Shown here: positions 1 through 64,000 of the stretch, one piece after another | Numbering within the stretch: position 1 is the stretch's first letter | Layout: every line of letters begins with the position of its first letter | Assembly: GCA_963664085.2 (NCBI GenBank) | Contig: CAXXLO010000002.1 | Span: 3,680,290 to 3,744,289, forward strand | Direction of reading: 5' to 3' | Source of the DNA: Caldilineaceae bacterium | GTDB lineage: Bacteria; Chloroflexota; Anaerolineae; Caldilineales; Caldilineaceae | Length of the DNA: 64,000 nt | Translations under genes and position numbers: made by a program | The notes under the pieces: generated by a model | Told to the model about the DNA's origin: nothing | Database searches by the model: none | Seen by the model: the letters and a program-made list of their open reading frames with translations, nothing else

Positions 1-313
1 GAAGATGTGCAAGGACAAGCGCAAATGCGGATTTTCCCGTACCATAGTCTCCGGTAATTCGCCACGCCCGGCGGCCGGAGCCAGGTCGGAGCCCTTCAAG
101 CAAGCGGCAAAACTGCGCCACCATTGTGGGCGTAGCAACATAATTACTTAAAGATGTTGGATCACTAAAATCTCGTTCAAGATGTACCGAGCGCAAGTAG
201 CGCTCCGGAAGACGGAAAAGACTATCTATCCTGAGGCGAATACTGCCAAAGTCGTCAGTTCCTATACCCTCACGCTTCCGAAGCGTGGCGTGGGGAGGCT
301 GTGACTCAAACAT
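1..313 (-). CDS. P-loop NTPase, N-terminal part only (gene runs off the left edge); SspC-like by its position after the DUF4007 gene
   Basis: Not in the ORF track because it is truncated. My minus-strand translation from ATG 313..311 reads MFESQPPHATLRKREGIGTDDFGSIRLRIDSLFRLPERYLRSVHLERDFSDPTSLSNYVATPTMVAQFCRLLEGLRPGSGRRAWRITGDYGTGKSAFALVLAHL and stays open to position 1. Walker A GDYGTGKS lies at 52..29. The ATG overlaps the upstream stop (308..306) by 8 nt. Confidence 0.6.
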   Translation of the reverse strand, partial: MFESQPPHATLRKREGIGTDDFGSIRLRIDSLFRLPERYLRSVHLERDFSDPTSLSNYVATPTMVAQFCRLLEGLRPGSGRRAWRITGDYGTGKSAFALVLAHL

Positions 314-1235
314 TACATTCGCCCTCCAAGTAGATAGCATCCAGAAAATCCAGATTCACATCATTGTTGCGAGAGACCAACCCCTGGACGGCTGACGGCT
401 GGTAGTTATAGGGGCGGGATACATCGGGCTTTGTGTAGACGTCTAGGCGCGCACGTATATCGTCTTCCGGGAGCTTAAATGTCTGACCGATACTTCCCGT
501 TGCGAAAGCAACGTCGCGGTATGTAAGGGTGGCTTCTCCAGCGTGGCGCTTCTCCCAAAAATCGTTCAAACAATACTCAAAGAGGGCCGTGGTGATGTCG
601 GGCTTGGTTTCGCGACGAAAGGCATAGACCGGTTCTCTTCGTCCGGAACCGTCGACACGACGCTCCCCTGATACTTGAAGAATCTCCAACTCGGCCAGAG
701 GACAGTCTAGAGCTTCCTCAGAAGGCCGTGCGTTCCCTCCTCTGGGAACATAGGTGTGAAGAAAGACATCTAAGTGTTCACCCAAAGTGACTTCTGAGCG
801 GGACTGGTTCAGACGTCGTGACTCTCGGTTGAATGCAGAAAGGGCTTCGCTGCGGGTCAACTCAGCATATGGCCACTTATGAAATAGATAATCCCATGCG
901 AAAAGCGCGCCATCCGGGCGTGACGTAACATTCCAATGTAGTAGCCAAAGCGTTCGGATATCTTCCAAAAAGGGATCATATCCTGAGTCGGAAAAAATTG
1001 CGTTTCCAAAGGGGGTCGGTTTAAGTGTCCTGTTACTGCCGGGCTCCGCTACTCCCATTGTCTCGACCCAGAAACGTATAGAGCGGACCATATTCTTGCC
1101 GACTCCCAGGCGTACCATCGCGCGTTCTTGATCCGAAAAGATGCTCGGGTCTTCGACAATTGCATTGTAGCCTTTCGGCAGCCATGCGTAGCGACAGGCA
1201 AAGCTTTCATGTCCCGAATACCTATAACTATCCAT
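306..1235 (-). CDS. DUF4007 family protein (SspB-like component of Ssp-type DNA phosphorothioation)
   Basis: 309-aa ORF. The N-terminus YSGHESFACRYAWLPKGY fits my recollection of the DUF4007 signature. It lies between a cysteine desulfurase and a P-loop ATPase on the same strand. Confidence 0.65.
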   Translation of the reverse strand: MDSYRYSGHESFACRYAWLPKGYNAIVEDPSIFSDQERAMVRLGVGKNMVRSIRFWVETMGVAEPGSNRTLKPTPFGNAIFSDSGYDPFLEDIRTLWLLHWNVTSRPDGALFAWDYLFHKWPYAELTRSEALSAFNRESRRLNQSRSEVTLGEHLDVFLHTYVPRGGNARPSEEALDCPLAELEILQVSGERRVDGSGRREPVYAFRRETKPDITTALFEYCLNDFWEKRHAGEATLTYRDVAFATGSIGQTFKLPEDDIRARLDVYTKPDVSRPYNYQPSAVQGLVSRNNDVNLDFLDAIYLEGECNV

Positions 1236-1315
1236 CTTTCAAGACGATTCGAGGACCGAGGGATGATTTCCTGGGCAAGCGCCGAATTCGCCGATATAAA
1301 CATTGTCATGCATGG

Positions 1316-2485
1316 CTATCTTCCTAACACACTTTGGATAGAAAGTATTGCCTCAGAGATATACATTGCCGCTCGGTTTATCTCATCGTCGGTGGTGAAC
1401 TTTCCTATCCCAATGCGAATGGCTCCATCTTGTAAGGATTCCGACAGTCCCATCGCTTGAAGCACATGCGAGGGAACTTGGGTCGCTGATGAACATGCTG
1501 AGCCTGTGGACAGAGCGACAAGGTGGCGCAATCTGGCGATAATGGCGTCGTTCGGGACGCCAGGAACTGAGACATGAAGGTTGTTGACCAGACGATGCTG
1601 AAGATCACCATTTACTACAAGCCCTTCTATGTCGGCAATCAGAAGCTCTTGCAGCCGATTGCGCTGTGCCGCCATACGTGGCTCATCATGCGACATTGCG
1701 CAGCGAAGCAACTGACAAGCCTTTCCAAGGCCAACGATTCCTGGAACGTTAGGTGTGCCTTCCTTCACCCCCGGAACAACCCACTCCCCAGACCCGAAAC
1801 GAAATTCTGCGGGCATAACTAATGCGCCTATTCCTTTCGGGCCGTAAATCTTGTGCGCGCTTAACGTGAGATAAGCTATTCCCCATTCATATGCCTTTAG
1901 GGGGATGTGCCCCACCGCTTGGGTCGCATCGACAAGGGTCTGAGCCCCAGCGGACTCCACAAATCTTACAACATCCGCGATGGGGTAGATTGTTCCCACC
2001 TCATTGTTTGCAGCCATCACACAGACAAGGTCGATGCCGCTTTGACAGATTTCTCTCAAAGCGCCCACATCCAGTCGAGCTTGTTTGTCGACTGGAATCA
2101 GCCGCACACTTACTTCGCCTCGCTGCTCGTAAAACGCGACAGCATCTTGGACTGCCCGGTGTTCAACAGTCGACAACGCCACTCGAAGCTGCTTACGTCG
2201 TCTTGAAGCAACCGCGTGCGATATAGCGAGCCAGATGCTTTCCGTTGAACCGCTAGTAAAGTGAACTCCTTCTGACTCAGCACCCACCAATTCCGCAACC
2301 TCACGTCTAGCATGGGAGACTTGATCAGCCGCCACTTCACCGTAGACGTGCTCAACGCTATTCGCGTTCCCAAATGTAGTCGTCATAACATCCGAAATGA
2401 CAGCGACCACGCGGGGGTCTACAGGTGTGGTGGCATGATGGTCCAGGTAAATTGGGGGAGGAGTGGGTAAACTCACGCTATGCAT
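1316..2485 (-). CDS. Cysteine desulfurase (class V aminotransferase; SspA/DndA/IscS-like)
   Basis: 389 aa. It has the N-terminal LDHHATTPVD motif, the PLP-lysine motif SAHKIYGPKGIGAL and the active-site Cys loop STGSACSS. Confidence 0.9.
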   Translation of the reverse strand: MHSVSLPTPPPIYLDHHATTPVDPRVVAVISDVMTTTFGNANSVEHVYGEVAADQVSHARREVAELVGAESEGVHFTSGSTESIWLAISHAVASRRRKQLRVALSTVEHRAVQDAVAFYEQRGEVSVRLIPVDKQARLDVGALREICQSGIDLVCVMAANNEVGTIYPIADVVRFVESAGAQTLVDATQAVGHIPLKAYEWGIAYLTLSAHKIYGPKGIGALVMPAEFRFGSGEWVVPGVKEGTPNVPGIVGLGKACQLLRCAMSHDEPRMAAQRNRLQELLIADIEGLVVNGDLQHRLVNNLHVSVPGVPNDAIIARLRHLVALSTGSACSSATQVPSHVLQAMGLSESLQDGAIRIGIGKFTTDDEINRAAMYISEAILSIQSVLGR

Positions 2486-2577
2486 TGTTCAGCTTTGATT
2501 GGCTTTGTCAGGACAGGCAGTTTGTAAATGGCCCAAACTGGTAGACGGATCGTGGGCCGTAATAACTGGCATTCTTA

Positions 2578-2718
2578 GAAGCTGTTTGAAAAGTCATCAG
2601 GGTCGGCCACAAGGCTCAAAAACGACTTCCGAGAGGTGGCGATATCCTCTATCTGCACGTCACAATTCGCACCTCTGGTGCCGTTCCAGCCCTGACCTGA
2701 CCCTTTTCAAACAGGCTC
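2578..2718 (+). mobile_element. 141-bp MITE, a non-autonomous derivative of the IS5-family element at 34660..35520
   Basis: The ends GAAGCTGTTTGAAAAG ... CTTTTCAAACAGGCTC are inverted repeats and match the IS termini. It is flanked by TTA/TTA (2575..2577 and 2719..2721). A second copy with about 3 mismatches lies inverted at 42678..42818. Confidence 0.8.
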
Positions 2719-3662
2719 TTACGCGCCCTGTGAGGAAGAGAAGTGTAACGCCATACCGGAGGATTTTGGCCCCCCAATGTTATTCACCAGTGGAGCATAT
2801 CTGAGGGTCTAGCCATTCGTCCATAGTAGCCCTCCCGAACATTCGGCTGGCTCTTGCCTTCAGGGAAGGGATTTCTTCCAGCTAGACCGACCGTTCAAAA
2901 CAGGTCAGCAATAGATGCGAGACTGTCTTCAGAGGGTCTGACAGTCATTTGCCAGCCTCTCGCAAGAGCAATTATTGCTGTAATGGACGGTACGCAGATA
3001 CAGTGCTTGCATCCTAATCGTTACCTTGATATTGGTCAAGATTGGTAAGCCGCCGCCTCACGGGAAACGCCTGCCATTTCCGGTGGACTCCAGAAGGATG
3101 TCCAGACTATGGGTAGGATCCTAACACTCGACGGATGTGCTGGATTTAGCGATTGTTTAGCGACCCAGGAGGTTGAGTGCCATACACAGAAAAGTGGCTT
3201 TGAAATTCTGGACATGACCTTGGCGAATGGGGCGTTCATCCTTACTATGAACGATTCTGTCAGAATGAGATATCCGGCCCTGATTTCATACGCTCTGTTC
3301 ATCTCATCTGCGATCTCTTCATATATCTCTGGGTCGCGTACCTTACTGCACTTCTGCCCTATCGCCTTTCTACCCTTCCAACCATTTTTTGTCCGTCTCT
3401 ACAGCAAGTTTTCTTTCCACTCACTCTGAAGTATATCCTGATTTTCCCATGTCGTAGGCATCAGAGCCAGATTGGAGTATACTTCTCCAAGTAAATTTCA
3501 CCGCAGACAAATCCTGATGCATTCAACTCGATCTGATGTCCCGACAGCTTGCGTTTTAGTGTTGGGTTCAGAAGTTATCGCCTCCCCCAACGGACAACGC
3601 TTCTCAAGTCTAAAGCAATCAAAGTACGGCAAAGTTGTGTCCTCTTGACCTTCCGGGGAACC

Positions 3663-4553
3663 ATGATGGACAGAGAATCAGTTCTTGAGAAATTCAAGAC
3701 GTTGAATCTCTTTAGAAATGACGGAGTAAGGGCACCGCACAAGCCCCTGCTGGTAATCCTCGCCATCGGTGAATTGCTGCGGGGCAAGGGACGCCTGCTG
3801 CCATATTCTGAGATCGACACCAAACTTGGAAAGCTACTGAGCGAGTACGGCCCCAGGCGGACGAGCCAAGGAACACAGTACCCGTTTTGGCGGCTTCAAA
3901 ATGACGGCATTTGGATCGTTTCCGATGCCAAGAGGGTTCGCCGAACAGGCAGTGGGGACGCATTCAAGAGGGATTTGATCGACTACAATGTTCATGGAGG
4001 ATTTACCAAGGAAATGGCCAGCCTACTTCAGGCAGACTCTGATCTCTCTATTGAAATTGTTCAGGGATTGTTGGACGGGCACTTTCCAGACACGTGGCAT
4101 GAAGACATTTTGCAGAGTGCCGGGATCGAGCTGACTGCTAAAGGCGTCATTCGCCAGAGACGCGACCCGAAGTTTCGGGAGAATATCTTGAAAGCCTATG
4201 AGTATCGCTGCGCCGTATGCGGCTTCGACGTGAGATTGGGGCTTCAGCCTGTCGCTTTGGAGGCCGCCCACATAAAATGGCATCAAGCCGGAGGCCCCGA
4301 TGTAGAAGTGAACGGACTGGCGCTATGTTCGCTTCACCACAAACTATTCGACCGCGGCGCTTTCACATTGTCCGACGAACTGGAGATTCTCGTTTCCGAA
4401 AACGCGCATGGTTCCGCAGGCTTTCAGGAGTGGCTAATGCGTTTCCATGGTGAGAAGCTCAACTTTCCACAGCGACAGACCTACTATCCCAACGCAGACT
4501 ACACCCACTGGCACCTAAACGAAGTGTTTCAGGGAGACTATCGCGAACGCTGA
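3663..4553 (+). CDS. HNH endonuclease with an N-terminal putative modified-DNA (phosphorothioate) binding domain
   Basis: The ORF track gives 3549..4553 from a TTG; I prefer ATG 3663 (MMDRESV..). The HNH core is YRCAVCGFD...EAAHIKWHQAGGPDVEVNGLALCSLHHKLFDRGAF. The N-domain APHKPLLVILAIGELL...QYPFWRLQNDGIWIV resembles, from memory, SBD-HNH type IV enzymes. Confidence 0.6.
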   Translation: MMDRESVLEKFKTLNLFRNDGVRAPHKPLLVILAIGELLRGKGRLLPYSEIDTKLGKLLSEYGPRRTSQGTQYPFWRLQNDGIWIVSDAKRVRRTGSGDAFKRDLIDYNVHGGFTKEMASLLQADSDLSIEIVQGLLDGHFPDTWHEDILQSAGIELTAKGVIRQRRDPKFRENILKAYEYRCAVCGFDVRLGLQPVALEAAHIKWHQAGGPDVEVNGLALCSLHHKLFDRGAFTLSDELEILVSENAHGSAGFQEWLMRFHGEKLNFPQRQTYYPNADYTHWHLNEVFQGDYRER

Positions 4554-4561
4554 CCGCCTTC

Positions 4562-4818
4562 CCTGACCAGTGCCGGACGTGGACTTCTACTGCAACGGCT
4601 ACTCCCCCTGGCCCGGCGCAACGGACGCGCATCTGATGCGGCTCTCCATGTACGAGCGCACGCCCGACACGATGAACGTCAGACACGGCGCCCAGTTCAG
4701 CGTGTCCACGCGCCTGAAGGGATTCGCTCGCTACGGCGGGGCGTTTGATTTCCTGGGCGAGGGCCACTTTTTCGGACAGATCGGCGAGATTCGCATTTCG
4801 TCCATCAAGAGGTACTGA
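4562..4818 (+). pseudogene. Orphan fragment of a beta-propeller paralogue (no N-terminus)
   Basis: The 109 bp at 4562..4670 equal 5564..5672 (inside the 4845..6257 gene) except for 2 nt. A divergent tail then runs to a stop at 4816..4818. The fragment starts 8 nt after the HNH stop. Confidence 0.6.
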
Positions 4819-4844
4819 CCTTTTCGGAAGCCATTTTCGGTCCA

Positions 4845-6257
4845 ATGAGGAGAAAAATCGTGAGAAACTGGGGTCTTGGCCGCGGGAAATGGGTGTTTGT
4901 CGACTGGATTGGCGTGGAACCGGGCTACGGTACGGAGTGGGGCGGCGCAGTTAGCGAGGGCTGGAGCGTTCCACATGGGATAACGCTCAAAGTCCACGAG
5001 CCCACGGTAGATCCCTCGCCGGTGATCGTTGCCGACCGGCCCTGGGAGCAGGGCTATATATCTCCGTACTCGACGTTTCTTGAGGATGGAGGGACGCTCC
5101 GGTGCTGGTACGAAAACGGCGGCGGAATCGGCTATGCCGAGTCGCACGACGGCGTCGAATGGGAGAAACCGAACCTGGGCCTTCAGGCGTGGAACGGGTC
5201 GACCGACAACAACCTGATCGACATTAACCGTCACGGCCACGGCATCTTTATCGATCCCGCATCCGCCCCGTCCGAACGGTACAAAATGGTCAGCTGCCAC
5301 TGGACCGAGACCGAGCGTAAGGTCCTTGGCGCCATTTCCGCGGACGGCCTGCACTGGACGCCCATGGTCATGCCTATTATGGAGTATCAGCATGCCGACA
5401 CCCAGAACATTGGCCACTACGATGTGGAAAGGGCCGAATATATACTCTACACCCGCCAGATGGATGGGAAGTCGAACCGCCGCGGCGTCAACCCTGTGGC
5501 AACGGACAGCTTTCGGCGCTTTGAAAAGTCCGTACCGGTCTTGGAGAACAGTCCACTGGACGCGCCGGACGTGGATATCTACTGCAACGGCTACTCCCCC
5601 TGGCCCGGCGCAACGGACGCGCATCTGATGCGGCTCTCCATGTACGAGCGCACGCCCGACACGATGAACGTCCATCTGGCCACCAGCCGCGACGGCATCG
5701 CCTGGCACAGGCCCCAGGGCCGTAACGCCTGGATCGAAACGGTGCCATCCGCCCAGGGAGCATACAAGACGGTCTATGCCTGCGCCGGGGTTGTGCCGAC
5801 GGGCGCGGGGGAGTGGTCCACGTACGTTGGCGTGAACCGGATGTTGCACAACGAACCGGTGGAACGGAGGACGGGCGCGCCGGGCGAGTCGGGGCTGGTA
5901 CGCGCGGCGGTGCGCGAGGACGGGTTCGTCTCGGTTTCCAGCCGGGGGCGCGGCGGCTTCTGGACGGTTCCTTTCGAGCTGAACTCGGATTCGATCGGCA
6001 TCAATGCGGATACCCTTTATTCCGGCTTCCTGCGCTGCCAGATCCTGTCCTCCAGTCCCGGAGACGTCGGCAGCGACACTCGGTTCATCCACACCATCGA
6101 GGGCTACACGCTTGAAGAGTGCCAGCCGATAGTCGGGAATCAGATTGACGCTCCTCTAACGTGGAACGGAAGCGCCGACTTGAGCCAACTGCGGGGCCAG
6201 ACAGTCCGCCTCAGGTTTGACTTGTACAAGGCTGATCTGTACGCAATAAAGTTCTAA
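4845..6257 (+). CDS. Beta-propeller glycoside-hydrolase-like protein, paralogue 1 (function unknown)
   Basis: 470 aa. It has a blade motif GYAESHDGVEWEKPNLG and a C-terminal beta-sandwich-like tail (EDGFVSVSS...LRFDLYKADLYAIKF) shared with 7424, 12791 and 43206. Confidence 0.75.
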   Translation: MRRKIVRNWGLGRGKWVFVDWIGVEPGYGTEWGGAVSEGWSVPHGITLKVHEPTVDPSPVIVADRPWEQGYISPYSTFLEDGGTLRCWYENGGGIGYAESHDGVEWEKPNLGLQAWNGSTDNNLIDINRHGHGIFIDPASAPSERYKMVSCHWTETERKVLGAISADGLHWTPMVMPIMEYQHADTQNIGHYDVERAEYILYTRQMDGKSNRRGVNPVATDSFRRFEKSVPVLENSPLDAPDVDIYCNGYSPWPGATDAHLMRLSMYERTPDTMNVHLATSRDGIAWHRPQGRNAWIETVPSAQGAYKTVYACAGVVPTGAGEWSTYVGVNRMLHNEPVERRTGAPGESGLVRAAVREDGFVSVSSRGRGGFWTVPFELNSDSIGINADTLYSGFLRCQILSSSPGDVGSDTRFIHTIEGYTLEECQPIVGNQIDAPLTWNGSADLSQLRGQTVRLRFDLYKADLYAIKF

Positions 6258-6289
6258 CTGCCAGACAAATCGATCTGCCAGACAAATCG
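6258..6289. repeat. Two direct copies of CTGCCAGACAAATCG (17-bp period)
   Basis: Copies at 6258..6272 and 6275..6289, directly after the stop codon at 6255..6257. Confidence 0.8.
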
Positions 6290-6407
6290 CTGAGCGGAGC
6301 GGGGGACGGAAGCAAGCGTTCCTTCATGCACCCGCGGGACATGCTTGACCCTCAATCCCAGATTGTATACACTTCCGTGGAAAGACTGTGGACCAGCACT
6401 TTGACAA

Positions 6408-6455
6408 TGAAAACAAAGTGACACTGAAAACAGAGTGACGCTGAAAACAAAGTGA
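6408..6455. repeat. Three tandem 17-bp units with core TGAAAACARAGTGA, just upstream of a PhyH gene
   Basis: Cores at 6408..6421, 6425..6438 and 6442..6455. The array ends 14 nt before ATG 6470. Confidence 0.8.
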
Positions 6456-6469
6456 GGGACTGAACGACC

Positions 6470-7372
6470 ATGCGATCAATGACCGTTGCAGACGGGACGA
6501 AGGTCACGATGTCGGGGCACGAGCTTGTTTTTGGCGAGAATATTTTTGCGCCGCGTGACGCGAACGACATCGCAGGGGACATGGCGGCGCTGCGCGCCAG
6601 GATCGAGGAGGACGGCTACCTGTTGATTCGCGATTTTTACGACCGCGATGCAGTTATGGCCGCCCGCGCAGACATTCTCTCCTATCTGGCTGAGGAGGGC
6701 TGCCTGGATCCGGAGGCACCACCTGAAGAGGGTGTAATTGGTCCCGGAAACGAAGGCGCGGCGCTGCGCCACGAGGTTGTCGTCAACATGCACGCGTACC
6801 TGCGGGTGGTCAATTCGGAGCGGGTCATGGCATTCTTCGAGGCGTTTCTCGGCGGCCCGACTTTGACACTGGACCACAAGTGGCCGCGGGCGGTGAGGCG
6901 GGCCCACAGCACGGGCGCACACTACGACGTCGTGTTCATGGGCGCAGGCACAAAGGCGCTATACACGGTGTGGACGCCCCTGGACGATCTGTCACTCGAA
7001 ATGGGACCGCTGGCCTTCTGCCCGGGGTCCAACAAGCTGGACGTCCTGCGCCGCACTTACGGGACCGCCGACGCCCACAATGACGTGACCGACGGCCACC
7101 TCAGCCGCAACCCCCTTGAGCTGATCGAGAAGTTCGGTGTCAAGTGGTCGTCGACGCCGTTTGGCGCGGGCGACGTCATTATCTTCGGCATGTACTTTCT
7201 GCACGGCTCCCTCGACAACGTCTCCAACCGCTACCGACTCAGCACGGACAACCGCTACCAGCTGGCCTCCGAACCGGTCGACGAACGCCACATGGGACAA
7301 CATCCCGACCAGATTCCCAAGGCCGAAAACCGCAAGACCATGGCCGAGATGCGCGAAAAGTGGGGAATTTGA
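6470..7372 (+). CDS. Phytanoyl-CoA dioxygenase (PhyH) family Fe(II)/2-oxoglutarate oxygenase
   Basis: 300 aa. It has an HxD motif (STGAHYDVVF), YTVWTPLDD, GPLAFCPGS and a distal His (FLHGS). Confidence 0.8.
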   Translation: MRSMTVADGTKVTMSGHELVFGENIFAPRDANDIAGDMAALRARIEEDGYLLIRDFYDRDAVMAARADILSYLAEEGCLDPEAPPEEGVIGPGNEGAALRHEVVVNMHAYLRVVNSERVMAFFEAFLGGPTLTLDHKWPRAVRRAHSTGAHYDVVFMGAGTKALYTVWTPLDDLSLEMGPLAFCPGSNKLDVLRRTYGTADAHNDVTDGHLSRNPLELIEKFGVKWSSTPFGAGDVIIFGMYFLHGSLDNVSNRYRLSTDNRYQLASEPVDERHMGQHPDQIPKAENRKTMAEMREKWGI

Positions 7373-7423
7373 ACCGGCCTAGACTGACATTAACAACTTT
7401 TCTTACAGGGACTCCATTGCGCC

Positions 7424-9067
7424 ATGACCGTTCCCGAGCCCAAGAGCCGCAGCGAGCAACGCGACATTCAACAGAAGACCGACGCCATCTTGCGCGGCGA
7501 GCGGCCCGTCGACAGGGACTACCCCTACATTCCCCCCGACTACGAGGTCCCGTTCCCGCACATCGGGACCGACAGACAGCTGTTTCTGGACAATTTCATT
7601 CTCGATCATCTTGACGGCGTCAAGAGGGAGCTGTGCGCGCCGCAGAAGGCACCCGAACCACTGCTCTCCTTTACGGACCTTCCATGGGAGCAGGTACAGT
7701 TCAACCCGGGCACGGCCGGCGTGGTCCACGATCCCGACGACGGGCTGTTCAAAATGTGGTACTGGCAGGGCCTGGCCGGCGAACCTTTCAACACCAGCCA
7801 GGTGCTCTGCTACGCTGAATCAAAGGACGCCCTCCACTGGGAGAAACCGCTGCGGGATGACTGTATCCCTTTTCAGGGCCATACCGCCACCAACATCGTA
7901 CACCCGGACGTCTCCCAGTCCGGGCTGGCACTGAACCACGACCGCAGCGACAGCGAGCGAAAGTACCTGCTCGTGAACTGGCCGCCGAAAACGGCAGCCA
8001 AGCGACCGCCCGGCAGCCCGCGCCTCTCCAGCGTCGACGCCTCGCCCGACGGCATTCACTGGCAGACGATCAGCGAAGAGAGCCGCCTGCCCCATCACCA
8101 CGAGCAGAAGATAATCTGGGACGAAGGCATACAGCGCTATATAGGCTACAGCCAGTACTCCCACCACCAGGATTTCCTGTACCGCAAACGTCAGATTGGC
8201 CGCCAGGAGAGCGCCGACTTCATCAACTGGTCGCCCAAGGAGGTGGTCCTGTCGGCAGACTGGGACGCCAAACTTCCGCCCGACATGGAGATGCACGACA
8301 TGTCTGTGCGCAAGGTCGGGGGCCTGTACATCGGCATAACGTCAGAGTTCCTGGCAGAACCGTTCTGGCAGGAACGGGAGGGCCGCAACTGGCGCGATCA
8401 GGCGTTCGCCCGGCTCGGCCTCTACACGAGCCGCGACGGCAGACGCTGGCAGCGCGCCGGCGGCCCCGGCCCCTGGGTGGATACCGGCGCGCCGGGCGAA
8501 CAGGACTACGGCTTCGCCTGCTTCACACCGGCCGGCGAGCTGGTCCACAACGGCAAGCTGGTCATCCCCTACAGCGCCAATCCCCAGAAGCAGAGCTGGC
8601 TGCAACAGGGACCGCCCACTCCACTCTATCCGCAAGAGGCGTACAGGCTTCAGCAGGAGGCATGGCACGCCCGCGAGGCGCTGCAGGACGGTCCCATTCC
8701 CAAACGAGCCGTGGGCGGACTGATCCTGCGCGAGGACGGCTGGGCAAAGCTCACCCCGGACTATGAGAGCGGCCAGGTCTACACCAAGCAGTTCGTCTTT
8801 GAAGGGGATGCGCTGCGCGTGAACGCCGACTGCAGCTACGGTTACGTGCGGGTCGAACTCCTCGACCCAACGTTCGCCCCCTACGAAGGTTTCTCAGCCG
8901 AGCTGTGCGACGCGCTCACCGGCGCGGCGGACGAAATCTGGCACACGGTCAGCTGGCAAGGCAAGAGCGATCTGCGCGCCCTGTGGAACAGGCCGGTACG
9001 CATCCGCTTCACCCTGCGTGAAGCCAGCATTTACGCTTTTCAGTTTTTCGAATCCATGTCAGAATGA
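7424..9067 (+). CDS. Beta-propeller glycoside-hydrolase-like protein, paralogue 2
   Basis: 547 aa. Motifs YPYIPPDYEVPFPHIGTDRQLFLDNFILD, CYAESKDALHWEKPL, GRQESADFINWSPK and FVFEGDALRVNADCSYGYVRVELLD are closely parallel to 12791..14506. Confidence 0.8.
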   Translation: MTVPEPKSRSEQRDIQQKTDAILRGERPVDRDYPYIPPDYEVPFPHIGTDRQLFLDNFILDHLDGVKRELCAPQKAPEPLLSFTDLPWEQVQFNPGTAGVVHDPDDGLFKMWYWQGLAGEPFNTSQVLCYAESKDALHWEKPLRDDCIPFQGHTATNIVHPDVSQSGLALNHDRSDSERKYLLVNWPPKTAAKRPPGSPRLSSVDASPDGIHWQTISEESRLPHHHEQKIIWDEGIQRYIGYSQYSHHQDFLYRKRQIGRQESADFINWSPKEVVLSADWDAKLPPDMEMHDMSVRKVGGLYIGITSEFLAEPFWQEREGRNWRDQAFARLGLYTSRDGRRWQRAGGPGPWVDTGAPGEQDYGFACFTPAGELVHNGKLVIPYSANPQKQSWLQQGPPTPLYPQEAYRLQQEAWHAREALQDGPIPKRAVGGLILREDGWAKLTPDYESGQVYTKQFVFEGDALRVNADCSYGYVRVELLDPTFAPYEGFSAELCDALTGAADEIWHTVSWQGKSDLRALWNRPVRIRFTLREASIYAFQFFESMSE

Positions 9068-9113
9068 CGGCAGACCAGCAATTATGTCCTGAAAGAACAG
9101 AAAGGAGCCGAAG

Positions 9114-10757
9114 ATGGGAACAGATCTGAAGGTCCACAATCCGATGGGCTACCCGCCGCAGATCGATCAGAAGCACCTGGCCCCGCGCGTCAGCGACCTG
9201 GCCGGCAAGACGGTGTATCTCGTCGACTGCCGCTTTGACGACGGCGACATCCTGGTCGAGCAGATGGCCAACTGGTTCCGCGACAACCGGCCCGACATCA
9301 ACGTCGAGGTGCGGCGCAAGTCGGGCGTCTATACTGAACGGGACGAGAATCTCTACAAGGAGATCCAGCAGAAAGGAGCGGGGGCGGTCATGGCCGTCGG
9401 CCATTGAAGTACCTGCGCGCCGGCGGTCGCCGACCAATGCATTATTCTGGAAACCGAGTACAACGTTCCGACAGCCTCCATCCAGACGGGGATATTCCTG
9501 GACCTGGTGAAGGCCTCCACGCTTCAGCAGGGCATTCCTTATTTGCGGCACGCGTTTGTGCCGCAGCCGGTGATGGGCCGGTCGCCGGCCCAATTGAGAG
9601 CGTACGTCGACGGTCCTGACGACATAACGGGCCGTCCCTTCATGGGCGAAGTTATCGCCGCGCTGACCCGGCCGCGGACGGGCGACGAGACCCGCAGCCA
9701 CGACTTCGACCGCTCGACACCGCGTTTCGTCGAGCCGGACACGGAGGAGAACCTGAACCGGCTCTTCGCCGAGAATCTCTGGACCGACATGCTGCCGATC
9801 ATCCTCCCCACCGAGGCGCGCGTCGCCGCGATGTTGGAGGGCACGAGCCGCAGCCCCGACACGGTGGTAGGCCGGATGCGCCCGACGGGAACCCGCGAGG
9901 CCTGGGAGTACACGGTGGAAAAGGTGGCGGTCAACGCGGTGATGGCCGGCGCCAAACCGGAGTACCTGCCGGTCATTCTGGCGCTGGCGGCCACAGGCGC
10001 CTCGGCGCGGGCCAGCACGACCAGCTCCGCCGCCGCGATGGCAGTCGTCAACGGTCCCGTCCGGCATGAGATCGAGATGAATTGGGGCATCGGCGCGATG
10101 GGACCCTACAACCACGCCAACGCCACAATCGGCCGCGCCTTCGGTCTGCTCTCGCAGAACCTGCAGGGCGGCTCGGTACCCAAAGAGACCTATCTCGGCT
10201 CCCAGGGCAACAATTACGCGTACAACAGCGTGACCTTCGCGGAAAACGAGGAACGCAGCCCGTGGGTACCGTTCCACGTCCAGCATGGATTCGAGGCCGA
10301 CCAGAGCGCGGTCAGCGTTTTCGGTGGCTGCCGTTCGACGGCCTTCAATCTCGGCCTGCGGGCGAAGCACTGGGAGGATCATGTACGCAACATGCTGCGG
10401 GGCCTCAACCCGCATAACCCGCCCACCTTCGTGCTCGATCCAATCACCGCGCAGCAGTTCATCGATCGCGGCGGCTTCGATACCAAGGAGAAGCTGATCC
10501 AGTGGGTATACGAAAATGCCACCATGCCGGCCGGCGTCTACTGGGACTACCAGCTGATCGAGAATTACGTTTACCCGCACGCGCTCAACGGCGTCGAGCC
10601 CTACGCCACCAAGCTCCAGGCCGCGAGCGATGAGTTGATCCCCATTTACAAGCCTGACGAGATCCACGTCGTGGTCGTCGGGGGGGAGACCAACGGCTAC
10701 TGGCGGATCATGGGCTGCAACTATGCGGGCACAGCTTCGGTCGACGACTGGCGTTGA
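9114..10757 (+). CDS. Candidate selenoprotein: UGSC-like UxxC N-domain fused to a ~400-aa domain of unknown function (in-frame TGA at 9405..9407 read as Sec)
   Basis: ORFs 9114..9407 and 9507..10757 share one frame with no other stop between them. Read-through gives ..AVMAVGH-U-STCAPAVADQCIILETEYNVPTASIQ... AAAGGAG sits before ATG 9114 and there is no SD before GTG 9507. A SECIS-like hairpin lies just downstream of the TGA. Confidence 0.55.
9414..9441 (+). promoter_or_regulatory. Candidate bacterial SECIS hairpin
   Basis: The apical stem-loop is CGGC-GGUC-GCCG (9421..9432) and the lower stem pairs 9414-9417 with 9438-9441. The GGUC loop is 21-24 nt from the U of UGA, compared with 22-25 in E. 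coli fdhF (recalled from memory). Confidence 0.4.
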
Positions 10758-10853
10758 GTGAGCGCCGGTACAGGTCAAGCGGCGCCCGGTCCGTGCGGTA
10801 GGGAATCAGGGGCGCCGAACGACGCATAAGGCGGTCTGCCAGAGGCAAGAGCG

Positions 10854-10895
10854 GGCAGGGCATGTGGAGCAAGTCCGATTTCCACCTGCCCTGCC
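10854..10895. other. Strong intergenic hairpin (15-bp stem with 1 mismatch, 12-nt loop)
   Basis: GGCAGGGCATGTGGA (10854..10868) pairs with TCCACCTGCCCTGCC (10881..10895). It lies about 100 nt after the stop at 10757 and has no U-tract. Confidence 0.5.
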
Positions 10896-10959
10896 TAATT
10901 GATCCTATCCCGTTTCCAGCGCTGAAGGGCCAGTTCAGTTTGGCCGGCAGAGCGGAGGC

Positions 10960-10991
10960 GCGCAGGGCAGGTGTCGCGCAGGGCAGGCGTC
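10960..10991. repeat. Tandem 16-bp duplication GCGCAGGGCAGGYGTC just upstream of the RBS of the 11014 gene
   Basis: Copies at 10960..10975 and 10976..10991. They share the GGCAGGGCAGG core with the arms of the 10854..10895 hairpin. Confidence 0.7.
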
Positions 10992-11013
10992 GCGCCCGGA
11001 AGGAGGAGGTGAA

Positions 11014-11814
11014 ATGGAAGAGATTACTCAACTGCGGCTGGAGGGGTACTGCCTGGTGAAAGGCGTCATTCCGCAGGAGGAGGTTGGCCGGATCCGCCTG
11101 GACGTCGACGGCGCCAGGAGCGCGGGCATGGAGGCCTACGAGAAACTGGACTGGTCGGCGGTTACCCATATGCAGTCGCTGGCGCCCTATTTCGCCGAGC
11201 CGCGTATACTACAGGTCGCGCGCACGGCGTTCAATCATGCCAAGGTGCGCATCTCGCAGACCGAGTTCAAGAGCGTACCGCCGCGGAGCAACCCGCCTGA
11301 ATGGCGTAACTTTCACTCCGACTGGCCGCACGACCTGACCGATCGCTCCTACTGCGGCCTGGTAAACCAGCCTTTCCCCGACATGGTGATGAGTCTCACA
11401 TCGATCTGGATGCTTTCGCCGTTCACCCCGGAAAACGGCGCCACCTGGGTGGTGCCCCGCACGCATCGCGACCCGCGCAATCCGAGGGGCGAGGGGGACG
11501 GCATCGACGGCTTCAGCCCGATTCCCCACGAAGAGCAGGTCTGCGGCGACGCCGGAGACGTTCTGCTCATCGACAGCCGGGTCTGGCACTCGGTCGGCCC
11601 GAATCAGACCGATGAGATCAGGTCCTGCGTGGTGGCCCGCTACTCTCCGTGGTGGCTGAGCGTGGAGTACGGAAAGCGCAACTGCGCGTTCGTGCCCGCC
11701 CACATTTTTGATTCGTTTCCGGCGGGTGTGCAGGATCTTTATGCGCACCGGCGGGTCAAGAACGAGCCGCTCGCAATCGGAGAACCGTGTCAGCAGCAGT
11801 ATGCAGAGAGGTGA
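11014..11814 (+). CDS. PhyH family dioxygenase
   Basis: 266 aa. It has HxD (NFHSDWPHD), VVPRTHRDP and VWHSVGPN, with GGAGGAGG before the ATG. It is paralogous to 25407..26219 (EITQLRLEGYCLVKGVIP versus EQLLHLKLDGWCVVRNVIP). Confidence 0.8.
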   Translation: MEEITQLRLEGYCLVKGVIPQEEVGRIRLDVDGARSAGMEAYEKLDWSAVTHMQSLAPYFAEPRILQVARTAFNHAKVRISQTEFKSVPPRSNPPEWRNFHSDWPHDLTDRSYCGLVNQPFPDMVMSLTSIWMLSPFTPENGATWVVPRTHRDPRNPRGEGDGIDGFSPIPHEEQVCGDAGDVLLIDSRVWHSVGPNQTDEIRSCVVARYSPWWLSVEYGKRNCAFVPAHIFDSFPAGVQDLYAHRRVKNEPLAIGEPCQQQYAER

Positions 11815-11864
11815 GCAACCCCGGCGGGCGTTTCAGGCTTTGCCAATCTACATACTTTGCCAAT

Positions 11865-12689
11865 CTACATCCGGTCGAGGTTCGGGAAGAAGCTGGGCTT
11901 GAGCAGCTTGAACAGATCAGGTCCGCCGATGAACCCATGGGGCACAAGAAGATCGAGCGATCGGTCTCGTTCGATGAGGTGAGTTTCGTTACTGTCGGTG
12001 TGCGGGTTGAACACAGTGCATTGGATCGCTTCCCCGCTAAACTCGCATGAGGCTGCGGCGACCTTGCAGCTAAAGTCATTGCCGTTGCCGTCCGACGTGC
12101 AATCGTACTGAAAGCCTGAGAACTCCTCGAAGGGAACGATTATGTTGAACTCGTTGGTTTCGCTGTTGCGAACCTCCCCGCCCAAAGTAGCGGGGAAAGA
12201 GAGCACCGCGTACTTTTTCCACTCTTCCAGGTCTTTTTCGGAAAGAGCGACCGATCTCTTGATATTGAAGTCGTAGACATAGTACCCGGCGCGGCGGTTC
12301 CCCGTTCGCCGGCAGAGATCGATCTGCTCTTCGAGAGTTTGCGGAGCGGCTTCCTGTCCATTGTTAGATGAAGCGCCGGCGGCGCACCCCTGCAGGTAGA
12401 GCAGCTGCGCACTGAAAGGCCCGCCAACGTATTCCCGGACTTCCTGGCCCTCAAGGTAGATCCGGTAGATAAGGAAAGCCGCGGACGCCAACAGGATGAG
12501 CAGGAAAAATGCCGACGCAATGCCCACCTGCCTGAGGCGCGGGCTCTTCACATTTAGCGCGCCAAAACCAAGCTTGAATGTCTGTGAAAGTTTCAATTCA
12601 GAGTCTCCTATAGAACAGATGCCGGTCGGGGCCCAGCCAAGCAGACCTGCACGATCAACGCAGGCAGAGCCGTAGAGGTTCCAAGTCAA
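11865..12689 (-). CDS. Hypothetical membrane-anchored protein
   Basis: 274-aa ORF, lower GC than its neighbours, with one hydrophobic helix (VGIASAFFLLILLASAAFLIYRIY). I recognise no motif. Confidence 0.45.
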   Translation of the reverse strand: MTWNLYGSACVDRAGLLGWAPTGICSIGDSELKLSQTFKLGFGALNVKSPRLRQVGIASAFFLLILLASAAFLIYRIYLEGQEVREYVGGPFSAQLLYLQGCAAGASSNNGQEAAPQTLEEQIDLCRRTGNRRAGYYVYDFNIKRSVALSEKDLEEWKKYAVLSFPATLGGEVRNSETNEFNIIVPFEEFSGFQYDCTSDGNGNDFSCKVAAASCEFSGEAIQCTVFNPHTDSNETHLIERDRSLDLLVPHGFIGGPDLFKLLKPSFFPNLDRM

Positions 12690-12790
12690 TGGAACATTGC
12701 CGAGATCGATGGCTGCCTGATTCGGAGGTCAGCCTGAGGCGCAGCCCGTATCGGTTTCGAGACATAGCGAAAGACAGGGACTGAGAACAG

Positions 12791-14506
12791 ATGACCAGTC
12801 AACAGCAGGTCGAGACGCCCGAAGCAAGGTGCGACTCGGAAATGGTCGACGTGCAGCGCAGGATGGACGAGACCTGGGCAGGCGACAGAGCGGTGGATTC
12901 CAGCACTTACCCCTATTTCAACCCCGACTACCGCCTGCCGTTCAAGCACATCGGCCTGCAAAAGCAGCTCTTCCTCGACAACTACATTCTTGACGACCTG
13001 ATCGACAGCGAACGAATCATCCCGCCCCCGCAAAAGGCCGAACCGCCGCTGATCGAGTTCGAGAACCTGCCCTGGGAGCGCTATCATTTTACCAGTGTTC
13101 CCGCAGCCGCGCTGTACGATCCCGATGACCGCCTTTTCAAGATGTGGTTCAAGACGCTGGTCAGCGGAAACACGAACACAGCTCAAGGCACAGAGGTTGT
13201 ACTCTGCTACGCCGAATCGGAAGACGCCATGTACTGGCGGAAACCGTTGCGGGAAGAGTTCCAGCCATTTGAAGACAGCAAGAAGACAAATATCGTGGTG
13301 CGAGACTTCGACAACGGCGCCATCGTCCTCAACCCGGACCGCAGCGACCCGGAGAGGAAGTTCCTGGCCGTCTACAATCCGTCAATGGAGGCCAGCAGGC
13401 GGGGCCAGCGGGTCATGTCGCGCGTGGCCGCGTCGCCGGACGGCATAAACTGGCAGGTAATCAGCGACGATTCGCCTTTTCGACACCACCACCAGATGCG
13501 GGTCATTTGGGACGACGCCTACAGCAAGTGGGTCGGCTACTCACAGGCGTCGCACGCCTTCGCCAGCCATCTCCATGTCCGCACCATTGGGCGCCAGGAG
13601 AGCGCCGATTTCATCAACTGGTCGCCCAAACAGATCATCCTTTCAAGCGACTGGGACCCCAGCGTCGGCCCCAATGTCGAGTTTCACACGATGTCGGCGC
13701 GCAAGGAAGGCGGCCTCTACATCGGCATCGTCGAGGAGGCGCACGGTGAACACCAGTGGCTGGTCAACCGCGACGGCAGCAACCAGCGCGATCAGTTCCA
13801 CACCAAGGCCGCGCTCTACGCGAGCCGCGACGGCTGCCGCTTCCAGCGCGCGGACGGCTACCGCCCCTGGGCCGACAACGGCCCGCCCGGCAGCCAGTAC
13901 TACGGCTACTTCTGTCACACGGTTGCCGGATACCTCCTTCACCAGGGCAAAATGGTGATCCCCTGTTCGGCCTTCCCGCACAAACAGCGTGACACAAGAC
14001 CCGCCGGCGTGTCCAATCACGCGCCGCTGTCTGCGGCCTCAGCCTCCCGCCGCCACATCGAGGCGCTGACCCGCCACGGATTCGGCAGCCCGATGATGGA
14101 CCACGTGCGCCCTGACCTGCCCATTCAGAGGAGCATCGGGGCCCTCGTGCTGCGGGAGGACGGCTGGGCCGCGCTCCGTCCCAAATACGAGGCCGGCCAG
14201 GTCATCACAAAGCAGTTCGTGTTCGAGGGCAATGCGCTGCGCGTCAACGCCGACTGCGGCTACGGGCTGATACGGGTGGCGTTGCTCGACTCCGAGCTGA
14301 AACCGTTTCCCGGCTTCAGCCTGGAGGATTGCTTACCGATTCACGCGCCCTCCCAGCAGATATGGCACCAGGTTGCCTGGAAAGACGCGCCCGACTTCCG
14401 CCGCTTGTGGAACAAGCCGGTGCGCATCTGCTTCTCTCTGCTGGAGTGCAGCCTCTACGGGTTCCAGTTTCATTACCGACCTGAAAGAGAAGAGGGAGGA
14501 AGCTAA
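12791..14506 (+). CDS. Beta-propeller glycoside-hydrolase-like protein, paralogue 3
   Basis: 571 aa. Motifs are YPYFNPDYRLPFKHIGLQKQLFLDNYILD, CYAESEDAMYWRKPL, GRQESADFINWSPK and FVFEGNALRVNADCGYGLIRVALLD. Confidence 0.8.
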   Translation: MTSQQQVETPEARCDSEMVDVQRRMDETWAGDRAVDSSTYPYFNPDYRLPFKHIGLQKQLFLDNYILDDLIDSERIIPPPQKAEPPLIEFENLPWERYHFTSVPAAALYDPDDRLFKMWFKTLVSGNTNTAQGTEVVLCYAESEDAMYWRKPLREEFQPFEDSKKTNIVVRDFDNGAIVLNPDRSDPERKFLAVYNPSMEASRRGQRVMSRVAASPDGINWQVISDDSPFRHHHQMRVIWDDAYSKWVGYSQASHAFASHLHVRTIGRQESADFINWSPKQIILSSDWDPSVGPNVEFHTMSARKEGGLYIGIVEEAHGEHQWLVNRDGSNQRDQFHTKAALYASRDGCRFQRADGYRPWADNGPPGSQYYGYFCHTVAGYLLHQGKMVIPCSAFPHKQRDTRPAGVSNHAPLSAASASRRHIEALTRHGFGSPMMDHVRPDLPIQRSIGALVLREDGWAALRPKYEAGQVITKQFVFEGNALRVNADCGYGLIRVALLDSELKPFPGFSLEDCLPIHAPSQQIWHQVAWKDAPDFRRLWNKPVRICFSLLECSLYGFQFHYRPEREEGGS

Positions 14507-14510
14507 GGCG

Positions 14511-16121
14511 ATGCTTGCAGACGTCAACACGACCGACATTGCGGCGGCAATCCGGCTGGGATGCCGCACGATGTGCTCGGTCTTCAACGCCGATGACGAC
14601 GACGTACCTTTTTTTGGTTCGCAGGTGTGGCCGGAGGCGTTTCTCAGCTTCAGCACGTCGGCCTCCGAGTCGCACGTGCCCGGCCGCCATCTCAACGCTC
14701 TTCTGAACGCGGAAGACGCGTTGGGCCTCAATGTGGAGGAAAGCTGTATCGACCGCCACGCCCGCGCGGCTTTCCTCTCCTACTCCGGCGAGCTTCCTCT
14801 TCCCCTTAACCGGGACCGCATTGGGGGCCCCCTGGTCCATTTCTATCCCCACAACGTGCGCGAGGGATTTCACGCCCTCTATGCGCTGGCCCGATTCCGC
14901 AACAGCGCACAAGCAGTCGAGTTGGCGGAGCGCAGCATTGGTGCGATTCAGGCGCTGTGGCGACCGGACAGGGGCTGGGACAGCGATCTGCTCAGGAGCA
15001 AGTTCGAGTTCCATCCTGCCACATTCATTATCGGACTGGCGCGGGCGATCGGTCCGCTGGTGAAGCTGCACAGGCACACGGGCTGCGCCGGCGCGCTCGA
15101 ACTGGCGCTGGAACTCGCGGGCAAGGCGACTTCGGAGTTTTTCGTTGCATCGGGGGCATACGATCGGGAGAGTTTCGGCGGGCACACGCATTCGACGACC
15201 TGCGTCATGTCTTCGCTGGCGCAGCTGGCCGATGTGATCCGCGACGCGGGCCTGATGGAACGTGTGCGCGCTTTCTATGACAACGGGCTGAACGAGATAC
15301 GCGATGCCCTGGGCTGGGTCATCGAAAGCAGCGGCGACGGGGTGGATCCAGACCGGGGCGAGGTGAACAATACCGGGGACATCGTCGAGACTGCGCTGTT
15401 GCTTGGCAAGTGGGGGTATCCGCAGTATTTTGAAGACGCCGAGCGAATCCTGCGCTGCCATCTGCTTCCCTCGCAGCTGCGGGACACCTCGTTCATTCGC
15501 GAGCTGGTCAGCGCCGGCAATTCGGACAACGGCGGCAAAACGGACAACCCCGACAGACCGGGCAGCCCTGAAATAGAGGACGGAAGACGGAATGTTGCCG
15601 ACAGGCACCTGGGCGCGTTCGGCTTTCCCGCGCCTTATGGGCACAAGACTTTGGACGCGCAGCGGATCAGCTTCAACATGGATATTGTCGGCGGCTCAGT
15701 TGGGTCGCTGTGTGAAGTTTACAGGCAGGTCGTGGATTCGACGGCGGCGGGCCATTACGTGAATCTGCACTTCGACCACGAAACGGATGCCGTAGAGGTA
15801 GAGTCGCCGTATACGCATTGCCAGATGCGCGTGCGCGCCAAGCGGCCGGGTCCCCTCTTTGTGCGGCTGCCCAGCTGGGTCCCGGTGGACGGGGTCAGGG
15901 TGGACGGTTTGGAAGAAGGCACACGTTTCCACAACGGCTACCTGGTCGTCGGCCGTCCGCCGCTAAACCGCTGGGTTACGATTCAGTTTGAACTGGCCGA
16001 ACGGGAGATCGTTCTGAGCCACCGCACGCGAGAGATCAAGGTGAAGCTTCGGGGCGATGCGGTTGCGGCCATGTCCAACTTCGGGGCCGAGCTCACCTTT
16101 TTCCCGGCGCTTGAGGACTGA
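14511..16121 (+). CDS. Hypothetical protein, possibly an alpha/alpha-toroid glycan-active enzyme
   Basis: The ORF track starts at 14373, inside the previous gene. ATG 14511 follows GAGGGAGGAAG. The protein is helix-rich with GGHTHSTTC and GEVNNTGD; the fold assignment is a weak guess. Confidence 0.6.
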   Translation: MLADVNTTDIAAAIRLGCRTMCSVFNADDDDVPFFGSQVWPEAFLSFSTSASESHVPGRHLNALLNAEDALGLNVEESCIDRHARAAFLSYSGELPLPLNRDRIGGPLVHFYPHNVREGFHALYALARFRNSAQAVELAERSIGAIQALWRPDRGWDSDLLRSKFEFHPATFIIGLARAIGPLVKLHRHTGCAGALELALELAGKATSEFFVASGAYDRESFGGHTHSTTCVMSSLAQLADVIRDAGLMERVRAFYDNGLNEIRDALGWVIESSGDGVDPDRGEVNNTGDIVETALLLGKWGYPQYFEDAERILRCHLLPSQLRDTSFIRELVSAGNSDNGGKTDNPDRPGSPEIEDGRRNVADRHLGAFGFPAPYGHKTLDAQRISFNMDIVGGSVGSLCEVYRQVVDSTAAGHYVNLHFDHETDAVEVESPYTHCQMRVRAKRPGPLFVRLPSWVPVDGVRVDGLEEGTRFHNGYLVVGRPPLNRWVTIQFELAEREIVLSHRTREIKVKLRGDAVAAMSNFGAELTFFPALED

Positions 16122-16194
16122 CGGCGCCGATATCCGCTCTGCCGGACGCATCCGATGGTTCGGCAACACGAGTCCAGAACAAAGGAAACCGATC

Positions 16195-17115
16195 ATGGCG
16201 AGCAGACCTATCCAAATTCTCCTGGTCGCCGCGCACCCCGCGGACAGCTTCGACATGGCAGGGGGCACGCTGGCCCATCATGTTGAGCAGGGCGACAGGG
16301 TAACGGCAGCGATTCTGACGACGGGCGTACGCTCGCATCACTGGGAACTGGGGGAACAGAGACGCAGGGCCGGCGCGGAGCTGGACGTGGAAGAGTATGT
16401 GGAACAGGCCGTGGAGGAGAAGCTGGAGGAGGTGCGCCGCGCCTGCCGCATCCTCGGCTTCGAGGACGTGCGCGACCTGGGCTTTGAGGACGACGACATC
16501 CTGGTCACACAGGACAAGGTCGAGGCCATCGCCGACGTCATCCGCGCGGTCAAGCCGGACATGCTGATCACCCATCATCCATTCGAGAGCGGCGGATTCA
16601 AGATGCACGGGACGACAGGGCAGTGTACGCTCTACGCCTGGCAACTCGCGCAGGGGTCGGGCCGCGGGCGCCAGGAGCGCCATCCCGTTCCCTGCATCTA
16701 CTTCATGAACCCGACCGCGTATATTGGCAACAACAGCCTGGAGTACGCGGGCACGGCGCGCGCCGATCTTTATATCGACATCACCGACGTTATCGACAAG
16801 AAGGTGCGGGCGCTGGACCAGATCGCGAGCCAGTACTACGGAGGGCCCTACGCCCGGAAGCGGGCCGAGAGTTCTGACGGGGCTTACGGAAACAGCGCGC
16901 TGGTCGCCTACGCCGAGCAGTTCCAGCGCTTCCAGCCGCAGGTCCTCTATACGCTCCCCATAACGGATGCCGAGCTGGAACGGATCACCGAGCCGCAGTC
17001 AGCGCACATGGGCCGGCGCAGTGAAATCGTTGGGGGTCTGATGCCGCTTGCCGACGGGGAGTCGTTCACGTCCCGGCATCGCATGTCCAAGGAGAAGTAC
17101 GAGGAGCGCACATGA
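16195..17115 (+). CDS. PIG-L/LmbE family deacetylase
   Basis: I trimmed the start to ATG 16195 (MASRPIQILLVAAHPADSFDMAGGTL, an AHPDD-like motif). The stop overlaps the next start (ATGA at 17112..17115). Confidence 0.7.
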   Translation: MASRPIQILLVAAHPADSFDMAGGTLAHHVEQGDRVTAAILTTGVRSHHWELGEQRRRAGAELDVEEYVEQAVEEKLEEVRRACRILGFEDVRDLGFEDDDILVTQDKVEAIADVIRAVKPDMLITHHPFESGGFKMHGTTGQCTLYAWQLAQGSGRGRQERHPVPCIYFMNPTAYIGNNSLEYAGTARADLYIDITDVIDKKVRALDQIASQYYGGPYARKRAESSDGAYGNSALVAYAEQFQRFQPQVLYTLPITDAELERITEPQSAHMGRRSEIVGGLMPLADGESFTSRHRMSKEKYEERT

Positions 17116-17987
17116 CGACATGGTCTCCAACGGCCGATCAGGCCAGGCAGTATGAGGAAGACGGGTACTTTATCGTCCGCAACGTCATTCCCCGGGAGAC
17201 GGCCGCGGAACTGCGGGGCGTGATCAAGAACACGGTCCTGATGCCGGAGCCGGACGTGATGGCAGACGCGGACCCGATGGATCCGATGGGCGACTCGGCA
17301 AAGGCGCGCGAGGCGCGTTTTCGCAAGCTGAGCAACTACTGCTTCCGCGCCCCGCTTATCTGGCTCAACGTCCACGGCGGCCCCGCCATCGCGCGCATCG
17401 CAAGCTACTTCCTCGGGGACGACCTCGTTCTCAAATTCAACAGCTGCTTTCTGAAACCGGCCCGCACCGGCAGCGCAACGCCGTGGCACCAGGACAACGG
17501 TCTGTGGCGCGACGAAGATACAGCAGCCTTCAACTTCTGGATGGCGCTCGACCCCGCGACGCGGTCCAACGGCTGTCTGCAGATGATGCCCGGCAGCCAC
17601 AAGGGGGAGATCATCCCGCACGTCCTCTACCCGGACAGCATTCACGGCGAGCTGCCCCGCCACCTGACCGCAGGCATTCAGGACCGCGTCCATCACGTTG
17701 AAATCGGACCGGGCGACATTGTGTGCTGGCACAGCAGCATGTGGCATTACAGCCCGCCCAATCCCAGCGAACAGGGGCGCATTGCCATCGCCGGTGTTTA
17801 CTCAAGTCCGAGCCTCATCGCGTCGAACCCGAAATGGTCTGCCCGTAGATGTCTGTGGGTGAAAAAGAAAGGGGAACTGTGCATGCAGTTTCCACCAGAG
17901 CCTTATCCGCTGGAAGAGGCTGACCTTCATAGACCGTCCCCGTGGCGTGAGGTAGAAGAGCGCCTTGAGGAAGAAGCCGCGGACTGA
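17112..17987 (+). CDS. PhyH family dioxygenase
   Basis: 291 aa with TPWHQDNGLW, FNFWMALDPATRSNGCLQMMPGSHKG and MWHYSPPN. Confidence 0.85.
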   Translation: MTTWSPTADQARQYEEDGYFIVRNVIPRETAAELRGVIKNTVLMPEPDVMADADPMDPMGDSAKAREARFRKLSNYCFRAPLIWLNVHGGPAIARIASYFLGDDLVLKFNSCFLKPARTGSATPWHQDNGLWRDEDTAAFNFWMALDPATRSNGCLQMMPGSHKGEIIPHVLYPDSIHGELPRHLTAGIQDRVHHVEIGPGDIVCWHSSMWHYSPPNPSEQGRIAIAGVYSSPSLIASNPKWSARRCLWVKKKGELCMQFPPEPYPLEEADLHRPSPWREVEERLEEEAAD

Positions 17988-18024
17988 AGTTACGGCAGCG
18001 GCCCGGTCAGATCCGGGGACGACT

Positions 18025-18783
18025 TCAGTTCTCGAACAGCAGGCCGCGGCCAGGCAGGCGCGGCTCCACCCCCATCATCTGCAACGCGTGCCAGCCGGTC
18101 GCCTGATTCGAGGTAACGACCGGCTTCCCTATCTCCTCCTCCAGGTCGCTGATGAAGTCGGCGGTCTTTTGTCCCGTGCAACTGATCAGCACGGCGTCGG
18201 CCTCGGCCACGTCCGACCGGCGGGCGGCCTCGCGGATTGTTTCGGACGGCACAATGCTGTGGTCCTGCAGATAGTGCAGGGGGTTGCTGTTCACGACCTC
18301 GATGCCGCACTCGGCCAGAAAACCGATTAGCGCCCGGTTCACGTCTTCCATGTAGGGCGAGGCGGTCGCAACGCGGCGCACTCCCAGGCGGTGCAGGGCC
18401 TTGACGATGGCGGTGCTGGCGGTCGTGCAGGGCAGCCCGGTGGCCTCCTCAACCCTTTTTTTGAGCGCCTCGTCGCCGGCAACGCCTTGCACAAAGCTGG
18501 CCGTCGTGCAGTAGTAGGCGAAAACGGTCGGCTGCAGGCGCATCAACCTGGCGGCGGCGGCTTCTATGTCCCCATTTTCGGCCAGCCAGACGCCCAGTTC
18601 CACGCTGCTGCCATCAGAAAGCTCTGCGTCCTCCGGAAACATGGGCACATGGGTCCGCGCCGACACCATCGGCACGTGCTGCGGCAGATACTTGCGGATC
18701 TCGTCGAGCATCCGGTTGATGTCGTGATCCAGCCACATATCGTCCGGATAGATCGCCCCCAGCGTCTGGTGCTTTTGCGGCAT
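18025..18783 (-). CDS. Asp/Glu racemase superfamily protein (maleate isomerase / arylmalonate decarboxylase-like)
   Basis: 252 aa with two Cys-containing half-site motifs (YYCTTASF and LISCTGQKT) and VVTSNQA. Confidence 0.7.
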   Translation of the reverse strand: MPQKHQTLGAIYPDDMWLDHDINRMLDEIRKYLPQHVPMVSARTHVPMFPEDAELSDGSSVELGVWLAENGDIEAAAARLMRLQPTVFAYYCTTASFVQGVAGDEALKKRVEEATGLPCTTASTAIVKALHRLGVRRVATASPYMEDVNRALIGFLAECGIEVVNSNPLHYLQDHSIVPSETIREAARRSDVAEADAVLISCTGQKTADFISDLEEEIGKPVVTSNQATGWHALQMMGVEPRLPGRGLLFEN

Positions 18784-18863
18784 CCTCTTTTCTCCCTTTG
18801 CCTCGCTAAACCCCTTGGGCAGCCGGGTGTAGTGCGGCCACGTCGGAGCTCATCCGCAGTGGT

Positions 18864-19760
18864 TCACCCTTCCAGATCGTCGGCCACGACGGGATTACTC
18901 AAGATGCCGACCTCCTCGATTTCCAGCTCGACGGTGTCTCCCGGCTTGAGGCCGGGCGGATGCACGGGGGTGCCCGTGGCGATGATGTCTCCCGGCTCCA
19001 AGGTCATGTAGCGGCTGATATATTCGATCAGCACGGGAACCTGAAAGAGCATCGTGTTCGTATTAGCGTGTGCGATCTCTTCTCCATTTACGCGCATCGT
19101 CATGGCCAGGTTGTGGGGATCGCTGATCGCGCCGGGCAGGACGACGTGCGGCCCGATGGGCGTGAAGGTGTCGACGCCCTTTGTGTAGGACCAGGGACGC
19201 TGCACCTCGAAGGCAACATTTTGGAGGTCACGCGCGGTCACGTCATTGAGGAGAGTGTAGCCGGCGACGTACTCGTCCGCATCCGCCCGCGAAATGTGGC
19301 TGCCCTGCTTGCCGATGATGACGGTCAGCTCGATTTCCGGCTCCACCACGTTGAGGCCGCGGCGGAAGACGATTGGCTCGCCGGGTCCGATGATGGAAGA
19401 GGTCGGCTTGAAGAAGAGGGGCGGCTCATCGGGGTCTTCCTCGCCGGGATGGGTGAAGTTTCCGCCCAGCGCGATCAGCTTGCCCGGCTGAGGAATCGGG
19501 GTACGCAGCGCGGGGTCGGTGACAGTGAAGGCGGCATTGAGATGATGCTCATAGACAAACATCATGGTAGCACTGAAGGTCTCGGCGTTGAACAGGCCCG
19601 CCTTCATCAGCGCAACCATGTCAGTGAACAGCTGCGGGTTTTCGTCGCCGTGCTGGATCAACTGTTGCGCCTGATAGGCGCGCGAGAAGTCCAGCATTCC
19701 GAAATCGGTTACAATGCCGACGTAGGTGTGGTCATCGTGTGCAAAGAGGGCGATTCTCAT
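18864..19760 (-). CDS. Fumarylacetoacetate hydrolase (FAH) family protein
   Basis: 298 aa with PLFFKPTSSIIGPGEPI, EPEIELTVIIGK, GYTLLNDVTARDLQ and PGDIIATGTP. Confidence 0.85.
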   Translation of the reverse strand: MRIALFAHDDHTYVGIVTDFGMLDFSRAYQAQQLIQHGDENPQLFTDMVALMKAGLFNAETFSATMMFVYEHHLNAAFTVTDPALRTPIPQPGKLIALGGNFTHPGEEDPDEPPLFFKPTSSIIGPGEPIVFRRGLNVVEPEIELTVIIGKQGSHISRADADEYVAGYTLLNDVTARDLQNVAFEVQRPWSYTKGVDTFTPIGPHVVLPGAISDPHNLAMTMRVNGEEIAHANTNTMLFQVPVLIEYISRYMTLEPGDIIATGTPVHPPGLKPGDTVELEIEEVGILSNPVVADDLEG

Positions 19761-19823
19761 GGATTCAAGCCTCCGGAATCCTGTGGTGTGTTGACCGTCA
19801 AGGCCAGGCGCTCGTTCACAGTT

Positions 19824-20918
19824 TTATCTCCCTTTTATCTCCCTGCGATATATTGTGACGGCCTCCTGCTCGCGGAAGCCCAGCTGTTGGTATAGCGGCA
19901 GGGCTTTGTGGTTCTGACTGTCCATATCGAGTTCGACGCGTTTGAAGCCGTTTTCGCGGAGCCGTCGCAATGCCTCCAGCATCAGACAGGTTCCGAGGCC
20001 GCGACGTCTGAATTGAGGCGGGACGCCAAGAATGTGGAGATGGGCGAGGCCCTTTTCTCTCGGATTGAGGCTGGGGGCGCAATGGCAGATGCCGGCGAAA
20101 GCGCCGTCCGCCTCGGCCACAACGCTGATCTGCTTGCGGAAACGGGGCGAGGCGGCGTGTCGAGACCAGCTTTCGCGGGAGTAGGAAAAGCCGCCCCAGT
20201 GGTCGGAAAAGGATGCGTTGAAGGCCGCAATCCAGGCCGGCGCATCCTCCGACCGGTATGCGCGCAGCGATAATCGGCTGGGAAGGCGCACTCCCGACTC
20301 GGGGGGCCAGGTCAGTTTTTCCAGCTCGCAGGCCATGATCGCAAAGGTTCGGACGGCCTGGAAACCGGCCCGGCCAAGCGCGGCCATGACTTTCGTGTCC
20401 TCACGCAAGCCGCGCGCCTCTACATGGGAGACGGCGGGGGCGCCGTCTGCGCCTGCGCGGCGCGTCCCCTTTGAGGCCAGATGCCGGATGCGGTCCAGGC
20501 CCGCCTGAACTATGCCGTCGAGCGCTACGTTACTCCGTTTGGCGGGATCGACCACCCAGTCGAGCATCCAGGACGCGTCGGAGCCGGCCGGGATGACGGT
20601 TACGCAGGCATCGATGGCAGGGCCGTCTACAGAAGGGCCGTCTGTAGCAGGGCCGTCTTCAGAAGCGCCGTCTGCGGCGACAAGGAGCAGCCGACCGACG
20701 TCTGCCAGGCGGCCGCCGAGCCGACTGCTCAGTTCACTGCGGGTCAGGCCGCGCTCTAGGCCGAGAGGGTAGCGCGGCGCGAACGGGAACAGGGGGAACT
20801 GGTCTGCCGGGTCGGGAGCCAGGGCGCGGGCCACACGGTCATGGGAGTCGGCCCGTTCGAACAGGCGGCCCAGGGCCGGCAGGTCGCGGTCGCCGTAGTC
20901 TCGAAAGCGGCCGTTCAC
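19824..20918 (-). CDS. GNAT family N-acetyltransferase (two-domain, MshD-like)
   Basis: The ORF is open to 21032; I prefer GTG 20918, which follows GGGAGA. The C-terminal GNAT motif is HLHILGVPPQFRRRGLGTCLMLEAL. The start is uncertain. Confidence 0.7.
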   Translation of the reverse strand: MNGRFRDYGDRDLPALGRLFERADSHDRVARALAPDPADQFPLFPFAPRYPLGLERGLTRSELSSRLGGRLADVGRLLLVAADGASEDGPATDGPSVDGPAIDACVTVIPAGSDASWMLDWVVDPAKRSNVALDGIVQAGLDRIRHLASKGTRRAGADGAPAVSHVEARGLREDTKVMAALGRAGFQAVRTFAIMACELEKLTWPPESGVRLPSRLSLRAYRSEDAPAWIAAFNASFSDHWGGFSYSRESWSRHAASPRFRKQISVVAEADGAFAGICHCAPSLNPREKGLAHLHILGVPPQFRRRGLGTCLMLEALRRLRENGFKRVELDMDSQNHKALPLYQQLGFREQEAVTIYRREIKGR

Positions 20919-21050
20919 AGTCGTTCTCCCACTTGCTCCCCTGCTTGCTCCCCTATTTGCTCCCCGAACAGTGCAAACAGATGGCCGAATCCGCAGTGCC
21001 CAAGGGCTGGACCACGCAGCCGCGCGTGGCATTCCTTGAGCGCGGTATTC

Positions 21051-22451
21051 CTAGAGCGAGGCTTCCACCGCGGAGAGGCTTTCGTTCAGGGCCTCGATGG
21101 CGCAATCGAGCTGTTCCTGCGTGATGACAAGCGGGGGCGACATTTTGAGGACGTTGTGGTAGGAGCCGCCGTAGTTGGTGGCGATGATGCCCCGCTGCAG
21201 GAGACCGTCGACCACGCGCGCGCCCTCTTCGGTGGCCGGTTCACGCGTCTCTCGATCCTTAACGAACTCCACGCCGACCATCATGCCCAGGCCGCGCACT
21301 TCGCCGATGAGATGGTGCTCCTGCTGCAGCTCCTGCAGCCGCGACATGAAGTAGGCGCCCAACTCGGCGCCGCGCTGCACGAGGTTCTTCTCCTCGATCT
21401 CCGCCAGTGAAGCCAGCGCGGCCGCGCAGCCCACCGGGTTGCCCAGGAAGGTGCTCGTGTGCATCATCGGCCCCCAGGCGTCGGCGACCTCCTCGGACAT
21501 GATGGTAGCCGAGATGGGGAAACCGCTGGCCAGGCCCTTGCCCACGACCATGATGTCAGGCACGACGTCGAATTCATCCATGCCGAACCAGTTGCCGGTG
21601 CGCCCGAATCCGGTGATGATTTCGTCGGCGATGAGGATGATGCCGTGCTCGTCACACAGGCGCCGCACCGTCTGCACGAATTTTTTGGGCGGGACAATCC
21701 AGCCGCCGTGCCCCTGGACTGGTTCCATGATGATGGCGGCGACGTCGGCCACGCCGGAGTCCGGCATGGTCAGCACGTGTTCCAAGTAGCCGCCGTCGCA
21801 GAAGAAACAGTCGTCGCCGTCGGAGTGCGTCGGGCAGCGATAGGGATAGGCGTAGGGCACGTGCGTCGTATCGGCCAGCATGTTCTGGAAGGGGGCGCGG
21901 TAGTAGTTCTGCGAGGAGACCGACAGGGCGCCGGTCGTCTTGCCGTGAAACCCGCCCTGGAAAGCGATGATCTTGTGCTTGCCGGTAAAGATGCGGGCCG
22001 TTTTGAGGGCAGTTTCCACGGCCTCGGCGCCGGTGTTGGCGATATGTGAGACCGACAGCTGCCCGGGGGCCCGGTGGGACAGTTTCTCGGCCAGCTCGAC
22101 CCGGTTGCGGTTGGGATTCACGCCGCCCTGGCTGTGCATCATGGTCTCCGACTGCTTCGCGATTGCCTGGACGATGCGGGGGTTGCTGTGGCCCGCGGTG
22201 GCCACGCAGAAGCCGGCCGTCAGGTCCACATAGACATTGCCGTCGGCATCCTCGATGTTGGCGCCGCGCGTGCGCTCCCAGAAGACCGGCGTCTGCCCGC
22301 GTGGAATCACGGAGCTGGTCGGGGGTTCGACCTTGGCGAGCCGTTCGGTCAGCCTGCGCGACTGCGGGCCGGGCGGGGGGGTAACAATCGCAGGCAGGGC
22401 AGTTCCGTCCTCCAGGGCCTGCAGGTCTGCGTTGGAAGAGTAGGTTTGCAT
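21051..22451 (-). CDS. Class III (omega) aminotransferase
   Basis: 466 aa with GANIEDADGNVYVDL, GHSNPRIV, IMEPVQGHGG, LIADEIITGFGRTG and the PLP-binding Lys in DIMVVGKGLASG. Confidence 0.9.
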   Translation of the reverse strand: MQTYSSNADLQALEDGTALPAIVTPPPGPQSRRLTERLAKVEPPTSSVIPRGQTPVFWERTRGANIEDADGNVYVDLTAGFCVATAGHSNPRIVQAIAKQSETMMHSQGGVNPNRNRVELAEKLSHRAPGQLSVSHIANTGAEAVETALKTARIFTGKHKIIAFQGGFHGKTTGALSVSSQNYYRAPFQNMLADTTHVPYAYPYRCPTHSDGDDCFFCDGGYLEHVLTMPDSGVADVAAIIMEPVQGHGGWIVPPKKFVQTVRRLCDEHGIILIADEIITGFGRTGNWFGMDEFDVVPDIMVVGKGLASGFPISATIMSEEVADAWGPMMHTSTFLGNPVGCAAALASLAEIEEKNLVQRGAELGAYFMSRLQELQQEHHLIGEVRGLGMMVGVEFVKDRETREPATEEGARVVDGLLQRGIIATNYGGSYHNVLKMSPPLVITQEQLDCAIEALNESLSAVEASL

Positions 22452-22537
22452 TCTGGATCTCCTGTGCGACGGTGGCCGGTCAGCCGGGGCGAGAGGCTGT
22501 TTGCGGCCGGAGTACGAGGCTTGCGGCAGCCTGTCCG

Positions 22538-23026
22538 CTATGAACCGCCGGAGCCGCCCACGCGTTTGATCACCATGCGTTCGCCCACGAATCCCTCGCG
22601 CCAGATGCTTTCACAGGCAGCGGCCAGGCCTTCGAGGTTTTCCGTAACGGTGGCGAACAGGTTGCCGGGCATGAAGCCGGCCGGGCCGAGCAGAAGGTTG
22701 TTGCGGCCATAGAAGAGCGCGATGTCGATAAAGGGCTGGCCGGTGCGCCTATCGGGCGGAATGTCGATCGAGGCAGCGTCGACCTCGAAATAGAGGAGAT
22801 CTCCGCCGACGGGCATGATTGTGGCGTTCTCCCTGCCGGGATCGGATTCGAGAGGCGGAACCAGGGTGTAGACTTCCCGGCCTGCCCAGCGGGCGTGATA
22901 GGCGTCTCCCTCCAGCGGAAGCGCGTTCCAAACGGCGTCGCAGGTGAGGGGCGCCTCCGCGTCCAGCAGGGTTGCAACCCCGCGGACGTTGCGCTTGGTG
23001 AATGAGATTTCGATTTGGCGTGCCAT
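22538..23026 (-). CDS. DUF3830 (cyclophilin-like) family protein
   Basis: 162 aa. The pattern ATLLDAEAPLTCDAVWNALP...HARWAGREVY fits what I recall of DUF3830. Confidence 0.5.
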   Translation of the reverse strand: MARQIEISFTKRNVRGVATLLDAEAPLTCDAVWNALPLEGDAYHARWAGREVYTLVPPLESDPGRENATIMPVGGDLLYFEVDAASIDIPPDRRTGQPFIDIALFYGRNNLLLGPAGFMPGNLFATVTENLEGLAAACESIWREGFVGERMVIKRVGGSGGS

Positions 23027-23235
23027 GAACTGTGGCTCCTGGCTGAATTCCCGGATTAGCGCCGTGCGGCGGAAACGGCTCTGTCTCGACTACAGGGCGA
23101 CCCATCCTTCTCTGTTATTTGCCTGCGAGCATTCGGCCCTATCTCGACCGGCATTTGGGGTAACTTAACACAGTTTATCGGAACGCAAAAGAGCGAAAAC
23201 AGAGGGAGATCCTTCATTTCCAGGGCGGCGCCCGG

Positions 23236-24231
23236 CTATGAAGCGCGTACGGCAAAACGCGGATTCACATCCGGATTGACCAGGTTAAGCGGCAGGCGGC
23301 CCTGCAGCACGCGCGCCACCTCCTGCACGGCCTTCACGCGCACGTCACGGAAGGCCTGCTCGGAATACCAGGCGACGTGCGCGGTCACCAGGATGCGATC
23401 GGTGCGGTGGAGCGGATGGTCCGGCGGGGGCGGCTCTTCGTCAATCACATCTACGGCTGCGCCCGCGATCCGGTCGGTCTCGACGGCATGGAGCAGAGCA
23501 GTGGAGTCCACTATGGCGCCGCGGGCCGTATTCACCAGAAAGGCGGTGGGCTTCATTTTGGCCAGCGCGCGGGCGTCGATCATTCCCTGCGTCTCTTCAG
23601 TCAGAGGCAGGTGCAGAGAGACAAAGTCCGATTCGGCCAGGAGCGTTTCGAAGTCAGCGGGTTCGGCGCCGCCGCGTCGTATCTCGTCGTCATCCAGATA
23701 GGGATCCCAGGCCAGCAGGCGCCAGTCAAAGCCGGCGGCCTTGCGTGCGACGGAGCGGCCGATGCGGCCGAATCCAATGATGCCCAGGGTACGCCCCGCG
23801 CTGCGCTGAATCGGGTACGGGGGCTTGGGCTGCCAGCGGCCGCCGCGCACAGCGGCCGCCTCGGCGTCGACGTAGCGGATGGCGTTCAACAGTAAGGCCA
23901 TGGCGTGCGTCGCGACCTCGTCAGTGCCGTAGTCGGGCACGTTGGCAACGCAAACGCCGGCCGCGGTTGCCGCGTCGATATCGATATTGTCCACGCCGAC
24001 GGATGGTTTGACGATGGCCAGGCAGTGGGGCAGACGCGAGAGCAGCTCGGCATCGATCTGCACATTTCCCACGAGGAGAGCAACGGCATCCTTTGCGGCC
24101 TGCGCCAGTTGTTCCCGGTTCCGGCAGGGGCGCTTGACCAGCTCGACGTTAAACGGGGCCAGGACCTCTTTTTCGGTGTCCAGGCCGGGAAAGATGTTGG
24201 ATGTAACGACGACGGTGCGCGTTCCGCTCAT
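23236..24231 (-). CDS. D-isomer-specific 2-hydroxyacid dehydrogenase
   Basis: 331 aa with the NAD fold GIIGFGRIGRSVARK and the catalytic region NTARG...D...TAHVAW. Confidence 0.9.
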   Translation of the reverse strand: MSGTRTVVVTSNIFPGLDTEKEVLAPFNVELVKRPCRNREQLAQAAKDAVALLVGNVQIDAELLSRLPHCLAIVKPSVGVDNIDIDAATAAGVCVANVPDYGTDEVATHAMALLLNAIRYVDAEAAAVRGGRWQPKPPYPIQRSAGRTLGIIGFGRIGRSVARKAAGFDWRLLAWDPYLDDDEIRRGGAEPADFETLLAESDFVSLHLPLTEETQGMIDARALAKMKPTAFLVNTARGAIVDSTALLHAVETDRIAGAAVDVIDEEPPPPDHPLHRTDRILVTAHVAWYSEQAFRDVRVKAVQEVARVLQGRLPLNLVNPDVNPRFAVRAS

Positions 24232-25406
24232 TTGCTTGACTCCGCAACGCCCAGGTAGGCGAGGATGGCGTGAATGTAAACCTTGGCGGCGCGCACGACC
24301 TGGGCCAGCTCAACGCGCTCGTGGTCGGAGTGGGCGGTCAGGTAGCTGGCGCCGTAGTAGAGCGCGGGGACATGCGCCAGATGCACGAAGTGAGGAACGT
24401 TGGCGGCGGCCCTGGTGCCCGCAAGCGGCAGCTTCTCACCGGTTACCTGCTGATGGGAGTGAAGAAGCGCCTTTGCCAGCTTTTCGTTTTCGTCAACACG
24501 GTAGCCCTCGATCCCGTCCAGCCAGACTTCGACTTCTGCGCCGCTCTCCGCCTGGAGCCGGTGGGCCAGTTGCGAGAACTCCGCGCGTATCTCGTCCAGA
24601 CTGCACCCCGGGCCAAAGCGGCGCGTGCCGCCGATAACGCAGGCGGCCGGCATGCGGTTGAAATAGTCACCCCCCTGAAACCGCCCGATGAAGATCGATT
24701 CGGCTCCCAAATAGGGGTGTTGAATGCGGGCGAGTTCCGCCGCTTTTTCCTGCAGCAGCTGCACAGCCCGGTGCCCGGCCATCAGCGCGTGGGGTGCCCC
24801 CGCCGCGGCCACGGTCTCGTGGATGCCCTCTTCGTCCCCCGCAATCCTTATTTCCCAGAAGACGAGGCCCATGCCGGTAATGGGGAGGTCCTTGCCGCCG
24901 AGCTCGGTGACGATCACCGCGTCGCCGTGAACACCCGTTTCGATGAGAGAGATCAGCGTCTCATTGGTGGCGCTTTCGTGGCGCCCATGCGCGGTCAACA
25001 ACAGGTCGCCTTGCAGCTGAACGCCGGCCTCGCACAGGATGCGAGCGGCCTCCGCCATCGCGGCCAGAGACGCCTTCATGTCCTCTGATCCGCGCCCGTG
25101 GATGTACCCTGCCTCGAACCGGGGCTCCGGCCCCGGCAGGTCAACCGTATCGGTATGGCCGTCGAGCTGCAGCGTAGGTCCGCCGTTGCCGCCCCGCAGC
25201 CAGGCCACGACGCTGGGGCTGTCGGGAAACTCGCTGTCCAGCTCCACATCCAGCCCGGCCGCCCGCAGCTCGGCGGCGTAGAACTCGGAAACGGCCCGCT
25301 CCCGGCCCGGCGGGCTGGGAATGCGCACCATGTCCAAGGTGAGCTGCATAATCCTGTGGGCGTCAACCTTTGCGGCCAGGGAGGCAGCCAGACTATCAGT
25401 GTCCAC
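24228..25406 (-). CDS. M20 family metallohydrolase (ArgE/DapE/acylase-like)
   Basis: 392 aa with LDGHTDTV and GRGSEDMK. The GTG start overlaps the PhyH stop (TGAGTG), and the stop overlaps the next start. Confidence 0.85.
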   Translation of the reverse strand: MDTDSLAASLAAKVDAHRIMQLTLDMVRIPSPPGRERAVSEFYAAELRAAGLDVELDSEFPDSPSVVAWLRGGNGGPTLQLDGHTDTVDLPGPEPRFEAGYIHGRGSEDMKASLAAMAEAARILCEAGVQLQGDLLLTAHGRHESATNETLISLIETGVHGDAVIVTELGGKDLPITGMGLVFWEIRIAGDEEGIHETVAAAGAPHALMAGHRAVQLLQEKAAELARIQHPYLGAESIFIGRFQGGDYFNRMPAACVIGGTRRFGPGCSLDEIRAEFSQLAHRLQAESGAEVEVWLDGIEGYRVDENEKLAKALLHSHQQVTGEKLPLAGTRAAANVPHFVHLAHVPALYYGASYLTAHSDHERVELAQVVRAAKVYIHAILAYLGVAESSK

Positions 25407-26219
25407 TCAGGCCTCCACCCAGTGTTCGAACAGCGGCTGTACACCGGCAGGCAAGGCCGCCAAGACTTCCGGCTTCACAGGCTCGACTTCGTTTTCCTTG
25501 AGGCCAGTCGCCTCCATCTGCCGCGCCCGTTCGCCGGAACCCGGCCTCAGCCCGTTCAGGTTCAGCCACCAGGGCGCGAAGCGGATGGCCATCGCCACGC
25601 GGGCGCTTTCGGTGCGGTTGGCGCCGGCCGCGTGCCACATGCGGCTATCCATGACGAGCACGCTGCCGGCATCGCCGGTTGCCTGAATCTCCGTCGGATA
25701 GGGGGCGTCCTCATCGTGGCTGCAACTCTCGGCGCTGGGGTTCGTTTCCATGCGGTGGCTGCCGGGGACGATGATGGTGGCGCCGTTCTCCAGACTAAAG
25801 GGCGACAGCATCCACAGCGTGGTGAAGTGGGCGACGATGTCGGGATAGGGGGCGGGAATGTGCCCGGCATTGCGCTGGTTAAAGGGCCAGTCGGCGTGCA
25901 GGCCGCCGCGAACGTTGCCGGGATAGTTGATCATCGCCGAGGTAAAGGATACGCGGACGTTCGGACCCAGGGCAGCCCTGACGAGCTCAATGAAGGCGGG
26001 CGTCACCAGATAGGGCGCAAAGGACTGATCGTAGTTGATCAGTCCGGTACGATGGCCGATGTTGGCCGGCGCGTCGGGCCGCCGGTGCCGGAGCGTGGCC
26101 GCGGCCACACTATCACGCACGACCGGCACTTCCTTTTCGGGAATGACGTTTCGCACAACGCACCAGCCGTCCAGCTTCAGATGCAGAAGTTGCTCTTCCA
26201 GAGTCGGCTCTGATGGCAT
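25407..26219 (-). CDS. PhyH family dioxygenase
   Basis: 270 aa with GGLHADWPF, IIVPGSHRME and RMWHAAGANRT. It is the first gene of the minus-strand operon. Confidence 0.8.
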   Translation of the reverse strand: MPSEPTLEEQLLHLKLDGWCVVRNVIPEKEVPVVRDSVAAATLRHRRPDAPANIGHRTGLINYDQSFAPYLVTPAFIELVRAALGPNVRVSFTSAMINYPGNVRGGLHADWPFNQRNAGHIPAPYPDIVAHFTTLWMLSPFSLENGATIIVPGSHRMETNPSAESCSHDEDAPYPTEIQATGDAGSVLVMDSRMWHAAGANRTESARVAMAIRFAPWWLNLNGLRPGSGERARQMEATGLKENEVEPVKPEVLAALPAGVQPLFEHWVEA

Positions 26220-26420
26220 CGCGTGTTCCCTTTCCCGTTGGTCCGGCGTCGCCTGGGTTTCAGCGTTCCGCCCCGGTTGGGGCTGTGAAGGAAGATTTAC
26301 TCGAAGTCCCTGTTTCTATAGTGAGGATTATACCATTGCGGCGGATTGACGGCAGTTTTTGGTTTTGGGTTTTTGGTACTGCGGCGATTTAGGGGCGTTG
26401 TGTGAGAGAGTGTGAGAGTT

Positions 26421-26568
26421 TGGGGGGAAAATGGGGAAAATGGGGGGGGTGGGGGCGGGTTGGGGTGGGGCGGCGGGGGGCGCGAGAGGGGCTATGGGCG
26501 GGGGATGGGGGGCGCGAGGGGGGTCTTGGGGCGGATTTGCGGTTTTGGGGGTGGGTTGCGGGCAGGGG
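26421..26568 (+). repeat. Extremely G-rich, C-poor intergenic tract (C-rich on the minus strand)
   Basis: More than a dozen G3-G8 runs, e.g. GGGGGGAAAATGGGGAAAATGGGGGGGGTGGGGGCGGGTTGGGGTGGGG. It is flanked by a GT-rich lead-in starting at about 26340. Confidence 0.85.
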
Positions 26569-26627
26569 TATACAGCTGCCGCCCGATGGGCGCAGCCGTG
26601 CTTGTTATATTATATTTGTTTGTTGCA

Positions 26628-27534
26628 TCACGTCACCTTTTTGCCTTCAGATAGCTCCTCAAGTTTACTCCTATACTCTCTGAGCCTGTCGAGTAGCTCC
26701 GGGAGGCGTTCTTGCGGGTCTTGGTCGCAGCGGACCAATTCGCCGCTCTCGTTTCTGACTTTCAGTTGGAGCGGGACTTTGGTAAAGGGCTGGCCGGTCA
26801 GGGGGTCTACGGGTGTTTCGGGGCCGTGCGCCAGAGCGGTGAGCATGTCTTGGACATCGAGTTCGTGCATATTCAATATGTGGATGTTGTGGGAAGAGTC
26901 GAGAGCGCCGTGCGCGCCAGGGTTATGGTGGGCTATCAGACTTTCCACGTCAGTCAGCATCTTTTGCGTGAGGTAGAGGTCGTAGAAGCCGAAGCGGAGG
27001 CGGCCCCTGTCGTTGAGGACGACATCGGGTGGATCGTCCGGGTTGTCGGATGCTTTGAATTCGGCGTAGCCCTGTTCGACGAGGGCTTCACTGGAGAAGC
27101 GGTCGAGGCGGGCGTTGATGTCGGCGGCAGCTTCGAGGACGTCGAGGTCGGGGTGCGCGCTGGCGATGTCGGCGGCGGCGGCCTGAATTTCTTCGGCGCG
27201 GATGAGCTCCATTTCCTCGTCGGCGCGGCGGCGGATGTTGATCAGGGTTTGTGCGCTGCGGCTGATGGCGTTGCAGATGGCGGGCGTGGGCTCCTGTTGG
27301 GCCAACTGGTCCATGCTGTCCTGCACGATGTCGAGGGCATGTTTGAGCTGTTCGGGCATGCGGTTGTCGCGGCGGACGGCGGTGGCGGAGTTTTTGCCGC
27401 CGCGGGAACGCCATTCGCGGGGCCTGTTCGGGCGGGGCGCCGTGCGCGAGGCAGAGGCCGCCGTACTGTTCGAGGCCGTTGGCCTGGCAGGGCTGGCCGT
27501 CTTTTCTGATTCCTGTGCAGCGCATTGCGGACAT
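26628..27534 (-). CDS. Hypothetical protein with a Cys-rich N-terminus; the reading frame is apparently disrupted (frameshift or sequencing error)
   Basis: ATG 27534 has a strong SD (AAGGAG 9 nt upstream) and encodes MSAMRCTGIRKDGQPCQANGLEQYGGLCLAHG. The long ORF 26628..27359 is in another frame, has no SD, and stays open back to 27534. Confidence 0.5.
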
Positions 27535-28223
27535 AGTCAGTTACTCCTTGGCATGTGCAGGCCGGCGGTTGTGTGTGCGGCCGGCCGGTGAGATGGTAGT
27601 TGGGGCCGGGCCGCCGCTTCGGTTGCAGAGAACGCGGAAAGGCCCGGACCAGTGATAGAACGAAACTATCACGAGACCAGACCTCGTGGACTGCAGGGGG
27701 TGCGTTTGGGCGCAGGCCACTGCATCAGCATCGGAATCAGGCAAAGAGTAACACAGATGTTCCGTGGGCGCAATTCGTGAAGGGCACTCGTTTCCCGCCG
27801 GACTGATCCCACCTCAAATCGGGGAAGCAGGCCACACAGCAAAAGGGTTGCCTTTCCTGGCCGCATCCGATAGAATTACTCGCACCTAGGGATTGCGGCG
27901 CCGGAGGCCGGCTCTCGATGGCTTCCGCGTAGAAACAGCGATGCCCCGAATGCTTCCACAGCCTTGCCAAGCCAGACGAAGGCTCTCTTTCCTGTTGTCA
28001 AACAGACAAATCTCGGTTGCCGTCCTTTTCGACAGGACCACCTATGTCTGTTCACCCATGCCGAACGCTTTCGTTCCATGTGCGAAGCCTCCGTCAGAGA
28101 CCCTGCGAAGTCTTGACCAAGCGTAACCAGCAGCCAGAGGAGGAACTATGACCTGAACGGAGAAGAGACCATTCTCAAACGATCAGCAGTTTCATACAAT
28201 CTGCATCGCAAAGGAGAGGTAAA

Positions 28224-29693
28224 ATGGCCAGAGTCACTTCCGAGGAAAGCACAGTCGTTCAGGACGGCGTCAGCCGCCGCAGTTTCCTGAGGAGCACAGC
28301 CGCAGTCGCCGGGCTCGCCCTCGCCACCAGCGCGTGCGTAGCTGCCGGCCCCGAAAGCGCCGGCGACATGGCAGCGCCCTCAGCAGAACCCGTAGACATC
28401 CAGATCTGGTGGCGGATCAACCCCACCACAGAGGGCGTCATCCAGGTCTTCCAGGAGCAGCATCCCGACATCACGATTTCGCTCGGCGACCTCGGTGAGG
28501 CGGTCTACGGCACTCCCAAATACGTGACCGCGGTCGCCGCGGGCAAGGGACCGGACGTCTCCTACCAGAATCGCCATACTTTCCGCCAGTTCGCCTCCCG
28601 CAACCTCTACCGTCCCATCGAAGACCTCCTGGAGAGGGACAACCTCGACAAGGGCAACTTCATGGCCGGGCCCATCGCCGACCTCACCTGGCAAGGCACG
28701 CTCTATGGGCTGCCCCACACCGCGGGGACGCGCTACTTCTTCTGGAATCGCAGCCACTTTGAAGAGGCCGGCCTCGATCCCGACGTTGGTCCCGAAACGT
28801 GGGACGACATCATGGAGATGGCTCCGCAACTGAATAAGGTCGAGGGGGACAAGATCGTCCGTTACGGCTTCCTCCCCCACTTCCCGCCCGGTCTTTCGGA
28901 CCAGCTGCTCATCTACGCCATGGAGAACGGCGGCGTCAGCCAGTCTGAGGATGGGCGAACGAACCTCATCAACACAGCGCCATGGGTCGAGGCCCTTGAG
29001 TGGTGCGTGAATATAATCGACGAGTTCGGCGGCGGCAACGCTGCGGCCTCCTCCTTCATGGAGGGCTTCGCCGGCCAGCCGGTCGATCCCTTTGCCCAGG
29101 GCCAGGTCTCCATGTGCTCCTACGGCAACTGGATGATCGGCCGCTACGCCAAGTTCCCCGACCTCGACTACGACGGCACAGGCCTCATGCCGGTCTCGGC
29201 CGCGAATGAAGGCGCGCAGGTCAACTGGTCCTGCGGCTGGACCTTCGTCATCGACCCCAATACCGAGCTCGTCGAACAGGGTTGGGAATTCCTGAAGTGG
29301 GTGATCAGCGAGAAATACGTGCGCGCCGCTGGGACCGTCGGCCTCGAGCTCGAAAAGGCCGAATGGGCGCGTCAGCAGCTGCCCGGCGAACCGATCTTCG
29401 CGCCAACGCCGCCCGTCTACCAGCCAGCCATGCAGTTCATGCTGGACGAGTACTACTCCGTCCTGCCCGAACGCCAGAAGATTATGATGCAGAGATACCT
29501 CGACTCTGAGACCTTCTCCGTTGGCTGCGGCCAGATCGCCGGCCTCGCCGCCGCCGAACTCTGGATCGGTTTCAAGAACGCCTGGGAGTCCGCCCTCACC
29601 AAGAAGCAGACACCGCAAGAGGCGCTGGACGCCTCCCATGCCGACGTACAGAAGGCGCTCGACGCCGCCTGGGAGAATCTCGAATCCTCCTAG
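28224..29693 (+). CDS. ABC transporter substrate-binding lipoprotein (sugar type, family 1)
   Basis: 489 aa with a Tat/lipoprotein signal RRSFLRSTAAVAGLALATSAC and AAGGAGAGG before the ATG. Two permease genes follow. Confidence 0.85.
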   Translation: MARVTSEESTVVQDGVSRRSFLRSTAAVAGLALATSACVAAGPESAGDMAAPSAEPVDIQIWWRINPTTEGVIQVFQEQHPDITISLGDLGEAVYGTPKYVTAVAAGKGPDVSYQNRHTFRQFASRNLYRPIEDLLERDNLDKGNFMAGPIADLTWQGTLYGLPHTAGTRYFFWNRSHFEEAGLDPDVGPETWDDIMEMAPQLNKVEGDKIVRYGFLPHFPPGLSDQLLIYAMENGGVSQSEDGRTNLINTAPWVEALEWCVNIIDEFGGGNAAASSFMEGFAGQPVDPFAQGQVSMCSYGNWMIGRYAKFPDLDYDGTGLMPVSAANEGAQVNWSCGWTFVIDPNTELVEQGWEFLKWVISEKYVRAAGTVGLELEKAEWARQQLPGEPIFAPTPPVYQPAMQFMLDEYYSVLPERQKIMMQRYLDSETFSVGCGQIAGLAAAELWIGFKNAWESALTKKQTPQEALDASHADVQKALDAAWENLESS

Positions 29694-29708
29694 GCCCGGT
29701 AAAGAACT

Positions 29709-29746
29709 GTCAGAACCGGACGGCATCCCGCCGTTCCGGTTCTGAC
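29709..29746 (+). other. Intercistronic hairpin between the binding-protein and permease genes
   Basis: GTCAGAACCGGACGG pairs with CCGTTCCGGTTCTGAC (15 bp, one bulge). There is no U-tract, so it is more likely an mRNA-stability or attenuation element than a full terminator. Confidence 0.45.
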
Positions 29747-29783
29747 CCCTCCCCTGTCCGCACAGCAAATCGGGACGGCCGCC

Positions 29784-30698
29784 ATGACCACCGCCCAACC
29801 CAAACCCCGGCTCACCAACGCCGCCAGAGAGGCTCTGACCTGCTATCTGTTTCTCCTCCCCTGGGGGATCGGCTTCCTGGCTTTCGTGATTGGCCCGGTC
29901 GTCGCCTCCTTCGTGTTGGGCTTCATGGACTATGAGATCGTAACACCGGCCCGCTGGGTCGGGCTGGCCAACTACATCGAGCTCTTTACGGACGACGACC
30001 GCTTTCTGATGTCGATGGGCAACACGCTCTACTATGTCCTCGTCTTCGTGCCGCTCCACGTCGTTGTCGCGACACTCCTGGCCCTCTTGCTCAACCAGAG
30101 GGCGCGCGGGATCGCAGTGTACCGCACTCTCTTCTATGTGCCGTCGATCGTGCCCATCGTCGCCGGCGCCATCCTCTGGGTCTGGATTCTGCAGCCCGAG
30201 TGGGGTCTGATCAACTCGACCCTGGCGTTGGTCAATATAGACGGACCACTGTGGCTGGCGTCGCTCACGTGGTCGAAACCGGCCCTCATCCTGATGGCGC
30301 TGTGGGGCTCCGGCGCCGCCATGATCATTGTCCTCGCCGGCCTCCAGGGTGTGCCCCAACATCTCTATGAGGCCGCGGAGATCGACGGCGCCAACCGCTG
30401 GCAGCGTTTCCAGCACGTGACGATACCGATGCTAAGTCCCACGCTCTTCTTCATTCTCGTTCTCAGCGTCATCGCGTCCTTCCAGGTCTTCACGACCGCC
30501 TACGTAATGACCGGCGGCGGGCCGGCCGAGTCGACGCTTTTCTACATGCTCTATCTGTACCGCAGGGCCTTCGTCCTCCTGGACATGGGATACGCGGCCA
30601 GCATGGCGTGGATCCTGTTCGTGGCCGTTCTCGCGCTTACACTGGTGCAGTTCAAGCTGGCAAGCCGTTGGGTCTACTACGAAGCGGAGCAAAGTTAA
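29784..30698 (+). CDS. Sugar ABC transporter permease (MalF/UgpA-like)
   Basis: 304 aa, multi-TM, with the EAA loop YEAAEIDGANRWQRFQHVTIPML. Confidence 0.9.
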   Translation: MTTAQPKPRLTNAAREALTCYLFLLPWGIGFLAFVIGPVVASFVLGFMDYEIVTPARWVGLANYIELFTDDDRFLMSMGNTLYYVLVFVPLHVVVATLLALLLNQRARGIAVYRTLFYVPSIVPIVAGAILWVWILQPEWGLINSTLALVNIDGPLWLASLTWSKPALILMALWGSGAAMIIVLAGLQGVPQHLYEAAEIDGANRWQRFQHVTIPMLSPTLFFILVLSVIASFQVFTTAYVMTGGGPAESTLFYMLYLYRRAFVLLDMGYAASMAWILFVAVLALTLVQFKLASRWVYYEAEQS

Positions 30699-30702
30699 CG
30701 CC

Positions 30703-31596
30703 ATGTTACGCGACGAGGCCATCGGACCCCAACCCAGCCGCGAAGTCCATCCCAGCGCAAAAGGGCAACCCTTTCGCCGCCTGCTTGAACTCATCGGCAC
30801 ACAGCTGCTTCTGGTATTCGGCGCAGTTATTTTCGCGCTTCCCTTTGTCTGGATGGTCAGCACTTCGCTCAAGGCGGACCGCCAGATCTTCGCATTCCCG
30901 CCGATCTGGGTGCCCGATCCCTTCATCTGGGGCAACTTTCCGGCCGTCTTCATCTATGCCCCGATGCACCTCTATTTCTTCAACACGCTGCTGATCGCGC
31001 TGGCCCACGTCTTCGGCGCGGTATTTACCTGCTCGCTCGCCGCATACGCCTTCTCGCGGCTGCGCGCGCCGGGCCGCGACGTCATCTTCATGGTCATGGT
31101 CAGCCAGATGATGATCCCTTACATCGTGATGCTGGTGCCGCTCTATCTCCTCTTTGCGGAACTGGAGTGGATCGACACGTTCTATCCTCTGACCATTCCC
31201 GCAATGCTCGGCACACCGTTCTACATTTTCATGCTCCGACAGTTCTTTCTCACCATCCCAATGGAGCTTGAGGAGGCGGCCATTATCGACGGCGCCAGCC
31301 GACTGCGCATCTGGTGGACCATCATTCTGCCGCTCGCCAAGCCGGCCCTGGCAACCGTCGCCATCTTCAGCTTCATGTTCGCCTGGAACGACTTCACCGG
31401 CCCGTTGATCTTTTTGAACACGCGCGAAAAGTTTACGCTCTCGCTCGGCCTCCAGGCGTTTATGTTCGAGCGCCGCACGATGTGGGGTCCGCTGATGGCG
31501 GCGTCGACGATGATGATCGTGCCGATTCTTGTGGTGTTCTTTCTGGCGCAGAAGCATTTTATACAGGGGATCGCGTTGACGGGGATCAAGGCGTAG
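30703..31596 (+). CDS. Carbohydrate ABC transporter permease (MalG/UgpE-like)
   Basis: 297 aa with the EAA loop LEEAAIIDGASRLRIWWTIILPLAKP. Confidence 0.9.
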   Translation: MLRDEAIGPQPSREVHPSAKGQPFRRLLELIGTQLLLVFGAVIFALPFVWMVSTSLKADRQIFAFPPIWVPDPFIWGNFPAVFIYAPMHLYFFNTLLIALAHVFGAVFTCSLAAYAFSRLRAPGRDVIFMVMVSQMMIPYIVMLVPLYLLFAELEWIDTFYPLTIPAMLGTPFYIFMLRQFFLTIPMELEEAAIIDGASRLRIWWTIILPLAKPALATVAIFSFMFAWNDFTGPLIFLNTREKFTLSLGLQAFMFERRTMWGPLMAASTMMIVPILVVFFLAQKHFIQGIALTGIKA

Positions 31597-31626
31597 GTCA
31601 TTGGTCCTTGCTGTGGAGGTTAAGCC

Positions 31627-32952
31627 GTGAATATCACCCAATTCACAATCGAGGAAGTCCGCTGTTTCGCCGAACGCCAGACCTTTGAAATTCGGCCTCT
31701 GACCTTCCTTGTCGGCGAAAACAGCACCGGCAAGACGACAGCGCTGGGCTGCTTCCAAGTATTGGCAAATTTCGTCGACAAGGGCGAAGTCGACTTTAAC
31801 GCTCACTCTTACTCTATGGGAACATTTAGGGACATTGTTAGGAGGAGCAGGAAGCCCGAAAAGAGATTCATCCTTGGCTTCTCGATTGAAGTTGACGGTG
31901 AGAACGTCGATCTCTCGGCCGAGTTCATCGAAAAGGCGAATGGAATCGAACCTACCGTAGGGGCAACTTCCATCAGTTTCGTCGACGGTGAGATCTTCTT
32001 TGAAATCAGACAGACTGCGCAAAGGGAAAGGGAATCGACTTTGAGAAAGGGAAAGGCCCGAAGCTATAGTGTCATTTATGGGTCGTTCCCTTCTACGGGG
32101 GTATTCCAACCTTTCTTCAATCTGAGTAGTCTGGCCAGAGTGGGCCAAGCTGAGGAATTTGACGACGAAATGCCGCTGGCGAAATTCTTAGGAGAGAAGT
32201 ATGACAACAACAAGAGTCTTTATCGGCTAGGAGTCAGCGGCAACTTGAACGCGCTGAGTACAGCTCCAATCCGATCCAGGCCAAGACGTACTTACGATCC
32301 CACCAGGGATGTCCTAGATCCAGAGGGTAGCAATATTCCAACTTTTCTTATGGGCTTAGTTGTCTCAAACACTAAGGAATGGGAGAAACTGAGTCAGCAA
32401 CTCTCTGCATTCGGCAAAAGTTCAGGACTTTTTAGCAGAATTAGTGTCAAGAACCTTGGAAGTTCCAAAATCGGACCTTTTCAATTGAGGGTCAAAGTGA
32501 GAGGCCCAACAGTAAGTTTTTCCGATGTTGGATACGGTGTAAGCCAAATTTTTCCCATTCTGGTCAACATTTTGGACGAGACCCTAATGCAAGGCCGTTC
32601 GGACGTTAATGCAATGCCAGTTTATCACCTGATGCAACAGCCTGAAGTCCACTTGCACCCAAGGGCGCAAGCGGAGTTTTCGTCTCTGCTGGTTCGGCTG
32701 GCAAACCTAGGAAGTCAAACGTTCCTAGTGGAGACGCACAGCGACTACATGGTAGACCGCGCACGCATCGAAATCATGAAGGGCAATATCAGCAAGGATG
32801 ATGTTTCACTGATTTACTTGGAGCCAAAGCGAAACACCGTCAAAGTACACAACATCTCTTTCGACGAAAAGGGGAACATGATCGGCGTGCCGCCCCATTT
32901 CAGAGAGTTCTTCCTGCTCGAATCAGATCGGCTGATGGGCTTTGCGGACTGA
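31627..32952 (+). CDS. ABC-type (AAA_15/AAA_21, DUF3696-like) ATPase, defence-associated
   Basis: 441 aa; the GTG start follows GGAGG. It has Walker A GENSTGKT, signature-like SDVGYGVSQIFPIL, Walker B/D-loop YHLMQQPEVHLHP and H-loop LVETHSDY. GC is low relative to flanks, by eye. Confidence 0.75.
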   Translation: MNITQFTIEEVRCFAERQTFEIRPLTFLVGENSTGKTTALGCFQVLANFVDKGEVDFNAHSYSMGTFRDIVRRSRKPEKRFILGFSIEVDGENVDLSAEFIEKANGIEPTVGATSISFVDGEIFFEIRQTAQRERESTLRKGKARSYSVIYGSFPSTGVFQPFFNLSSLARVGQAEEFDDEMPLAKFLGEKYDNNKSLYRLGVSGNLNALSTAPIRSRPRRTYDPTRDVLDPEGSNIPTFLMGLVVSNTKEWEKLSQQLSAFGKSSGLFSRISVKNLGSSKIGPFQLRVKVRGPTVSFSDVGYGVSQIFPILVNILDETLMQGRSDVNAMPVYHLMQQPEVHLHPRAQAEFSSLLVRLANLGSQTFLVETHSDYMVDRARIEIMKGNISKDDVSLIYLEPKRNTVKVHNISFDEKGNMIGVPPHFREFFLLESDRLMGFAD

Positions 32953-32955
32953 TAC

Positions 32956-33417
32956 ATGTGCATTATTCTGGACGCAAACTGTCTCGGCGATTTTCGAAAC
33001 AGATCCAATCAAGATATGCAGCCGGTTCGCACATGGTTGGACGAGAGAAACGGGAAAGTCGCATTCTCGGACACTGAAACGTTTCGAAGCGAGTGGAAGA
33101 GGGCCGGCCTGGACTACAGGGCGCTGAACCGCGCCGGTCAACTCAAGTTGATACCGGGAGAGGAAGTCCTGGCCCAACAAGAGAATCTGACTGGCGAACT
33201 TGAATCAGACGATCCCCATGTAATTGCGTTGGCCCTTGTCGCAGAGATTAAGGTTCTGGTCGTCCAACGTCAACCCGATGAACCGCTCACAGGAGGAAGA
33301 CGGAGGGCAAGGGGAGGGGACCCCGCATTGCAGAGGGATTTCAAGAGATTGGCTCGCGGCAAGGTCTATGTGACATCAGGCCATAAGCATCTTCTGACCA
33401 AAGATACCTGCCCCTGA
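32956..33417 (+). CDS. Small PIN-like domain protein (putative nuclease partner of the ATPase)
   Basis: 153 aa. It starts 3 nt after the ATPase stop. MCIILDANCL (first acidic residue) and ESDDPHVIALALVAEIKVLVV look like PIN strands; the assignment is tentative. Confidence 0.45.
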   Translation: MCIILDANCLGDFRNRSNQDMQPVRTWLDERNGKVAFSDTETFRSEWKRAGLDYRALNRAGQLKLIPGEEVLAQQENLTGELESDDPHVIALALVAEIKVLVVQRQPDEPLTGGRRRARGGDPALQRDFKRLARGKVYVTSGHKHLLTKDTCP

Positions 33418-34659
33418 TCTTTTCGCGCAGGGAACATGGCTACCGTCACACCCGCAACACAAGGATACAGCGCAACATGGCGCGCAGAAAGAGGAAGACC
33501 CGCAAGGAAATCACAAACTACGCTCACACCGATGAGCAGCGCGTCAACAACCCGCCCGTCGGCCTAGTTACGCCGGACACCGACAAGGACGCGGGCAAAA
33601 AGAGCTACGCCTACGATCCCCATCTCGACCCGCAACTCGTATGGGCCGGGAAGGCCGAGCGCACATCCTTTGAACTGCCGACCGTATCACTGCACGTCCA
33701 CGAACGCATTGACCCGCGTACGATCGTCGAGGTCGTCCGCAGGCAAAATGGTGGCGCCGACGACCCGCAACTCTCGCTCTTCTCGCTGCCCGAGGAGAAC
33801 CCGCCCCTGCGCCAGGCCATCGAGTTCTACCAGCACAGCCACAACTGGACCAACCGCCTGCTCGCTGGCGACAGCCTGCTGGTGATGAACAGCCTGATCG
33901 AAAAGGAGGGCATGGCCGGCAAGGTGCAGATGGTCTATATCGACCCGCCCTACGGCATCAAGTACGGCTCCAACTTCCAGCCCTTCATCAATATGCGCGA
34001 AGTAACCGACGGCAAGGACGCTGACCTGACCGCCGAGCCGGAGCAGATCCGCGCCTTCCGCGATACCTGGGAACTGGGCATCCATTCATATCTGCGTTAC
34101 TTGCGAGATCGCCTCCTGTTGGCGCGCGAACTGTTGACCGAGTCCGGCAGCGTGTTCGTGCAGATTGGGGATGAGAACGTGCATCTGGTGTCGTTGTTGC
34201 TGGATGAAATTTATGGTCGCGAAAATCGCATCGCAACGATTTCGTTTGCTACAACCAGCGGCAGTTCAGCCAAGCTTCTTCCCGAAGTGTCAGATTATCT
34301 CCTGTGGTATGCCAAGGATGCGAAAGGAGCAAAGTATCGCCAGCTTTTTGAGACGTTGAGCCGCAGGGAACTGATTGAATATATGTCTTCTTACGCGAAA
34401 GTTGAACTACCAGACGGTTCAACGCGTAAGCTCACCACAGAAGAGCGATTCGGCCCCGACAGGCATCTACCGCAAGGTGCCAGGTTGTACATGAGTATCG
34501 GACTTAATTCCCAAGGCGCATCGACCACCGGCCGATCTGAACCTTACATCTATCAGGGCACGGTATGGGAATGTGGGCATCGAAGGCAGTGGTCGATATC
34601 AAAGGAGGGTCTGGACCGGCTCGCAGAACTTGGGCGTCTTGACGCTGCCGACAGCCTTA

Positions 34660-35520
34660 GAAGCTGTTTGAAAAGGGTCAATTGGGAGCCAGCCGGCGTA
34701 CCATGAGACGAATCATAGCGATATGGATAAAGGCGACACTGCTTTCGGGCAGTCGTTCATAGTCTTTGCCAAGGCGACGATTGAGGCCGAGCCAAGCGAA
34801 GGTGCGTTCCACAACCCAACGACGGGGCAATACGGAGAATCCTTTTTGCTCTTGCGGGCGGAGGACAGGTTGAAGGCGGAAGCGAAAGCGCTGCGCAACC
34901 CATCTCTGCAACGAGCCGCGATAGGCGCCGTCAACCCAGATGAGACGCAGTTTCTGGCCGAAACCGCAGCCTCGTCTGAGCAGTTGCCGTGCCCCATCGC
35001 GGTCAGGCAGGTCAGCAGCGCTGACCAGGACGGCCAATACGAGTCCCATCGTATCGACGAGAAGATGCCGTTTTCGTCCTGTGATGCGTTTGCCCCCATC
35101 GTAGCCTCGCACACCTGTCGGTGTATGGCCGGTCTTGACTGTCTGACTATCGATACTGCCAGCCGTTGGATGCTTGTGTCGCCCGACTCGTTGACGGACC
35201 CGCACTCTGAGCATGTCGTGCAACCGTCGCCACGTGCCATCGTCTCGCCATTTCCTGAAGTAGGTGTAGACGCTCTGCCACGGCGGAAAGTCGCTCGGCA
35301 GCATCCGCCACTGAATGCCACCCACAGTCAGGTAGAGAATGGCATCAACGACCAGACGCATATCCAGGCTGCGGGGGCGTCCGCCCGGTTTGGCTGCAGG
35401 AATCAGATGCTGGATAATAAACCACTGGCTGTCAGTCAAATCTGTTGGGTATCGTTTTGTTTTCACAAAAACTACGTATACCACAATTTGGCCGACAGCC
35501 TTTACTTTTCAAACAACCTC
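34660..35520 (-). mobile_element. IS5-family insertion sequence (IS427/IS1031-like), 861 bp, apparently intact
   Basis: The terminal IRs are GAAGCTGTTTGAAAAG and (reverse complement) GAGGTTGTTTGAAAAG. A 3-bp TTA duplication lies at 34657..34659 and 35521..35523. It holds a single transposase ORF. Confidence 0.9.
34678..35484 (-). CDS. IS5 family DDE transposase
   Basis: 268 aa with KRYPTDLTDSQW, SIDSQTVKT, HLLVDTMGL, WVDGAYRG and VVERTFAWLGLNRRLGKDYE. The true start may be the GTG at 35466. Confidence 0.9.
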   Translation of the reverse strand: MVYVVFVKTKRYPTDLTDSQWFIIQHLIPAAKPGGRPRSLDMRLVVDAILYLTVGGIQWRMLPSDFPPWQSVYTYFRKWRDDGTWRRLHDMLRVRVRQRVGRHKHPTAGSIDSQTVKTGHTPTGVRGYDGGKRITGRKRHLLVDTMGLVLAVLVSAADLPDRDGARQLLRRGCGFGQKLRLIWVDGAYRGSLQRWVAQRFRFRLQPVLRPQEQKGFSVLPRRWVVERTFAWLGLNRRLGKDYERLPESSVAFIHIAMIRLMVRRLAPN

Positions 35521-37030
35521 TTAGAATGAAACGCTACGAAGAAGAAATACCAGGACGGAGAATCAACAATATCTGGCATCGCCAGATGTATCCCAGCGAT
35601 AAGACTTACGTTGTGCAAACCGCCAAGAGCGTCATTTCTCGCTGCCTTCTTATGAGCACCGACCCAGGCGACTTGGTATTCGACCCGACCTGCGGCAGCG
35701 GCACGACCGCATACGTCGCCGAGCAGTGGGGCCGCCGCTGGATCACCTGCGATACCTCCCGCGTCGCGCTCACGCTTGCCAAGCAGCGCCTCATGACGGC
35801 GACCTTTGACTACTACGAACTCGCCCATTCCGATGAAGGCGTGGGCAGCGGATTTCGATATAAGACGATTCCCGTCGTATCCGCACGCGTATTGGCATAC
35901 GATGAACCGCAAGCGCAAGAGACTCTTTACGACCAACCGCTGGTTGACCGGTCCAAGACCCGCGTCACCGGTCCATTCACCGTAGAGGCCGTGCCCGCGC
36001 CATCGGTTCGCTCGGTCGATGAGATATTGGAGGACAGGCCGCAACCGGCCGACGCCTCCATTGCCCGAGCCGGAGAGACGCGGCGGCAGGGTGACTGGCG
36101 CGACGAACTGCTGAAAACCGGCATTCGCGCCAAGGCCGGTCAGCGCATCCGCTTTGCCCGCCTGGAACCGCTCCCCGGTGCCCGCTATCTCCACGCCGAA
36201 GGCGAAACCCTGCCCAACGCCGACGGTGCGGACGGATTCCGCGACAATGGCGCGGCCGCGGATGCCCAGCGCATCGTCGTCTCCTTTGGCCCGGAGCACG
36301 CGCCGCTCGAACAGCGCCAGGTTGAGCAGGCGATCGCGGAGTCCCAGACACTGGTTCCCAGGCCTAAAGTCGTCGTTTTCGCCGCCTTTCAGTTCGACCC
36401 CGAGGCGGCCAAGGATATCGACGAAACCAGGTGGCCCGGCGTCGCGCTGCTGAAAGCACAGATGAACGCCGACCTGCTGACCGACGACCTGAAAAAGAAA
36501 CGCGCCAGCAACGAGAGCTTCTGGCTGATCGGCCAGCCCGATGTAATCCTGGAGAAGATCGCAAAGGGCAAGGACAAGGGCAACTATCGCGTCTCCGTCC
36601 ACGGCTTCGACTACTACAACACCAAGACCGGCAACGTCGAATCCGGCGGCCAGGACAAGATCGCCGTCTGGATGCTGGACCCCGACTACGACGGCCGCAG
36701 CCTCTTTCCCTGCCAAGTCTTCTTTCCCATGGCCGGCGCCAAGGATGGCTGGGCGCGCCTCGCCAAAAACCTGAAAGCGGAGATAGATGAAGATCGGATC
36801 GAAGCCTACCGCGGCACCGTCTCGCTGCCCTTCGCGCCGGGCGAACACCGCCGCATCGCCGTCAAGATCGTGGACGACCGCGGCATCGAAAGCCTGAAGG
36901 TGGTGGAGGTGGAGTGAAGGATGCAGTGGCGCGAATCCACACAAAGAACACATCTGCGCTCGCGACTTGTGCAGAGTAGTGGCAGATTGACCGCTGTTCT
37001 TTGAACAATAAGTTGTAGAGGCACATCACA

Positions 37031-37876
37031 GTGACCAGACCACTGAAGTCTAAAGCCATAGAGCGCCTTCGGAAAGCACTGAATGAAATCCCTGAGTTGG
37101 GAAAACTTTCGACCGACTCGCCGGAATTCAAGAAGTGGCAAAGAAACACCGCAGTCGCCATTGGAAGAACGTTTGGGACAGAAGGAACCCAAGTTAGCGA
37201 GTTCGATAATATCTCCTTCTTCGCAAGAAGTGTCCCCCCTCCAATTTTGAAGTCTGAGCTTACAGGTTGGCGCGTTAAACGAGAAAACGAACGCCAGCAG
37301 AGTTATGTGAAGGGCTTGGATTCATCTGCCTCGTTACTTGAGTCTATGATCGAGGAGATCGAGGAGTACTGGGAAGATGATAACAAGGAGCAAGGCTCAT
37401 TCAGCCTTCCAAAAGACGAACGGATTGACGCAACGAAAGTTTTCGTTGTTCATGGAAGGGATGATAGTACCAGACAGGCAGTGGCGAGATTTATCGAAAA
37501 GTTGGATCTCGAACCAGTGATACTGGATGAGCAGGCGGATAAAGGCCGCACGATCATCGAGAAGTTCGAGCAAGAGGCGGACGAAGTCAGGTTCGCTGTG
37601 ATCCTGTTGACACCGGATGATGAGGGTAGGCTTCGATCCGAAGAAGCCGAGCTCAAACCGCGCGCAAGACAGAACGTGATCTTCGAACTCGGGTACTTCC
37701 GGAGAGCCCTAGGCCCAAATCGAGTCTGCGCCTTGAAAAAAGGAGAAGTAGAAACGCCATCCGACTATGATGGAGTCATTTACATTCCACTCGACGATGC
37801 CGGGGGATGGAAGATGGGACTCATCAGAGAGCTAAAGGCAGCCGGGTTCGATGTAGATGCGAATCGTGTCTTGTAA
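37031..37876 (+). CDS. TIR-like (PF10137 / Cap12-PycTIR type) domain protein with a ~135-aa N-terminal helical domain
   Basis: 281 aa. The C-domain KVFVVHGRDD...GRTIIEKFEQEADEVRFAVILLTPDD...PRARQNVIFELGYF...ETPSDYDGVIYIPLDDAGGWK tracks the family consensus as I remember it almost residue for residue. Confidence 0.8.
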   Translation: MTRPLKSKAIERLRKALNEIPELGKLSTDSPEFKKWQRNTAVAIGRTFGTEGTQVSEFDNISFFARSVPPPILKSELTGWRVKRENERQQSYVKGLDSSASLLESMIEEIEEYWEDDNKEQGSFSLPKDERIDATKVFVVHGRDDSTRQAVARFIEKLDLEPVILDEQADKGRTIIEKFEQEADEVRFAVILLTPDDEGRLRSEEAELKPRARQNVIFELGYFRRALGPNRVCALKKGEVETPSDYDGVIYIPLDDAGGWKMGLIRELKAAGFDVDANRVL

Positions 37877-37897
37877 TCGTGTTTGAGGAAAAGCGCC

Positions 37898-39301
37898 ATG
37901 CAATCAGCCAACGAGCCTGAGGCGGCAACCGTGAAATTCCGGTTCAAGAATCTCGGCCCCGTAAAGGAGGCCGAGTTGGAACTGGGCGATCTCACCATCA
38001 TCGCCGGTCGCAACAACACGGGCAAGACATACCTGGCGTATACGCTCTACGGGTTCTTGAAAATGTGGGCGAGAATCCGACTTGAGAAAGTTAAAGTCCC
38101 GCGAACACAGCTAGAAGATTTCATTGGCAAGGTCTTGGAGAACAGGCGAGGTGAAAAGTGCGAAATCGATCGGGATTCTCTTATCCAGGAGCGCAAGTCA
38201 GTGATTCGAGAGGTGTCATCAAGTTATTCGAAGGATGCTCTGTCCGGAGTATTCAATTCGCCAGACAGTGCATTTGAAGGGGCCTCGTTCGAAGTCGAGC
38301 TTAGTAATGAACTTCCCGAAGGGTTGGTCTTCCAAGAAGAAGGACCGGTCTATTCGATATACTATGACGGGACTGAAGTTCAAATGACCTATGATAGGGC
38401 AGAAGAGTACCGCCTTTCGGAACTATGGGTTTCGGATGTCTATCTTCAGTTTTTGTTTCCGGAACTCTCCTTTGACCCTTTCGTGCTATCTGCGGAGCGA
38501 TTTGGCATTTCACTCTTCTACAAAGAGCTTGATCTAAACAAGAACCGTATGGTTGAGTTGCTATGGCAGAAGGCAGATGCCACAAACAAAGAGTATTGGG
38601 AGTCCGTTTCTCCATACTTGATGTTAGATATATTTGCCGGACGCTACGCACTTCCCATAAAGGACAACATAAACTATACGAGAAGTATCTCCTATCTCGA
38701 AAAGGAAAAAAGCGAGATATTGGAAGACAAGATTTTCGACGGTATAAAGGACATGATGGAGGGTTACTACCGTAGCGCCGGCGACGACATTCGGTTTAGA
38801 TCGAAAGCGCGCAAAGAAGGCACATTCAACATTCCTCTGCATCGTGCATCCTCGTCCGCACGCGGACTCTCTGATCTCTACTTCTTCCTGCGCCATGTAG
38901 TCAAGAAGAATCATCTTCTCATCATTGACGAGCCGGAAAGCCATCTCGACACCGCCAACCAGATTGAGTTTGCCCGCCTGCTGGCGCGTCTGGTGCGGGC
39001 TGGCGTCAAGGTGCTGATCACCACGCACAGTGACTACATTATCAAGGAGATCAACAACCTCATCATGTTGAGCCAGTCCTTTGAAGACAAGAACAAGATC
39101 GTCAAAAAGCTGAAGTACAAAAAGAATGATTTCTTGCCGGCGGAATCCGTCCGGGCGTATGTAGCGGAAGACAGTTCCCTGACCCCCTGTAAAATCGACG
39201 AGTTTGGCATTGACATGCCGTTTTTCGACAAGACGATCAACGATATCAATCGGGCATCGAACGAACTGGCAACTCGAGTGGCGCGCGAGGGAGTAGAGTG
39301 A
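37898..39301 (+). CDS. ABC-type (AAA_15/AAA_21-like) ATPase
   Basis: The ORF track starts at TTG 37883; ATG 37898 follows GAGGA. It has Walker A GRNNTGKT, Walker B LLIIDEPESHLD, H-loop LITTHSDY and a ~280-aa insert between Walker A and the signature region. Confidence 0.75.
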   Translation: MQSANEPEAATVKFRFKNLGPVKEAELELGDLTIIAGRNNTGKTYLAYTLYGFLKMWARIRLEKVKVPRTQLEDFIGKVLENRRGEKCEIDRDSLIQERKSVIREVSSSYSKDALSGVFNSPDSAFEGASFEVELSNELPEGLVFQEEGPVYSIYYDGTEVQMTYDRAEEYRLSELWVSDVYLQFLFPELSFDPFVLSAERFGISLFYKELDLNKNRMVELLWQKADATNKEYWESVSPYLMLDIFAGRYALPIKDNINYTRSISYLEKEKSEILEDKIFDGIKDMMEGYYRSAGDDIRFRSKARKEGTFNIPLHRASSSARGLSDLYFFLRHVVKKNHLLIIDEPESHLDTANQIEFARLLARLVRAGVKVLITTHSDYIIKEINNLIMLSQSFEDKNKIVKKLKYKKNDFLPAESVRAYVAEDSSLTPCKIDEFGIDMPFFDKTINDINRASNELATRVAREGVE

Positions 39302-39302
39302 A

Positions 39303-39848
39303 GTGACGCTGAACTCCCAAATGGAAGGCGCTTTGGATAAAAGGGTTATCCGGGCATCAGCGGACAGTGGCAGTAGCGTCACCCTGCGCGAAAAGTCTGC
39401 CAATATGCGGGTTAAGGTAGCAGGGCTTTCCGATCCTTTCACAGCGATACGCATGGGGAGTGGCAAGGGAAAGCTGAGTCACGCACCAAGTCTGAAAGAT
39501 GGCCCCAGGAAAAAGATCTGCGACTACCTGCTGATCGCGCAAATTGACGGCGCAGATCATGCAGTTTTCGTTGAATTGAAGAAGTCTCTGGGATCAAGAG
39601 GAGATCCTGAAGAACAGTTGCTGCGCTCCCGCCCGCTTCTCGAATACCTCCTTGCCGTCTGCGACATTGAACAGGGCGGCAAAAACGCAAGGCCAAGGAT
39701 AAGCTATGTCCTTGTCTATGAGAAGATCAATCTGAATAAATCAGGGTTGAGACCCGACCTGTCGGGAAAGATCGACGAGATTCCGTACAAATCGATCAAC
39801 ATCAAGAGGTTTCAAGGGACTGAATTGGAACTGGCTGACCTGGTATGA
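39303..39848 (+). CDS. Small PD-(D/E)xK-like (restriction-endonuclease fold) protein
   Basis: 181 aa. GTG lies 1 nt after the ATPase stop. It has a D-x17-E-x-K arrangement: ICDYLLIAQIDGADHAVFVELKKS. The fold call is motif-based only. Confidence 0.45.
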   Translation: MTLNSQMEGALDKRVIRASADSGSSVTLREKSANMRVKVAGLSDPFTAIRMGSGKGKLSHAPSLKDGPRKKICDYLLIAQIDGADHAVFVELKKSLGSRGDPEEQLLRSRPLLEYLLAVCDIEQGGKNARPRISYVLVYEKINLNKSGLRPDLSGKIDEIPYKSINIKRFQGTELELADLV

Positions 39849-39873
39849 ACTGTTCGCCGCTGGAATCAGAGGA

Positions 39874-42672
39874 ATGTCTCAAGCAACCATAGACCGCCTC
39901 ATCATCAACTCGCCCTACGACGAACCGACGCAGCATTGGCGCTACACCCGTGAGAGCAGATCCTTCTCGCTGGCGGAAGGCCGGCGGTCCGCCGGCTACG
40001 TGATGGCCTCCGGCGATTCCCAGGCGTTCGATGATCCAGGTGAGTTCGTAGAGATTCCTCTGGTCAACCAGATTAGGCCGCGCGTCAAAGCCTGGCGCGA
40101 GGCCGGCTATCCGGGCGTGACCGGCATCACGCGGCGCCTGCTGGAGCATTGGACAGATGAGGAGGAGTTTGAATCGCGTCGTTTCTTCTTTTGCCAGTTG
40201 GAAGCCGCAGAGACGCTCATCTGGCTTCGCGAAGCGCCGGACGCTGACAAAGTAGGGATCATTGTACCTGATGATGGCGGGTCGTTCGAACGGCTCTGCG
40301 CCAAGATGGCGACCGGTTCCGGCAAGACCGTTGTCATGGCCATGCTCATCGCTTGGCACATCCTTAACAAGACTACCTATCCCCAGGACACCCGGTTCTC
40401 CAAAAACGTACTTGTCATCGCCCCCGGCCTTACGGTCAGGAACCGCCTGGCCGTCCTTGAGCCGTCCCATGCAGAAAACTACTACGAGGCATTTCGCATT
40501 GTTCCCTCGCACATGCTTGACAAGCTCCGCCAGGGTCGCGTTATTGTCCGCAACTGGCATGCGCTCAACTGGGAGACGGAAGAGAAGATCGCGTCCAAGC
40601 GCAGCGTAGACAAGCGCGGCGCCAAGAGCGACGAGGCCTATGTCCGTGAAGTCCTGGGCGAAATGGCGAATGCCCGCAGCGTCCTGGTCATCAACGACGA
40701 GGCCCACCACGCGTGGCGCGTGCCCCCTGATTCCAAAGTCAGAGGTGTCGCCAAGTCGGAACGGGAGCAGGCCACCAAGTGGATAGGCGGCCTGGACCGG
40801 ATAAACAGGGCGCGCGGCCTGTTGACCTGCTACGACTTCTCCGCAACCCCCTTTGCGCCGACCGGCAGGAGAAGCACCGAGGATACGCTGTACGAATGGA
40901 TCGTGAGCGATTTCGGACTGAACGATGCAATCGAGGCCGGCCTGGTCAAGACCCCCCGCGTAGTCGTGCGCGATGACGCTGTGCCCGAAGCCAGGGAATA
41001 CAAGTCCCGTCTCTACCACATCTACAACGATCCCGAAGTCAAGGACGATCTGAATCGGAAAGCATAGCCCCACGAGCCGCTGCCCGATCTCGTCCTCAAT
41101 GGCTACTACCTCCTCGGTTACGATTGGCGGGAGGCCGCGAAAGACTGGAAGGAGGCCGGTTTCAGCACGCCTCCCGTGATGATCACCGTCGCCAACCGCA
41201 CCGAGACCGCGGCCCGGGTCAAGAACGCATTTGACCGCGGGCGGGTACTCATCGAGCAACTCTGCGACCCGGCGCGAACGTTGCACATTGATTCAAAGGT
41301 GTTGGACAAGGCGGAGACAACAGAGGAGCCGATTGCCGCAATCGAACCGACCGGCCAGCCTGATGGCAGAGAACGCAGGCTTACAAAGGATCAGCAAGCC
41401 GAATGGCTGCGCTTGCAGGTAGATACCGTAGGCCAAACGGGCAAACCCGGCGAGCAGATCCAGAACGTGATCTCGGTCGGCATGCTTTCCGAAGGCTGGG
41501 ACGCCAAGACCGTAACGCACATCATGGGGCTGCGCGCCTTCAGCAGCCAGCTTCTCTGCGAGCAGGTGGTCGGGCGCGGTCTCCGCCGCACCTCCTACGA
41601 CATAAACCCGGCAACCGGCATGTTCGAGCCGGAATACGTCAACATTTTCGGTGTGCCCTTTACCTTCCTGCCGCATGAATCTCACGAAGACACGATTCCG
41701 AAGCCGCCCAAACCAAAGACTGAAATCGAGCCGGTTGCCGCAAAAGCAGAATACGAGATAAGCTGGCCCAATGTGATCCGCATCGAACATCTTTACAGCC
41801 CGCGTCTGTCTCTGGACTGGGACAGTGTACAGCTCTTGGAACTGAACGCCAGCGAGACAGCGCAAGTAGCCCAACTTGCCCCGATCGTCGAGGGCAAACC
41901 GGACCTGTCCAGCGTCACCGCAATTGACTTGGAAAGGCTGGCGCGTGAATACCGGACGCAGCGGATAATCTTCGAGACGGCGCGTGATGTTTACGATCAG
42001 ATGCAGAGCGATTGGCGCGGCAGCAGGGAGGTTCTGCTGGTCCAAGTCGTGCGCCTGGTCGAGCGTTTCATCCGCTCCGACAAGGTCTACGTCTCCCCCG
42101 CCCTGTACCACCATGACAACTTGAGGCGGAATCTCATAATCACTCTGAACATGACGAAGGTAGTCCAGCACATTTGGGAGGCAATTCGTTTCGAGAACAC
42201 AAGGAAGTCGGAACCGGTTTTTGACCAAGATCGCCCCCTGCGATCGACTGGCGACATGGTGAAATGGTTTACGGGCAAGCCCTGTGAATTCACGGTCCGC
42301 AGCCACATAAACTATTGCGTGTACGACAGCGCCTGGGAGGCGTCCGATGCCTTTCACCTGGACCACAGCTCCGCAGTGGCGGCCTGGGTGAAGAACGATC
42401 ATCTTGGCTTTGAGATTCTCTATATCTATCGGGGCGTCGTGCGCAAATACCGGCCCGATTTCATAATCCGTCTCAAATCGGGCGAAGCGCTCGTATTGGA
42501 AACCAAGGGTCAGGAAACTGAACAAGACCGTACCAAACGCCGCTTTCTTGGGGAGTGGGTGAAAGCCGTAAACGATCATGGCGGATTTGGTCGCTGGCAT
42601 GCTGCCGTGTCAAAAACACCGGACGACATCCAAGACATTCTTGAGAAGTGCTCTGCCAAAGTCAAGATCTAG
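39874..42672 (+). pseudogene. Type III restriction enzyme Res subunit (helicase + PD-(D/E)xK nuclease) with one in-frame TAG
   Basis: ORFs 39874..41067 and 41176..42672 share one frame, and TAG 41065..41067 is the only stop. It has Walker A MATGSGKT, DEAH box VINDEAHHAW, motif VI EQVVGRGLRR and the nuclease motif RPDFIIRL...LVLETKG. Confidence 0.8.
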
Positions 42673-42677
42673 ATCTA

Positions 42678-42818
42678 GAGCCTGTTTGAAAAGGGTCAGG
42701 TCAGGGCTGGAACGGCACCAGAGGTGCGAATTGTGACGTGCAGATAGAGGATATCGCCGCCTCTCGGAAGTCGTTTTTGAGCCTTGTGGCCGACACTGAT
42801 AACTTTTCAAACAGCTTC
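42678..42818 (-). mobile_element. Second copy of the 141-bp MITE (inverted relative to 2578..2718)
   Basis: The sequence runs GAGCCTGTTTGAAAAGGGTCAGG...CTTTTCAAACAGCTTC. It is flanked by TA/TA within cTA|..|TAg and starts 5 nt after the res stop. Confidence 0.8.
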
Positions 42819-42927
42819 TAGGATGCGAAAACTCTTGGTTTCAAATTGAACGCACATGAGTTTCCGATTATCAGATAACTATTATATTGCTGTGGATAAG
42901 CGCTGTTCTGTCTCTTGAAAAATTTTT

Positions 42928-43005
42928 TCTCGTAAACGCTCGTGGATCTCTCGTAAACGCTCGTACGAGCGTTTACCTGTTCCCTACGAGTTCCCGTACG
43001 AGCGT
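42928..43005. promoter_or_regulatory. Operator-like cluster: perfect 24-bp palindrome plus extra half-sites
   Basis: GTAAACGCTCGTACGAGCGTTTAC lies at 42953..42976. TCTCGTAAACGCTCGT is repeated at 42928..42943 and 42949..42964 (21-bp period). A partial half-site ACGAGCGT lies at 42998..43005. The region is AT-rich and sits upstream of the 43206 gene. Confidence 0.5.
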
Positions 43006-43205
43006 CCGACCTGTGTTCAGGGAGGGCCCAGCCCAGCTTTTCCTGCAGTTACGCTGAAACCGTGTCTCTTCAGCCCGTTTTGAAACCCCGACTTTTCATT
43101 GAACGCAGCCGGCAGATCTTGCCTTCTCGACACATCTTGAAAATGTCAACGAGCCCTAGCGCAACCTCGCTCAGGTCCTTAGAGAGGCCCGCCAGGAGAC
43201 CACAT

Positions 43206-44753
43206 ATGGAACGATATCCAGGAAAACAACTCTTCATCGACGACTACTTCATCGAGTCCCTGACCGGCGCCCGCCGCGTCCTCAACCGGCCCCGCAAGCT
43301 CACCCCCGATGCGCCGCTGTCCATCCCTTTCGACCAGCCCTGGGATGCAAACTATGCCCAGCCGGGCCGGGTTATCTACGACGAGCGCAACCGTCGATTT
43401 CGAATGTACTACCGTGCCTGGACCGGGGACCAGACCTTTTTCTGCGCGCTCGAGTCCGACGACGGGCTGAGTTGGGAGCGGCCCGTCCTGGAGCTGGTCG
43501 AGTTCGAAGGTTCGACCCGCAACAACATCACGACCGGCAGCGCCGATCACCTCACAACCATCCTGGACCGCCACGAGCCGGACGAAACCCGCCGTTGGAA
43601 ACAGATCGACAACAAGCCGAGCGGCACGAACGCGTCCGGAGATCCCCGTTGGCTGGCCCGCTACTCGGCGGATGGCTTCGACTGGCATCTTTACCCGGAA
43701 GGGCCTCACAGCGACCAGAAGATGAGGTTCAACTTCGGCTCCCCCCATGAGACCTTCGGCGGCGTCATCAACCCGGACGCCCCCTACGTCTATTACTCCC
43801 AGCGCGGCTCGAACCGCCGCACCCGCGTCCTCGGCCGCCGCGACAGCCAGGACTTTCTCAACTGGTCCGGCCTGCGCACAGTGATTGAACAGGACCTCCG
43901 GGACCCGCCTGGAACCGAATTCTATTCCGCCGGCTTCGACCCCGTCGCCTGCACCAACGGCGGCCTGCACATTATCATGCTCCAGGCCTTTCAGACCGAC
44001 CTGGCCGAACCCTACGACATCGCCGACGCCGCCAGCTATTGGGGCGCCGAGAAGGGCGGGAACGCCATGCCCGCCCGCGTCGACGGTTTCGTGGAGAGTC
44101 AGCTGGCGGTCAGCCGCGATACCGTCGCCTGGACGCGCTGGCGCGAACCCTTCATCGCCCGCGGCGAAGCCGGAGCGTGGGACTACGGCATGGTCTACGC
44201 CGACGGCCCCATCCTCCACGACGACCAGCTCTGGTTCTTCTACATGGCGGGCAACCTGACCCATAACGGCTACAGCGCGCAGCCCTGGCAGGGCCCTTAC
44301 TCGACGCCCAATTGCCGCGGCAAGGGCGTCGCCGTCCTACGCCTCGACGGTTACGTCAGCGTAGAGGCGGAGTCCTACGCACCCGGCGTCCTCACCACGC
44401 ATCGCTTCCGGCAGGAGCAGGGCGGCCAGATACGAGTAAACGTTGACGCCGGCGCCGGCGAACTGCGCTATGAACTCCTCGAAGATACGGGCCACCCAAT
44501 TCCGGGATACACGGCCGCCGACTGTGATTCGATTCGCGAAGACACCCTCGACAGCGCGCTTTCCTGGAACGGCAAGGCAGGCTGGCCCGGCGTTGGCGAT
44601 GACCGAATCGCACGCTATCCTCAGCTGAACCATTCGGAGTTCTACGTCAAACTGCGCTTCTACGTGTCGCCGGGGACGAAACTGTATTCGCTCACCATCG
44701 ACCCGCCCGAAGTGACAGAGTGGCTTGTCAGACTCAGAACGCGCATCGACTAG
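43206..44753 (+). CDS. Beta-propeller glycoside-hydrolase-like protein, paralogue 4 (divergent)
   Basis: The ORF is open from 43062; I prefer ATG 43206 (MERYPGKQLFIDDYFIESL). It has ALESDDGLSWERPVL, GRRDSQDFLNWSG and LDGYVSVEAE. The start is uncertain. Confidence 0.75.
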   Translation: MERYPGKQLFIDDYFIESLTGARRVLNRPRKLTPDAPLSIPFDQPWDANYAQPGRVIYDERNRRFRMYYRAWTGDQTFFCALESDDGLSWERPVLELVEFEGSTRNNITTGSADHLTTILDRHEPDETRRWKQIDNKPSGTNASGDPRWLARYSADGFDWHLYPEGPHSDQKMRFNFGSPHETFGGVINPDAPYVYYSQRGSNRRTRVLGRRDSQDFLNWSGLRTVIEQDLRDPPGTEFYSAGFDPVACTNGGLHIIMLQAFQTDLAEPYDIADAASYWGAEKGGNAMPARVDGFVESQLAVSRDTVAWTRWREPFIARGEAGAWDYGMVYADGPILHDDQLWFFYMAGNLTHNGYSAQPWQGPYSTPNCRGKGVAVLRLDGYVSVEAESYAPGVLTTHRFRQEQGGQIRVNVDAGAGELRYELLEDTGHPIPGYTAADCDSIREDTLDSALSWNGKAGWPGVGDDRIARYPQLNHSEFYVKLRFYVSPGTKLYSLTIDPPEVTEWLVRLRTRID

Positions 44754-44873
44754 GGCCAGCCGATACGACCAGCTGTGGAAAGGCGGCTTCCCGGAACGGC
44801 CCAATGCAGCGCTCCCAAGTAGAAAAGCCTGACCATCCTGTAAACGGATGGCCGACCCAGTCAGGAGAACAGC

Positions 44874-45662
44874 ATGTCCGATTCACTCACGAACGAACAG
44901 TGGCGCCAGTACGAGACCCAGGGATATTTGCGACTGGGCAAGGTGTTGACCCACGAGGAACTTGATGCCCTCCAGGTGCGTATGGATGACATCATGCTGG
45001 GGCGGGCGCCGCTCGACTATGACCGGATGGCAATGCAGCTGGACCGAGAACCGGGCACAGGCAAACCGGGACCGCAAACAAAAGGCCACAAAGGCGCAAC
45101 GCTCAGCTACCGCAAGATACAGGACCTCGAATTCGACCCTTTGTTTCTCGCCTACATGCAGAAGCCCCTGTTCCGCCACATCTGCGCGCGTGTATACGGG
45201 GAGGAGACCACCATCGCCTGTTACCGGGCCATGTTCATGAACAAACCGGCCCGCGAGGGCACGCCCCTGATCTGGCACCAGGACCGCTGGAGATACCTGG
45301 ATCGGGACCCCTTGATCACGATCTGGACGGCGCTCGATCCCGCCACGGTCGCAAACGGCTGCGTCCAAATCGTACCCGGCGCCCACCACACGCTGATAAA
45401 CCCGTCCAGCGGGTCGGGCTTTCTGACGCCGGAGCAGGCAGAGGACCTGACGCGTGACGCGGAAATCGTCTTTCTGGAGCTGGAGGCGGGCGAGTGCGTC
45501 CTGCTGCACAACCATCTGCCTCACAGCTCCGAAATCAACAACACGGACATTCCCAGGCGGGCCTTCAGCGCCTGTTACATGGACGCGGTGACCCGGGCGG
45601 AAAACGGGGAGACGTTCACTGTCGTTTTTGGAGAAGGCGCGCTGCAACCGGAGATGGTCTGA
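44874..45662 (+). CDS. PhyH family dioxygenase
   Basis: 262 aa with LIWHQDRWRYLD, ITIWTALDPATVANGCVQIVPGAHH and HNHLPHSS. Confidence 0.85.
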   Translation: MSDSLTNEQWRQYETQGYLRLGKVLTHEELDALQVRMDDIMLGRAPLDYDRMAMQLDREPGTGKPGPQTKGHKGATLSYRKIQDLEFDPLFLAYMQKPLFRHICARVYGEETTIACYRAMFMNKPAREGTPLIWHQDRWRYLDRDPLITIWTALDPATVANGCVQIVPGAHHTLINPSSGSGFLTPEQAEDLTRDAEIVFLELEAGECVLLHNHLPHSSEINNTDIPRRAFSACYMDAVTRAENGETFTVVFGEGALQPEMV

Positions 45663-45681
45663 AAGCCCAAAGGAAAGCATC

Positions 45682-46521
45682 ATGTATGAAAGCGTAGAAG
45701 TAGCCGCCATCTCATATCGACCGGTCAAATGGGACAAAGCCGCCAACGCCGACCGCATGGAGGAGCTGTTTGTCGAGGCGGCGCAGGAAAGTCCGCGCAT
45801 GATTCTGACGACCGAAGGCGCTCTCGAAGGCTATATTGTAATGGAGATCGTCGAGGGCCGCGCCCCGGCTGATTCCATGCTCGACGTAGCCGAACCGATC
45901 GACGGCCCCTATATCCGCCGTTTCCAAAAACTGGCCCGTACGTTGAACACGTGTCTCGCTTTCGGCTTCGCCGAACGCGTCGGCGATGAAGCCTATAACT
46001 GCGCGATCTTTCTTGACCAGCAAGGCGACATCTGCGGCCGCTATCACAAGGTGCAGCTGGCTGAAGGCACGCATTGCTCCTGGCATTTCAACCGCGTCGG
46101 TCACCGTCTGCGGGCGTTCGATACGCCGATAGGCCGCGCCGGCTTTGTCATCTGCAACGACCGCTGGAACCCGGACATCGTGCGCGCGCTCGTCCTGGAC
46201 GGCGCCCGCATCATCCTCATCCCCTCCTACGGCAGCAAAACCAAAGAGCAGAATCAGGCCGTTCTGGCCAGGGCAAGGGAGAATGGCGTCCCCATCGTCG
46301 AGGCCAACGTCGGCATGAACCTGATCATCAGCAAGGGGGAGATCTGCGCTTACCAGTGGGGCAACGACCAGATCACGCACGGCGTTGTCGAAATCCCCGC
46401 GGCCGCCTGCGAGGAGACTGCCCGCCAGGCGGAGAAGGCGTATCTCGCCGCGCAAAGTCCGGAGATGGAGAAACGCTATCAGAGGACGCTTGAGCGAGTA
46501 GAACGGCTGACCAGCGCCTAG
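45682..46521 (+). CDS. Carbon-nitrogen hydrolase (nitrilase superfamily)
   Basis: I trimmed the start to ATG 45682 (MYESVEVAAISY). It has the catalytic Glu in LTTEGA, YHKVQL (Lys) and GFVICNDRWNP (Cys). Confidence 0.8.
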   Translation: MYESVEVAAISYRPVKWDKAANADRMEELFVEAAQESPRMILTTEGALEGYIVMEIVEGRAPADSMLDVAEPIDGPYIRRFQKLARTLNTCLAFGFAERVGDEAYNCAIFLDQQGDICGRYHKVQLAEGTHCSWHFNRVGHRLRAFDTPIGRAGFVICNDRWNPDIVRALVLDGARIILIPSYGSKTKEQNQAVLARARENGVPIVEANVGMNLIISKGEICAYQWGNDQITHGVVEIPAAACEETARQAEKAYLAAQSPEMEKRYQRTLERVERLTSA

Positions 46522-46569
46522 CTTCCCTGGCCCGGACTCAGGCCGCCAGGGTCACCGGAGGAGATTTTC

Positions 46570-48135
46570 GTGTACGACATCGTCATTGCAGGAGGAACGG
46601 TCATAGACGGCGGCCGCGCGCCGCGGCGGCGGGGAGACGTTGGCATCAGGGGCGACCGAATCGCGGCCATCGGCGACCTGGCCGGCGCGGATGCCGCTCA
46701 AGTTATCGACGCCGCCGGCAGGATCGTCGCGCCCGGCTTCATCGACGTTCACACTCATTCGGATGGCTGGTTCCTGAGAAAGCGGCACCAGGTGAGCAAG
46801 ACCAGCCAGGGCTTTACCAGCGAACTGATCATGGCCGACGGCATTTCCTACGCGCCGGTCAGCCGGCAGACGGCCCATGAGTGGATCTACTACATGCGCG
46901 GCCTCAACGCCCTGCGCATGGAGGACTACACAGGCTGGGAGACACTGGCGGATTACATGGCTCTCCTCGACCGCCGGAACGTGCAGAACGTGATCACTCA
47001 GATCCCCTACGCCAATGTGCGGACTCTCATCTGCGGCTGGGGTCCGGCGCCGGCGGACGACTTACAGTTGAAGCTGATTCAGCTGCAGGTTGAACAGGGA
47101 ATGGAGGCCGGCGCGTGCGGTCTTTCAACGGGACTTGACTACGCCTCCCAGTGTTTCGCCTCGACGGCAGAGCTGGCAGCCGCCTGCGCGCCCATGGCCG
47201 ATGCAAAGGCCCCGTACGTCACCCACATGCGCTACAAGATTGGGACGCTGGCCGCGCTGAAGGAGGCGGTCGAGATAGGGCGGCGCGCCGGTGTCCCGGT
47301 CCACATCTCCCATCTCAAGGCCGCGAGCGAAGTCGACACGGAGGCCATACTTGCCTACGTCGACCAGGTCGCCGTCCACGAAGTCGACTTTTCCTTCGAC
47401 GTCTATCCTTATCTGCCCGGATCGACACTGCTCAACTACCTCTTGCCCTACCAGATCTGGCACGACGGCCCCCTGGACGCGCTGCCCAAGCTGCGCGACC
47501 CTGCGGTGCGCGCGCAGGTCGAACGCGGCCTTGGAATTTATGCGTCCGATCTCGACGCGATCAGAATCGCCTGGCTGCCAGGCAAGGAGAATGGCAGATA
47601 CGTGGGCAAGAGTTTAGCGGAGTATGTTGACGCAGTGGGCAAGTCTGCGGTAGACGCACTTTGCGATCTTCTGATCGAGGAGAACCTGGCGGTGTTGCTC
47701 GTGTTCTTTAATGGAGACGACCGGTTCGTGGAGCCATTCCTCGCCCACGAGCGCTACATGATGGGAACAGACGGCGTCTACCATGAGGACAGCGTCGTCC
47801 ACCCTCGCCAGTACGGTTCAACGGCGCGGCTCCTGGGGCCATGCGTACGCAAGGGCCTGTTTTCCCTGGAGGAGGCGGTGTGGAAGCTGAGCGGCGCCCC
47901 GGCGGCCCGCTTCGGGCTTAAGGATCGGGGCAGGGTTGAGGAAGGATGTTACGCGGACCTGGTCGTCTTTGATCAGGAGGCAGTTCAGGATCACGCGACC
48001 TTCGTCGAGCCGCACAGACGGTCAAGCGGCGTCAGCGAAGTTCTCGTAAACGGCGTCCCCATAATCCGCGACAGTTCACCCGTGGAGACGCTGCAGGAGC
48101 CATTGCCGGGTCGGGCTCTGCGCTTCAATCAGTAG
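46570..48135 (+). CDS. D-aminoacylase / N-acyl-D-amino-acid deacylase (amidohydrolase superfamily)
   Basis: 521 aa. The GTG follows GGAGGAG. It has MYDIVIAGGTVIDG and the metal site GFIDVHTHSD. Confidence 0.8.
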   Translation: MYDIVIAGGTVIDGGRAPRRRGDVGIRGDRIAAIGDLAGADAAQVIDAAGRIVAPGFIDVHTHSDGWFLRKRHQVSKTSQGFTSELIMADGISYAPVSRQTAHEWIYYMRGLNALRMEDYTGWETLADYMALLDRRNVQNVITQIPYANVRTLICGWGPAPADDLQLKLIQLQVEQGMEAGACGLSTGLDYASQCFASTAELAAACAPMADAKAPYVTHMRYKIGTLAALKEAVEIGRRAGVPVHISHLKAASEVDTEAILAYVDQVAVHEVDFSFDVYPYLPGSTLLNYLLPYQIWHDGPLDALPKLRDPAVRAQVERGLGIYASDLDAIRIAWLPGKENGRYVGKSLAEYVDAVGKSAVDALCDLLIEENLAVLLVFFNGDDRFVEPFLAHERYMMGTDGVYHEDSVVHPRQYGSTARLLGPCVRKGLFSLEEAVWKLSGAPAARFGLKDRGRVEEGCYADLVVFDQEAVQDHATFVEPHRRSSGVSEVLVNGVPIIRDSSPVETLQEPLPGRALRFNQ

Positions 48136-48136
48136 T

Positions 48137-49363
48137 TCACTCTTCTTCCAAACGTACGCCGAGAGCATCGACTTCCGAATCACCGGCAACCGCAGCGGGC
48201 AGTTCGGCGTCTGCAGGCGCAGAACCCTGGTCTTCAGGTGTAACGACAGGCACGTTTTCCGCATTTGCGGCGAGCACAAAGGGCGCGTAGAGCCACCCAG
48301 AGCGGCCTTCAAAGTCTATCCGCCACCATTCTCCGTCCGAACTCCTCCCGGTGATGGCAAACTCTTCTCCTTCGTTCGCGCCGCCGATACGGTCGTATTC
48401 GGTACCCGGCCCGGCGCGTACGTTCAAGTCGCCGGCGGTGGTCGCCAGCGGTCCAGCGGGCGTCGCGGGCGTATCCGTTGTCGGGTCCTCGGGCTCGGTA
48501 GCCCCGGCCTGCGGGGCGTCGACGACAGGCACATTTTCCACGTTGGCAGCGAGCACATAGGGGGCAAAGATCCACCCTGAGCGGCCGTCGAAGTCGATTT
48601 GCCACCATTCGCCGTCCTGACTCCTTCCGGTTACGTCGTACGTCTCGCCTTCAGCGGCCCCGCCGATCCTGTCGTAAGCGGTCCCCGGTCCTGAGCGGAC
48701 GTTCATGTCGCCAAGGACGGAGATGACTGCGCCCTGCGTCTGCGGCGCAGCCGTCCCGGTACGGGGCGCGGGGGGAGGCGGCTCCGTCATGGAAACGCCA
48801 ACGACGGGAACGTTTTCCGCGTTCGCAGCGGTCACAAACGGCGCATAGATCCACGCAGTATCGCCATTAAAGTCAATTTGCCACCAGTTGCCGTCCTCGT
48901 TCTTGCCGGTGATGCGGAACTCCTCACCGGCAGAGGCCCCGCCAATCCTGTCGTACTGCTCGCCCGGTCCACTGCGAATGTTCATTTCGCCGCCGACGGT
49001 CAGGACCGCGTTCAGCGGAGCAGTGACCGGCGCGGTGGTACCGTCATCCGGGTCAGCAGCGGGCGGCGGCTCCGCGGCGGCTGGCGGCGTGCCGGTAGCC
49101 GCGGGGGTTGGCGCGGTCAGAGCGGTTGCCGTGGGCAGAGGCGTTACAGTGGCCGGAGCAGATTCTGCGGGTGTGGGAGCAGGTGTATTGGTTGCCGCGG
49201 GCGGCAGCGGTGTAGAGGTAGCGACGGTGGGAAGCGGCGCGGCGGTATTTGGCGGCGGCGATTCATCCACTCGCTGGCCGCAGGCGCCAAGAACAGCGAC
49301 ACAGGGAATCAGCGCGCACAGAATCAGAGTTTGCTTGAAGGACCCCATGACCACCCTCTTCAT
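48137..49363 (-). CDS. Secreted lipoprotein with three tandem bacterial SH3 domains
   Basis: I trimmed the start to MKRVVMGSFKQTLILCALIPCVAVLGACG (lipobox). There are three ~70-aa repeats of the form ..NVRSGPG..YDRIGGA..GE...TG...DGEWWQIDF.G..GW..AP.V.AAN.ENVPVV. Confidence 0.8.
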   Translation of the reverse strand: MKRVVMGSFKQTLILCALIPCVAVLGACGQRVDESPPPNTAAPLPTVATSTPLPPAATNTPAPTPAESAPATVTPLPTATALTAPTPAATGTPPAAAEPPPAADPDDGTTAPVTAPLNAVLTVGGEMNIRSGPGEQYDRIGGASAGEEFRITGKNEDGNWWQIDFNGDTAWIYAPFVTAANAENVPVVGVSMTEPPPPAPRTGTAAPQTQGAVISVLGDMNVRSGPGTAYDRIGGAAEGETYDVTGRSQDGEWWQIDFDGRSGWIFAPYVLAANVENVPVVDAPQAGATEPEDPTTDTPATPAGPLATTAGDLNVRAGPGTEYDRIGGANEGEEFAITGRSSDGEWWRIDFEGRSGWLYAPFVLAANAENVPVVTPEDQGSAPADAELPAAVAGDSEVDALGVRLEEE

Positions 49364-49416
49364 CAATATCGCTACTCGGGCTGCGGCTGCCGGCCAGCTG
49401 CACGGCCGCTGACGGC

Positions 49417-50055
49417 TCAAGTACGCTCCTCCCGGTCGGGCGGAGCCGTTCGCGCCGCATGCACAATCAGGGCCACGGCCGTAGCCTCGGGGATGCGGCC
49501 CGTGTCCAACATCAGGTGATAGTGCCGGCAGTTCTTCCAGTCCGCACTGGTGAAGAATCTCTGGTACCAGTTGCGGCGCTGCTCGTCGGCCAGACCAATT
49601 ATACGTCCAGCCGTGCCGATTTCGGCCATACCGCGGCGGCGCTGAATGCGACCGGCCCGAATCTCCGGCGCCGCGAAGAGGTGTACGTGGAGGGCGGTCG
49701 GATGGTTCTCGAGAATCAGCTGGGAGCCGCGTCCAATGAAGACCACGTTCCCCCGTTCGGCCAGGGCGCGAATTGCCTTTGTCATCCCGTCGACATAGGT
49801 TGCCTGGTCCATCGGCCTGTTGCGCCGGTTTGGATCGGCCGAGAAGAGCGAACGCATCTCCTGACTGACAACACCGGCGCGCGACATCAGCTTCTCCTCG
49901 GCCTCGACGATTACTTCCACCTGTACGCCGGCCTGCCGGGCCATCTCCGCAAGCACCTCCTTGTCGATACAGGTCGCGTCCAACTCTTGGCCGACAGCCT
50001 CAGCGATACGAGTGCCTCGCGAGCCCAGTTCGCGCGAAATGGTAACGACGGTCAT
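49417..50055 (-). CDS. Cytidylate kinase-like family protein
   Basis: I trimmed the start to ATG 50055, which follows GGAGG. MTVVTISRELGSRGTRIAEAV is typical of the Cytidylate_kin2 family. Confidence 0.7.
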   Translation of the reverse strand: MTVVTISRELGSRGTRIAEAVGQELDATCIDKEVLAEMARQAGVQVEVIVEAEEKLMSRAGVVSQEMRSLFSADPNRRNRPMDQATYVDGMTKAIRALAERGNVVFIGRGSQLILENHPTALHVHLFAAPEIRAGRIQRRRGMAEIGTAGRIIGLADEQRRNWYQRFFTSADWKNCRHYHLMLDTGRIPEATAVALIVHAARTAPPDREERT

Positions 50056-50204
50056 AGTTGCCTCCCCAGTACAGGAAACCTGCACTCACGCACCTAAGAA
50101 CTCCACAGCTTTGCCCGGGGCCGGAGCCGCTTGAAACGGGCGCGCCCCGCCGTCAGAAGATGCCTGGCAGGACGCGCACAGCTGCGCGACAGGCGGGCCC
50201 ATGG

Positions 50205-51710
50205 CTATAGCTCGACCACTTTCGGGTCATAGAGCGGTGTGTCTGCGACAACAACGCGGCCATCCGGCATTCGATAACAGTTGCCGTGCCCGGGCGCTCC
50301 TTCCACCAAGGCGTTTCGCTCCAGCTCTTCTTCGTCTTTGCGGCGCTGTTCATCAGCGGCGTCGAAGTCCCATGAGCTGTCCACCAGGGCCTTGAGCCGC
50401 CGGCCTATCGCCAACTCTTCCTCCGTTCCGTGTTCCAGAAGGTTGCGCTGCTCCAGGGGGTCGGCTTCCAGGTCAAAGAGCAGGTGCGGCTTCATTTCCC
50501 GGAAGCGGACAAATTTGTAGTTGCCCAGGCGCACGAGACGGTGTTCGCTGCCTTTTCCCCAGCGCGGGAGCGGATTGTCCACGAAGACAGGCTCCAGCGG
50601 CGGTTCGGTCCCTGTCGTCACCGCTTGGGAGAGGTCGCGCCCCTCGAGGCCTTCAGGCTGCTCGATGTTCGCCAGCCCGCACAGCGTCGGGAACAGGTCC
50701 GCCAAACTGACAGGCGTGTCCAGCCGGGTTCCCGAGATTTCTCCACTCCGCTGAGACGGCGTTTGGACGATCAGAGGCACGCGCGCCGCGGCCTCGTGCC
50801 ACGAGTTTTTCCACCACATGCCGTGCTCACCCGCCATTTCGCCATGGTCCGTGGTGTAGACGATGACGGTGTTTTCCAGCAGGCCGCTCCGTTCCAACAG
50901 ATGGAGGAGGTCGCCAAGGATTTCGTCCAGATAGTCGACACATGCGAAGTAGGCTGCCCTGGCCTTCATCATCTCCTGGTCTGAGACTTCCTCCGTGCGG
51001 AATCCTTTCGCCATGCCAACCGTCATGGGGTGGGAGGCGGTGTCGCCGGTACGTCCTACCTTGGGGGGCGTTACGCCTTGCGGCCAGTAGTTGGCGAGGA
51101 ACCTCTGCGGCGCGGTCAGCGGAAAATGAGGGCGGCTGAACGACGCGCACAGAAACCAGGGTCTGTCCGGCTCAGCGGCAGTCTGTTCGCGCAAAAAGGT
51201 CACCGACTCGCGCACGATGACCTGCTCCTGCAGGGCGCTCTCCGGAATCTCGGTCAGGCCGGCGTCGGCGGTACGGCTGCGCATCGCGAAGCCGCCTTCG
51301 CGTATTGACAAGGGATCCCTCTGATGTCCGGCGCCCCCTGTCAGATCGCCATAGGGTCTGTGCGCGAAACCGGCCATCTGGTTGGCGCCCCCCAAGTGCA
51401 TCTTGCCAACCAGGCAGGTGGCGTATCCGGCATTGGAAAAGGCGGAGGCCATTGTCGGGATCTCCGGTCTCAGGTAGGACCCATTGGCCCAGCCGCCGCC
51501 GGTCAGCGGGGAACGCCCGGTCAGCAGGCAGATGCGGGAGGGTGTACAGAGGGGAGACTGGCAGTAGGCGGCGCTGAAGTAGGCGCCGTGTTTTGCCAGA
51601 CCGTCCAGAGCAGGTGTCCGCACCGGTTCGCCGGCCGGCCCGTCGAGCAGGCTAAGGCAGCGGTAGCTGTGCTCGTCGGAGAAGAGAAAGAGAATGTTCG
51701 GTCGCGACAT
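50205..51710 (-). CDS. Sulfatase (formylglycine-dependent), cytoplasmic
   Basis: I trimmed the start to ATG 51710 (MSRPNILFLFSDEH). It has the FGly signature SPLCTPSRICLLTGR and no signal peptide. Confidence 0.85.
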   Translation of the reverse strand: MSRPNILFLFSDEHSYRCLSLLDGPAGEPVRTPALDGLAKHGAYFSAAYCQSPLCTPSRICLLTGRSPLTGGGWANGSYLRPEIPTMASAFSNAGYATCLVGKMHLGGANQMAGFAHRPYGDLTGGAGHQRDPLSIREGGFAMRSRTADAGLTEIPESALQEQVIVRESVTFLREQTAAEPDRPWFLCASFSRPHFPLTAPQRFLANYWPQGVTPPKVGRTGDTASHPMTVGMAKGFRTEEVSDQEMMKARAAYFACVDYLDEILGDLLHLLERSGLLENTVIVYTTDHGEMAGEHGMWWKNSWHEAAARVPLIVQTPSQRSGEISGTRLDTPVSLADLFPTLCGLANIEQPEGLEGRDLSQAVTTGTEPPLEPVFVDNPLPRWGKGSEHRLVRLGNYKFVRFREMKPHLLFDLEADPLEQRNLLEHGTEEELAIGRRLKALVDSSWDFDAADEQRRKDEEELERNALVEGAPGHGNCYRMPDGRVVVADTPLYDPKVVEL

Positions 51711-51900
51711 GAATGAAATCCCATAAGACGATGCGCGGCAACGGTCCCCTTTAGAATAAGACCAGGGGCCGATGCGCGCAAGTAAGTTTTCGCCATTCAC
51801 AGGCGCAACATGCTCCAACGGAGCGGAACGGGGAAGGAGATTCGGCCCAAGTGTCCCTGTCCGGTTGAAGCTGCGAGACGACTGGGGTAGGATAGTGGAG

Positions 51901-53226
51901 ATGGAGAGCATCCGTTTTGCTTCGGCCACCCAACTGATACAGGCTATACAGGCGCGTGAGCTTTCCGCGCGCGAGGTTGTAGCGGCCTTTCAGGCGCAGC
52001 TTGAAGCGGTAAACGCCCGGGTGAACGCGGTAACGGTCGTGGCCGAGGACGCCCTGGACCAGGCCAGACTGGCGGACGAGAGACAGGCTCAAGGTGAGGC
52101 GACGGGCCTGCTTCACGGGCTACCATTTACAGTCAAGGACACATTTGAAACGTCCGGAGTGCAGAGCCAGCTTGAGTTCCGACTACGCAAGAAACTGGTT
52201 GCGCGCAAGGACGCCACGGTCGTTGACAGGATGAAGCAGGCCGGCGCAATACTTCTGGCCAAGACCAACTGCCCGCCATCAGGAAGCGGCGCCGATACGG
52301 AAAACGCGATCACGGGCCAGACATGCAACCCGCACAACGCCAGCCGCTCGCCAGGCGGCAGCAGCGGCGGGGAGGCGGCCCTGGTCGCAGGCGGCGGTTC
52401 ACCCCTGGGGCTTGGGAGCGATACGGGAGGCGGCCTGCGCGTGCCGGCCGCTTTCTGCGGCGTTACCGCTCTGAAGCCAACGCAGGGCCGCGTTCCCAAC
52501 TCGGGCGTCTACAACCAGCCGGGCGGACTCACGGATCAGCGCACGCAGATCGGCCCGGTCGCGCGCAGAGCGGAGGACCTTCTGCTTGCTTTGAGGACGA
52601 TTTCCGGTCCCGACTATCTCGACGCCGGGGTTGTCGCCAAACCCCTGTACGACCCCGGTCAGCTGCCACTGCGGGACCTGACAGTCGCTTTCTTTGCCTA
52701 TGACCCGGCGTCGCTTGTCACTTCCGCGGTGGCAAATGCGGTGGGCGCGTCGGGGCAAGCCCTGGCCCGCGCCGGGGTCCAGGTTGTGGAAAACCGTCCC
52801 CTCGACCTGGTCGGAGGGGCACGGGACCTCGACCAGGGCTGGCGGCGCATGGCGGGGACGCGCGGCCAGGACGTTGTTGAGCTGCTCCACGCCTGGGACC
52901 AGTTTCGCACCAATCTGCTCCAGTATATCCGTTATTACGATGCCATCCTCTGTCCCGCCGTTCACCACACCGCTCCCGCAATCGGCGCCCGCGACAACCA
53001 GCGCTTCGACTATACGGTCCCTTTCAGTCTGACCGGCTATCCCGCCGCGGTCGTTCCTGTTGACGTAGACGACGAGGGCCTCCCCGTCGCCGTGCAGATC
53101 GTCTCCCATCCCTGGCGTGAGGACATCGTACTGGCGCTGGCAGGGACGCTGGAGGAGGCGTTCGAGGGCTGGCAAGATGATCTGGACAGGGGAATGAAAC
53201 CGCAGCGTCAGCCAGGCGTAAAGTAG
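51901..53226 (+). CDS. Amidase (amidase-signature family)
   Basis: I trimmed the start to ATG 51901 (MESIRFASATQLIQAI). The AS motif is GGSSGGEAALVAGGGSPLGLGSDTGGGLRVPAAFCG. Confidence 0.9.
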   Translation: MESIRFASATQLIQAIQARELSAREVVAAFQAQLEAVNARVNAVTVVAEDALDQARLADERQAQGEATGLLHGLPFTVKDTFETSGVQSQLEFRLRKKLVARKDATVVDRMKQAGAILLAKTNCPPSGSGADTENAITGQTCNPHNASRSPGGSSGGEAALVAGGGSPLGLGSDTGGGLRVPAAFCGVTALKPTQGRVPNSGVYNQPGGLTDQRTQIGPVARRAEDLLLALRTISGPDYLDAGVVAKPLYDPGQLPLRDLTVAFFAYDPASLVTSAVANAVGASGQALARAGVQVVENRPLDLVGGARDLDQGWRRMAGTRGQDVVELLHAWDQFRTNLLQYIRYYDAILCPAVHHTAPAIGARDNQRFDYTVPFSLTGYPAAVVPVDVDDEGLPVAVQIVSHPWREDIVLALAGTLEEAFEGWQDDLDRGMKPQRQPGVK

Positions 53227-53254
53227 TACAGGAGACCACACCAGGGAGGCAAGC

Positions 53255-53743
53255 ATGGAAGAAGAGCGCAGGGAAGAGAGCAGAGAGCACAAGGATGGAG
53301 AAGAGGCTGAGAGCTCCAGCAGGAGCGATGACCTGACCGAAGAGATTCAGAAGCTGGTTGAGGCGACGGCCCGCGCGGCGCGCAACGTCTGGAGCAGCGA
53401 GCAGCGTCTCCAATTGGAGGAGGAGCTGCGCCGCGGCCTGGGGTCGATAGTCGGGAGCCTGGAAGAGGCACTCGAAAAGTTCAGCCGGAGCGAACAGGGC
53501 CAGGAGATTCAGGAACAGGCGACCAAGGTGGCCAACCGGGTGCGCGAGAGCGAACTCGCCGCTGATCTGATGGAGGGACTGACGGTCGGTCTGAGGTCCG
53601 CCGCCGACGAAGTTCGGAAATTCGCCGACAACTTCGAAGAGCAAGAGGGGCAGTCCGGCGCCGCTGAGGGCAGTCCCGCGGCATCGGGCAATGAGGAGAG
53701 TGGCGAAGAGAGTCGGGAAGAGAGCAGCAACGAGAGTCGTTGA
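53255..53743 (+). CDS. Hypothetical acidic, helix-rich protein
   Basis: 162 aa, Glu/Ser-rich at both ends. I recognise no motif. Confidence 0.45.
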   Translation: MEEERREESREHKDGEEAESSSRSDDLTEEIQKLVEATARAARNVWSSEQRLQLEEELRRGLGSIVGSLEEALEKFSRSEQGQEIQEQATKVANRVRESELAADLMEGLTVGLRSAADEVRKFADNFEEQEGQSGAAEGSPAASGNEESGEESREESSNESR

Positions 53744-53788
53744 GAACAGCCGGAAGGCGGCGCAAGACTGAAGCGGAGGAGACCGCTA

Positions 53789-55399
53789 TCAGGGGAATGA
53801 GAAGAGGACCTTGGCAAGTTTCAAGACGCCTTGACTCCAGGGCACGCGGTGCGATACGCCGCTGCTCCCCTCGAAACTGGCCAGATTCTCAATGTACCAG
53901 ATGTAGTTGCGGACGAGAGCGTCCTGGTTGCTGAACGCCGGGTTCCAGCCGAGAAGGCGCTGGGCCCTGGCGACATCCACGAAGGAGTCGGTCGCCGCGG
54001 TTTCATAGACCCACTTGTACAGCGGCGAAATCCCCAGCTTTTCCAGTAAACGCAATGTCCAGATGGCCGGCGCGGCCGGCAGGGGAATGATGCGTTTTCC
54101 ATGTCCCGCGAAGTCGAGGACAGCCTGATAGTCCTCCTTCATGGTGGCAAACTCGGTCGCGCCGACGTTGAAGGTGTCGTTGACTATCGGGCGCGGCAGG
54201 GTGGCAGCCAGGAAGATCGCGGAACAGAGGTCCTCCACATCCAGCAGCTGATAGCGATTTCTGCCACTGCCCAGCATGGGGAAGTTTTTGCCGTCTTTGG
54301 CCCAATCGTAGAACAGCGCAAAGACACCAAGCCGCTCCGGCCCGACGAAGGATTTGGGGCGAATGATGGGGACACACATGCCCCTGTCTCTGAACTCCCG
54401 GCAGATCTCTTCGGCCTCGATCTTGGCGTTGCCGTAGGGGCCCACCCCGTGCAGGCGGTCGTCTTCCTTGAGGGGGTGGTGATCGGGGATGCCGTAGACG
54501 GCCGTGGAGGAGATATGGATCAGCCGGTCTATGCCTGAGCGGTAAGCGGCATCGAGGACGTTGCGGATGCCTTCAACATCGGTGGAATAGATTTCCTCCG
54601 GCGTGTAAAGCGGGAGCGCCGCGGCAGCGTGAACCACGAGGTCCACGCCTGCCATCGCGGCGCGGACAGAATCGACGTCGCGGATGTCGCCTTCAAGGAC
54701 TTTGACGGCGTCCTTTTCCGGGTAGTCGAAAGGCGCGATGTCGAGAGAAACGACCCGGACCCCGCGCTCAAGGAGGTAGCGGACGAGATTGATGCCAAGA
54801 AAGCCGGCGCCGCCCGTTATCAGGCAACTGCTCACGTCTCTCGGTCCGTCAGATTCTTCCCGTTCAGGGATGCTTTCATGTCGAGAAGGGGGAGAAGCGG
54901 CTATCCAGTCGTTCAGCAGCATTTCAGTCGATTCGAAGGCCAGCTCTGCAGGGATCTGATCTGCGTTGAACCAGCCTGCGTCCTGGGCATCGTCAGCGAC
55001 ATAGGGAATCTCCGGCGAAGCGGACGGTTCCCCCAGGAAAGCCAACACAATTCCAGTGCGGTCGCCATCGTCATTGAGCATAGGGAAGATTTCGATCAGA
55101 TCGCCGATATCGGCACTCAAGCCGACCTCTTCCAGGAGTTCCCGCTTCAGCGCTTCCCTGGGCATCTCGCCCGCGTCCATGTAGCCGCCCGGCAAGGACC
55201 ATTTTCCCTTTGCCGGATCCACTGCCCGCTGAACCAACAGGACTTTGCCGTGATGGAGAACGAGGGCAATGACAGCCACTTTCGGATCGGGGAATTGGAC
55301 GAATCCACAAGCCGAGCAGACGGGCCGCAAGGCGTTGAAGCGCAGCTCCTCCACGACCGGAGCGGCGCAATATGGGCAGAATCGGAATTTCCGGTTCAT
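53789..55399 (-). CDS. NUDIX hydrolase fused to an NAD-dependent epimerase/dehydratase (SDR)
   Basis: I trimmed the start to ATG 55399 ([14 protein letters not shown], a Zn ribbon). The NUDIX box is [24 protein letters not shown], followed by the Rossmann motif [13 protein letters not shown] and the catalytic YGNAK. Confidence 0.8.
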
Positions 55400-55474
55400 G
55401 CTTACAAGTATAGCACCGGGTCTGTAGAAGTGGTATACTTGAGACAGATTCGACAGGAGAGCAAGGCTTACGAA

Positions 55475-56374
55475 ATGGACACTGTTTTCGGAGGGATCGA
55501 GGCAGGAGGAACGAAGTTCGTCTGCGCTGTCGGAACCGGTCCCGATGACATCCGGGCCGAGATCCGCCTGCCGACCGAGTCGCCTGAAGTCACCCTGGGA
55601 AGGGTGATCGATTTCTTTCGCGGCCAGCAGGGGCAGCACAGGATAGCGGCCCTGGGCGTGGCCTCCTTTGGACCGGTAGACCCCGACCCCAACTCGCCAA
55701 CTTTCGGATACATTACCAATACGCCAAAACCGGGCTGGGCCAACACGCCTGTGGCGCCGGCGCTGAGGGAGGCGTTCGGCTTACCGATCGGTTTCGACAC
55801 GGACGTAAATGTCGCCGCCCTGGGCGAGCACACCTGGGGGGCGGCAAAGGGGGCGGATACCTTTGTGTATCTGACCATTGGGACGGGCATCGGCGGGGGC
55901 GGCATGGTGGACGGCAAACTGATGCATGGCCTGATCCACCCTGAAATGGGCCACATCGCAATACCGCACGACTGGGAACGCGACCCCTATGGCGGCTCCT
56001 GCCCGTTTCACGGCGACTGCTGGGAAGGGCTGGCCAACGGCCCGGCGCTAGAAGCCCGCTGGGGTCTGCCGGGCGAACAGCTTCCTCCCGATCATGAAGC
56101 CTGGCCGCTGGAGGCCCACTATCTGGCCCTAGGCGTGACGAGCATAATGATGATCATGTCACCACAGCTGGTGGTGATGGGAGGCGGCGTCATGGAGCAG
56201 ACGCACATCTTCCCTCTGATCCACGAGGAGGTGAAGTCCCAGTTGAATGGATACATCCAGAGCCCGACGGTGCTGGAAGGCATAGACAGCTACATCGTGC
56301 CGCCTGCGCTGGGCGGGCGCTCCGGCGTGCTGGGCGCGATAGCCCTGGCCCGGCGCGCCCAGCGGGACCACTGA
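55475..56374 (+). CDS. ROK family sugar kinase (fructokinase-like)
   Basis: I trimmed the start to ATG 55475 ([19 protein letters not shown]). It has IGTGIGGG and the Zn motif HPEMGH...[10 protein letters not shown]. Confidence 0.8.
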
Positions 56375-56421
56375 GCAGCTGCGGAATCTTCCAGTCGATC
56401 ACGCTGAATTTCCTGCCCCGA

Positions 56422-57471
56422 ATGTCCGTCACTTTCGATCCCACTGAACATCCGCACAGGCGCCGCAATCTGCTTACGGGAGAGTGGGTTCTCGTCTCTC
56501 CTCACCGAATGAAGCGGCCGTGGCAGGGCCAAACAGAGTCGCCGCCTCCCCGTTCCCTACGTCAGTACGACCCTTCCTGCTATCTCTGCCCCGGCAACGA
56601 AAGGGCGGGAGGGCTGGTCAATCCGGCCTACACGCACACTTTTGTCTTTGAAAACGACTTTGCCGCGCTGCGCGCCGATACACCGGCCGGGACGTCGCAA
56701 AACGAGCGGTTCTTTCAGTCGCAGTCGGAGACGGGCGTTTGCCGGGTGATCTGCTTCAGCCCGCGGCATGATCTGACGCTGGCGCGCATGGCCCAGGCCG
56801 ACATCCGGCGCGTGGTGGATTTGTGGGCGGAACAGGTGGAGGAGCTGAGCCAGGACGAGAGGTTGGGCTACGTTCAACTATTCGAAAACCGGGGCGCCAT
56901 GATGGGCAGCTCGAACCCGCATCCACACGGGCAGGTCTGGGCGACCGGCGGCATGCCGACCGAGGCGGCCAAGGAGGACCGGGAGCAACGGGCCTATTTC
57001 GAACGCGAGGGCGCTCCGCTGCTGGTGGACTATCTCTGCGCCGAGCTGGCGGCGGAGGAGAGGGTTGTGGTGGAGAACGGCGACTGGGCGGCGGTGGTGC
57101 CCTATTGGGCGGTCTGGCCGTTTGAGACGCTTCTTCTGCCCCGGCGGCCATGCCGGCACATGGGGGAACTTGCCGTGGCGGAGCGGGACTCCCTGGCCGC
57201 CATTCTGAAACGCCTGCTAACCCTGTATGACAATCTCTTCGAGACCAGTTTTCCCTATTCGATGGGCTGGCACGGAATGCCGTCCAGCGGCGGCGACCAC
57301 GCCCACTGGCAACTGCACGCCCACTTCTACCCGCCGCTGCTGCGCTCGGCTACCGTCAGGAAGTTCATGGTCGGTTACGAAATGCTGGCCACCCCGCAGC
57401 GCGACCTCACCGCGGAGCAGGCTGCGGAGCGCCTGAGAGCCCAGAGCAACATCCATTACCTGGACCGCTGA
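56422..57471 (+). CDS. galT: Galactose-1-phosphate uridylyltransferase
   Basis: 349 aa with the Zn site [20 protein letters not shown] and the active site [10 protein letters not shown]. Confidence 0.9.
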
Positions 57472-58034
57472 GATCCGCCGGCGCCGCTACGATAAGTCTC
57501 CCTGGCAGCCAGATAGGCATCTCCTCCGTAACAGTCATTCAGCACGAAGAGCGGAAAGTCTTCGACCTCCAGTTCTCGAATCGCCTCGCTCAACAGATCG
57601 GGATACGCAAGAAGGCGGCTGCGGCGAATCTGCCGGGCCAGGAGGGCGGAGGCCCCGCCGACGGCGCCAAAGTAGACCGCTCCGTGTGTTACGAGCGCCT
57701 GCTTTACTTCGTCTGATCTACTCCCTTTGCCGATGAGGCCGGCGACGCCGCGTTCCAGCAACGGCAGTGTATATGGGTCCATACGCCCGCTGGTTGTGGG
57801 CCCAGCAGGCCCAATGACGGCGCCCTGTTTGGCCGGGGCCGGCCCAACGTAGTAGATAACCTGGCCCGCCAAGGGCAGCGGCAACTCTTCGCCCCGTTTC
57901 ATCGCCTCGACGAGTCTCTTGTGGGCCGCGTCCCTCGCCGCGTAGACCGTACCCGTCATGAGGACCCGGTCGCCGGCCCGCAAGGATTTCAGCGCGGCCT
58001 CGTCAAGAGGCGCCCGGACAGTTGTGGCCATCAC
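57456..58034 (-). CDS. Fe-S hydro-lyase beta subunit (class I fumarate hydratase / tartrate dehydratase, C-terminal domain type)
   Basis: 192 aa with [25 protein letters not shown] and LIGKG. The 4-nt overlap with the alpha subunit gene indicates coupling. Confidence 0.85.
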
Positions 58035-58867
58035 AGCTCCAAAGTTGCCCGCCGCGGGGCGGAGCAGTTGAGGTTTACGGCAAGGGGCAGGGCGGCAATG
58101 TGCGTGGCCAGGAGTTCGACATGGACGGCCAGGGCAGTTACAACGCCCCCCAGCCCCTGCGGTCCGATTCCCAATCCGTTGAGCGCGTCGCGCAGCTGGC
58201 CCTCGAGCGCGGCCACATGCGGTTGCGGACTGACGCTGCCGACCGGTCGCAACAGCGCCTTCTTCGCGGCCATGCCGACGGTGTCCAGGGAGCCGCCGAT
58301 GCCGACGCCCACGATCAGAGGAGGACAGGCATTGGGGCCGGCCTGCTCGACCGTGTCGAGCACGAACTGTACAATGCCTTCTTCGCCGATTGCCGGAGGA
58401 AACATGCTGACCCGACTCATTAGCTCGGCTCCGAACCCCTTTTGCAGCGCGCTAATGCGGAGCCCGTCTCCTGCAACGATCTCCCAATGGATCAGAGCCG
58501 GCGTGTTGTCGCCGGAATTGACTCGCAGCAACGGGTCGCTTACCACCGATTTGCGCAGGTCGGCGTAGGCATCGCGGGTCGCATCCTGCAACGCCGCGCA
58601 GATCTCTCCGCCACTGAAATGCACGTCCTGGCCGACTTCGACAAACAGAATCGCCATTCCGGTATCCTGGCAGGTGGGGATCGTTTCGGCCTCGGCGTAG
58701 GCGGCATTCTCCAGCAGGAGCTCGATGACCTCCTGGCCCAGCGGGGAACGCTCCTGACGGCCGGCTGAGCGCATGGCCTCCAGATAGTCTTCAGGCAAGC
58801 TGTGCGCTGAGTGGCGCAGGAGTTCAGCGACGGCTTGTCTCACATCGCGGACGTCGATAGTTCTCAA
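58031..58867 (-). CDS. Fe-S hydro-lyase alpha subunit (class I fumarate hydratase / tartrate dehydratase, N-terminal domain type)
   Basis: 278 aa with PTCQDTGMAILFVEVGQDV and PPLIVGVGIGGS. Confidence 0.85.
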   Translation of the reverse strand: MRTIDVRDVRQAVAELLRHSAHSLPEDYLEAMRSAGRQERSPLGQEVIELLLENAAYAEAETIPTCQDTGMAILFVEVGQDVHFSGGEICAALQDATRDAYADLRKSVVSDPLLRVNSGDNTPALIHWEIVAGDGLRISALQKGFGAELMSRVSMFPPAIGEEGIVQFVLDTVEQAGPNACPPLIVGVGIGGSLDTVGMAAKKALLRPVGSVSPQPHVAALEGQLRDALNGLGIGPQGLGGVVTALAVHVELLATHIAALPLAVNLNCSAPRRATLEL

Positions 58868-58949
58868 GATCCCGGTCCCCTTCAGTTCGTTGGTATGTGC
58901 GTGAGTTCGTGGCAGCGGGCAAGAAGGTCATTTCCAGGCGTCTGACGGT

Positions 58950-61326
58950 TCAGTTCCCGCTTCCCGCTCTTGCCCTATAGGCAGAGGCCAAGGCGGCGAT
59001 GCGGAAATTCCCGGGCGCCAATTCCGCCGCCTTCTCCAATCCGGAGAGCACGGCCGGATCGTCCCGGTCGAGCAGAAAACGTCCCCAGGCCATCAGGGCG
59101 TGGACGTCGGCTCTCTCCGGCTGAACGATGAGGGCATTGTTGCCGTATTGGGTCAGGAGGTGGCCAATCGTGCGCTCGAAACCAAAGGCTGCGGAGCCGG
59201 CAGGGATCGGGGTATCACTGAACAAGGTTGAAGGGCCCATCGACCACAGGACCTCGAAGGAAAAGTCCCAGTCGCCGGCGAATACATGGCTCAGAAGCGG
59301 GAATGGGCTGGCGACGGCCAACTGGCGGCTCACTTCCAGATGGTGGCGTATCCAGAGAGCGTTCCAATGGATTGTCGGGTCAGAAGGCGCTGCGATTTCC
59401 GCCCGCTCGATTTCGTCGAGGGCGTCTGCGTAGAGTCCGGCCTCGGCGAGCGACAGGGCATGGCTGTTTATGGCGCGCAGATGGAGCGGCCTGTCATCCG
59501 GCAACAGCCTGGGGGCGGCTTCGACCAGTTTCTCGCCATCCCAATGGAAGAAGCGCGCCAAGTAGAGCTGCAGGCCACAGGCGTAACAGAAGATGTAGGG
59601 ATCGCTGTTGTTCAGCAACAGATCCGACTGGCCGTCGCCATTCAAGTCCACAACGGATCCGGCGTCCGGGATGCTGTTGAAGCTGCTGATGACGAGCGAA
59701 AGGGCCTGCCCGTCCCAGCGCAGGATTTCCAGACAGCCGCCATGCGCGCCGGCCCCACCCTGGACGGCCAGCCAGAGTCCGGCAGGTTCGATGGATACCT
59801 GTTTCAGGGAGTTTTCGTCGAGGTAGTCGACACAATCGAGTTCCACGCGTCCCAACTCCAGCCAGCCGCTCTGCCGAGGCTCATGGATTGAGACAATGTG
59901 CGAGGCGGACACACTCTGCGGCGGGAGCCCGAAAGTAGTGGCGGCAAACAGGGCCGCCTCACGTGATGATTCAAGTTGCTGCACAACCACACCGCGCGCC
60001 GGGTCCCGCTGCGATCCATATTCGCCGGCCAGCCTGTCCTGAAGCGCCTGTACACCGGGAAGGGGTGAGGGGGCAGGCGCGGCCGCAACCGTACCGGCCC
60101 GGGCCTCGAGGGCTTTCGCCAGTTCAGCGTAGCGGCGGTCTTCGGCCGCCAGTTCCGCGGCCAGCTGCATGCCCGACTGAACGGCGGGGTTGTCCGGCTC
60201 GATCAGGAAGCGTCCCCAAGCACCCAGGGCGTGAACGGCAGCCCGTTGGGGCTGGAGCGCCAAAGCGGTATCGGAGAACTGGGCCAGCAGCAGGCCCACG
60301 ACGTGTTCGAACCCCGACGCCGCAGAGCCGGCCGGTATCGGCGCGTCGCTGACAAGGGTGGTCAAGCCGAAATTCCACAAGGCATCAAATGCCGTTTCCC
60401 AGTCGCCCGCGAATACGTGGTTCAGCAGGGGGAAGGCGCTGGTTGAAGCCTCTTCGCGGCTGGCTTCAAGGTGGTGGCGGATCCAGACGGCGTTCCAGGC
60501 GACCGTGGCGTTTGCGGGAGCGATGGCCTGCGCCTGTTCGATCTGCTCCAAGGCGTCGGCGAAGAGGCTGGCGGCGGCCAACTCTGCGGCCCGATCGTTG
60601 AAAGCGCGCAGGTCTGCGGGCAGACCGGCGGCCAAGGGCGTTGGCGTTACTTCCTTTAGCGACTGCCCATCCCAATGGAAGAGCTGCGCCCAATACTGTC
60701 GAACGCCACAGGCGTAGCAGAAGATGTAGGGGTCGCTGTCGTTCAACAGCAGATCCAGCCGGCCGTCCCCATTGAGGTCGGTGAGCGAGCCGGCATCCGG
60801 ACTGCTGCTGAATCCGCTGATGGCGACCGAAAGGTTCTCGCCGTCCCAACGCAGCAGTTCAAGGCAGCCACTGTGGGCGCCGACGCCGCCGGCAACGGTA
60901 AACCACAGGTCGACAGGATCCAGGTTTACCTGTTCAAGTGAGGACTCATTCAGGTATTCGGCGCACTCAAGCTCCACGCGGCCCAGAGCCTTCCAGCCCT
61001 CCGGGCCTGCGGCGTGAATCCAAACTCTTTGTCTGAACAGTTGGATTGTCCGGGGGAAAGCCGTGCGTGTGGGAAACGAAGAGTGTTTCCTCACCGGCGG
61101 CGGTCGCGACCGGTTGCACGGTAACGAGCGGCCCCAAGTCCTGGACGAGGCCGCTCTCGGCGGCAAGCCGGTCGGCCAATTGTGCCAGGCCGGCGGCATC
61201 AGTAGACTGCGCCGAAGCGGTAGGCGCCGCCGAAACCGGCCACGTGACGGGCTGCGCACAGCCAGCGACCAGAAGGGTCAGCAAGAGCGTAAAAGAGAAT
61301 ACGCGCCGCAGGGGGGGTAGAGGCAT
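58950..61326 (-). CDS. Lipoprotein built from two ~370-aa tandem modules (FG-GAP/VCBS-like DLNGDG loop + helical repeat); frame disrupted near 61028..61030
   Basis: The signal/lipobox MPLPPLRRVFSFTLLLTLLVAGC is in frame A (61326..60967) and the rest is in frame B (..58950). The modules align (GRVELECAEYLNESSLEQV versus GRVELDCVDYLDENSLKQV; DPYIFCYACG occurs in both). Confidence 0.65.
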
Positions 61327-61490
61327 GGTATACTCCTAAGCTACTCCACGAGGCGATTTTGCCGCGCGCGCTGACTATAACACGGTTCCAGCACAGCACA
61401 AAGCGGCCCGCCGAGCGGAACAAGCGCCCTGGGCCCGGCGTCAAGAGTTTGGCGTAGGGCATCGAGATCGCAACACGGCCAGCCTGACTG

Positions 61491-62273
61491 ATGAAAAACG
61501 ACGAACTGATCGAGGCACTGCGTCTCAACTACATAGAGTACTTCAGGCTGTTTCACGGCCAGCACGGGACCCGCACTCACGTCGACCGGGAGACCGCCTG
61601 GATCGTCGCCAACGGGCCGCCCGGAAACCACATTCTGCGCTGCAATCTGCAGGCCGCGGAGGCAGAGGAAAAGATCGACGGACTCGTTTCCAGGATCAGG
61701 ACGCTCACGGGAGGCATCCGCTGGCTGGTCTTCCCTCAAGACCGGCCGAGGGACCTGCGCGCAAGGCTGAAGCAAAGAGGGCTGTCTACGGGGCGGGGCG
61801 ATCTCTGGATGTTCCGGCGGCTGCAGCAGGTTCCGGCCAAGAGGCATCATTCTCAACTTCGCATCAGTCCCGTTCGGGACAGGCCCGGACTGCGGACCTG
61901 GTGGACGGCTTCGGCCCTCGGCTTCGGCACGACGCAACGCGCCGCCCAGCCCTGGTACGATGCCTTCCGACGCCGCGGATTCGGCCCGAAGGTTCGCATA
62001 ACCAATTACACGGGGCATCTTGATCAGAAAGGGGTGACAACCGCCACCTTAATTCTGGCCGGCGGCATAGCGGGAATCTACGACCTATCGACGCTTCCGG
62101 ATCAGCGAGGGCAAGGCTTCGCCAGCGCGCTTGTAAACCATATGCTGGAGCAGGCCAGACAGCGCGGGTATTCCCATGCGGGCCTGCAGACAGGCGAGGC
62201 AGAGCAGTTCTACCAAAGTCTTGGTTTCAGGACAGGCTTTCAGGAGGAGGAGTTCTTCTGGGCGGCAGATTGA
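61491..62273 (+). CDS. GNAT family N-acetyltransferase
   Basis: 260 aa with the acetyl-CoA motif TLPDQRGQGFASALVNHMLEQA. Confidence 0.75.
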   Translation: MKNDELIEALRLNYIEYFRLFHGQHGTRTHVDRETAWIVANGPPGNHILRCNLQAAEAEEKIDGLVSRIRTLTGGIRWLVFPQDRPRDLRARLKQRGLSTGRGDLWMFRRLQQVPAKRHHSQLRISPVRDRPGLRTWWTASALGFGTTQRAAQPWYDAFRRRGFGPKVRITNYTGHLDQKGVTTATLILAGGIAGIYDLSTLPDQRGQGFASALVNHMLEQARQRGYSHAGLQTGEAEQFYQSLGFRTGFQEEEFFWAAD

Positions 62274-62389
62274 CCACAAAAGCAGCGATGAACGCGGGCG
62301 CAGAAAAGTGCGGACGAGCCGACAGTCTGATACACTGAGACCCACTGTGCCTACCGCCCCAAGCCGTGGGGCTTGAGGGGAGCAATGGA

Positions 62390-63817
62390 ATGAATGAACC
62401 GGCTACCGGCGCCGCGGCCGCAGGCCCGACGTCGCCGCCGCGCCCGTCCGCGCAAAAGCGGGTCTTCAAACTGGCCTGGCCCGTCATCGGCGAGAGCTTT
62501 CTCGAGACGTTGTTGATGGTGGTCGATACCTGGATGGTCGCCCAGTTGAGCACGGCGGCGATAGCAGGTATGGGCGCATCGGTGCAGGTACTGTTCTTTG
62601 TCATCGCCGCGTTGGGCGCACTGAGCGTCGGCAGCAGTGTCCTGGTGGCGCAGGCCTACGGCGCGGGGAGGCTTGTGGAGGCGGCGCGGCTGGCGCGTCA
62701 GTCGATAGTCTGGAGCGTAATTCTTTCGCTTCCGCTGGCACTCACCGGATATTTCCTGGCGGGGCCGGTGATCGGCCTGTTCGGCGTAGAGGCGGACGTG
62801 GCCCGCATCGGCAGGGAGTACCTGCAGGTCACGATGGCGACCGTGGTCGTGCTGATTGTACTCATGATCGGCGGGGGCGCGTTGCGGGGCCTGGGCGATT
62901 CGCAGACCCCAATGCGGGTGACGGCGCTGGCCAATTTCGTGAATGTTTTTCTGACGTACGGACTGATTTTCGGCGCGGCCGGGCTGCCGGCGCTGGGGGC
63001 GGTAGGCAGCGCCTGGGGAACCTTTCTCTCCCGCCTGCTGGCCGCAGTCCTGCTCCTGATCGTAATGTGGCGGGGACGACAGGGCGTCTCCATTTCCGGG
63101 CGCAGCAACTGGCTGCCGGAAATCGGCGCGGCCACCTCCGTGCTGCGTATAGGCGTACCCGCTGCCCTGGAGCAGCTTCTCACCTCCGCCGCCTTCACGT
63201 CGATGACGGCAATTGTCGCCACACTGGGAACTGCGGCCCTGGCCTCCCACCGCATCGCGTTCAACGTTCTCTCCCTGTCCTTTCTTCCCGGCTTTGGCTT
63301 CGCCATCGCCGCCACGGCCCTGGTTGGACAGTCTGTCGGGGCGCGCGAGCCGGAGGAGGGGGCGGAAGCTGCGGCCATCGCCACGCGGTGGGCGGTTGTC
63401 TGGATGGCGGCAATGGGCGTCGTCTCATATTTGCTGGCGGAGCCGATAATGCGGCTGTTCAGCCAGGAAGCCGCCGTCGTAGACGCCGGCGTCGCCGCGG
63501 TAAGGGTGGTGGCCCTGGCCCAGCCCTTCTGGGCGGTACTGTTTGTGCAGTCGGGGGCACTGCGCGGCATGGGCAATACAAGCTTTCCCCTGCGGGCAAA
63601 TACCGGGGGCCTCTGGTCTACGATGATAATCGCCTGGCTGGCGGTTAACTACCTGGACGGCGGCATCGCCCACGTATGGGGCGTTTTTCTCATTACTTCT
63701 CCCATCATGTCGATTGTTCTGTGGAGACGCTTCAGACGGGCCGTCGGGGAGTGGTCGGACGAGGAGAAGGGCAGATCCCCCCAATTCGGGCAGACAGAGG
63801 CGACCGTTTCACAGTAA
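62390..63817 (+). CDS. MATE family efflux transporter
   Basis: I trimmed the start to ATG 62390, which follows GAGGGGA. It has 12 predicted TM helices, LAWPVIGESFLETLLMVVDTWMVAQL and a duplicated 6-TM pattern. Confidence 0.85.
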   Translation: MNEPATGAAAAGPTSPPRPSAQKRVFKLAWPVIGESFLETLLMVVDTWMVAQLSTAAIAGMGASVQVLFFVIAALGALSVGSSVLVAQAYGAGRLVEAARLARQSIVWSVILSLPLALTGYFLAGPVIGLFGVEADVARIGREYLQVTMATVVVLIVLMIGGGALRGLGDSQTPMRVTALANFVNVFLTYGLIFGAAGLPALGAVGSAWGTFLSRLLAAVLLLIVMWRGRQGVSISGRSNWLPEIGAATSVLRIGVPAALEQLLTSAAFTSMTAIVATLGTAALASHRIAFNVLSLSFLPGFGFAIAATALVGQSVGAREPEEGAEAAAIATRWAVVWMAAMGVVSYLLAEPIMRLFSQEAAVVDAGVAAVRVVALAQPFWAVLFVQSGALRGMGNTSFPLRANTGGLWSTMIIAWLAVNYLDGGIAHVWGVFLITSPIMSIVLWRRFRRAVGEWSDEEKGRSPQFGQTEATVSQ

Positions 63818-63881
63818 ATCTCGCTCCGGGACGGAGGCGGCATACCCGGCCAAGCGGGCACTGACGGGCAGGAACTGACAG

Positions 63882-64000
63882 ATGAGCCAGGAGTATCCGA
63901 TACCGGCTGCGGATCACAGGGTCGACGAGAAGATTCGCCGCAGCCATTTCATAACAACGGTGGGGCCAGCCGCCACGGTCGAGGAAGCAAGGGCGTTCAT
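63882..64000 (+). CDS. YigZ/IMPACT family protein, N-terminal fragment (continues past the right edge)
   Basis: My translation from ATG 63882 reads MSQEYPIPAADHRVDEKIRRSHFITTVGPAATVEEARAF. This fits the YigZ N-terminal pattern (E..IK.S.F......V.....A..F). Confidence 0.55.
   Translation, partial: MSQEYPIPAADHRVDEKIRRSHFITTVGPAATVEEARAF

Follow-up and report, generated by a model that had tools for sequence, protein, structure and literature searches.

A mobile phosphorothioate defence island of a Caldilineaceae bacterium carries an Ssp writer and a nuclease of the PT-reading SBD-HNH family

The window, a 64,000-nt stretch of a Caldilineaceae genome, begins within a ~17.5-kb, low-GC phosphorothioate (PT) defence island, of which positions 1–4553 are the right-hand end. 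All open reading frames on which a sequence-only reading of this end had relied are present, and the features, together with sspD from the left flank, are the following:

1..313, minus strand: 5′ end of sspC, encoding a BrxC-like P-loop ATPase with Walker A GDYGTGKS (PADLOC SspC, 102 bits)
306..1235, minus strand: sspB, DUF4007 protein, 309 aa (Pfam PF13182, 216 bits against a cut-off of 27; PADLOC SspB, 360 bits)
1316..2485, minus strand: sspA, cysteine desulfurase, 389 aa (Pfam Aminotran_5, 1.2e-57; PADLOC SspA 370 bits, DndA 369 bits)
2486..3665, no strand: spacer of 1.18 kb separating sspA from the divergently oriented SBD-HNH gene
2573..2722, no strand: MITE-like element, ~146 bp, with 17-nt terminal inverted repeats (arms 2577–2593 and 2703–2719)
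3666..4553, plus strand: two-domain SBD-HNH nuclease, 295 aa (296 aa from the ATG at 3663; NCBIfam NF045808, Pfam HNH_2)
4572..4680, plus strand: 109-bp stretch nearly identical to an internal segment of the adjacent gene (5564–5672; blastn, 98% over 109 nt)
G000:C2:3671534-3672349 (L001:11245-12060): sspD, PAPS-reductase-like PP-loop protein (PADLOC SspD, 387 bits, full length; Pfam PAPS_reduct)

The sspA-sspB-sspC order proposed by the sequence-only reading is supported by the PADLOC and Pfam identities. The product of 2485..1316 is a class-V aminotransferase/cysteine desulfurase by both resources, with the PLP lysine in SAHKIYGPKG and the catalytic Cys in STGSACSS, and its NCBIfam matches to DndA, NifS and IscS each lie under the equivalog cut-off. 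The DUF4007 assignment of 1235..306 was borne out by the Pfam and PADLOC scores given above, and this SspB is 78–81% identical to the copies in two other species, G034 and G038. The P-loop ATPase at 313..1 is the N-terminus of SspC by PADLOC, and its 8-nt overlap with sspB (ATGTTTGA) is real; once the left flank is added, the full gene extends to G000:C2:3677036 (L001:16747) and encodes 1188 aa, the window part corresponding to profile positions 1–66 and the remainder to positions 80–1052 (1214 bits). sspD, which had been expected beyond the window, was found 8 kb leftward with its SGGKDS motif and Cys pairs. It does not directly follow sspC: the contiguous sspB-C-D order is absent here, as GHKL kinase-like and receiver genes separate sspC from sspD. 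The same two-gene insertion is found in the relatives L103–L105, and in L106 the pair follows a divergent sspA.

The motifs of SspA, SspC and SspD are intact. SspABCD is the writer and is predicted to place single-strand PT marks on host DNA. Neither DndC nor DndE was found in the genome, which thus has no double-strand PT writer, and a second ssp cluster in the same genome is degraded, its sspC broken by an IS3-type transposase and sspD missing. A search of the left extension for the described restriction partners found none in the island: there was no PADLOC match to SspE, SspF, SspG or SspH among the 11 island proteins, and GmrSD_C matches in the genome occur only at 1.33 and 5.19 Mb, far away. 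The island has the same writer set as the SspABCD-SspE and SspBCD-SspFGH systems (Xiong 2020; Wang 2021, PMC8092258; PMC9646914), which are likewise defence islands with accessory restriction genes. Unlike them, it lacks SspE, SspF, SspG and SspH homologues, has sspC and sspD split by two genes, and carries as accessory genes a kinase/receiver pair, an SNF2-ParB-ParB-MBL set and the SBD-HNH nuclease.

In total, the island comprises 11 genes, ten packed on the minus strand in the order sspA, sspB, sspC, paraMORC-type GHKL ATPase, receiver protein, sspD, SNF2 helicase, ParB_N, ParB-HTH and MBL-fold nuclease, and one divergent, the SBD-HNH gene. Most of the ten are translationally coupled (ATGA and TGATG junctions, 8-nt and 22-nt overlaps, gaps of 3 and 30 nt), the only wider gaps being those from sspA to sspB (80 nt) and upstream of sspD (107 nt). 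The GC content is 52%, compared to 62% in the surroundings, and climbs from ~52% to ~60% at 4572..4680, where the 109-bp copy marks the right-hand junction. G034 and G038 carry the same 11 genes in identical order; homology to them stops exactly at the MBL stop codon and the HNH stop codon, and the three islands occupy three different chromosomal sites. The island is thus horizontally mobile as one unit, and all 11 genes are under purifying selection across the three species (dN/dS 0.04–0.31). Overall, this is an anti-phage island made of an SspABCD writer, a nuclease of a PT-reading family, and two further accessory gene sets.

The first of these sets begins with a paraMORC-type GHKL ATPase of 820–850 aa with a histidine-kinase C-terminus, which matches HATPase_c_3 (56 bits) and HATPase_c (70 bits), both above cut-off, and scores 20 bits against HEF_HK (cut-off 24.1). 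Its partner, of 707 aa, combines a complete phospho-receiver domain with an uncharacterised output domain. The receiver quintet (D25/D26, D144, S183/S184, K211) is conserved in 45 homologues, the best-probability fold match is the receiver protein AmiR, and Response_reg_2 (PF19192) gave no match in this protein even at E ≤ 1. The pair occurs only inside or beside ssp clusters. It shares a DNA-modification or restriction setting with the HEF_HK/Response_reg_2 pairs described for R-M systems and paraMORC ATPases (Bellieny-Rabelo 2021, PMC8011034), and the domain order of the kinase (HATPase_c_3, DHp-like helix pair, HATPase_c) is similar, as is the position next to it of a cytoplasmic receiver protein with no other known domain. 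It differs in the sub-threshold HEF_HK score, in the missing PF19192 and in being embedded in Ssp operons, a context for which that paper has 0 occurrences of phosphorothio-, DUF4007 or PAPS.

The second set, SNF2-ParB-ParB(HTH)-MBL, comes after sspD (domains ParB_N, HTH_ParB and Lactamase_B_2) and is found beside both Ssp and Dnd writers. PbeABCD (Xiong 2019, PMC6459918) likewise consists of four genes headed by one for an SF2 helicase and placed after Dnd or Ssp genes. However, PbeA has a PLD, PbeC resembles SMC proteins, and the small PbeB and PbeD measure 66 and 152 aa, whereas the SNF2 protein of the island has no PLD and the island holds no SMC/AAA_23 gene. The island is thus without PbeABCD; true PbeABCD was seen in relatives L031/L095 and in L107, the last of which also has a ParB-x-MBL arrangement.

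Turning to the nuclease, the protein matches the NCBIfam family "phosphorothioated DNA-binding restriction endonuclease" (NF045808) end to end, at 347.1 bits against a cut-off of 180 and over positions 4–284 of 284, with an N-terminal sulfur-binding wHTH at ~1–150 and a C-terminal HNH domain at ~165–290. The suspicion that the N-domain is a ScoMcrA-type SBD was confirmed. It matches the ScoMcrA SBD structures 5zmm (E 3.7e-13) and 5zmo (E 1.2e-9) as well as 7cc9, 7ccj and 7ccd, chains of 163–169 residues deposited as "HNHc domain-containing protein", and the 99% identical cluster representative bears Pfam PF26340 (DNA-SBD_ScoMcrA). The HNH part matches TagI (6ghs) in the PDB and Pfam HNH_2 at 9.8e-12. 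Across 20 homologues, PHKP, YPFWRL and CxxC...H...N...CSLHH are invariant, including the beta-beta-alpha-metal core (C183, C186, H203, N217, C222, H225 and H226). The dN/dS of the gene is 0.11–0.14. Judged by its sequence, the product of 3666–4553 is a bona fide SprMcrA/EcoWI-type SBD-HNH enzyme with putative cleavage activity. It shares with ScoMcrA, SprMcrA and EcoWI (Liu 2018; Yu 2018; Lutz 2020, PMC7461809) the full-length SBD and HNH domains (PF26340 and PF13391), the HNH core, and the HK and YP residues reported to form the sulfur pocket (PMC7461809), while ScoMcrA has an additional SRA domain that the window nuclease lacks. These three enzymes cleave PT-DNA and not unmodified DNA (PMC7461809). 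The family was reported to be seldom coupled to PT writers, with <3.6% near dnd (PMC7461809), whereas the clade of the window nuclease is frequently operonic with sspBCD.

The spacer at 2486..3665 has no nucleotide homology to the equivalent spacers of G034 and G038, and its open reading frames gave no family matches. The MITE that had been placed between operon and nuclease is real, with its inverted repeats and four further copies in the genome at 97–99% identity. Some 220 bp 5′ of the HNH gene are shared with the closest SBD-HNH relative, in L003 (86% identity), which is solitary and lies in a different defence island without ssp genes. Relative to the G034 and G038 copies, dS is 1.4–1.9 for SBD-HNH, about twice that of the ssp genes (0.4–1.0), and the sequence downstream of HNH in G038 corresponds to the C5-methylase cassette found after paralogue 3 in the window genome, which together indicate that the HNH slot exchanges alleles. 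The slot may be as much a part of adjacent cassettes as of Ssp.

Next, we evaluated the linkage of reader and writer in other genomes. Of 80 SBD-HNH loci, 34 lie no more than 10 kb from ssp genes. Two architectures, both co-directional, occur among them, sspB-C-D→HNH (25–50-bp gaps after sspD) and HNH→sspB-C-D, and the ssp-linked label changes ~10 times on the SBD-HNH tree, compared to 26 with shuffled labels. Both genes occur in 43 of 151 Poribacteria genomes, and in 34 of these 43 the two share a strand and are no more than 15 kb apart; SBD-HNH adjoins SspB in 35% of SspB-bearing Poribacteria genomes. The writer/reader pairing is therefore not a one-off and recurs across many sponge-symbiont genomes. 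At the genome level, co-occurrence is at chance (43 Poribacteria genomes observed vs 46 expected, p = 0.31; 8 vs 8.75 in the genus of the window), and the nuclease occurs without SspB in 30 of 73 Poribacteria and 33 of 52 Caldilineaceae genomes that have it. Among Caldilineaceae genomes with both genes, 7 of 19 have them within 25 kb. The window copy is the only ssp-linked member of a 9-member Caldilineaceae subclade of the tree, and its genome holds three intact SBD-HNH paralogues next to three different cassettes, two of them beside non-PT cassettes. G034 and G038 preserve the divergent HNH/sspA layout of the window genome.

Since co-occurrence is at chance, many SBD-HNH genes have no Ssp partner, and three paralogues coexist in one genome, we interpret the nuclease as a PT-dependent type IV enzyme that acts autonomously within a mobile PT-defence island, would tolerate the single-strand Ssp marks and often moves together with the writer, a reading in which our confidence is evenly balanced. 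Its winged-helix SBD would dock on PT-DNA and its HNH domain would cut close by, destroying incoming DNA with foreign PT patterns, either double-stranded or in another sequence context, and sparing the hemi-modified Ssp sites of the host. Possible targets include phages and plasmids already PT-marked on arrival, which would escape the other arms of the island because those arms presumably attack unmarked DNA. Writer and reader would often be linked because only a mutually compatible pair transfers safely, as operons in Poribacteria and as a single mobile block in the window genome. Compatibility is supported by the lack of DndC and DndE in the genome and by the literature, in which the Ssp mark CpsCA is recognised only by the promiscuous Hga, and even there with 10-fold restriction for the hemi-modified mark vs 1000-fold for double-strand PT (PMC10602919). 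Several points count against the autonomous type IV reading, however. Such an enzyme requires no cognate writer, and the tight operonic linkage in Poribacteria (25–50 bp) suggests more than mere compatibility and also fits an effector that senses PT and relies on the marks of the host. In addition, the window gene points away from sspA across 1.18 kb of non-conserved spacer that contains a MITE, and the allele exchange at the HNH slot is a further point against.

One possible, if rather unlikely, alternative is that the SBD-HNH protein is a dedicated, SspE-like effector, i.e., a writer-dependent third class of Ssp restriction partner whose SBD would bind host marks and thereby license or position the nuclease to nick or cut unmodified invaders. 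The co-directional operons in 34 of the 43 co-occurring Poribacteria genomes and the retention of the nuclease at the island edge through three relocations are consistent with this, the 84% of sspBCD clusters with no known partner (PMC8092258) leave room for it, and Rakesh et al. 2024 propose exactly such a role for a Dnd-downstream SBD-SAD-HNH protein (PMC10853773). Yet the many genomes with the nuclease and no SspB, the absence of genome-level enrichment and the paralogues beside non-PT cassettes all argue against it, and the characterised family members ScoMcrA, SprMcrA and EcoWI have PT-DNA, not unmodified DNA, as their substrate (PMC7461809). Another alternative is that the locus reflects ordinary defence-island clustering, with a self-mobile solitary SBD-HNH cassette landing beside a functionally unrelated Ssp island. 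The isolated position of the window copy in its subclade, the L003 relative with its shared 220 bp upstream in an island without ssp, the divergent layout with its MITE and non-conserved spacer, and the doubled dS of HNH all point this way. We nevertheless judge this explanation improbable, as three species share the divergent HNH/sspA layout at three different chromosomal sites, with homology ending exactly at the HNH stop, two independent operonic architectures exist in other phyla, and 7 of 19 Caldilineaceae genomes with both genes keep them within 25 kb.

The sequence-only reading had offered two interpretations of a reader beside a writer, a self-toxic conflict tolerated only through differing sequence contexts, and a new kind of partner. 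A genuine conflict would imply a silent or non-functional Ssp system, or a dead or tightly repressed nuclease. Lutz et al. 2020 explained rare dnd/SBD-HNH neighbourhoods in this way (PMC7461809), and the degraded second ssp cluster would fit such a history. At this island, however, all 11 genes are intact, the catalytic and sulfur-binding residues are invariant and the SspA, SspC and SspD motifs are complete; the recurrence of operons (34 of 43 in Poribacteria), retention in three species, and purifying selection make a conflict very unlikely. Tolerance through differing sequence contexts is itself an idea already in print (PMC7461809). The claim of a new kind of partner holds in part. A PT-reading HNH nuclease beside a Dnd writer has been described as a wHTH/SBD+SAD+HNH protein in 698 taxa (PMC10853773), whereas the literature searched contained neither a two-domain SBD-HNH operonic with sspBCD nor the other two modules linked to Ssp. 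The DndABCDE-downstream wHTH(SBD)+SAD(SRA)+HNH protein (Rakesh, Aravind & Krishnan 2024, PMC10853773), for which a role as alternative restriction component has been suggested and which was noted near BREX too (PMC12839542), likewise couples a PT reader to a PT writer. It differs from the window system, where the writer is Ssp (ORC/Cdc6-like SspC with SspB) and not DndCDE, and the nuclease has two domains and no SAD/SRA. Overall, the sequence-only reading stood on ssp order, sspD, the SBD and the absence of SspE/SspFGH, and fell short on extent, the island being much larger and holding two more candidate modules.

More tentatively, and as a reading that is less likely than not, the island could form a PT immune unit of four modules, with three different and largely undescribed partner sets reading the Ssp marks. 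SBD-HNH would police foreign PT patterns. The paraMORC-type, DNA-clamping GHKL sensor-histidine kinase would phosphorylate a receiver with a novel output, forming a cytoplasmic phosphorelay through which a signal from DNA or PT status might trigger an effector, its alleles swapped like a hypervariable cassette. SNF2-ParB-ParB-MBL, in turn, would serve Ssp and Dnd writers alike. If true, this would explain part of the "orphan" sspBCD clusters, which make up ~84% of the total with no known restriction partner and led Wang et al. 2021 to raise the question of others (PMC8092258). The island and its relatives provide three candidate partners with comparative support, SBD-HNH, kinase/receiver and SNF2-ParB-ParB-MBL. 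They also bear on a paradox of the field, the presence of a PT writer and a PT-dependent nuclease within one genome. The Dnd counterpart of this pairing was already known (Rakesh 2024), and the Ssp version was absent from the literature searched. Co-occurrence at chance, with no avoidance, together with the usual operon fusion when both genes are present, suggests that SBD-HNH readers can coexist with the single-strand marks of Ssp.

The window (G000:C2:3680290-3744289) opens inside a ~17.5-kb phosphorothioate (PT) defense island that extends into the 20 kb directly to its left (L001) and ends on the right at ~4553, with a GC content of ~52% between L001:~7000 and window:~4550, compared with ~62% in both flanks. 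All open reading frames (ORFs) named in an earlier sequence-only reading were found in the window, and profile searches bore out the identities it had proposed for the PT writer genes. Minus-strand ORF 2485..1316 is a cysteine desulfurase of the class-V aminotransferase fold (Pfam 1.2e-57), for which PADLOC scores SspA and DndA equally (370 vs 369 bits), ORF 1235..306 is DUF4007/SspB (Pfam, 216 bits; PADLOC, 360 bits), and ORF 313..1 is the N-terminus of the P-loop ATPase SspC, overlapping sspB by 8 nt (ATGTTTGA). The sspD gene expected beyond the window is present in the left extension but is not adjacent to sspC. The minus-strand genes of the island are tightly packed, with mostly coupled junctions.

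Genes of the PT defense island, with the junction to the next gene and the amino acid identity of the window protein to its counterparts in two congeneric species (G034 and G038); SspA, SspB, SspC, SNF2, ParB1, ParB2, and MBL are each within 73-89% identity.
sspA: window 2485..1316, minus strand, 1st in order; 80-nt gap to sspB
sspB: window 1235..306, minus strand, 2nd; 8-nt overlap with sspC
sspC: from window 313 leftward, minus strand, 3rd; 1188 aa, PADLOC 1214 bits; ATGA junction
kinase-like protein: minus strand, 4th; 820-850 aa, HATPase_c_3 (MORC-type GHKL), weak HEF_HK match, C-terminal HATPase_c; ATGA junction; 46-47% identity
707-aa receiver-domain protein: minus strand, 5th; without family match; 107-nt gap containing GGAGG; 33% identity
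sspD: minus strand, 6th; PADLOC 387 bits; 22-nt overlap; 93-95% identity
SNF2 helicase: minus strand, 7th; 473 aa; 30-nt gap
ParB1: minus strand, 8th; ParB_N protein, 272 aa; 3-nt gap
ParB2: minus strand, 9th; HTH_ParB protein, 237 aa; TGATG junction
MBL: minus strand, 10th; Lactamase_B_2 (MBL-fold) protein, 341-351 aa
SBD-HNH: window 3666..4553, plus strand; sulfur-binding domain (SBD) and HNH nuclease; 70-73% identity

No island protein matched the PADLOC models for SspE, SspF, SspG, or SspH, GmrSD_C matches in the genome were found only far from the island, and neither DndC nor DndE was found in this genome (G000, 98% complete). G000 has a second Ssp cluster, of a different subtype, beyond the window (G000:C2:5012935-5018850); it carries a divergent sspA, then sspB and an sspC that ends ~115 residues early at an IS3-family transposase; sspD was not detectable in this cluster, which is probably inactivated. 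A three-gene cassette at G000:C2:5007466-5009979, also outside the window and beside an IS5-like element, has as its first product a QueC-like PP-loop protein with the motif SGGIDS and may be another defense module.

The same 11 genes occur in the same order in G034 and G038, the divergent SBD-HNH included. Nucleotide homology with these genomes extends precisely to the stop codons of MBL and HNH, and the flanks of the three islands map to three different chromosomal places, the G038 island sitting at a hotspot that corresponds to the other defense island of G000, located at 0.76 Mb. The island, with its SBD-HNH, is a conserved, mobile unit. Its right junction is marked by a 109-bp, 98%-identical duplicate (window 4572-4680) of an internal piece (5564-5672) of a 470-aa gene, starting ~20 nt past the HNH stop. 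The left 20 kb contained no tRNA, and no integrase was found at the island borders. Just past the MBL end in both G034 and G038 lies a short C-terminal cysteine-desulfurase fragment, 39-44% identical to SspA (G034:C1:~2380006-2380209 and G038:C40:26661-26960), which may be what is left of the insertion target or an older cluster. The MITE proposed earlier was also recovered as an intergenic element (2573-2722, ~146 bp) bounded by 17-nt terminal inverted repeats; it is one of five genome copies with 97-99% identity, another being at window ~42677-42823, and two of the five adjoin defense genes.

Between the window island and those of G034 and G038, dN/dS was 0.04-0.31 in every gene (Nei-Gojobori) and 0.11-0.14 in SBD-HNH, and none of the island genes is decaying. 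The dS of the HNH gene (1.4-1.9) is ~2x that of its neighbors, and dS for the kinase-like protein and 707-aa protein (the kinase/receiver pair) is saturated between the window and both congeners and 0.58 between G034 and G038, a pattern that points to fixed slots in which alleles or cassettes are replaced. The kinase/receiver slot (L001:12168-16750) is 33-47% identical to those of G034 and G038, compared with 77-95% for sspC and sspD on either side of it; within this conserved operon, the pair is a cassette that is hypervariable or exchangeable.

Among 5.8 billion proteins, the 707-aa family has only 84 members; these carry neither a name nor a Pfam domain, and within Caldilineaceae the family is confined to the three island genomes. 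PADLOC, Pfam, and NCBIfam scans assigned this protein to no family, its family profile retrieved nothing below E = 0.1 from PDB sequences, and a Foldseek search of its AlphaFold model (pLDDT 80) against the PDB gave no match at E ≤ 0.001. A receiver quintet (D25/D26, D144, S183/S184, and K211) is nevertheless conserved in its N-terminus, where receiver-like folds, alone in the predicted model, could be recognized (AmiR, prob 0.96); a faint likeness of the beta-rich C-terminal domain to the ERCC1 central domain was not significant in Foldseek and was discarded. Four diverse homologues (28-60% identity) each adjoin a HATPase_c_3+HATPase_c protein inside or beside ssp clusters, usually in the order sspA-B-C-kinase-receiver-sspD, with downstream genes that vary each time and no SBD-HNH within 10 kb. 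This architecture corresponds to the "two-component-like" HEF_HK/Response_reg_2 pairs tied to restriction-modification systems, described in a study that does not mention PT systems (Bellieny-Rabelo et al. 2021, PMC8011034); the Pfam models of those pairs are not matched above cut-off here. In one Latescibacterota genome (L014/L094:7346-10888), SBD-HNH follows a 790-aa paraMORC-kinase-like protein that has 37% identity to that of the island; the two form a module of just two genes among housekeeping genes, with neither ssp genes nor a receiver protein. A HATPase_c protein of 633 aa that lies between sspD and SBD-HNH at loci of the L007 type was considered as a homologue of the 850-aa protein; the match is at the level of GHKL motifs only (E 0.036), and it was treated as a different GHKL ATPase.

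The SNF2-ParB-ParB-MBL set is likewise associated with PT writers elsewhere. Homologues of the MBL protein number 933, some of them fused to a ParB-HTH domain, and three distant members each have a PT writer as neighbor, being placed after sspCD-pbeABCD, next to a PAPS reductase, and after dndCDE, respectively; in a fourth Caldilineaceae genome, the MBL gene is 7 kb downstream of that genome's own sspB. The locus L109:2979-13924 reads dndC-dndD-dndE, SNF2-ParB_N-236 aa-MBL, then a HATPase_c_3 protein and a PP_RS20740-family protein, an order suggesting that the same accessory cassette serves a Dnd writer. Identity with PbeABCD was ruled out by the composition of the latter (PLD-helicase, 66 aa, SMC-like, and 152 aa; PMC6459918), and Rakesh et al. 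2024 make no mention of the set.

The proposal that the divergent HNH protein belongs with predicted PT-DNA readers was upheld, as the 295-aa product of ORF 3666..4553 aligns over the whole profile of NCBIfam NF045808 ("phosphorothioated DNA-binding restriction endonuclease"; 347 bits vs a cut-off of 180) and also matches Pfam HNH_2. Its N-terminal domain is confirmed as an SBD, with residues 23-140 aligning with ScoMcrA sulfur-binding domain structures 5zmm/5zmo; residues 6-153 also match 7cc9/7ccj/7ccd, chains of 163-169 residues whose deposited name is "HNHc domain-containing protein", and the HNH part aligns with TagI. Precomputed database annotation gives PF26340 (DNA-SBD_ScoMcrA) and PF13391 for a 99%-identical cluster representative and relatives. 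Among 20 homologues (65-87% identity), PHKP, YPFWRL, and the CxxC...H...N...CSLHH core are invariant, "HK" and "YP" being sulfur-recognition residues according to Lutz et al. 2020 (PMC7461809).

We then surveyed linkage of this reader to the SspABCD writer. At 80 SBD-HNH loci selected by similarity from species-representative genomes, tblastn identified ssp genes within 10 kb in 34, although this and the following linkage counts overstate the number of events because kin are not independent. Linked loci showed two co-directional architectures, sspB-C-D then SBD-HNH (often only 25-50 bp past sspD) and SBD-HNH then sspB-C-D; these operon architectures, at least two, and the divergent arrangement in the window have distinct origins. 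In the SBD-HNH tree, 31 of the 44 proteins in a well-supported clade drawn from sponge-symbiont-type MAGs were ssp-linked, and linkage required ~10 changes vs 26 with shuffled labels. In an unbiased survey across 151 Poribacteria species genomes, the nuclease (above cut-off) was found in 73, SspB in 96, and both in 43, vs 46 expected under independence (Fisher p = 0.31). HNH and sspB were within 15 kb on the same strand in 34 of these 43 genomes (35% of SspB-bearing genomes), with HNH just upstream of sspB in 20 and downstream of sspD in 14. In a second unbiased survey, of 151 Caldilineaceae genomes, 52 carried the nuclease, 38 SspB, and 19 both, with four pairs within 6 kb and seven within 25 kb; in the window's genus, both genes occurred in 8 genomes vs 8.75 expected. 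Overall, there is neither avoidance nor attraction at the genome level, and strong physical fusion where both genes occur.

Several observations point to an autonomous nuclease. The window SBD-HNH is the only ssp-linked copy in its nine-member Caldilineaceae subclade, and its closest relative (L003; 86% identity, ~220 bp of common upstream sequence) is solitary among SIR2, PLD, and AAA_15 defense genes, at a hotspot syntenic with the G000 island at 0.76 Mb. G000 itself encodes three intact SBD-HNH paralogues, one of them the window copy, and one fragment. The other two (G000:C2:764466-770699 and 772928-778814; 61% and 68% identity) lie within the large low-GC island at 0.76 Mb, a hotspot common to related species, one heading a cassette of a 266-aa protein, two BrxD-like proteins, and SNF2 (684 aa), the other a C5-methylase + PDC-M33A/B/C (DUF6339) cassette.

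The main rival explanation is that SBD-HNH is a PT-sensing effector like SspE, a role proposed for Dnd-linked SBD-SAD-HNH (Rakesh et al., PMC10853773). The very tight operons favor this explanation, whereas the many writer-less nuclease copies argue against it. PT-modified DNA is the substrate of the characterized relatives ScoMcrA, SprMcrA, and EcoWI, which restrict dnd+ plasmids (PMC7461809), and only the promiscuous Hga is reported to recognize the Ssp mark CpsCA, with 10-fold restriction on hemi-modified CpsCA vs 1000-fold on double-strand PT (PMC10602919). Weighed with this literature, the signs of autonomy, a genome without a Dnd writer, and co-occurrence at the level of chance would be explained most simply if SBD-HNH were a type IV enzyme against foreign PT patterns, compatible with the host's own single-strand marks.

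A PT-reading HNH nuclease beside a PT writer is already published for Dnd and noted for BREX, and the idea of compatibility by context is likewise in print. In a literature search of incomplete coverage, we found no paper on a two-domain SBD-HNH in an operon with sspBCD, on a kinase/receiver pair embedded in ssp operons, or on the SNF2-ParB-ParB-MBL cassette. Taken together, this is a real, intact, composite defense island with a PT function predicted from its genes, and, with a type IV reader, the frequent fusion of reader and writer may reflect selection for the co-transfer of compatible pairs.

Follow-up and report, generated by a model that had tools for sequence, protein, structure and literature searches.

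An open reading frame at 9114..9407 of the 64,000-nucleotide stretch of Caldilineaceae bacterium DNA analysed here (the window) stops at a TGA, and a second one, at 9507..10757, follows it in the same frame. This raises the question of whether the TGA ends a short gene or encodes selenocysteine (Sec) within a longer one. The initial annotation favoured Sec. Its observation is confirmed by our analysis, which supports its interpretation as largely right.

Reading of the sequence showed that the two ORFs are one frame joined via TGA 9405–9407 and, as had been noted, the 99 nt separating them are free of stops. Translation across the TGA gives a read-through product of 547 aa with the context AVGH-U-STC-APAV (AVGH-U-STCAPAVADQCIILETEYNVPTASIQTGIFLDLVK around residue 98). 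The TGA at 9405 joins two supposed genes into one coding sequence. The features of the locus are listed in Table 1.

Table 1. Features of the predicted selenoprotein gene, numbered from the first nucleotide of the window.
Feature	Position	Strand	Basis or remark
Coding sequence, long-form UGSC-family selenoprotein (predicted)	9114..10757	+	547 codons plus terminal TGA 10755-10757; translation
Shine-Dalgarno AGGAG	9103..9107	+	6 nt 5' of start ATG 9114; read directly
N-terminal UGSC domain, residues 7-165	9132..9608	+	Pfam PF24696; spans the TGA and carries the redox motif
UGA selenocysteine codon (predicted), residue 98	9405..9407	+	aligns with invariant Cys of Cys-form homologues
U-S-T-C redox motif, Sec98...Cys101	9405..9416	+	positions 98/101 conserved family-wide
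SECIS-like stem-loop	9414..9441	+	fold, GGUC invariance, synonymous-site fixation, covariation, covariance model
Weak lower stem UGCG/UGCA	9414-9417/9438-9441	+	fold
Hairpin core stem CGGC/GCCG	9421-9424/9429-9432	+	fold
GGUC apical loop	9425-9428	+	17 nt after UGA 9405
C-terminal domain, ~350 residues	9705..10754	+	rich in invariant Arg/Glu/His/Asp/Asn

We compared the read-through product with its homologues, as had been proposed to check the Sec reading. Full-length Cys-form homologues (545–560 aa) align with it from end to end and read VGH-C-STCAP, with the Cys exactly at the codon of TGA 9405. At the homologous sites the codon is TGA in at least 67 cases (the count is a lower bound), TGC in 18, and TGT in 2; no other residue occupies this position in any homologue aligned. 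The TGA forms come from Chloroflexota, Latescibacterota, Rokubacteria, Binatia, Proteobacteria, Actinomycetes, Acidobacteriota, and Planctomycetales. Across the 83 family members examined, 98 and 101 are the sole Cys/Sec positions conserved throughout, in agreement with the U-x-x-C redox motif proposed at the outset, and in some clades U-P-G-C replaces U-S-T-C. Purifying selection acts on the coding sequence before, across, and after the TGA. These are the hallmarks of a Sec gene: an in-frame UGA aligned to the Cys of homologues and flanked by conserved coding sequence. At 9405 the UGA almost certainly encodes selenocysteine, and we infer its actual insertion in this organism.

The RNA just 3' of the codon was also examined. 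The initial annotation described a hairpin, CGGC-GGUC-GCCG, extendable to 9414..9441, and this is what we found, the extension being formed by UGCG/UGCA. It resembles the Escherichia coli fdhF SECIS in being a stem-loop within the coding sequence just 3' of a UGA with a GGUC apical loop, which lies 17 nt from the UGA in the window and 18 nt in fdhF, the one-nucleotide difference recorded earlier. The fdhF SECIS has a longer stem and a bulged U. By contrast, the upper stem in the window is a 4-bp GC stem with mismatches, and the two stem sequences are unrelated. An ACCAAU follows the hairpin in both sequences, but it is confined within the family to the window's subclade, so this likeness is coincidental. 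The hairpin does fold (about −9 kcal/mol), but 189 of 200 shuffled sequences equal or exceed its stability (z = +1.37), and we rejected single-sequence folding as evidence for it. With 4 bp and a broken lower stem, it ranks as the weakest of the family's hairpins. No SECIS or other Rfam family matches the hairpin at gathering or relaxed thresholds in a search of the 64-kb window.

Although not thermodynamically exceptional, the hairpin exceeds chance expectation in three comparative tests. The first concerns synonymous sites. GGUC lies 17 nt 3' of the UGA in 59/59 distinct Sec forms, and synonymous sites from +14 to +26 are 91–100% conserved in Sec forms versus 50–67% in Cys forms compared with the same amino acids; conservation at other third positions in the Sec set is 0.39–0.78. 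The second test is covariation, for which the stem scored 0.297 versus 0.139 ± 0.016 when shuffled (0/500 shuffles as high), a score that is not independent of protein evolution because stem substitutions are coupled to amino-acid substitutions. All slid stem registers scored below the true one. Pair 19:26 is AU in 27 sequences and GC in 27, pair 18:27 is GC in 52, CG in 6, and AU in 1, and pair 20:25 is CG in 51 and AU in 7. The 23 closest Sec forms share an invariant hairpin and so show no covariation, which is seen only when more distant clades are included. In the third test, a covariance model built with the window's clade left out matched only 9405–9444 in the 64 kb, at 41.3 bits (E about 1e-10) against 15 bits for the runner-up. 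In Cys forms, the hairpin is not formed. Together, these data describe a SECIS-like element: a stem-loop 3' of the UGA with its loop at a fixed distance, kept with a covarying stem in orthologues that use Sec and dispensable in those that use Cys.

It could be argued that the UGA is read through without Sec in a lineage that has lost the Sec machinery, with Cys or Trp entering through near-cognate decoding, or that the gene is converting to the Cys form. Within the 64-kb window we found no selA, selB, selD, or selC/tRNA-Sec, and Rfam tRNA-Sec gave no match there at gathering or relaxed thresholds. The sole ARAGORN call, a 90-nt 'tRNA-Lys(ttt)' at 27358–27447, was taken as a false positive because its surroundings are GC-rich and no Rfam tRNA family matches it. 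The weakness of the hairpin in the window's clade would also suit read-through without Sec, as would the Cys forms of the same protein, which are clearly functional elsewhere. However, the hairpin core and GGUC are fixed at synonymous sites in this clade while nearby third positions vary, which is not expected were SelB recruitment dispensable. In addition, four independent assemblies from the clade retain the TGA, though one change to TGC or TGT would be enough were Sec dispensable. General reassignment of UGA is unlikely since the same gene terminates at TGA. We therefore regard read-through without Sec as improbable.

Even less probable, in our judgement, is that there are two genes, one for a 97-residue protein ending at TGA 9405 and one for a 416-residue protein starting at GTG 9507. 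Automatic annotation calls exactly these in the closest relative (L001) and in L002, and many database entries are truncated forms of 416–444 residues. However, the called start shifts among relatives (416, 425, 430, 436, 441, and 444 aa), which fits arbitrary first-start calls. GTG 9507 has no Shine-Dalgarno comparable to that of ATG 9114, as the initial annotation remarked; an AGGAG precedes the ATG instead. The 99-nt gap evolves as coding sequence in frame. Across its 33 codons, from the TGA to GTG 9507, comparison with L001 showed 10 synonymous and 0 non-synonymous changes, all at third positions ([0,0,10] by codon position). The Pfam UGSC domain crosses the gap, and the Cys forms, in which fusion of the two halves had been proposed as a check, are all single polypeptides. 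That the gene is a pseudogene, or that a TGC or TGT one base away was mutated or misread as TGA, is effectively refuted, since independent assemblies share the TGA, ruling out a read error, and it recurs across many phyla, strong purifying selection acts 3' of it, and a dedicated conserved RNA structure follows the codon in TGA forms only.

The initial annotation likened the N-terminal part of the protein to UGSC family (seleno)proteins, and PF24696 matches it with 60.6 bits against a gathering score of 25. On the NCBIfam equivalog NF041046 it scored 47.5 bits against a 125-bit cutoff; homologues that NCBI names UGSC family (seleno)protein score 49–57 bits on the same model. Like canonical UGSC proteins, the window protein has the homologous N-terminal domain and a U-x-x-C with Sec first; both groups mix Sec and Cys forms, are widely distributed in the environment, and have no known function. 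The canonical proteins differ in having a literal U-G-S-C in a single domain of about 150 aa, whereas the window protein has U-S-T-C (U-P-G-C in some clades of its family) and, at 547 aa, a second domain of 350 residues. UGSC-containing proteins have been recognised as a predicted family since metagenome surveys (PMC2398784) and count among the accepted predicted families of selenoproteins (PMC2398784, PMC5029168, PMC13188914). Zhang and Gladyshev (2008; PMC2398784) mention a 'UGSC/Unknown_1' fusion, and long-form homologues already bear the name 'UGSC family (seleno)protein' at NCBI and in UniRef. The family has more than 7,800 database proteins, mostly Sec-containing, spread over many phyla of soil and aquatic bacteria. 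It is widespread and predicted computationally, and has never been studied biochemically. The Sec call is thus right without the gene being of a new kind; the window gene is an ordinary further member of the recognised UGSC-containing family rather than the founder of a new one.

The C-terminal domain gave no Pfam or NCBIfam match and no sequence match in the PDB, and a profile search of the PDB returned only CO-dehydrogenase at an insignificant E = 0.7. At E ≤ 0.1 the protein has no Pfam match besides UGSC, including the GRDB family PF07355. The domain is found in 3,937 clusters at 50% identity, nearly always behind a UGSC domain, and proteins of unusual length that contain it have no known domain fused to it except UGSC. 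AF2 models of the natural Cys homologue P0022 (full length) and of the window's own C-terminal domain were confident, and Foldseek searches of the PDB with full-length and C-domain models gave no meaningful match. In the P0022 model (pLDDT 86), the N-terminal domain is predicted to be built of five beta-alpha units, and its CxxC follows strand 3 where the third helix begins. In Foldseek it resembled flavodoxin-, PBP-, or SIS-like folds, so that, provisionally, the modelled domain does not appear to be a thioredoxin fold, in which the CxxC opens helix 1.

We also examined the gene neighbourhood. In 49 of 82 loci the conserved neighbour is a thioredoxin-reductase (TrxR) paralogue, usually adjacent and on the same strand, which is a new observation. 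It matches Pyr_redox_2 with 118 bits, carries a CASC motif, and scores 280 bits over the full length of TIGR01292, under the 343-bit equivalog cutoff; its scores, below the equivalog cutoffs of both TrxB and AhpF, mark it as a distinct paralogue. No such partner occurs in the whole 64-kb window or in the loci of the closest relatives. In the loci of 11 relatives, at least one of selD, selA, and selB lies within about 1.5–7 kb of the gene; 6 of these loci also have tRNA-Sec, and in two of the loci (L068 and L075) the order is UGSC-long, selD, TrxR-like, selA, selB, selC. The beta-propeller/PhyH context pointed out in the initial annotation is present and is shared with L001, but it is a trait of the window's clade only and not of the family. 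Neighbouring genes also include transporters (TctC, NMT1/ABC, MFS), and one Cys-form homologue with a flavoprotein encoded beside it is that of Bradyrhizobium sp. USDA 3240 (L085). ORF 7424–9067, considered as a possible paralogue, also encodes 547 aa but is unrelated (best BLASTP E = 0.68). A scan of the window for same-frame ORFs split by TGA found no convincing further selenoprotein gene.

This arrangement can be compared with known redox systems. In GrdB and PrdB, the selenoproteins B of glycine reductase and D-proline reductase, attack of the selenol on the substrate leads to an Se–S bond, which an adjacently encoded, NADPH-dependent thioredoxin-reductase system reduces again; the grd operon includes trxB. 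PrdB is listed as a UxxC selenoprotein (PMC2398784). The likeness, one of working only, lies in the pairing of a U-x-x-C selenoprotein with an operon-encoded thioredoxin reductase. However, the window protein has no detectable homology to GrdB/PrdB, PF07355 being unmatched, and long-form UGSC loci have neither a separate thioredoxin among their conserved neighbours nor a pyruvoyl-subunit partner. As in TrxB/Trx and AhpF/AhpC, the client bears a U/CxxC motif, and the neighbour is full-length on the thioredoxin-disulfide reductase model with its CxxC (CASC) kept. The UGSC system differs from these in that its partner falls under the TrxB/AhpF cutoffs, that no partner lies next to the gene in the window genome, and that the client is predicted from the model to be a five-unit beta-alpha sandwich rather than a thioredoxin fold.

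Taken as a whole, 9114..10757 is very probably one gene that encodes a 547-residue long-form UGSC selenoprotein. As the ribosome arrives at UGA 9405–9407, the stem-loop would present its GGUC loop 17 nt downstream, and this loop is predicted to bind SelB carrying Sec-tRNA(Sec), so that Sec would be inserted instead of termination occurring; the terminal TGA (10755) lacks a hairpin of this kind, and translation would end there normally. Sec98 and Cys101 would form a selenol/thiol pair at a helix start in the alpha/beta N-terminal domain, cycling between a selenenylsulfide and the reduced form, and may donate reducing equivalents to, or attack, a substrate that the conserved C-terminal domain would hold. 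The dedicated NAD(P)H-dependent TrxR paralogue encoded next door in most genomes may re-reduce the pair there, whereas in the window genome, with no such neighbour, a reductase encoded at another locus would presumably do so. This electron flow from a flavoprotein, and the reductase chemistry, are suggested by gene neighbourhood only. We tentatively propose, at somewhat less than even odds, that long-form UGSC and the adjacent TrxR paralogue are an uncharacterised two-component NAD(P)H-driven selenoenzyme with a 350-residue catalytic domain that has no solved fold relative. In several Proteobacteria and one Planctomycete, this enzyme would be the client that resides with a compact selD-selA-selB-selC cassette, and it may therefore be the main reason that Sec decoding is kept there.

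Gene callers split this gene into 97- and 416-residue 'hypothetical proteins' here and in hundreds of related assemblies, and recognition of the Sec codon restores one enzyme from the split annotation. Its C-terminal domain has no solved structural relative, and the family, although very large, has no known function. The constant TrxR-paralogue neighbour makes the idea of a UGSC reductase testable, and the complete Sec-machinery cassette that often accompanies the gene opens further tests.

In the initial annotation, two ORFs in the same frame were proposed to form one gene, joined through the TGA at 9405-9407 (residue 98) and a protein-like gap of 99 nt. Translation bears this out: the gap is free of stops and the joined product is 547 amino acids long, with ...GAGAVMAVGH-U-STCAPAVADQC... 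around the TGA. The GTG at 9507, as had been remarked, lacks a Shine-Dalgarno sequence and has no signal comparable to the AGGAG 6 nt 5' of the ATG at 9114. A general reassignment of UGA in this organism is unlikely, since the gene itself ends on a TGA (10755-10757). The Pfam UGSC family (PF24696) matches residues 7-165, across the TGA, with 60.6 bits (gathering threshold 25), which confirms the likeness of the N-terminus to UGSC proteins.

Coordinates of the gene, its hairpin and flanking features in the window
Feature	Position	Strand	Remark
Upstream ORF	9114-9407	+	Ends at TGA 9405-9407
Downstream ORF	9507-10757	+	Same frame as 9114-9407
Hairpin CGGC-GGUC-GCCG	9421-9432	+	Fold; weak extension to 9414-9441
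PhyH-family dioxygenase genes bracketing the locus	6470-7372, 11014-11814	+	Pfam 66 and 63 bits
Large flanking ORFs, 547 and 571 aa	7424-9067, 12791-14506	+	Syntenic in L001

More than 7,800 homologues came up in a database search; they fall into two length classes. Full-length proteins (545-560 aa, 60-63% identical to the window protein) have the two halves fused, and every one aligned contains VGH-C-STCAP, with Cys exactly at the window's TGA codon. The shorter proteins (416-444 aa, 73-94% identity) have varying starts just past the TGA position. L001 is the closest relative (94% identity); compared with it, the window's 33 codons from the TGA to the GTG carry 10 synonymous and no non-synonymous differences, all at third positions, which indicates that the gap is translated in this frame. 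The parts flanking it show the same substitution pattern.

We also sampled 82 homologous loci, one genome per species. With tandem paralogues counted, the homologous codon is TGA in 67 cases, TGC in 18 and TGT in 2. TGA forms occur in Chloroflexota, Latescibacterota, Rokubacteria, Binatia, Delta-, Alpha- and Gammaproteobacteria, Burkholderiales, Actinomycetes, Acidobacteriota and Planctomycetales, with the local motifs GH-U-STC, GL-U-STC, GT-U-PGC and GI-U-STC. A sequencing error or pseudogene is excluded by TGA at 67 homologous sites in many phyla. The top match in the genome collection was L003, labelled Caldilineaceae (88%). Tandem paralogues of the long form (UGSC domain plus C-terminal domain) are present in L041, L043, L047, L063 and L077, and every copy carries an in-frame TGA and a GGUC hairpin of its own. 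Sec forms with an in-ORF bacterial-type hairpin were also seen in L020 (labelled Candidatus Nitrosocosmicus sp.) and L067 (labelled Klebsiella pneumoniae MAG); the local sequence of the L020 copy matches Rokubacteria loci L010 and L016, and both labels look like the result of mis-binned contigs.

The hairpin put forward as an fdhF-like SECIS is present in the window, with a weak extension. Alone it is unremarkable, being equalled or bettered in folding by 189 of 200 dinucleotide shuffles (z = +1.37); the window clade has the weakest version of the stem, and the hairpin has no Rfam family match. Across the family, GGUC lies at positions 21-24 from the U of UGA in all 59 distinct TGA forms. This leaves a gap of 17 nt, versus 18 nt in E. 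coli fdhF (RefSeq genome), so the loop is indeed one nt closer to the UGA. The ACCAAU noted after the loop is there too, but it is confined to the window's subclade and the fdhF parallel is coincidental. In 23 Sec forms sharing C-A-P-A-V-A, third-codon positions from +14 to +26 are 91-100% conserved, compared with 39-78% for the remaining third positions of this set and 50-67% for the same positions in 18 Cys forms with identical amino acids. The fold is not formed in the Cys forms.

The stem is kept paired in different clades as CGGC/GCCG, CCCGAC/GUCGGG, CCCCAC/GUGGGG, CCGGA/UCCGG or CCCAAC/GUUGGG. In the 59-sequence alignment its covariation score was 0.297 (shuffled, 0.139 +/- 0.016) with 54 double-sided changes (shuffled, 23.3 +/- 7.3), stem changes coinciding with amino-acid changes. 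None of 500 shuffles reached either value, and every slid register was worse. The 23 close sequences alone gave no covariation because the element is invariant there. A covariance model from 55 Sec forms, with the window and L001-L003 left out, found one strong match in the 64-kb window, at 9405-9444 (+) (41.3 bits, E about 1e-10), to which the conserved U-S-T-C codons contribute part of the score. The runner-up at 39978-40006 (+) (15.1 bits, E about 0.009) covers the hairpin half only and is probably a chance GC-rich hairpin. Together, the Cys/TGA correspondence, the translated gap and the covarying hairpin support the original interpretation, and the gene very probably encodes a selenoprotein.

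Neither selA, selB and selD (tblastn with E. coli proteins) nor tRNA-Sec was found in the 64-kb window. ARAGORN called a 90-nt tRNA-Lys (ttt) at 27358-27447 (+), a GC-rich, repetitive stretch where Rfam finds no tRNA; this is probably a false positive and is not tRNA-Sec. In 11 relatives' loci, at least one of selD, selA and selB lies within about 1.5-7 kb of the long-form gene, and in 6 of these a tRNA-Sec (anticodon TCA) adjoins selB. L068 (10001-17371) and L075 (8700-16104) carry a compact cassette in the order long-form UGSC, selD, a thioredoxin-reductase-like gene, selA, selB and selC (tRNA-Sec); the same genes are nearby in other arrangements in L041, L051, L058 and L062. This points to joint inheritance of the selenoprotein with its decoding machinery, and to the long-form protein as possibly the principal Sec client of cassette-bearing genomes.

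The PhyH/beta-propeller setting described earlier is real in the window, but it is not family-wide: the PhyH, Kelch, GFO_IDH_MocA and HpcH surroundings are common to L001 and partly L002 and absent elsewhere, and the bracketing PhyH arrangement is kept in L001 and not in other clades. The two large flanking ORFs have no Pfam match, and the 547-aa ORF shares its length with the selenoprotein but is unrelated to it. In L002, the closest complete-contig relative, a DDE transposase (6030-7037) is inserted in an otherwise syntenic region and several flanking genes appear fragmented.

ORF clustering gave one outstanding neighbour, a protein of about 312 aa found in 49 of the 82 loci, usually next to the long-form gene and in the same orientation (for example, L085 9695-10681 and L050 121-1059). 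It is a low-Mr paralogue of thioredoxin reductase and carries a CASC motif (Pyr_redox_2, 118 bits; TIGR01292, 280 bits over the full length, below the 343-bit cutoff). It accompanies both Sec and Cys forms, for instance the Cys form of Bradyrhizobium sp. USDA 3240, and is missing from the window and L001-L007 within the DNA covered. The conserved neighbours of the 82 loci do not include a thioredoxin gene; among the variable ones are TctC/TctA, ABC and MFS transporters, amidohydrolases, MetE-like proteins, SDR and acyl-CoA ligase.

Cys/Sec is conserved in 83 of 83 members only at U/C98 and C101. In an AF2 model of P0022, a natural Cys-form homologue 63% identical to the window protein (pLDDT 86, pTM 0.86), the N-terminal domain is built from five beta-alpha units, and the CxxC sits where the third helix begins. 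In this model the domain looks flavodoxin-like rather than like a thioredoxin fold; Foldseek against the PDB gave generic alpha/beta matches only (TM <=0.19). A model of the C-terminal 350 residues, built on the window sequence itself (pLDDT 81), gave no meaningful match in the PDB (probability at best 0.33, TM about 0.25, rmsd 17 Å), and sequence searches of Pfam, NCBIfam and the PDB gave none either. Many invariant Arg, Glu, His, Asp and Asn residues occur in this domain. An exhaustive search placed it in 3,937 clusters at 50% identity, almost always behind a UGSC domain and, among the proteins checked, never fused to another known domain.

Since the marine metagenome surveys, UGSC-containing proteins have counted as one of the abundant selenoprotein families predicted in prokaryotes. 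For GOS, PMC2398784 counts 255 sequences with Sec and 21 with Cys; it also reports a UGSC/Unknown_1 fusion and suggests a thioredoxin-like fold. Further mentions of the family are in PMC5029168, PMC9312934 and PMC13188914, and UAG-recoded versions are cited in PMC5330540. The papers examined that use the term describe neither a function nor the flavoprotein partner. Long-form homologues are already named UGSC family (seleno)protein by NCBI and UniRef, and both these NCBI-named proteins and the window protein score far below the NF041046 cutoff; the canonical motif is U-G-S-C, versus U-S-T-C in the window's long-form subfamily.

The data support SECIS-directed Sec insertion at residue 98, which would create a U-x-x-C centre. 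This centre may cycle via a selenenylsulfide, be re-reduced with NAD(P)H by the adjacent flavoprotein where that gene is present, and have as its substrate a small polar compound that the C-terminal domain binds. Selenoprotein B of glycine or proline reductase with its operon-encoded thioredoxin reductase is analogous to such a mechanism, not homologous. The long-form protein and the flavoprotein could constitute a two-component reductase, a proposal to which we give somewhat less than an even chance.

The window gene is a new, mis-annotated member of the long-form subfamily of the known UGSC family. Its own novelty is low; the family itself is uncharacterised, and its main points are the thioredoxin-reductase partner, the travelling Sec cassette and a C-terminal domain without a solved relative.

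Follow-up and report, generated by a model that had tools for sequence, protein, structure and literature searches.

An ABC ATPase-PIN gene pair from a Caldilineaceae bacterium is a divergent branch, common in sponge symbionts, of a known two-gene design

In a 64,000-nucleotide stretch of a Caldilineaceae genome (hereafter the window), we found that two adjacent genes encoding an ABC-type ATPase and a small PIN-fold protein belong to a divergent branch of a known ATPase-PIN design, and that this branch is common in sponge symbionts. Both folds, the conservation of their motifs, the strict pairing of the genes, whose divergence is correlated, and their patchy distribution and decay are demonstrated here, and on the basis of our analysis we consider it probable that the two genes make up a self-contained anti-phage module of the class that joins an ABC ATPase to an effector nuclease, with the layout of the HEC-03 system. 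The genes and the translation signal in front of them are as follows:

31615..31619, + strand: Shine-Dalgarno-like GGAGG, 7 nt 5' of the ATPase GTG, from direct sequence reading
31627..32952, + strand: ABC-type ATPase, 441 aa, GTG start from the ORF listing, NsnB/HEC-03A-like and of the DUF3696-type class
32956..33417, + strand: stand-alone PIN-fold protein, 153 aa, ATG start from the ORF listing, putative Mg-dependent RNase effector

The TGA stop of the ATPase gene (32950-32952) and the ATG of the PIN gene at 32956 leave 3 nt between the two frames, and an ABC permease gene ends at 31596, leaving a 30-nt gap to the ATPase start. Homologues of the ATPase at 76 loci begin at the position aligned with its GTG, using either ATG or GTG. 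Scanning the 30-nt gap for sigma-70-like promoters yielded none above chance, so that transcription may proceed by read-through from the importer operon; promoter and terminator scans gave no signal above chance. An initial annotation of this DNA, made from the sequence, had the coordinates and motifs right throughout (441 aa, 153 aa, 3 nt, 30 nt after an ABC permease), and its remark that the pair is low in GC is borne out: the ATPase gene has a GC content of 48.9% with a GC3 of 56%, and the PIN gene 53.9% with 58%, against a GC content of 58-63% and a GC3 of 81-84% in the adjoining importer genes. It had also placed the pair at an island edge, and in the window a defence island does begin on its 3' side, with a type III mod gene that an IS element interrupts, the TIR protein PDC-S35, and the ATPase PD-T4-4.

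The 153-aa product had been described as PIN-like, with a non-nuclease fold named as the outcome that would speak against this; we found a PIN fold instead. Its AF2 model (pLDDT 85, pTM 0.81) matched VapC4 best in Foldseek (5h4g_B, probability 1.0, TM 0.58), with further VapC structures, FitB, and HARP next in rank. The protein itself had no match in searches of Pfam, NCBIfam, PADLOC, and PHROGs, and PDB sequence searches with the protein and two profiles returned chance-level matches only, while 11 of 30 relatives matched Pfam PIN, and two distant relatives scored above its curated cut-off (25.6 and 24.5 bits vs 23.6). The best-conserved residues of the family are held by the N-terminal MCIILDANCL and by SDDPHVIALALVAEIKVLVV, and at least 90% of 38 diverse members share each of four acidic residues, D6, E46, D86, and D122:

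32971..32973, + strand: Asp6, first PIN acidic residue, closing strand 1 (MCIILD), which the model places at residues 2-5; at least 90% in 38 members
33091..33093, + strand: Glu46, second PIN acidic residue, in helix 41-50, invariant in alignment A1 and at least 90% in alignment A3, aligned with the invariant E52 of the HEC-03B family
33211..33219, + strand: Asp86-Pro-His88 of the S-D-D-x-H-h-h-A-L-A motif, with Asp86 as third PIN acidic residue; D86 and H88 invariant in 38 members, D86 aligned with HEC-03B D110
33265..33318, + strand: Arg-rich clade-specific insertion, aa 104-121, QRQPDEPLTGGRRRARGG, just 5' of Asp122, pLDDT ~57
33319..33339, + strand: Asp122 to Asp128-Phe (D-x-x-L-x-x-D-F), with Asp122 as fourth PIN acidic residue; D122, L125, and D128 invariant, D122 aligned with HEC-03B D129

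From sequence and secondary structure we infer that D6, E46, D86, and D122 cluster in space. The Arg-rich insertion is found in PIN forms of 153-179 aa and is missing from those of 135-143 aa, and the best 150 relatives are all ~80-185 aa long and carry no extra domain. A zinc site made of Cys2, His88, His143, and Cys152 was also considered and set aside, because by PIN topology Cys2, where strand 1 begins, should be remote from His88, the neighbour of the active-site residue Asp86.

The upstream gene product is an ATPase with an ABC fold and an unusual active site. Its AF2 model (pLDDT 80, pTM 0.84) matched Rad50/SMC heads and PtuA in Foldseek (E 1e-12 to 1e-9). The initial assignment to a DUF3696/AAA_15-21 type held in its second part, with Pfam matches to AAA_15 (3e-19) and AAA_21 (1e-13), and failed in its first, since DUF3696 (PF12476) gave no match at E <= 0.1, though the NsnB profile reaches residue 429. 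NsnB is the best PADLOC match (1e-39, 135 bits, residues 3-429 aligned), and its profile aligns across the C-terminus, where aa 393-436 form a hairpin and a helix in the model. The PDC-M55A profile of PADLOC matches over the full length (2e-37) and AriA profiles match at 1e-22; the PADLOC model of the HEC-03 ATPase matches more weakly than NsnB and PDC-M55A do, and in the C-terminal half only (3e-20, 70 bits, residues 253-425). Five regions define the protein:

31714..31737, + strand: Walker A (P-loop) GENSTGKT, aa 30-37, identical in 76 of 77 family members
31990..32256, + strand: variable middle region, ~aa 122-210, inside the insert between the ABC-core halves, candidate sensing surface
32524..32547, + strand: signature-like motif DVGYGVSQ, aa 300-307, with GxG replacing the canonical SGG; G302, Y303, G304, and Q307 invariant
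32629..32661, + strand: degenerate Walker B LMQQPEVHLHP, aa 335-345; QQPE in 77 of 77 members and 9 of 9 distant ATPases
32728..32748, + strand: H-loop region VETHSDY, aa 368-374; E369, T370, S372, and D373 invariant, H371 at least 90%

GENSTGKT, LMQQPEVHLHP, and VETHSDY, the motifs to which the initial annotation had drawn attention (the second as QQPEVHLHP), are invariant or nearly so among the 77 homologues, and Walker A stays the same in 8 of 9 distant ATPases up to a K[TS] ending, the other (L091) reading GENSSGKT. Gln337 occupies the Walker B acid position, where strand 332-337 of the model terminates, and Gln338 the position of the catalytic glutamate; in a profile alignment, QQPE falls opposite EEPE of the Thermus OLD nuclease (6p74). 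In every member examined, the D-E dyad has become Q-Q, while the fold, Walker A, and the H-loop are present and the signature reads GYG rather than SGG. As the Walker B acid and the catalytic glutamate are both Gln, ATP hydrolysis is probably slow or nil, which would make the ATPase probably a nucleotide-dependent clamp or switch; the same substitution could also mean that nucleotide binding is wholly impaired. Unlike the ABC core, the middle region has almost no positions conserved at 90% or more among the 77 homologues, and the AF2 model renders it as beta strands followed by helices at lower pLDDT, which makes it a candidate sensor.

The initial annotation had stated that no described system with a PIN-like partner could be named. 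This does not hold, as HEC-03 has an ABC ATPase followed by a PIN protein and as the Menshen effector NsnC is predicted to be bound by its ATPase through an inactive PIN-like domain. HEC-03 (Hma-embedded candidate 3; Pseudomonas cichorii ATCC 10857, WP_025259138.1 and WP_025259137.1) consists of an ABC ATPase of ~460 aa and DUF3696 type and an overlapping or abutting VapC-like PIN protein of 157 aa, and phage defence by the P. cichorii pair needs both genes (Payne et al., bioRxiv 10.1101/2024.01.29.577857). The window pair has the same order on the same strand. HEC-03A and the window ATPase share G-x-N-S-x-G-K-[ST], x-Q-P-E-(I/V)-H-L-H-P, and E-[ST]-H-S, as well as the signature DVG(F/Y)GVSQ (DVGFGVSQ in HEC-03A, DVGYGVSQ in the window), and both carry Gln at the catalytic-glutamate position. 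For the PIN proteins, profile alignment pairs E46 with E52, D86 with D110, and D122 with D129 of HEC-03B, and both families have a conserved C-terminal Cys-Pro. The differences are nevertheless large: Walker B reads QQ in the window ATPase and EQ (EQPE) in HEC-03A, the two ATPases are just 22% identical (BLASTP against WP_025259138.1, E 2e-12), and the hosts of the window family are mostly uncultured sponge symbionts, as against Pseudomonas and Burkholderia. Aligning the PIN profile with the HEC-03B profile (hhalign) gave a probability of 31% (E 5e-4), and with the single reference WP_025259137.1 a probability of 3%; PADLOC models found no match in the window PIN protein and 38 relatives. By these values, the PIN protein is not a member of the HEC-03 sequence family, and, as judged from sequence, its relation to HEC-03B is at the level of the PIN superfamily only, while the two ATPases appear homologous yet not clearly of one family. 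Hence, the possibility raised at the outset that the pair maps to an already named system was confirmed for the architecture, which is that of HEC-03, and not for the sequence family. That PADLOC v2 does not call the pair HEC-03 (no match for the PIN protein, a partial one for the ATPase), and that the homology to HEC-03B stays at superfamily level with a 31% probability, are observations that count against a defence reading.

Menshen (NsnABC), reportedly described by Millman et al. in 2022, resembles the pair in its ATPase. NsnB, the best profile match of the window ATPase, likewise deviates at Walker B (EN, where the window has QQ) and carries GxG instead of SGG (GYG in the window), and two C-terminal tails of NsnB are predicted to hold NsnC through an N-terminal, inactive PIN-like domain (PMC12065111). 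From these likenesses the pair might be thought a vestigial or pared-down Menshen system, with NsnB, a truncated NsnC, and an NsnA that was lost or is encoded elsewhere, which we regard as highly improbable. Among 80 related loci, no ParB/DUF262 gene (the NsnA type) is conserved beside the pair, and the genome's three DUF262 genes are all over 180 kb away from the window. D-E-D-D is missing from every Menshen inPIN domain, and NsnC joins its inactive PIN to a separate C-terminal nuclease (PMC12065111), whereas the window PIN protein stands alone, keeps its catalytic acids, and has no C-terminal effector domain, in line with the lengths of its best 150 relatives. Moreover, 135 bits against NsnB is far under the level of a true member, to judge by the 365 bits that the PD-T4-4 ATPase of the window reaches with its own model. 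Menshen identity was thus rejected on the absence of NsnA and on a single-domain PIN with D-E-D-D kept. PDC-M55, whose ATPase profile spans the full window ATPase, was rejected as well: its cassette has three genes, which come from other families (supplementary file 8, bioRxiv 10.1101/2024.01.29.577857), and its partner models have no match to the window PIN protein, the ATPase profile alone matching. PARIS (AriA/AriB) and Septu (PtuA/PtuB) share with the pair an ABC ATPase oligomer and an adjacent small nuclease effector, AriA and PtuA being matched by profile and structure model, respectively; by contrast, their effectors are of the Toprim (AriB) and HNH (PtuB) nuclease types rather than PIN, the ATPase inserts and C-termini are unlike, and the window pair shows no significant sequence membership. 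The Septu/PARIS-like logic first proposed for the pair is the reasonable reading.

The two genes are strictly coupled. In all of the 80 loci, which are the best 80 of 331 genome matches of the PIN family, the ATPase gene lies directly upstream of the PIN gene with a gap of -1 to 4 nt, and the pairing recurs at three remote relatives and in 6 of 6 distant paralogues. Since neither order nor spacing changes across all 80 loci, the pair is not a chance arrangement, and the claim that it is a conserved unit is upheld. No third conserved gene accompanies it in these loci, the commonest neighbour family being a TPP enzyme on the opposite strand (24/80). The distances among ATPases and among PIN proteins are correlated (Mantel r 0.60), with none of 999 permutations as high.

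The pair is also patchily distributed and highly divergent. Of 151 genomes in the family to which the window belongs, 34 have a PIN gene, as do 23 of 35 in its genus, and the gene is broken in three genomes of the same genus, with the ATPase still intact in two (G051 and G031). Across 11 Caldilineaceae loci, the ATPase is 52-60% and the PIN protein 40-70% identical to that of the window, compared to 86-99% for the flanking importer proteins, and tandem divergent copies of the pair exist. Some copies neighbour restriction-modification genes. The PIN family comprises at least 1,694 clusters at 50% identity, and its closest members, among the best 80 of 331 genome matches, belong almost all to uncultured sponge-symbiont lineages (Poribacteria, Caldilineaceae, Latescibacterota). 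Searches of plasmid, phage, and IMG/VR collections for the pair on mobile elements gave no match, which, together with the location of most Poribacteria copies among housekeeping genes outside defence islands, counts against a defence reading. Counted in favour are the atypical GC3, the patchy presence, the gene decay, the restriction-modification neighbours of some copies, and the defence island next to the window pair, as the behaviour of an accessory, horizontally acquired pair.

The Poribacteria surroundings could also speak for a lineage-specific housekeeping role, in which an ATP-regulated PIN RNase matures rRNA or tRNA, as the PIN enzymes NOB1 and HARP are maturation nucleases, and a quick tree of the family runs mostly along phylum boundaries. 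Presence in only 23 of 35 genomes of one genus, the existence of pseudogenes, a codon usage atypical for the genome, tandem divergent copies, and the extreme divergence of alleles at a fixed locus all argue against such a role, leaving it with a very small probability. We grant somewhat more, though still find it quite unlikely, to a toxin-antitoxin or addiction module in which the ATPase neutralises a VapC-like toxin and the locus is stabilised, with no role in phage defence. The window effector has a VapC-like PIN fold with the same acidic residues as the VapC toxins, the two genes are tightly coupled in translation, and the PIN gene decays beside an intact ATPase, as a toxic gene would. VapBC-type systems, however, encode a small DNA-binding antitoxin upstream of the toxin, whereas the pair has no VapB-type antitoxin and in all loci a 441-aa ABC ATPase upstream, whose conserved P-loop and variable insert resemble the sensor layout of Septu, PARIS, and HEC-03. 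The plasmid search also gave no copy of the pair, and plasmids often carry addiction modules. For HEC-03, apparent toxicity was given as the reason for plating the strain without IPTG, in favour of a toxin, while its need for both genes in defence argues the other way (bioRxiv 10.1101/2024.01.29.577857).

Under the preferred reading of an anti-phage module, the ATPase would bind ATP through its intact P-loop, with hydrolysis probably slow or nil, and as a dimer or tetramer it would keep the PIN enzyme inactive, most likely clasped by its C-terminal tails in the way predicted for NsnB and NsnC. The variable middle region may sense an infection cue (a protein or nucleic acid of the phage, or altered nucleotide pools), upon which the PIN enzyme would be released or activated. 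Carrying the full D-E-D-D set of VapC-type RNases, it would then cut RNA (tRNA, rRNA, or mRNA), leading to a stop of translation and abortive infection. A more far-reaching version, which we put forward tentatively and hold to be doubtful, takes the QQ ATPase as a hydrolysis-dead sensor of ATP or the nucleotide pool and the pair as a rapidly diversifying, lineage-enriched defence. If so, ATP binding would shut the clamp on the PIN RNase and nucleotide depletion or a phage factor would open it, a natural "E-to-Q trapped" ABC dimer serving as an immune switch; the very divergent alleles at one fixed site would then belong to a major immune component of sponge-symbiont bacteria.

Whether such defence ATPases need ATP hydrolysis or mere ATP binding was left open by the HEC-03 authors (bioRxiv 10.1101/2024.01.29.577857), and the strict QQ Walker B of the window family is a natural test of that question. 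The stand-alone PIN protein with intact catalytic residues suggests a possible origin of the inactive PIN docking domain of Menshen effectors. The PIN family is not modelled in PADLOC-DB v2.0.0 at least, and, if the pair is active, defence by an ABC ATPase and a PIN protein would widen from one tested Pseudomonas example to a far larger group.

The two genes of the module and the composition of the genes beside them are as follows.

31627..32952, plus strand: ABC-type ATPase gene, 441 aa, GTG start; GC 48.9%, GC3 56%
32956..33417, plus strand: PIN-fold gene, 153 aa, ATG start; GC 53.9%, GC3 58%
Adjoining importer genes: GC 58-63%, GC3 81-84%

Both reading frames lie exactly where the initial annotation had placed them. 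The sequence likewise confirmed the 3-nt gap (the ATPase stop codon TGA, 32950-32952, stands 3 bases before the PIN ATG) and the 30 nt between the end of the ABC permease gene at 31596 and the ATPase GTG, which is preceded by a GGAGG 7 nt 5' of the start. The low GC content remarked on earlier is borne out by the values listed, and its base composition marks the pair as foreign to the genes around it.

The 153-aa protein had no direct match in Pfam, NCBIfam, PADLOC, PHROGs or PDB sequences. Its family is large: a word-based search returned 63 clusters and a full HMMER scan of 1.84 billion representatives returned 1,694 (E <= 1e-3), of which 962 had E <= 1e-10, the best 150 clusters all being stand-alone proteins of about 80-185 aa. 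Among 30 relatives, 11 matched Pfam PIN and 3 the PIN-like DUF4411, while two distant relatives exceeded the curated Pfam PIN threshold. In the AlphaFold2 model (pLDDT 85, pTM 0.81), strands and helices alternate as they do in PIN domains. Its best PDB match was Pyrococcus horikoshii VapC4 (probability 1.0, TM 0.58), and further matches included additional VapC toxins, FitB and HARP, a PIN-type RNase P. The early suggestion that the small protein is PIN-like is upheld. For the pair, a purely toxin-antitoxin role is less well supported than one as an abortive-infection type module.

In 38 diverse family members, D86, H88, D122, D128 and C152 are invariant, while C2, D6 and E46 each reach at least 90% conservation. 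D6 lies at the end of strand 1, E46 within helix 41-50, D86 just before helix 87-96 (motif S-D-D-x-H-h-h-A-L-A) and D122 after strand 4 (motif D-x-x-L-x-x-D-F), and from sequence and secondary structure we infer that these four residues probably constitute the D-E-D-D set of PIN domains. The invariant His88 adjoins the predicted active-site Asp86. In the clade of the window protein, an 18-residue, Arg-rich insertion modeled at low confidence (aa 104-121) directly precedes D122. The family N-terminus is nearly invariantly Met-Cys and the C-terminus is Cys-Pro with an invariant Cys (window 32959-32961 and 33409-33414; alignment A3 of diverse members). Two PIN relatives (P0223 and P0257) weakly matched the first ~125 of 501 positions of PADLOC PDC-M11A (4e-5 and 2e-3), suggesting that this candidate may carry an N-terminal PIN domain of related type.

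The ATPase matched AAA_15 (3e-19) and AAA_21 (1e-13) in Pfam, and its AlphaFold2 model, built from 32 homologues (pLDDT 80, pTM 0.84), resembles Rad50/SMC ABC heads and PtuA of Septu/retron systems (E 1e-12 to 1e-9). Its family keeps the Walker A motif GENSTGKT, a signature-like DVGYGVSQ and the H-loop (V/I)ETHS; conserved positions are nearly absent from residues 122-210. Canonical ABC ATPases end the Walker B strand with Asp-Glu. Here the strand reads LMQQPEVHLHP with Gln337-Gln338 at its end, the modeled strand stops at residue 337, and in a profile alignment with 6p74, the Thermus OLD nuclease, QQPE falls opposite EEPE. QQPE is invariant in 77/77 aligned family members and 9/9 more distant ones. 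Because Walker B is QQ, the sequence suggests that ATP binding, not hydrolysis, may be what matters for this ATPase; the authors who described the ABC ATPase-PIN system HEC-03 state the need for hydrolysis versus binding as open (bioRxiv 10.1101/2024.01.29.577857).

That the two genes form a pair, as first proposed, was supported by co-occurrence. Scanning one genome per species (185,579 species) for PIN relatives yielded 331 loci, and in all of the best 80, which were fetched, an ATPase homologue ends immediately upstream of the PIN gene. Full-length copies of both genes are present in 75 of these loci, and there the gap measures -1 to 4 nt. The same arrangement was found at 3 remote PIN relatives (exact-sequence look-up) and in 6/6 members of a distant paralogous PIN subfamily from Caldilineaceae. 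Pairwise ATPase and PIN distances were correlated (Mantel r 0.60, reached by 0/999 permutations). No conserved third gene was found in the 80 loci, the commonest neighbour family, a thiamine-pyrophosphate enzyme on the opposite strand, occurring in 24. One Poribacteria locus (L078, 4679-8233) carries two divergent modules in tandem:

4679-5995: ATPase
6001-6423: PIN
6495-7811: ATPase
7817-8233: PIN

In the PADLOC library, the top ATPase matches were NsnB of Menshen (NsnA/NsnB/NsnC; 1e-39, residues 3-429) and PDC-M55A (2e-37), while the match to the HEC-03 ATPase model was confined to the C-terminal half (3e-20). In NsnB, Walker B carries EN and GxG replaces SGG; NsnB is predicted to use two C-terminal tails to clamp the inactive PIN-like N-terminal domain of NsnC (PMC12065111). 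As the window pair lacks NsnA and its single-domain PIN protein retains the acidic residues, in contrast to the inactive domain of NsnC, we rejected identity with Menshen, and a Menshen remnant is a less well supported reading. PDC-M55 is a three-gene cassette, whereas the window module has two genes.

No described system that uses a PIN partner could be named in the initial annotation; HEC-03, a validated ABC ATPase plus PIN system, is such a case. The fold, pairing and logic of the initial interpretation stood, while the lack of precedent did not. HEC-03, cloned from Pseudomonas cichorii by Payne et al., pairs an ABC ATPase of 461 aa, whose annotation names DUF3696, with a VapC-like PIN protein of 157 aa encoded after it; defence needs both genes, and the strain was plated without IPTG owing to apparent toxicity (bioRxiv 10.1101/2024.01.29.577857). 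Its ATPase, HEC-03A, is 22% identical to the window ATPase (E 2e-12) and both carry DVG(F/Y)GVSQ and xQPE(I/V)HLHP, but Walker B is EQ in HEC-03A and QQ in the window family. The family of the PIN protein HEC-03B (669 clusters, mainly from Pseudomonas, Burkholderia and metagenomes; 32 sequences aligned) matched the window PIN profile in hhalign with a probability of 31% and E 5e-4, aligning E46/E52, D86/D110 and D122/D129, which fits two separate families of the PIN superfamily, not one. A C-terminal Cys-Pro is likewise conserved in the otherwise unrelated HEC-03B family (Q-L-C-P-x-H-G-C; alignment A5 of that family). The HEC-03 letters are swapped between database and preprint: PADLOC-DB v2.0.0 gives the name HEC-03B to its 458-position model PDLC04148, which matches the ATPase, whereas in the preprint HEC-03A is the ATPase and HEC-03B the PIN protein. 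Compared at the sequence level, the pair appears to be a divergent new branch of this recently validated ABC ATPase plus PIN kind.

The best 80 of the 331 loci comprised 53 from Poribacteria, 14 from Caldilineaceae, 10 from Latescibacterota and one each from Owenweeksia, Paracoccaceae and an unclassified genome, nearly all in metagenome-assembled genomes. Poribacteria, Caldilineaceae and Latescibacterota are typical sponge symbionts. A quick tree of the concatenated pair mostly followed these groups, with a few cross-phylum placements (L021, L023 and L069). The pair is single-copy in the window genome, and a PIN match is carried by 34/151 genomes of its family and 23/35 of its genus. Three same-genus genomes hold broken copies: an in-frame internal TGA in the PIN gene (G051, locus L092), a PIN gene interrupted by TAG together with an ATPase truncated to the last ~100 aligned positions (G034, L093), and a frameshifted PIN gene adjoining an intact ATPase (G031, L094). 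No PIN relatives were found in plasmid, phage and IMG/VR contigs.

In 11 Caldilineaceae loci, the pair directly follows the same ABC importer, and the site after this sugar-importer operon (window 28224-31596; loci L003, L005-L009, L037, L040, L048 and L075) is a fixed insertion point of the module in 11 or more species of Caldilineaceae. Identity to the window is 86-99% for the importer proteins but only 52-60% for the ATPases and 40-70% for the PIN proteins, whose alleles form two deep clades. This pattern suggests that alleles at the one locus were replaced or diverged very fast. Two Caldilineaceae metagenome-assembled genomes (L001, OZ242006.1, and L002) carry, at 4672-11463, a pair 98-99% identical to that of the window and, after it, mod, TIR and PD-T4-4 ATPase genes; importer genes were absent from their fetched upstream flank. 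Identities of these downstream genes to the window (mod 70-94%, TIR 58-71%, PD-T4-4 ATPase 64-66%) are far below that of the pair, and the defence island is a mosaic.

In the window, a type III-like DNA methyltransferase gene (33477-36917; halves matching PADLOC MTase_III at 9e-88 and 1.5e-67) is interrupted by an IS with a 268-aa transposase ORF (34678-35484, minus strand). Next, at 37031-39301, come a TIR-domain protein (PADLOC PDC-S35 2e-82, Pfam CAP12/Pycsar TIR 2e-40) and, 6 nt after it, another ABC ATPase, which belongs to the PD-T4-4_A family (2e-109) and is unrelated to the paired ATPase beyond the ABC core. Among 55 immediate-neighbour clusters were 4 type I specificity subunits, 2 type ISP enzymes and 1 DNA methylase, the rest being housekeeping-like genes; that the PIN protein is a housekeeping RNase is less well supported than an abortive-infection role.

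From its architecture and the precedents of HEC-03, Menshen, PARIS and Septu, the pair is most likely an abortive-infection type module. In such a module, an ATP-bound ATPase oligomer would keep the PIN RNase inactive until the variable insert of the ATPase senses a cue, whereupon the RNase would be released or activated, and its cleavage of RNA would stop translation.

Follow-up and report, generated by a model that had tools for sequence, protein, structure and literature searches.

The three co-directional genes that separate mod from res in a type III R-M locus of the window (the whole 64,000-nt stretch of DNA analysed) are best explained as two separate defence modules, g1 and the pair g2–g3, carried in a scaffold of the form mod-TIR-[cargo slot]-res that is dead here; we put a probability of about 0.75 on this reading. 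The preliminary description of this DNA had found no named counterpart for the trio, but PADLOC gives PD-T4-4/PDC-M47 for g2–g3 and PDC-S35 for g1. By sequence, both modules are of kinds already catalogued: they add divergent members, widespread in the environment, to two families and are not a new three-gene system. The defence role that had been proposed is likely, and g1–g3 are probably anti-phage: the PD-T4-4/PDC-M47 pair has relatives in E. coli and Vibrio with proven anti-phage activity, and the PDC-S35 TIR protein belongs to a candidate family only.

As listed in Table 1, three ORFs fill the space between mod and res, and their coordinates and gaps (21 nt between g1 and g2, 1 nt between g2 and g3) agree with those described earlier. 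The cassette is AT-richer than its surroundings, as had been suspected: its GC content is 0.498 as compared to 0.606 for the whole window, 0.57–0.62 for mod and 0.585 for res, and it lies at the 0.2 percentile of 2818-bp windows (mean 0.607, sd 0.039). The domains found from mod to res are those of a methylase, a TIR protein, an ABC ATPase, a nuclease and ResIII, and no others. With mod split by an IS, a search for an internal promoter gave no convincing candidate, which counts against the two-module reading. All three ORFs are full length as compared to their homologues, with catalytic residues intact.

The type III R-M of the window is dead, as the preliminary description had it, because an IS5-family element splits mod and a TAG stop interrupts res. 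The insertion in mod (~860 bp) has an IS5-type DDE transposase and a 5-bp duplication; it is missing from the related locus L005, in which positions 5708 and 5704, overlapping by 5 bp, meet at positions 34660 and 35520 of the window. The 5' part of mod is collinear with the intact mod of L005 and L003 up to position 34660, and the 3' part shares 94% DNA identity with L005. Around the stop in res, the window reads ...DDLNRKA*PHEPL... as compared to ...DDLNRKARPHEPL... in L003, which has Arg at that place. In other loci mod is a single ORF of 858–976 aa (L001, L003 and L005) and res a single ORF of 928–950 aa (L003, L018 and L019), i.e., intact orthologues of the window genes exist. Tested as a type III R-M, the window contains both Mod and Res domains, with both genes broken.

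Table 1. Coordinates (window positions) of the R-M genes, the three cassette genes and selected motifs
Feature	Position	Strand	Evidence or residues
mod, 5' part	33477-34660	+	PF01555 N6_N4_Mtase 4.7e-12; IS-truncated
IS5-family insertion in mod	34661-35519	-	DUF4096 2e-28, DDE_Tnp_1 1.6e-24
Transposase ORF of the insertion	34678-35484	-	
mod, 3' part	35520-36917	+	N6_N4_Mtase C-terminal half 1.2e-14
g1, putative TIR effector, PDC-S35 family	37031-37876	+	PF10137 2e-40; PDC-S35 2.2e-82
g1 E219 codon	37685-37687		Invariant, 31 sequences
g2, PD-T4-4_A / PDC-M47A-type ATPase	37898-39301	+	PD-T4-4_A 1.8e-109
g2 Walker A	38006-38029		GRNNTGKT, aa 37-44
g2 hypervariable insert	38075-38437		~aa 60-180
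g2 SAERFG	38489-38506		
g2 Walker B/D-loop	38915-38950		LLIIDEPESHLD, aa 340-351
g2 H-loop	39017-39037		ITTHSDY, aa 374-380
g3, divergent PD-T4-4_B / PDC-M47B-type predicted nuclease	39303-39848	+	Invariant catalytic residues, family-level matches
g3 D74	39522-39524		
g3 E91-L-K93	39573-39581		
Type III res	39874-42672	+	ResIII 7e-10; premature in-frame TAG
res TAG	41065-41067		Arg in L003

g1 encodes a protein of 281 aa (GTG start, AGAGG upstream) in which the proposed helical N-domain and PF10137 TIR domain are both found. PF10137 matches aa 136–255; in the AF2 model, the N-domain (aa 1–113) consists of helices up to aa 113 and is followed by a disordered linker (118–132) and the TIR domain (aa 136–281). 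The PDC-S35 model (PDLC05005) covers both domains (g1 aa 7–280, model positions 4–262 of 264). The best Foldseek matches are Cap12/TIR-STING, SARM1 and SPARTA TIR, and the closest solved structures are 9lmq and 7un8 (Foldseek E 1e-5). Cap12 matches g1 by sequence profile as well (7.6e-8), with a conserved RxNVxFExG motif; the NCBIfam Cap12 models give 30 bits, below their cutoff (450). The invariant E219 aligns with the Glu of the Cap12 NVVFEFG motif and, as in TIR-STING, is the putative catalytic Glu. Variability peaks at aa 60–100 of the N-domain, which within the lineage shares 51% identity as compared to 91% for res; in one allele pair, the TIR domains are 96% identical and the N-domains 49%.

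g2 (467 aa) starts with an ATG preceded by GAGGA at 8 nt (the frame is open from a TTG at 37883 as well). Its assignment to the ABC-fold ATPases holds, since the motifs named in the preliminary description (GRNNTGKT, LLIIDEPESHLD and ITTHSDY) are present and AAA_15 (2.4e-22) and AAA_21 match. PD-T4-4_A (PDLC04033) aligns over nearly its full length (g2 aa 18–463, model positions 2–455 of 460), and PDC-M47A (PDLC04664) matches with 1.7e-90. Between Walker A and the Q-loop lies the hypervariable insert, in which per-block identity is 0.23–0.55, as compared to 0.9 in the C-terminal half. Because the g1 N-domain and the g2 insert are hypervariable while mod and res beside them are ~90% identical, we consider these two segments putative sensors; judging from the sequences they are probably the sensing surfaces, and such localised hypervariability could guide mutagenesis.

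g3 (181 aa, GTG start) is a divergent protein. The PD-(D/E)xK motif that had been pointed out is real in its residues (D74, E91 and K93 are invariant among 28 homologues, as are E104 and Q105 on the helix after ELK), and its spacing is D-x16-ELK, not x17. The AF2 model (pLDDT 84) has a strand-strand-helix arrangement around the catalytic motif; the best Foldseek match in PDB (E 0.024) is not significant, although REase-fold enzymes are frequent among the matches. On its own g3 matches the PADLOC B models weakly (E 0.0026–0.0076), and since the window protein scores only E 0.003–0.008, automated tools would probably miss it. At family level, 26 of the 28 homologues match PDC-M47B (best 5.8e-10) and 16 of the 28 match PD-T4-4_B (best model 4.7e-5). 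Profile comparison by hhalign aligned the g3 family with the B protein of an E. coli plasmid (itself 1.1e-43 on PD-T4-4_B) with a probability of 86% and E 5e-6, the D, ExK and Q residues being aligned.

The g2–g3 pair resembles PD-T4-4 (Vassallo et al. 2022, E. coli ECOR58), which came out of a functional anti-phage selection (PMC9519451), and its PADLOC sister candidate PDC-M47 in several respects: the gene order is the same (A before B), A encodes an ABC/OLD-like ATPase of ~460–470 aa with a full-length model match, B is a PD-(D/E)xK protein of ~180–210 aa with D...ExK...Q, and the settings are mobile elements and defence loci. It differs from PD-T4-4 in lying within a type III R-M, in Chloroflexota, and in its highly divergent g3. 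PD-T4-4 has been described as an NTPase and a PD-(D/E)xK nuclease assembling into higher-order complexes (bioRxiv 10.1101/2025.07.10.664194). A similar combination, of an OLD-type ABC ATPase with a variant PD-(D/E)xK nuclease, makes up WonAB from the WASA-1 prophage of Vibrio cholerae, compared here by description; its abortive defence depends on each of the two genes, on the ATPase motifs and on the Lys of the nuclease, and its own paper groups it with PD-T4-4-like operons (PMC12137116). WonAB thereby offers a template for the mechanism. For g1, the Cap12/TIR-STING (CBASS) and PycTIR (Pycsar) proteins share the PF10137 subfamily, and by analogy NAD+ hydrolysis on oligomerisation would be expected; g1 differs from them in having an unrelated helical N-domain as its putative sensor in place of a STING or cyclic-nucleotide-binding domain. 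With no such domain in g1 and no cyclase between mod and res, its trigger is probably not a CBASS or Pycsar signal. A further analogy, in mechanism and with no homology claimed, is SpbK of B. subtilis, described (PMC12847820) as a single-polypeptide TIR NADase that interacts with phage YonE and aborts infection.

Other named systems were considered for the trio and set aside, in agreement (OLD apart) with the preliminary description. For CBASS and Pycsar, none of the genes from mod through res encodes a cyclase, and the g1 N-domain gives no STING match; for Thoeris, no neighbouring gene encodes a ThsA-type (SIR2/Macro/SLOG) domain. For Gabija, Septu, PARIS and OLD, the GajA, PtuA, AriA and Old models match only the shared ATPase core (1e-9 to 2e-24), far more weakly than PD-T4-4_A matches g2, whose partner is of PD-(D/E)xK type and not Toprim, HNH or DUF4435-type.

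Under the two-module reading, g1 would be a one-protein sensor-effector and the habitual companion of mod in this R-M lineage: its helical, fast-evolving N-domain may recognise a phage cue, upon which the Cap12/PycTIR-type TIR domain would assemble and hydrolyse NAD+, and the loss of NAD+ would keep infected cells from growing (abortive infection). The second module, g2–g3, would be a PD-T4-4/PDC-M47-type pair, comparable in kind to WonAB, in which a dimeric OLD-like g2 may sense infection via its hypervariable insert and, through ATP binding and hydrolysis, control the small g3 nuclease bound to its C-terminal part; the presumed substrate of g3 is nucleic acid. What the sequences show is the membership in families, the conserved motifs, the patterns of linkage and the hypervariable segments; from these we infer the triggers, the NADase activity, the substrate of the nuclease and phage protection in this organism.

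Nesting of this kind has precedents. PDC-S35 (single-gene; Payne et al. 2024 preprint) and PDC-M47 are PADLOC candidates only, and PDC candidates were derived from genes within BREX, DISARM and type I R-M (bioRxiv 10.1101/2024.01.29.577857). In such 'guilt by embedding' systems, as with PrrC in type I R-M, defence cargo is likewise nested in a multi-gene immune system, and the cargo varies while the scaffold is conserved. The large-scale screen of that preprint did not use type III R-M as a host, and the window extends 'guilt by embedding' to type III R-M operons. As compared to those cases, the TIR gene is near-constant here (right after mod, across phyla) and the second position is the variable cargo slot; this fixed place in a type III R-M also sets g1 apart from PDC-S35. 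We consider the conserved mod-TIR-[slot]-res layout the part most worth following.

Close g1 homologues (55–60% identity) are mostly found directly after a type III mod, often with overlapping start and stop. Counting the window, at least 12 loci have g1 immediately behind mod; they represent at least two phyla (the records are Nitrospira-named or Caldilineaceae, with several metagenome contigs besides). Outside Caldilineaceae, most of these loci have a g1 start that overlaps the stop of mod. The cargo ahead of res in close-g1 loci is none, MNT/HepT, an M78 peptidase with PIN, or MNT with g2–g3; L117 is the minimal form, mod-TIR-res. The mod and res genes of the other lineages are orthologous to those of the window (65–81% identity). 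All this fits an explanation in which g1 is a third subunit or guard of the type III R-M, in the manner of PrrC-EcoprrI, and g2–g3 are unrelated cargo: Mod and Res would hold g1 inactive, and a phage block of restriction would release it as an NAD+-depleting backup. Several observations make this explanation unlikely, however. In two relatives (L114 and L116), the same chromosomal site has an intact g1 and neither mod nor res, and g1 is intact in the window though mod and res are both broken; 79 of 80 distant g1 relatives in metagenome loci are not R-M-linked (one has mod and res) and have varied, unrelated neighbours; and the correlation of g1 identity with res identity is only moderate over the whole of g1 (Spearman 0.42) and weak when its TIR domain is taken alone (0.25). 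A broader version, which we find no less doubtful, takes mod-TIR-res as a cross-phylum core with the TIR protein as guard or backup effector (cf. PrrC-EcoprrI) and the gap between TIR and res as a recombination slot. PD-T4-4-like pairs, MNT/HepT and M78 peptidase with PIN would then be interchangeable in the slot, and the hypervariable TIR N-domain would read phage anti-restriction factors; if true, the window would be a layered immune operon and not a chance neighbourhood.

Conserved linkage elsewhere, which the preliminary description had offered as a check on the trio, holds for g2–g3 and fails for g1. Of 19 related genome loci from about eight phyla (the taxa are Chloroflexota, Latescibacterota, Poribacteria, Spirochaetia, Alpha- and Gammaproteobacteria, Gemmatimonadota and Binatia), 17 have g3 directly behind g2, and 13 of these 17 pair-keeping loci are without g1, which is found in only 4 of the 19. 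Full-length g2 relatives with a ~200-aa partner are also carried on small Col plasmids, and another such pair lies between the repressor and integrase genes of a P2-like Vibrio phage (g2 shares 28–33% identity with the enterobacterial, Vibrio-phage and Bernardetia plasmid ATPases). These patterns weigh heavily against g1, g2 and g3 being one obligate, unnamed three-component system in which the ATPase would sense and the TIR and nuclease proteins would act as effectors. The tight spacing and shared direction of the genes fit such a system, and at least five Caldilineaceae R-M loci (the window, L001, L002, L003 and L005) have the whole trio together; at the same hotspot it recurs in L115, where mod and res are missing, and in L120, where a remnant of MNT separates g1 from g2. 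Among the close g1 homologues listed, ~15 appear to share a genome with a g2 or g3 match. Given these recurrences, there may be some functional cross-talk between g1 and g2–g3 in this lineage. As one obligate system, however, the trio is improbable: neither g2 nor g3 is found beside the more distant g1 relatives (0 of 80 metagenome loci) or at eight close-g1 loci (L020, L024, L029, L030, L117, L118, L114 and L116), an MNT gene splits g1 from g2 in L119, and PADLOC assigns the two modules to separate systems. At the same chromosomal site, L004 has g2–g3 alone and L018 a g2 remnant. Moreover, g1 and g3 alleles assort independently: L003 has the closest g1 (74%) and the most distant g3 (28%).

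Least probable is that g1–g3 are selfish, toxin-antitoxin-like addiction cargo or decaying remnants with no present defence function, as the TA-like nature of other slot occupants (MNT/HepT, M78 with PIN), the inactivated R-M, and the g2 remnant between mod and res in L018 and fragmented g2 in L019 might suggest, since the three ORFs are full length with intact catalytic residues, PD-T4-4 and WonAB relatives are anti-phage (PMC9519451, PMC12137116), and the confinement of allele diversification to the putative sensor segments suggests arms-race selection.

The cassette between the methylase gene mod and the ResIII gene res of a type III R-M system contains a TIR gene (g1), an ABC-type ATPase gene (g2) and a PD-(D/E)xK-like gene (g3). 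A preliminary description took it for one candidate uncharacterised three-gene defence system; this reading is better replaced by one of two modules, independent of each other and both catalogued before, that sit within a dead type III R-M system. The three ORFs are as first described (see the table for features of the window), with mod upstream, res downstream and intergenic gaps of 21 nt (g1/g2) and 1 nt (g2/g3). The g2 ATG has GAGGA 8 nt upstream, and a TTG at 37883 is likewise open. The lower GC content of the cassette (0.498, as compared to 0.606 for the window, 0.57-0.62 for mod and 0.585 for res) was borne out, and lies at the 0.2 percentile among equally sized windows. A promoter/terminator scan within the cassette gave counts within ~2 standard deviations of shuffled controls. 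Judged from its reading frames, the R-M system is inactive in the window, as had been proposed: an IS5-type element interrupts mod, and res carries a TAG at 41065-41067 (Arg at that position in a relative), while mod and res are each a single long ORF in related loci.

Features of the window with their coordinates, sizes and annotations
Feature	Coordinates	Size	Strand	Annotation
DUF4007 gene	306-1235		minus	DUF4007
Class-V aminotransferase gene	1316-2485		minus	class-V aminotransferase / cysteine desulfurase-like
HNH_2 protein	3549-4553			HNH_2
ABC-type ATPase upstream of mod	within 31627-33417	441 aa		PADLOC NsnB 1e-39, PDC-M55A 2e-37, HEC-03B 3e-20
Protein beginning MCIILDAN	within 31627-33417	153 aa		no family match
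IS5-type element	34661-35519, inside mod	~860 bp		DUF4096 + DDE_Tnp_1
g1	37031-37876	281 aa		TIR gene
g2	37898-39301	467 aa		ABC-type ATPase gene
g3	39303-39848	181 aa		PD-(D/E)xK-like gene

The domain calls made for the three proteins hold. Residues 136-255 of the g1 protein match PF10137 (Cap12/PycTIR TIR; 2e-40), and the whole protein matches PDC-S35 (2.2e-82), a PADLOC single-gene candidate from a 'guilt by embedding' preprint, of which g1 is by this profile match a member. In its AF2 model (pLDDT 78) a disordered linker joins a helical N-domain to the TIR domain; Foldseek returned matches for the TIR domain only (on top TIR-STING/Cap12, SARM1 and SPARTA) and none for the N-domain. Glu219 (motif RQNVIFELG) does not vary among homologues and lines up with the Glu in the equivalent Cap12 motif. 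The full-length family is very large (at least 7739 matches), and the N-domain is present in 436 representative clusters. Among ten longer proteins checked, the N-domain is nearly always fused to a TIR domain (PF10137 in six, TIR_2 (PF13676) in three, no Pfam match in one). We note that six homologous proteins (P0319, P0340, P0345, P0298, P0335 and P0342) have the N-domain with TIR_2 (PF13676) or a tandem N-N-TIR arrangement (~415 aa), and that one metagenome contig (L073:3605-5463) encodes two PF10137 TIR paralogues in tandem.

The g2 protein matches PD-T4-4_A (1.8e-109) and PDC-M47A (1.7e-90) over its full length, with Walker A, Walker B/D-loop and H-loop motifs intact; as regards Lamassu, an SMC_N match is sub-threshold (22 bits, cutoff 40) and confined to the Walker B region. 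For g3, searches of Pfam and NCBIfam gave no match, those of PADLOC models with g3 alone gave weak matches only, and its profile found nothing among PDB sequences up to E 1. The proposed nuclease fold stood in part: in the AF2 model (pLDDT 84) two strands carry the motif, with a long helix after them, but Foldseek against the PDB gave no significant match (best E 0.024; weak ones mostly REase-fold enzymes), so it is the motif, the profile and the family that support the nuclease call. D74, E91-x-K93 and E104/Q105 are invariant in 28 aligned homologues, which match PDC-M47B (26/28), PD-T4-4_B (16/28) and HSDR_N (3/28). An E. coli Col-plasmid pair, with PD-T4-4 model scores of 3e-123 for A and 1e-43 for B, stood in for the PD-T4-4 system of ECOR58; the g3 family profile aligns with its partner protein (probability 86%, E 5e-6) with catalytic residues in register. 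On this evidence from sequence, g2-g3 are members of PD-T4-4/PDC-M47. The earlier statement that no named system fits thus falls, given this assignment and that of g1 to PDC-S35. CBASS and Pycsar are rejected since no cyclase is present, Thoeris since ThsA is missing, and Gabija, Septu, PARIS and OLD since their models (GajA, PtuA, AriA and Old) match only the common ATPase core of g2; the preliminary description had already set aside all of these but OLD, which it did not name.

The reading of the cassette as a single three-gene unit does not agree with how its genes are distributed. A genome-collection scan with g2 yielded 19 loci from many phyla; co-occurrence was confirmed for g3, which directly follows g2 in 17 of them, but not for g1, found in only four (L001, L002, L003 and L005, all Caldilineaceae with the same mod and res). 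Where g1 is missing, the upstream neighbours of g2 are unrelated housekeeping genes. One Binatia locus (L019) lacks g1 but has mod, a fragmented g2, g3 and res, and in locus L018 mod and res enclose just a g2 remnant of 86 aa. A metagenome scan with the g1 alignment recovered only distant relatives (<=50% identity over full length), with g2 or g3 in 0/80 loci, mod plus res in 1/80, and varied neighbours. Full-length g2 relatives with a ~200-aa partner are also found on Col plasmids of 4-5 kb from E. coli and Klebsiella and on a Bernardetia plasmid. Very small Col-type plasmids, e.g. L111 (E. coli pSCU-105-5, 4.8 kb), carry PD-T4-4-type pairs as their main cargo, and one such pair is flanked by the repressor gene and the integrase gene in the P2-like Vibrio phage 1.202.O (L113).

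In relatives, the same chromosomal site, flanked throughout by one sugar ABC permease gene (88-95% identity) and by a shared set of downstream genes (78-95%), holds g2-g3 only (L004), g1 only (L114 and L116), all three genes without mod and res (L115), or g1, an MNT remnant, g2 and g3 (L120). The window and L003/L005, the latter two placed by a common upstream ATPase pair and mod/res, hold the full island. These differing contents of one site indicate that each module persists by itself.

Close g1 homologues (55-60% identity) show a recurrent order of mod, TIR, variable genes and res, in most cases with the TIR start overlapping the mod stop; mod linkage was read from 12 exact-protein look-ups (P0112, one of the homologues, is not on record). 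In seven loci from other lineages the TIR gene comes right after mod, and the slot before res contains M78 peptidase and DUF4411/PIN (L020), MNT/HepT (L024, L029 and L118), MNT, M78 and PIN (L030), nothing (L117), or MNT and a PD-T4-4-like g2-g3 pair (L119). Their mod and res share 65-81% identity with those of the window, where the operon spans 33477-42672, so these are orthologous operons. We found no description of this conserved mod-TIR-[slot]-res architecture in the searchable literature, and nothing specific on a TIR gene embedded in type III R-M or, in main texts, on PDC-S35 or PDC-M47. The host systems covered by the screen in the 'guilt by embedding' preprint were BREX, DISARM, type I R-M and Hma (bioRxiv 10.1101/2024.01.29.577857), not type III R-M, the host of g1 here. 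It is possible that the TIR protein acts as a guard toward R-M, a role made less likely by the existence of solo TIR genes and by the broader family lying outside R-M systems. The embedding architecture would be of higher interest if functional.

Among Caldilineaceae R-M loci, identity is 91% for res, 89% for mod and 62% for g1 (N-domain 51%, TIR domain 72%). When the g1 of the window is compared with that of L003, identity is 96% for the TIR domain and 49% for the N-domain; g1 is a domain mosaic (window 37031-37420 vs L003:7152-7540), with no blastn match across ~37138-37313. In g2, aa 60-180 (Walker A to the Q-loop-equivalent motif) share 23-55% identity and the C-terminal half ~90%. The corresponding segment, 38075-38437, is hypervariable among loci otherwise ~90% identical, and blastn of 38068-38642 against L005 or L003 gave no match. 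At least two deeply divergent g3 alleles exist (28-34% vs 72-93% identity to the g3 of the window), and they do not co-vary with the alleles of g1. The divergent g3 allele (L003:9430-10011, L115:8354-8917) is paired with a g2 of 63-64% identity, suggesting that the nuclease partner is exchangeable.

As for mechanism, the variable helical N-domain of g1 would sense a phage cue, and the TIR domain would then assemble and hydrolyse NAD+, by analogy with Cap12/TIR-STING and single-protein TIR systems such as SpbK (PMC12847820). The g2 protein may form an OLD-like ABC ATPase dimer that senses via its variable insert and controls g3, the putative PD-(D/E)xK nuclease. PD-T4-4 came out of a functional anti-phage selection (PMC9519451) and forms higher-order nuclease-NTPase complexes (bioRxiv 10.1101/2025.07.10.664194); WonAB defence is abortive and depends on the two genes together, on the ATPase motifs and on the Lys of the nuclease (PMC12137116).

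Other defence-like genes in the window include a low-GC (0.49-0.54) two-gene candidate defence pair directly upstream of mod (31627-33417), which L003 and L005 share at 98-99% identity and whose 153-aa protein may be PIN-like. A second low-GC stretch (306-4553; 0.47-0.54) contains genes that presumably resemble part of an Ssp/Dnd-type phosphorothioate defence module.
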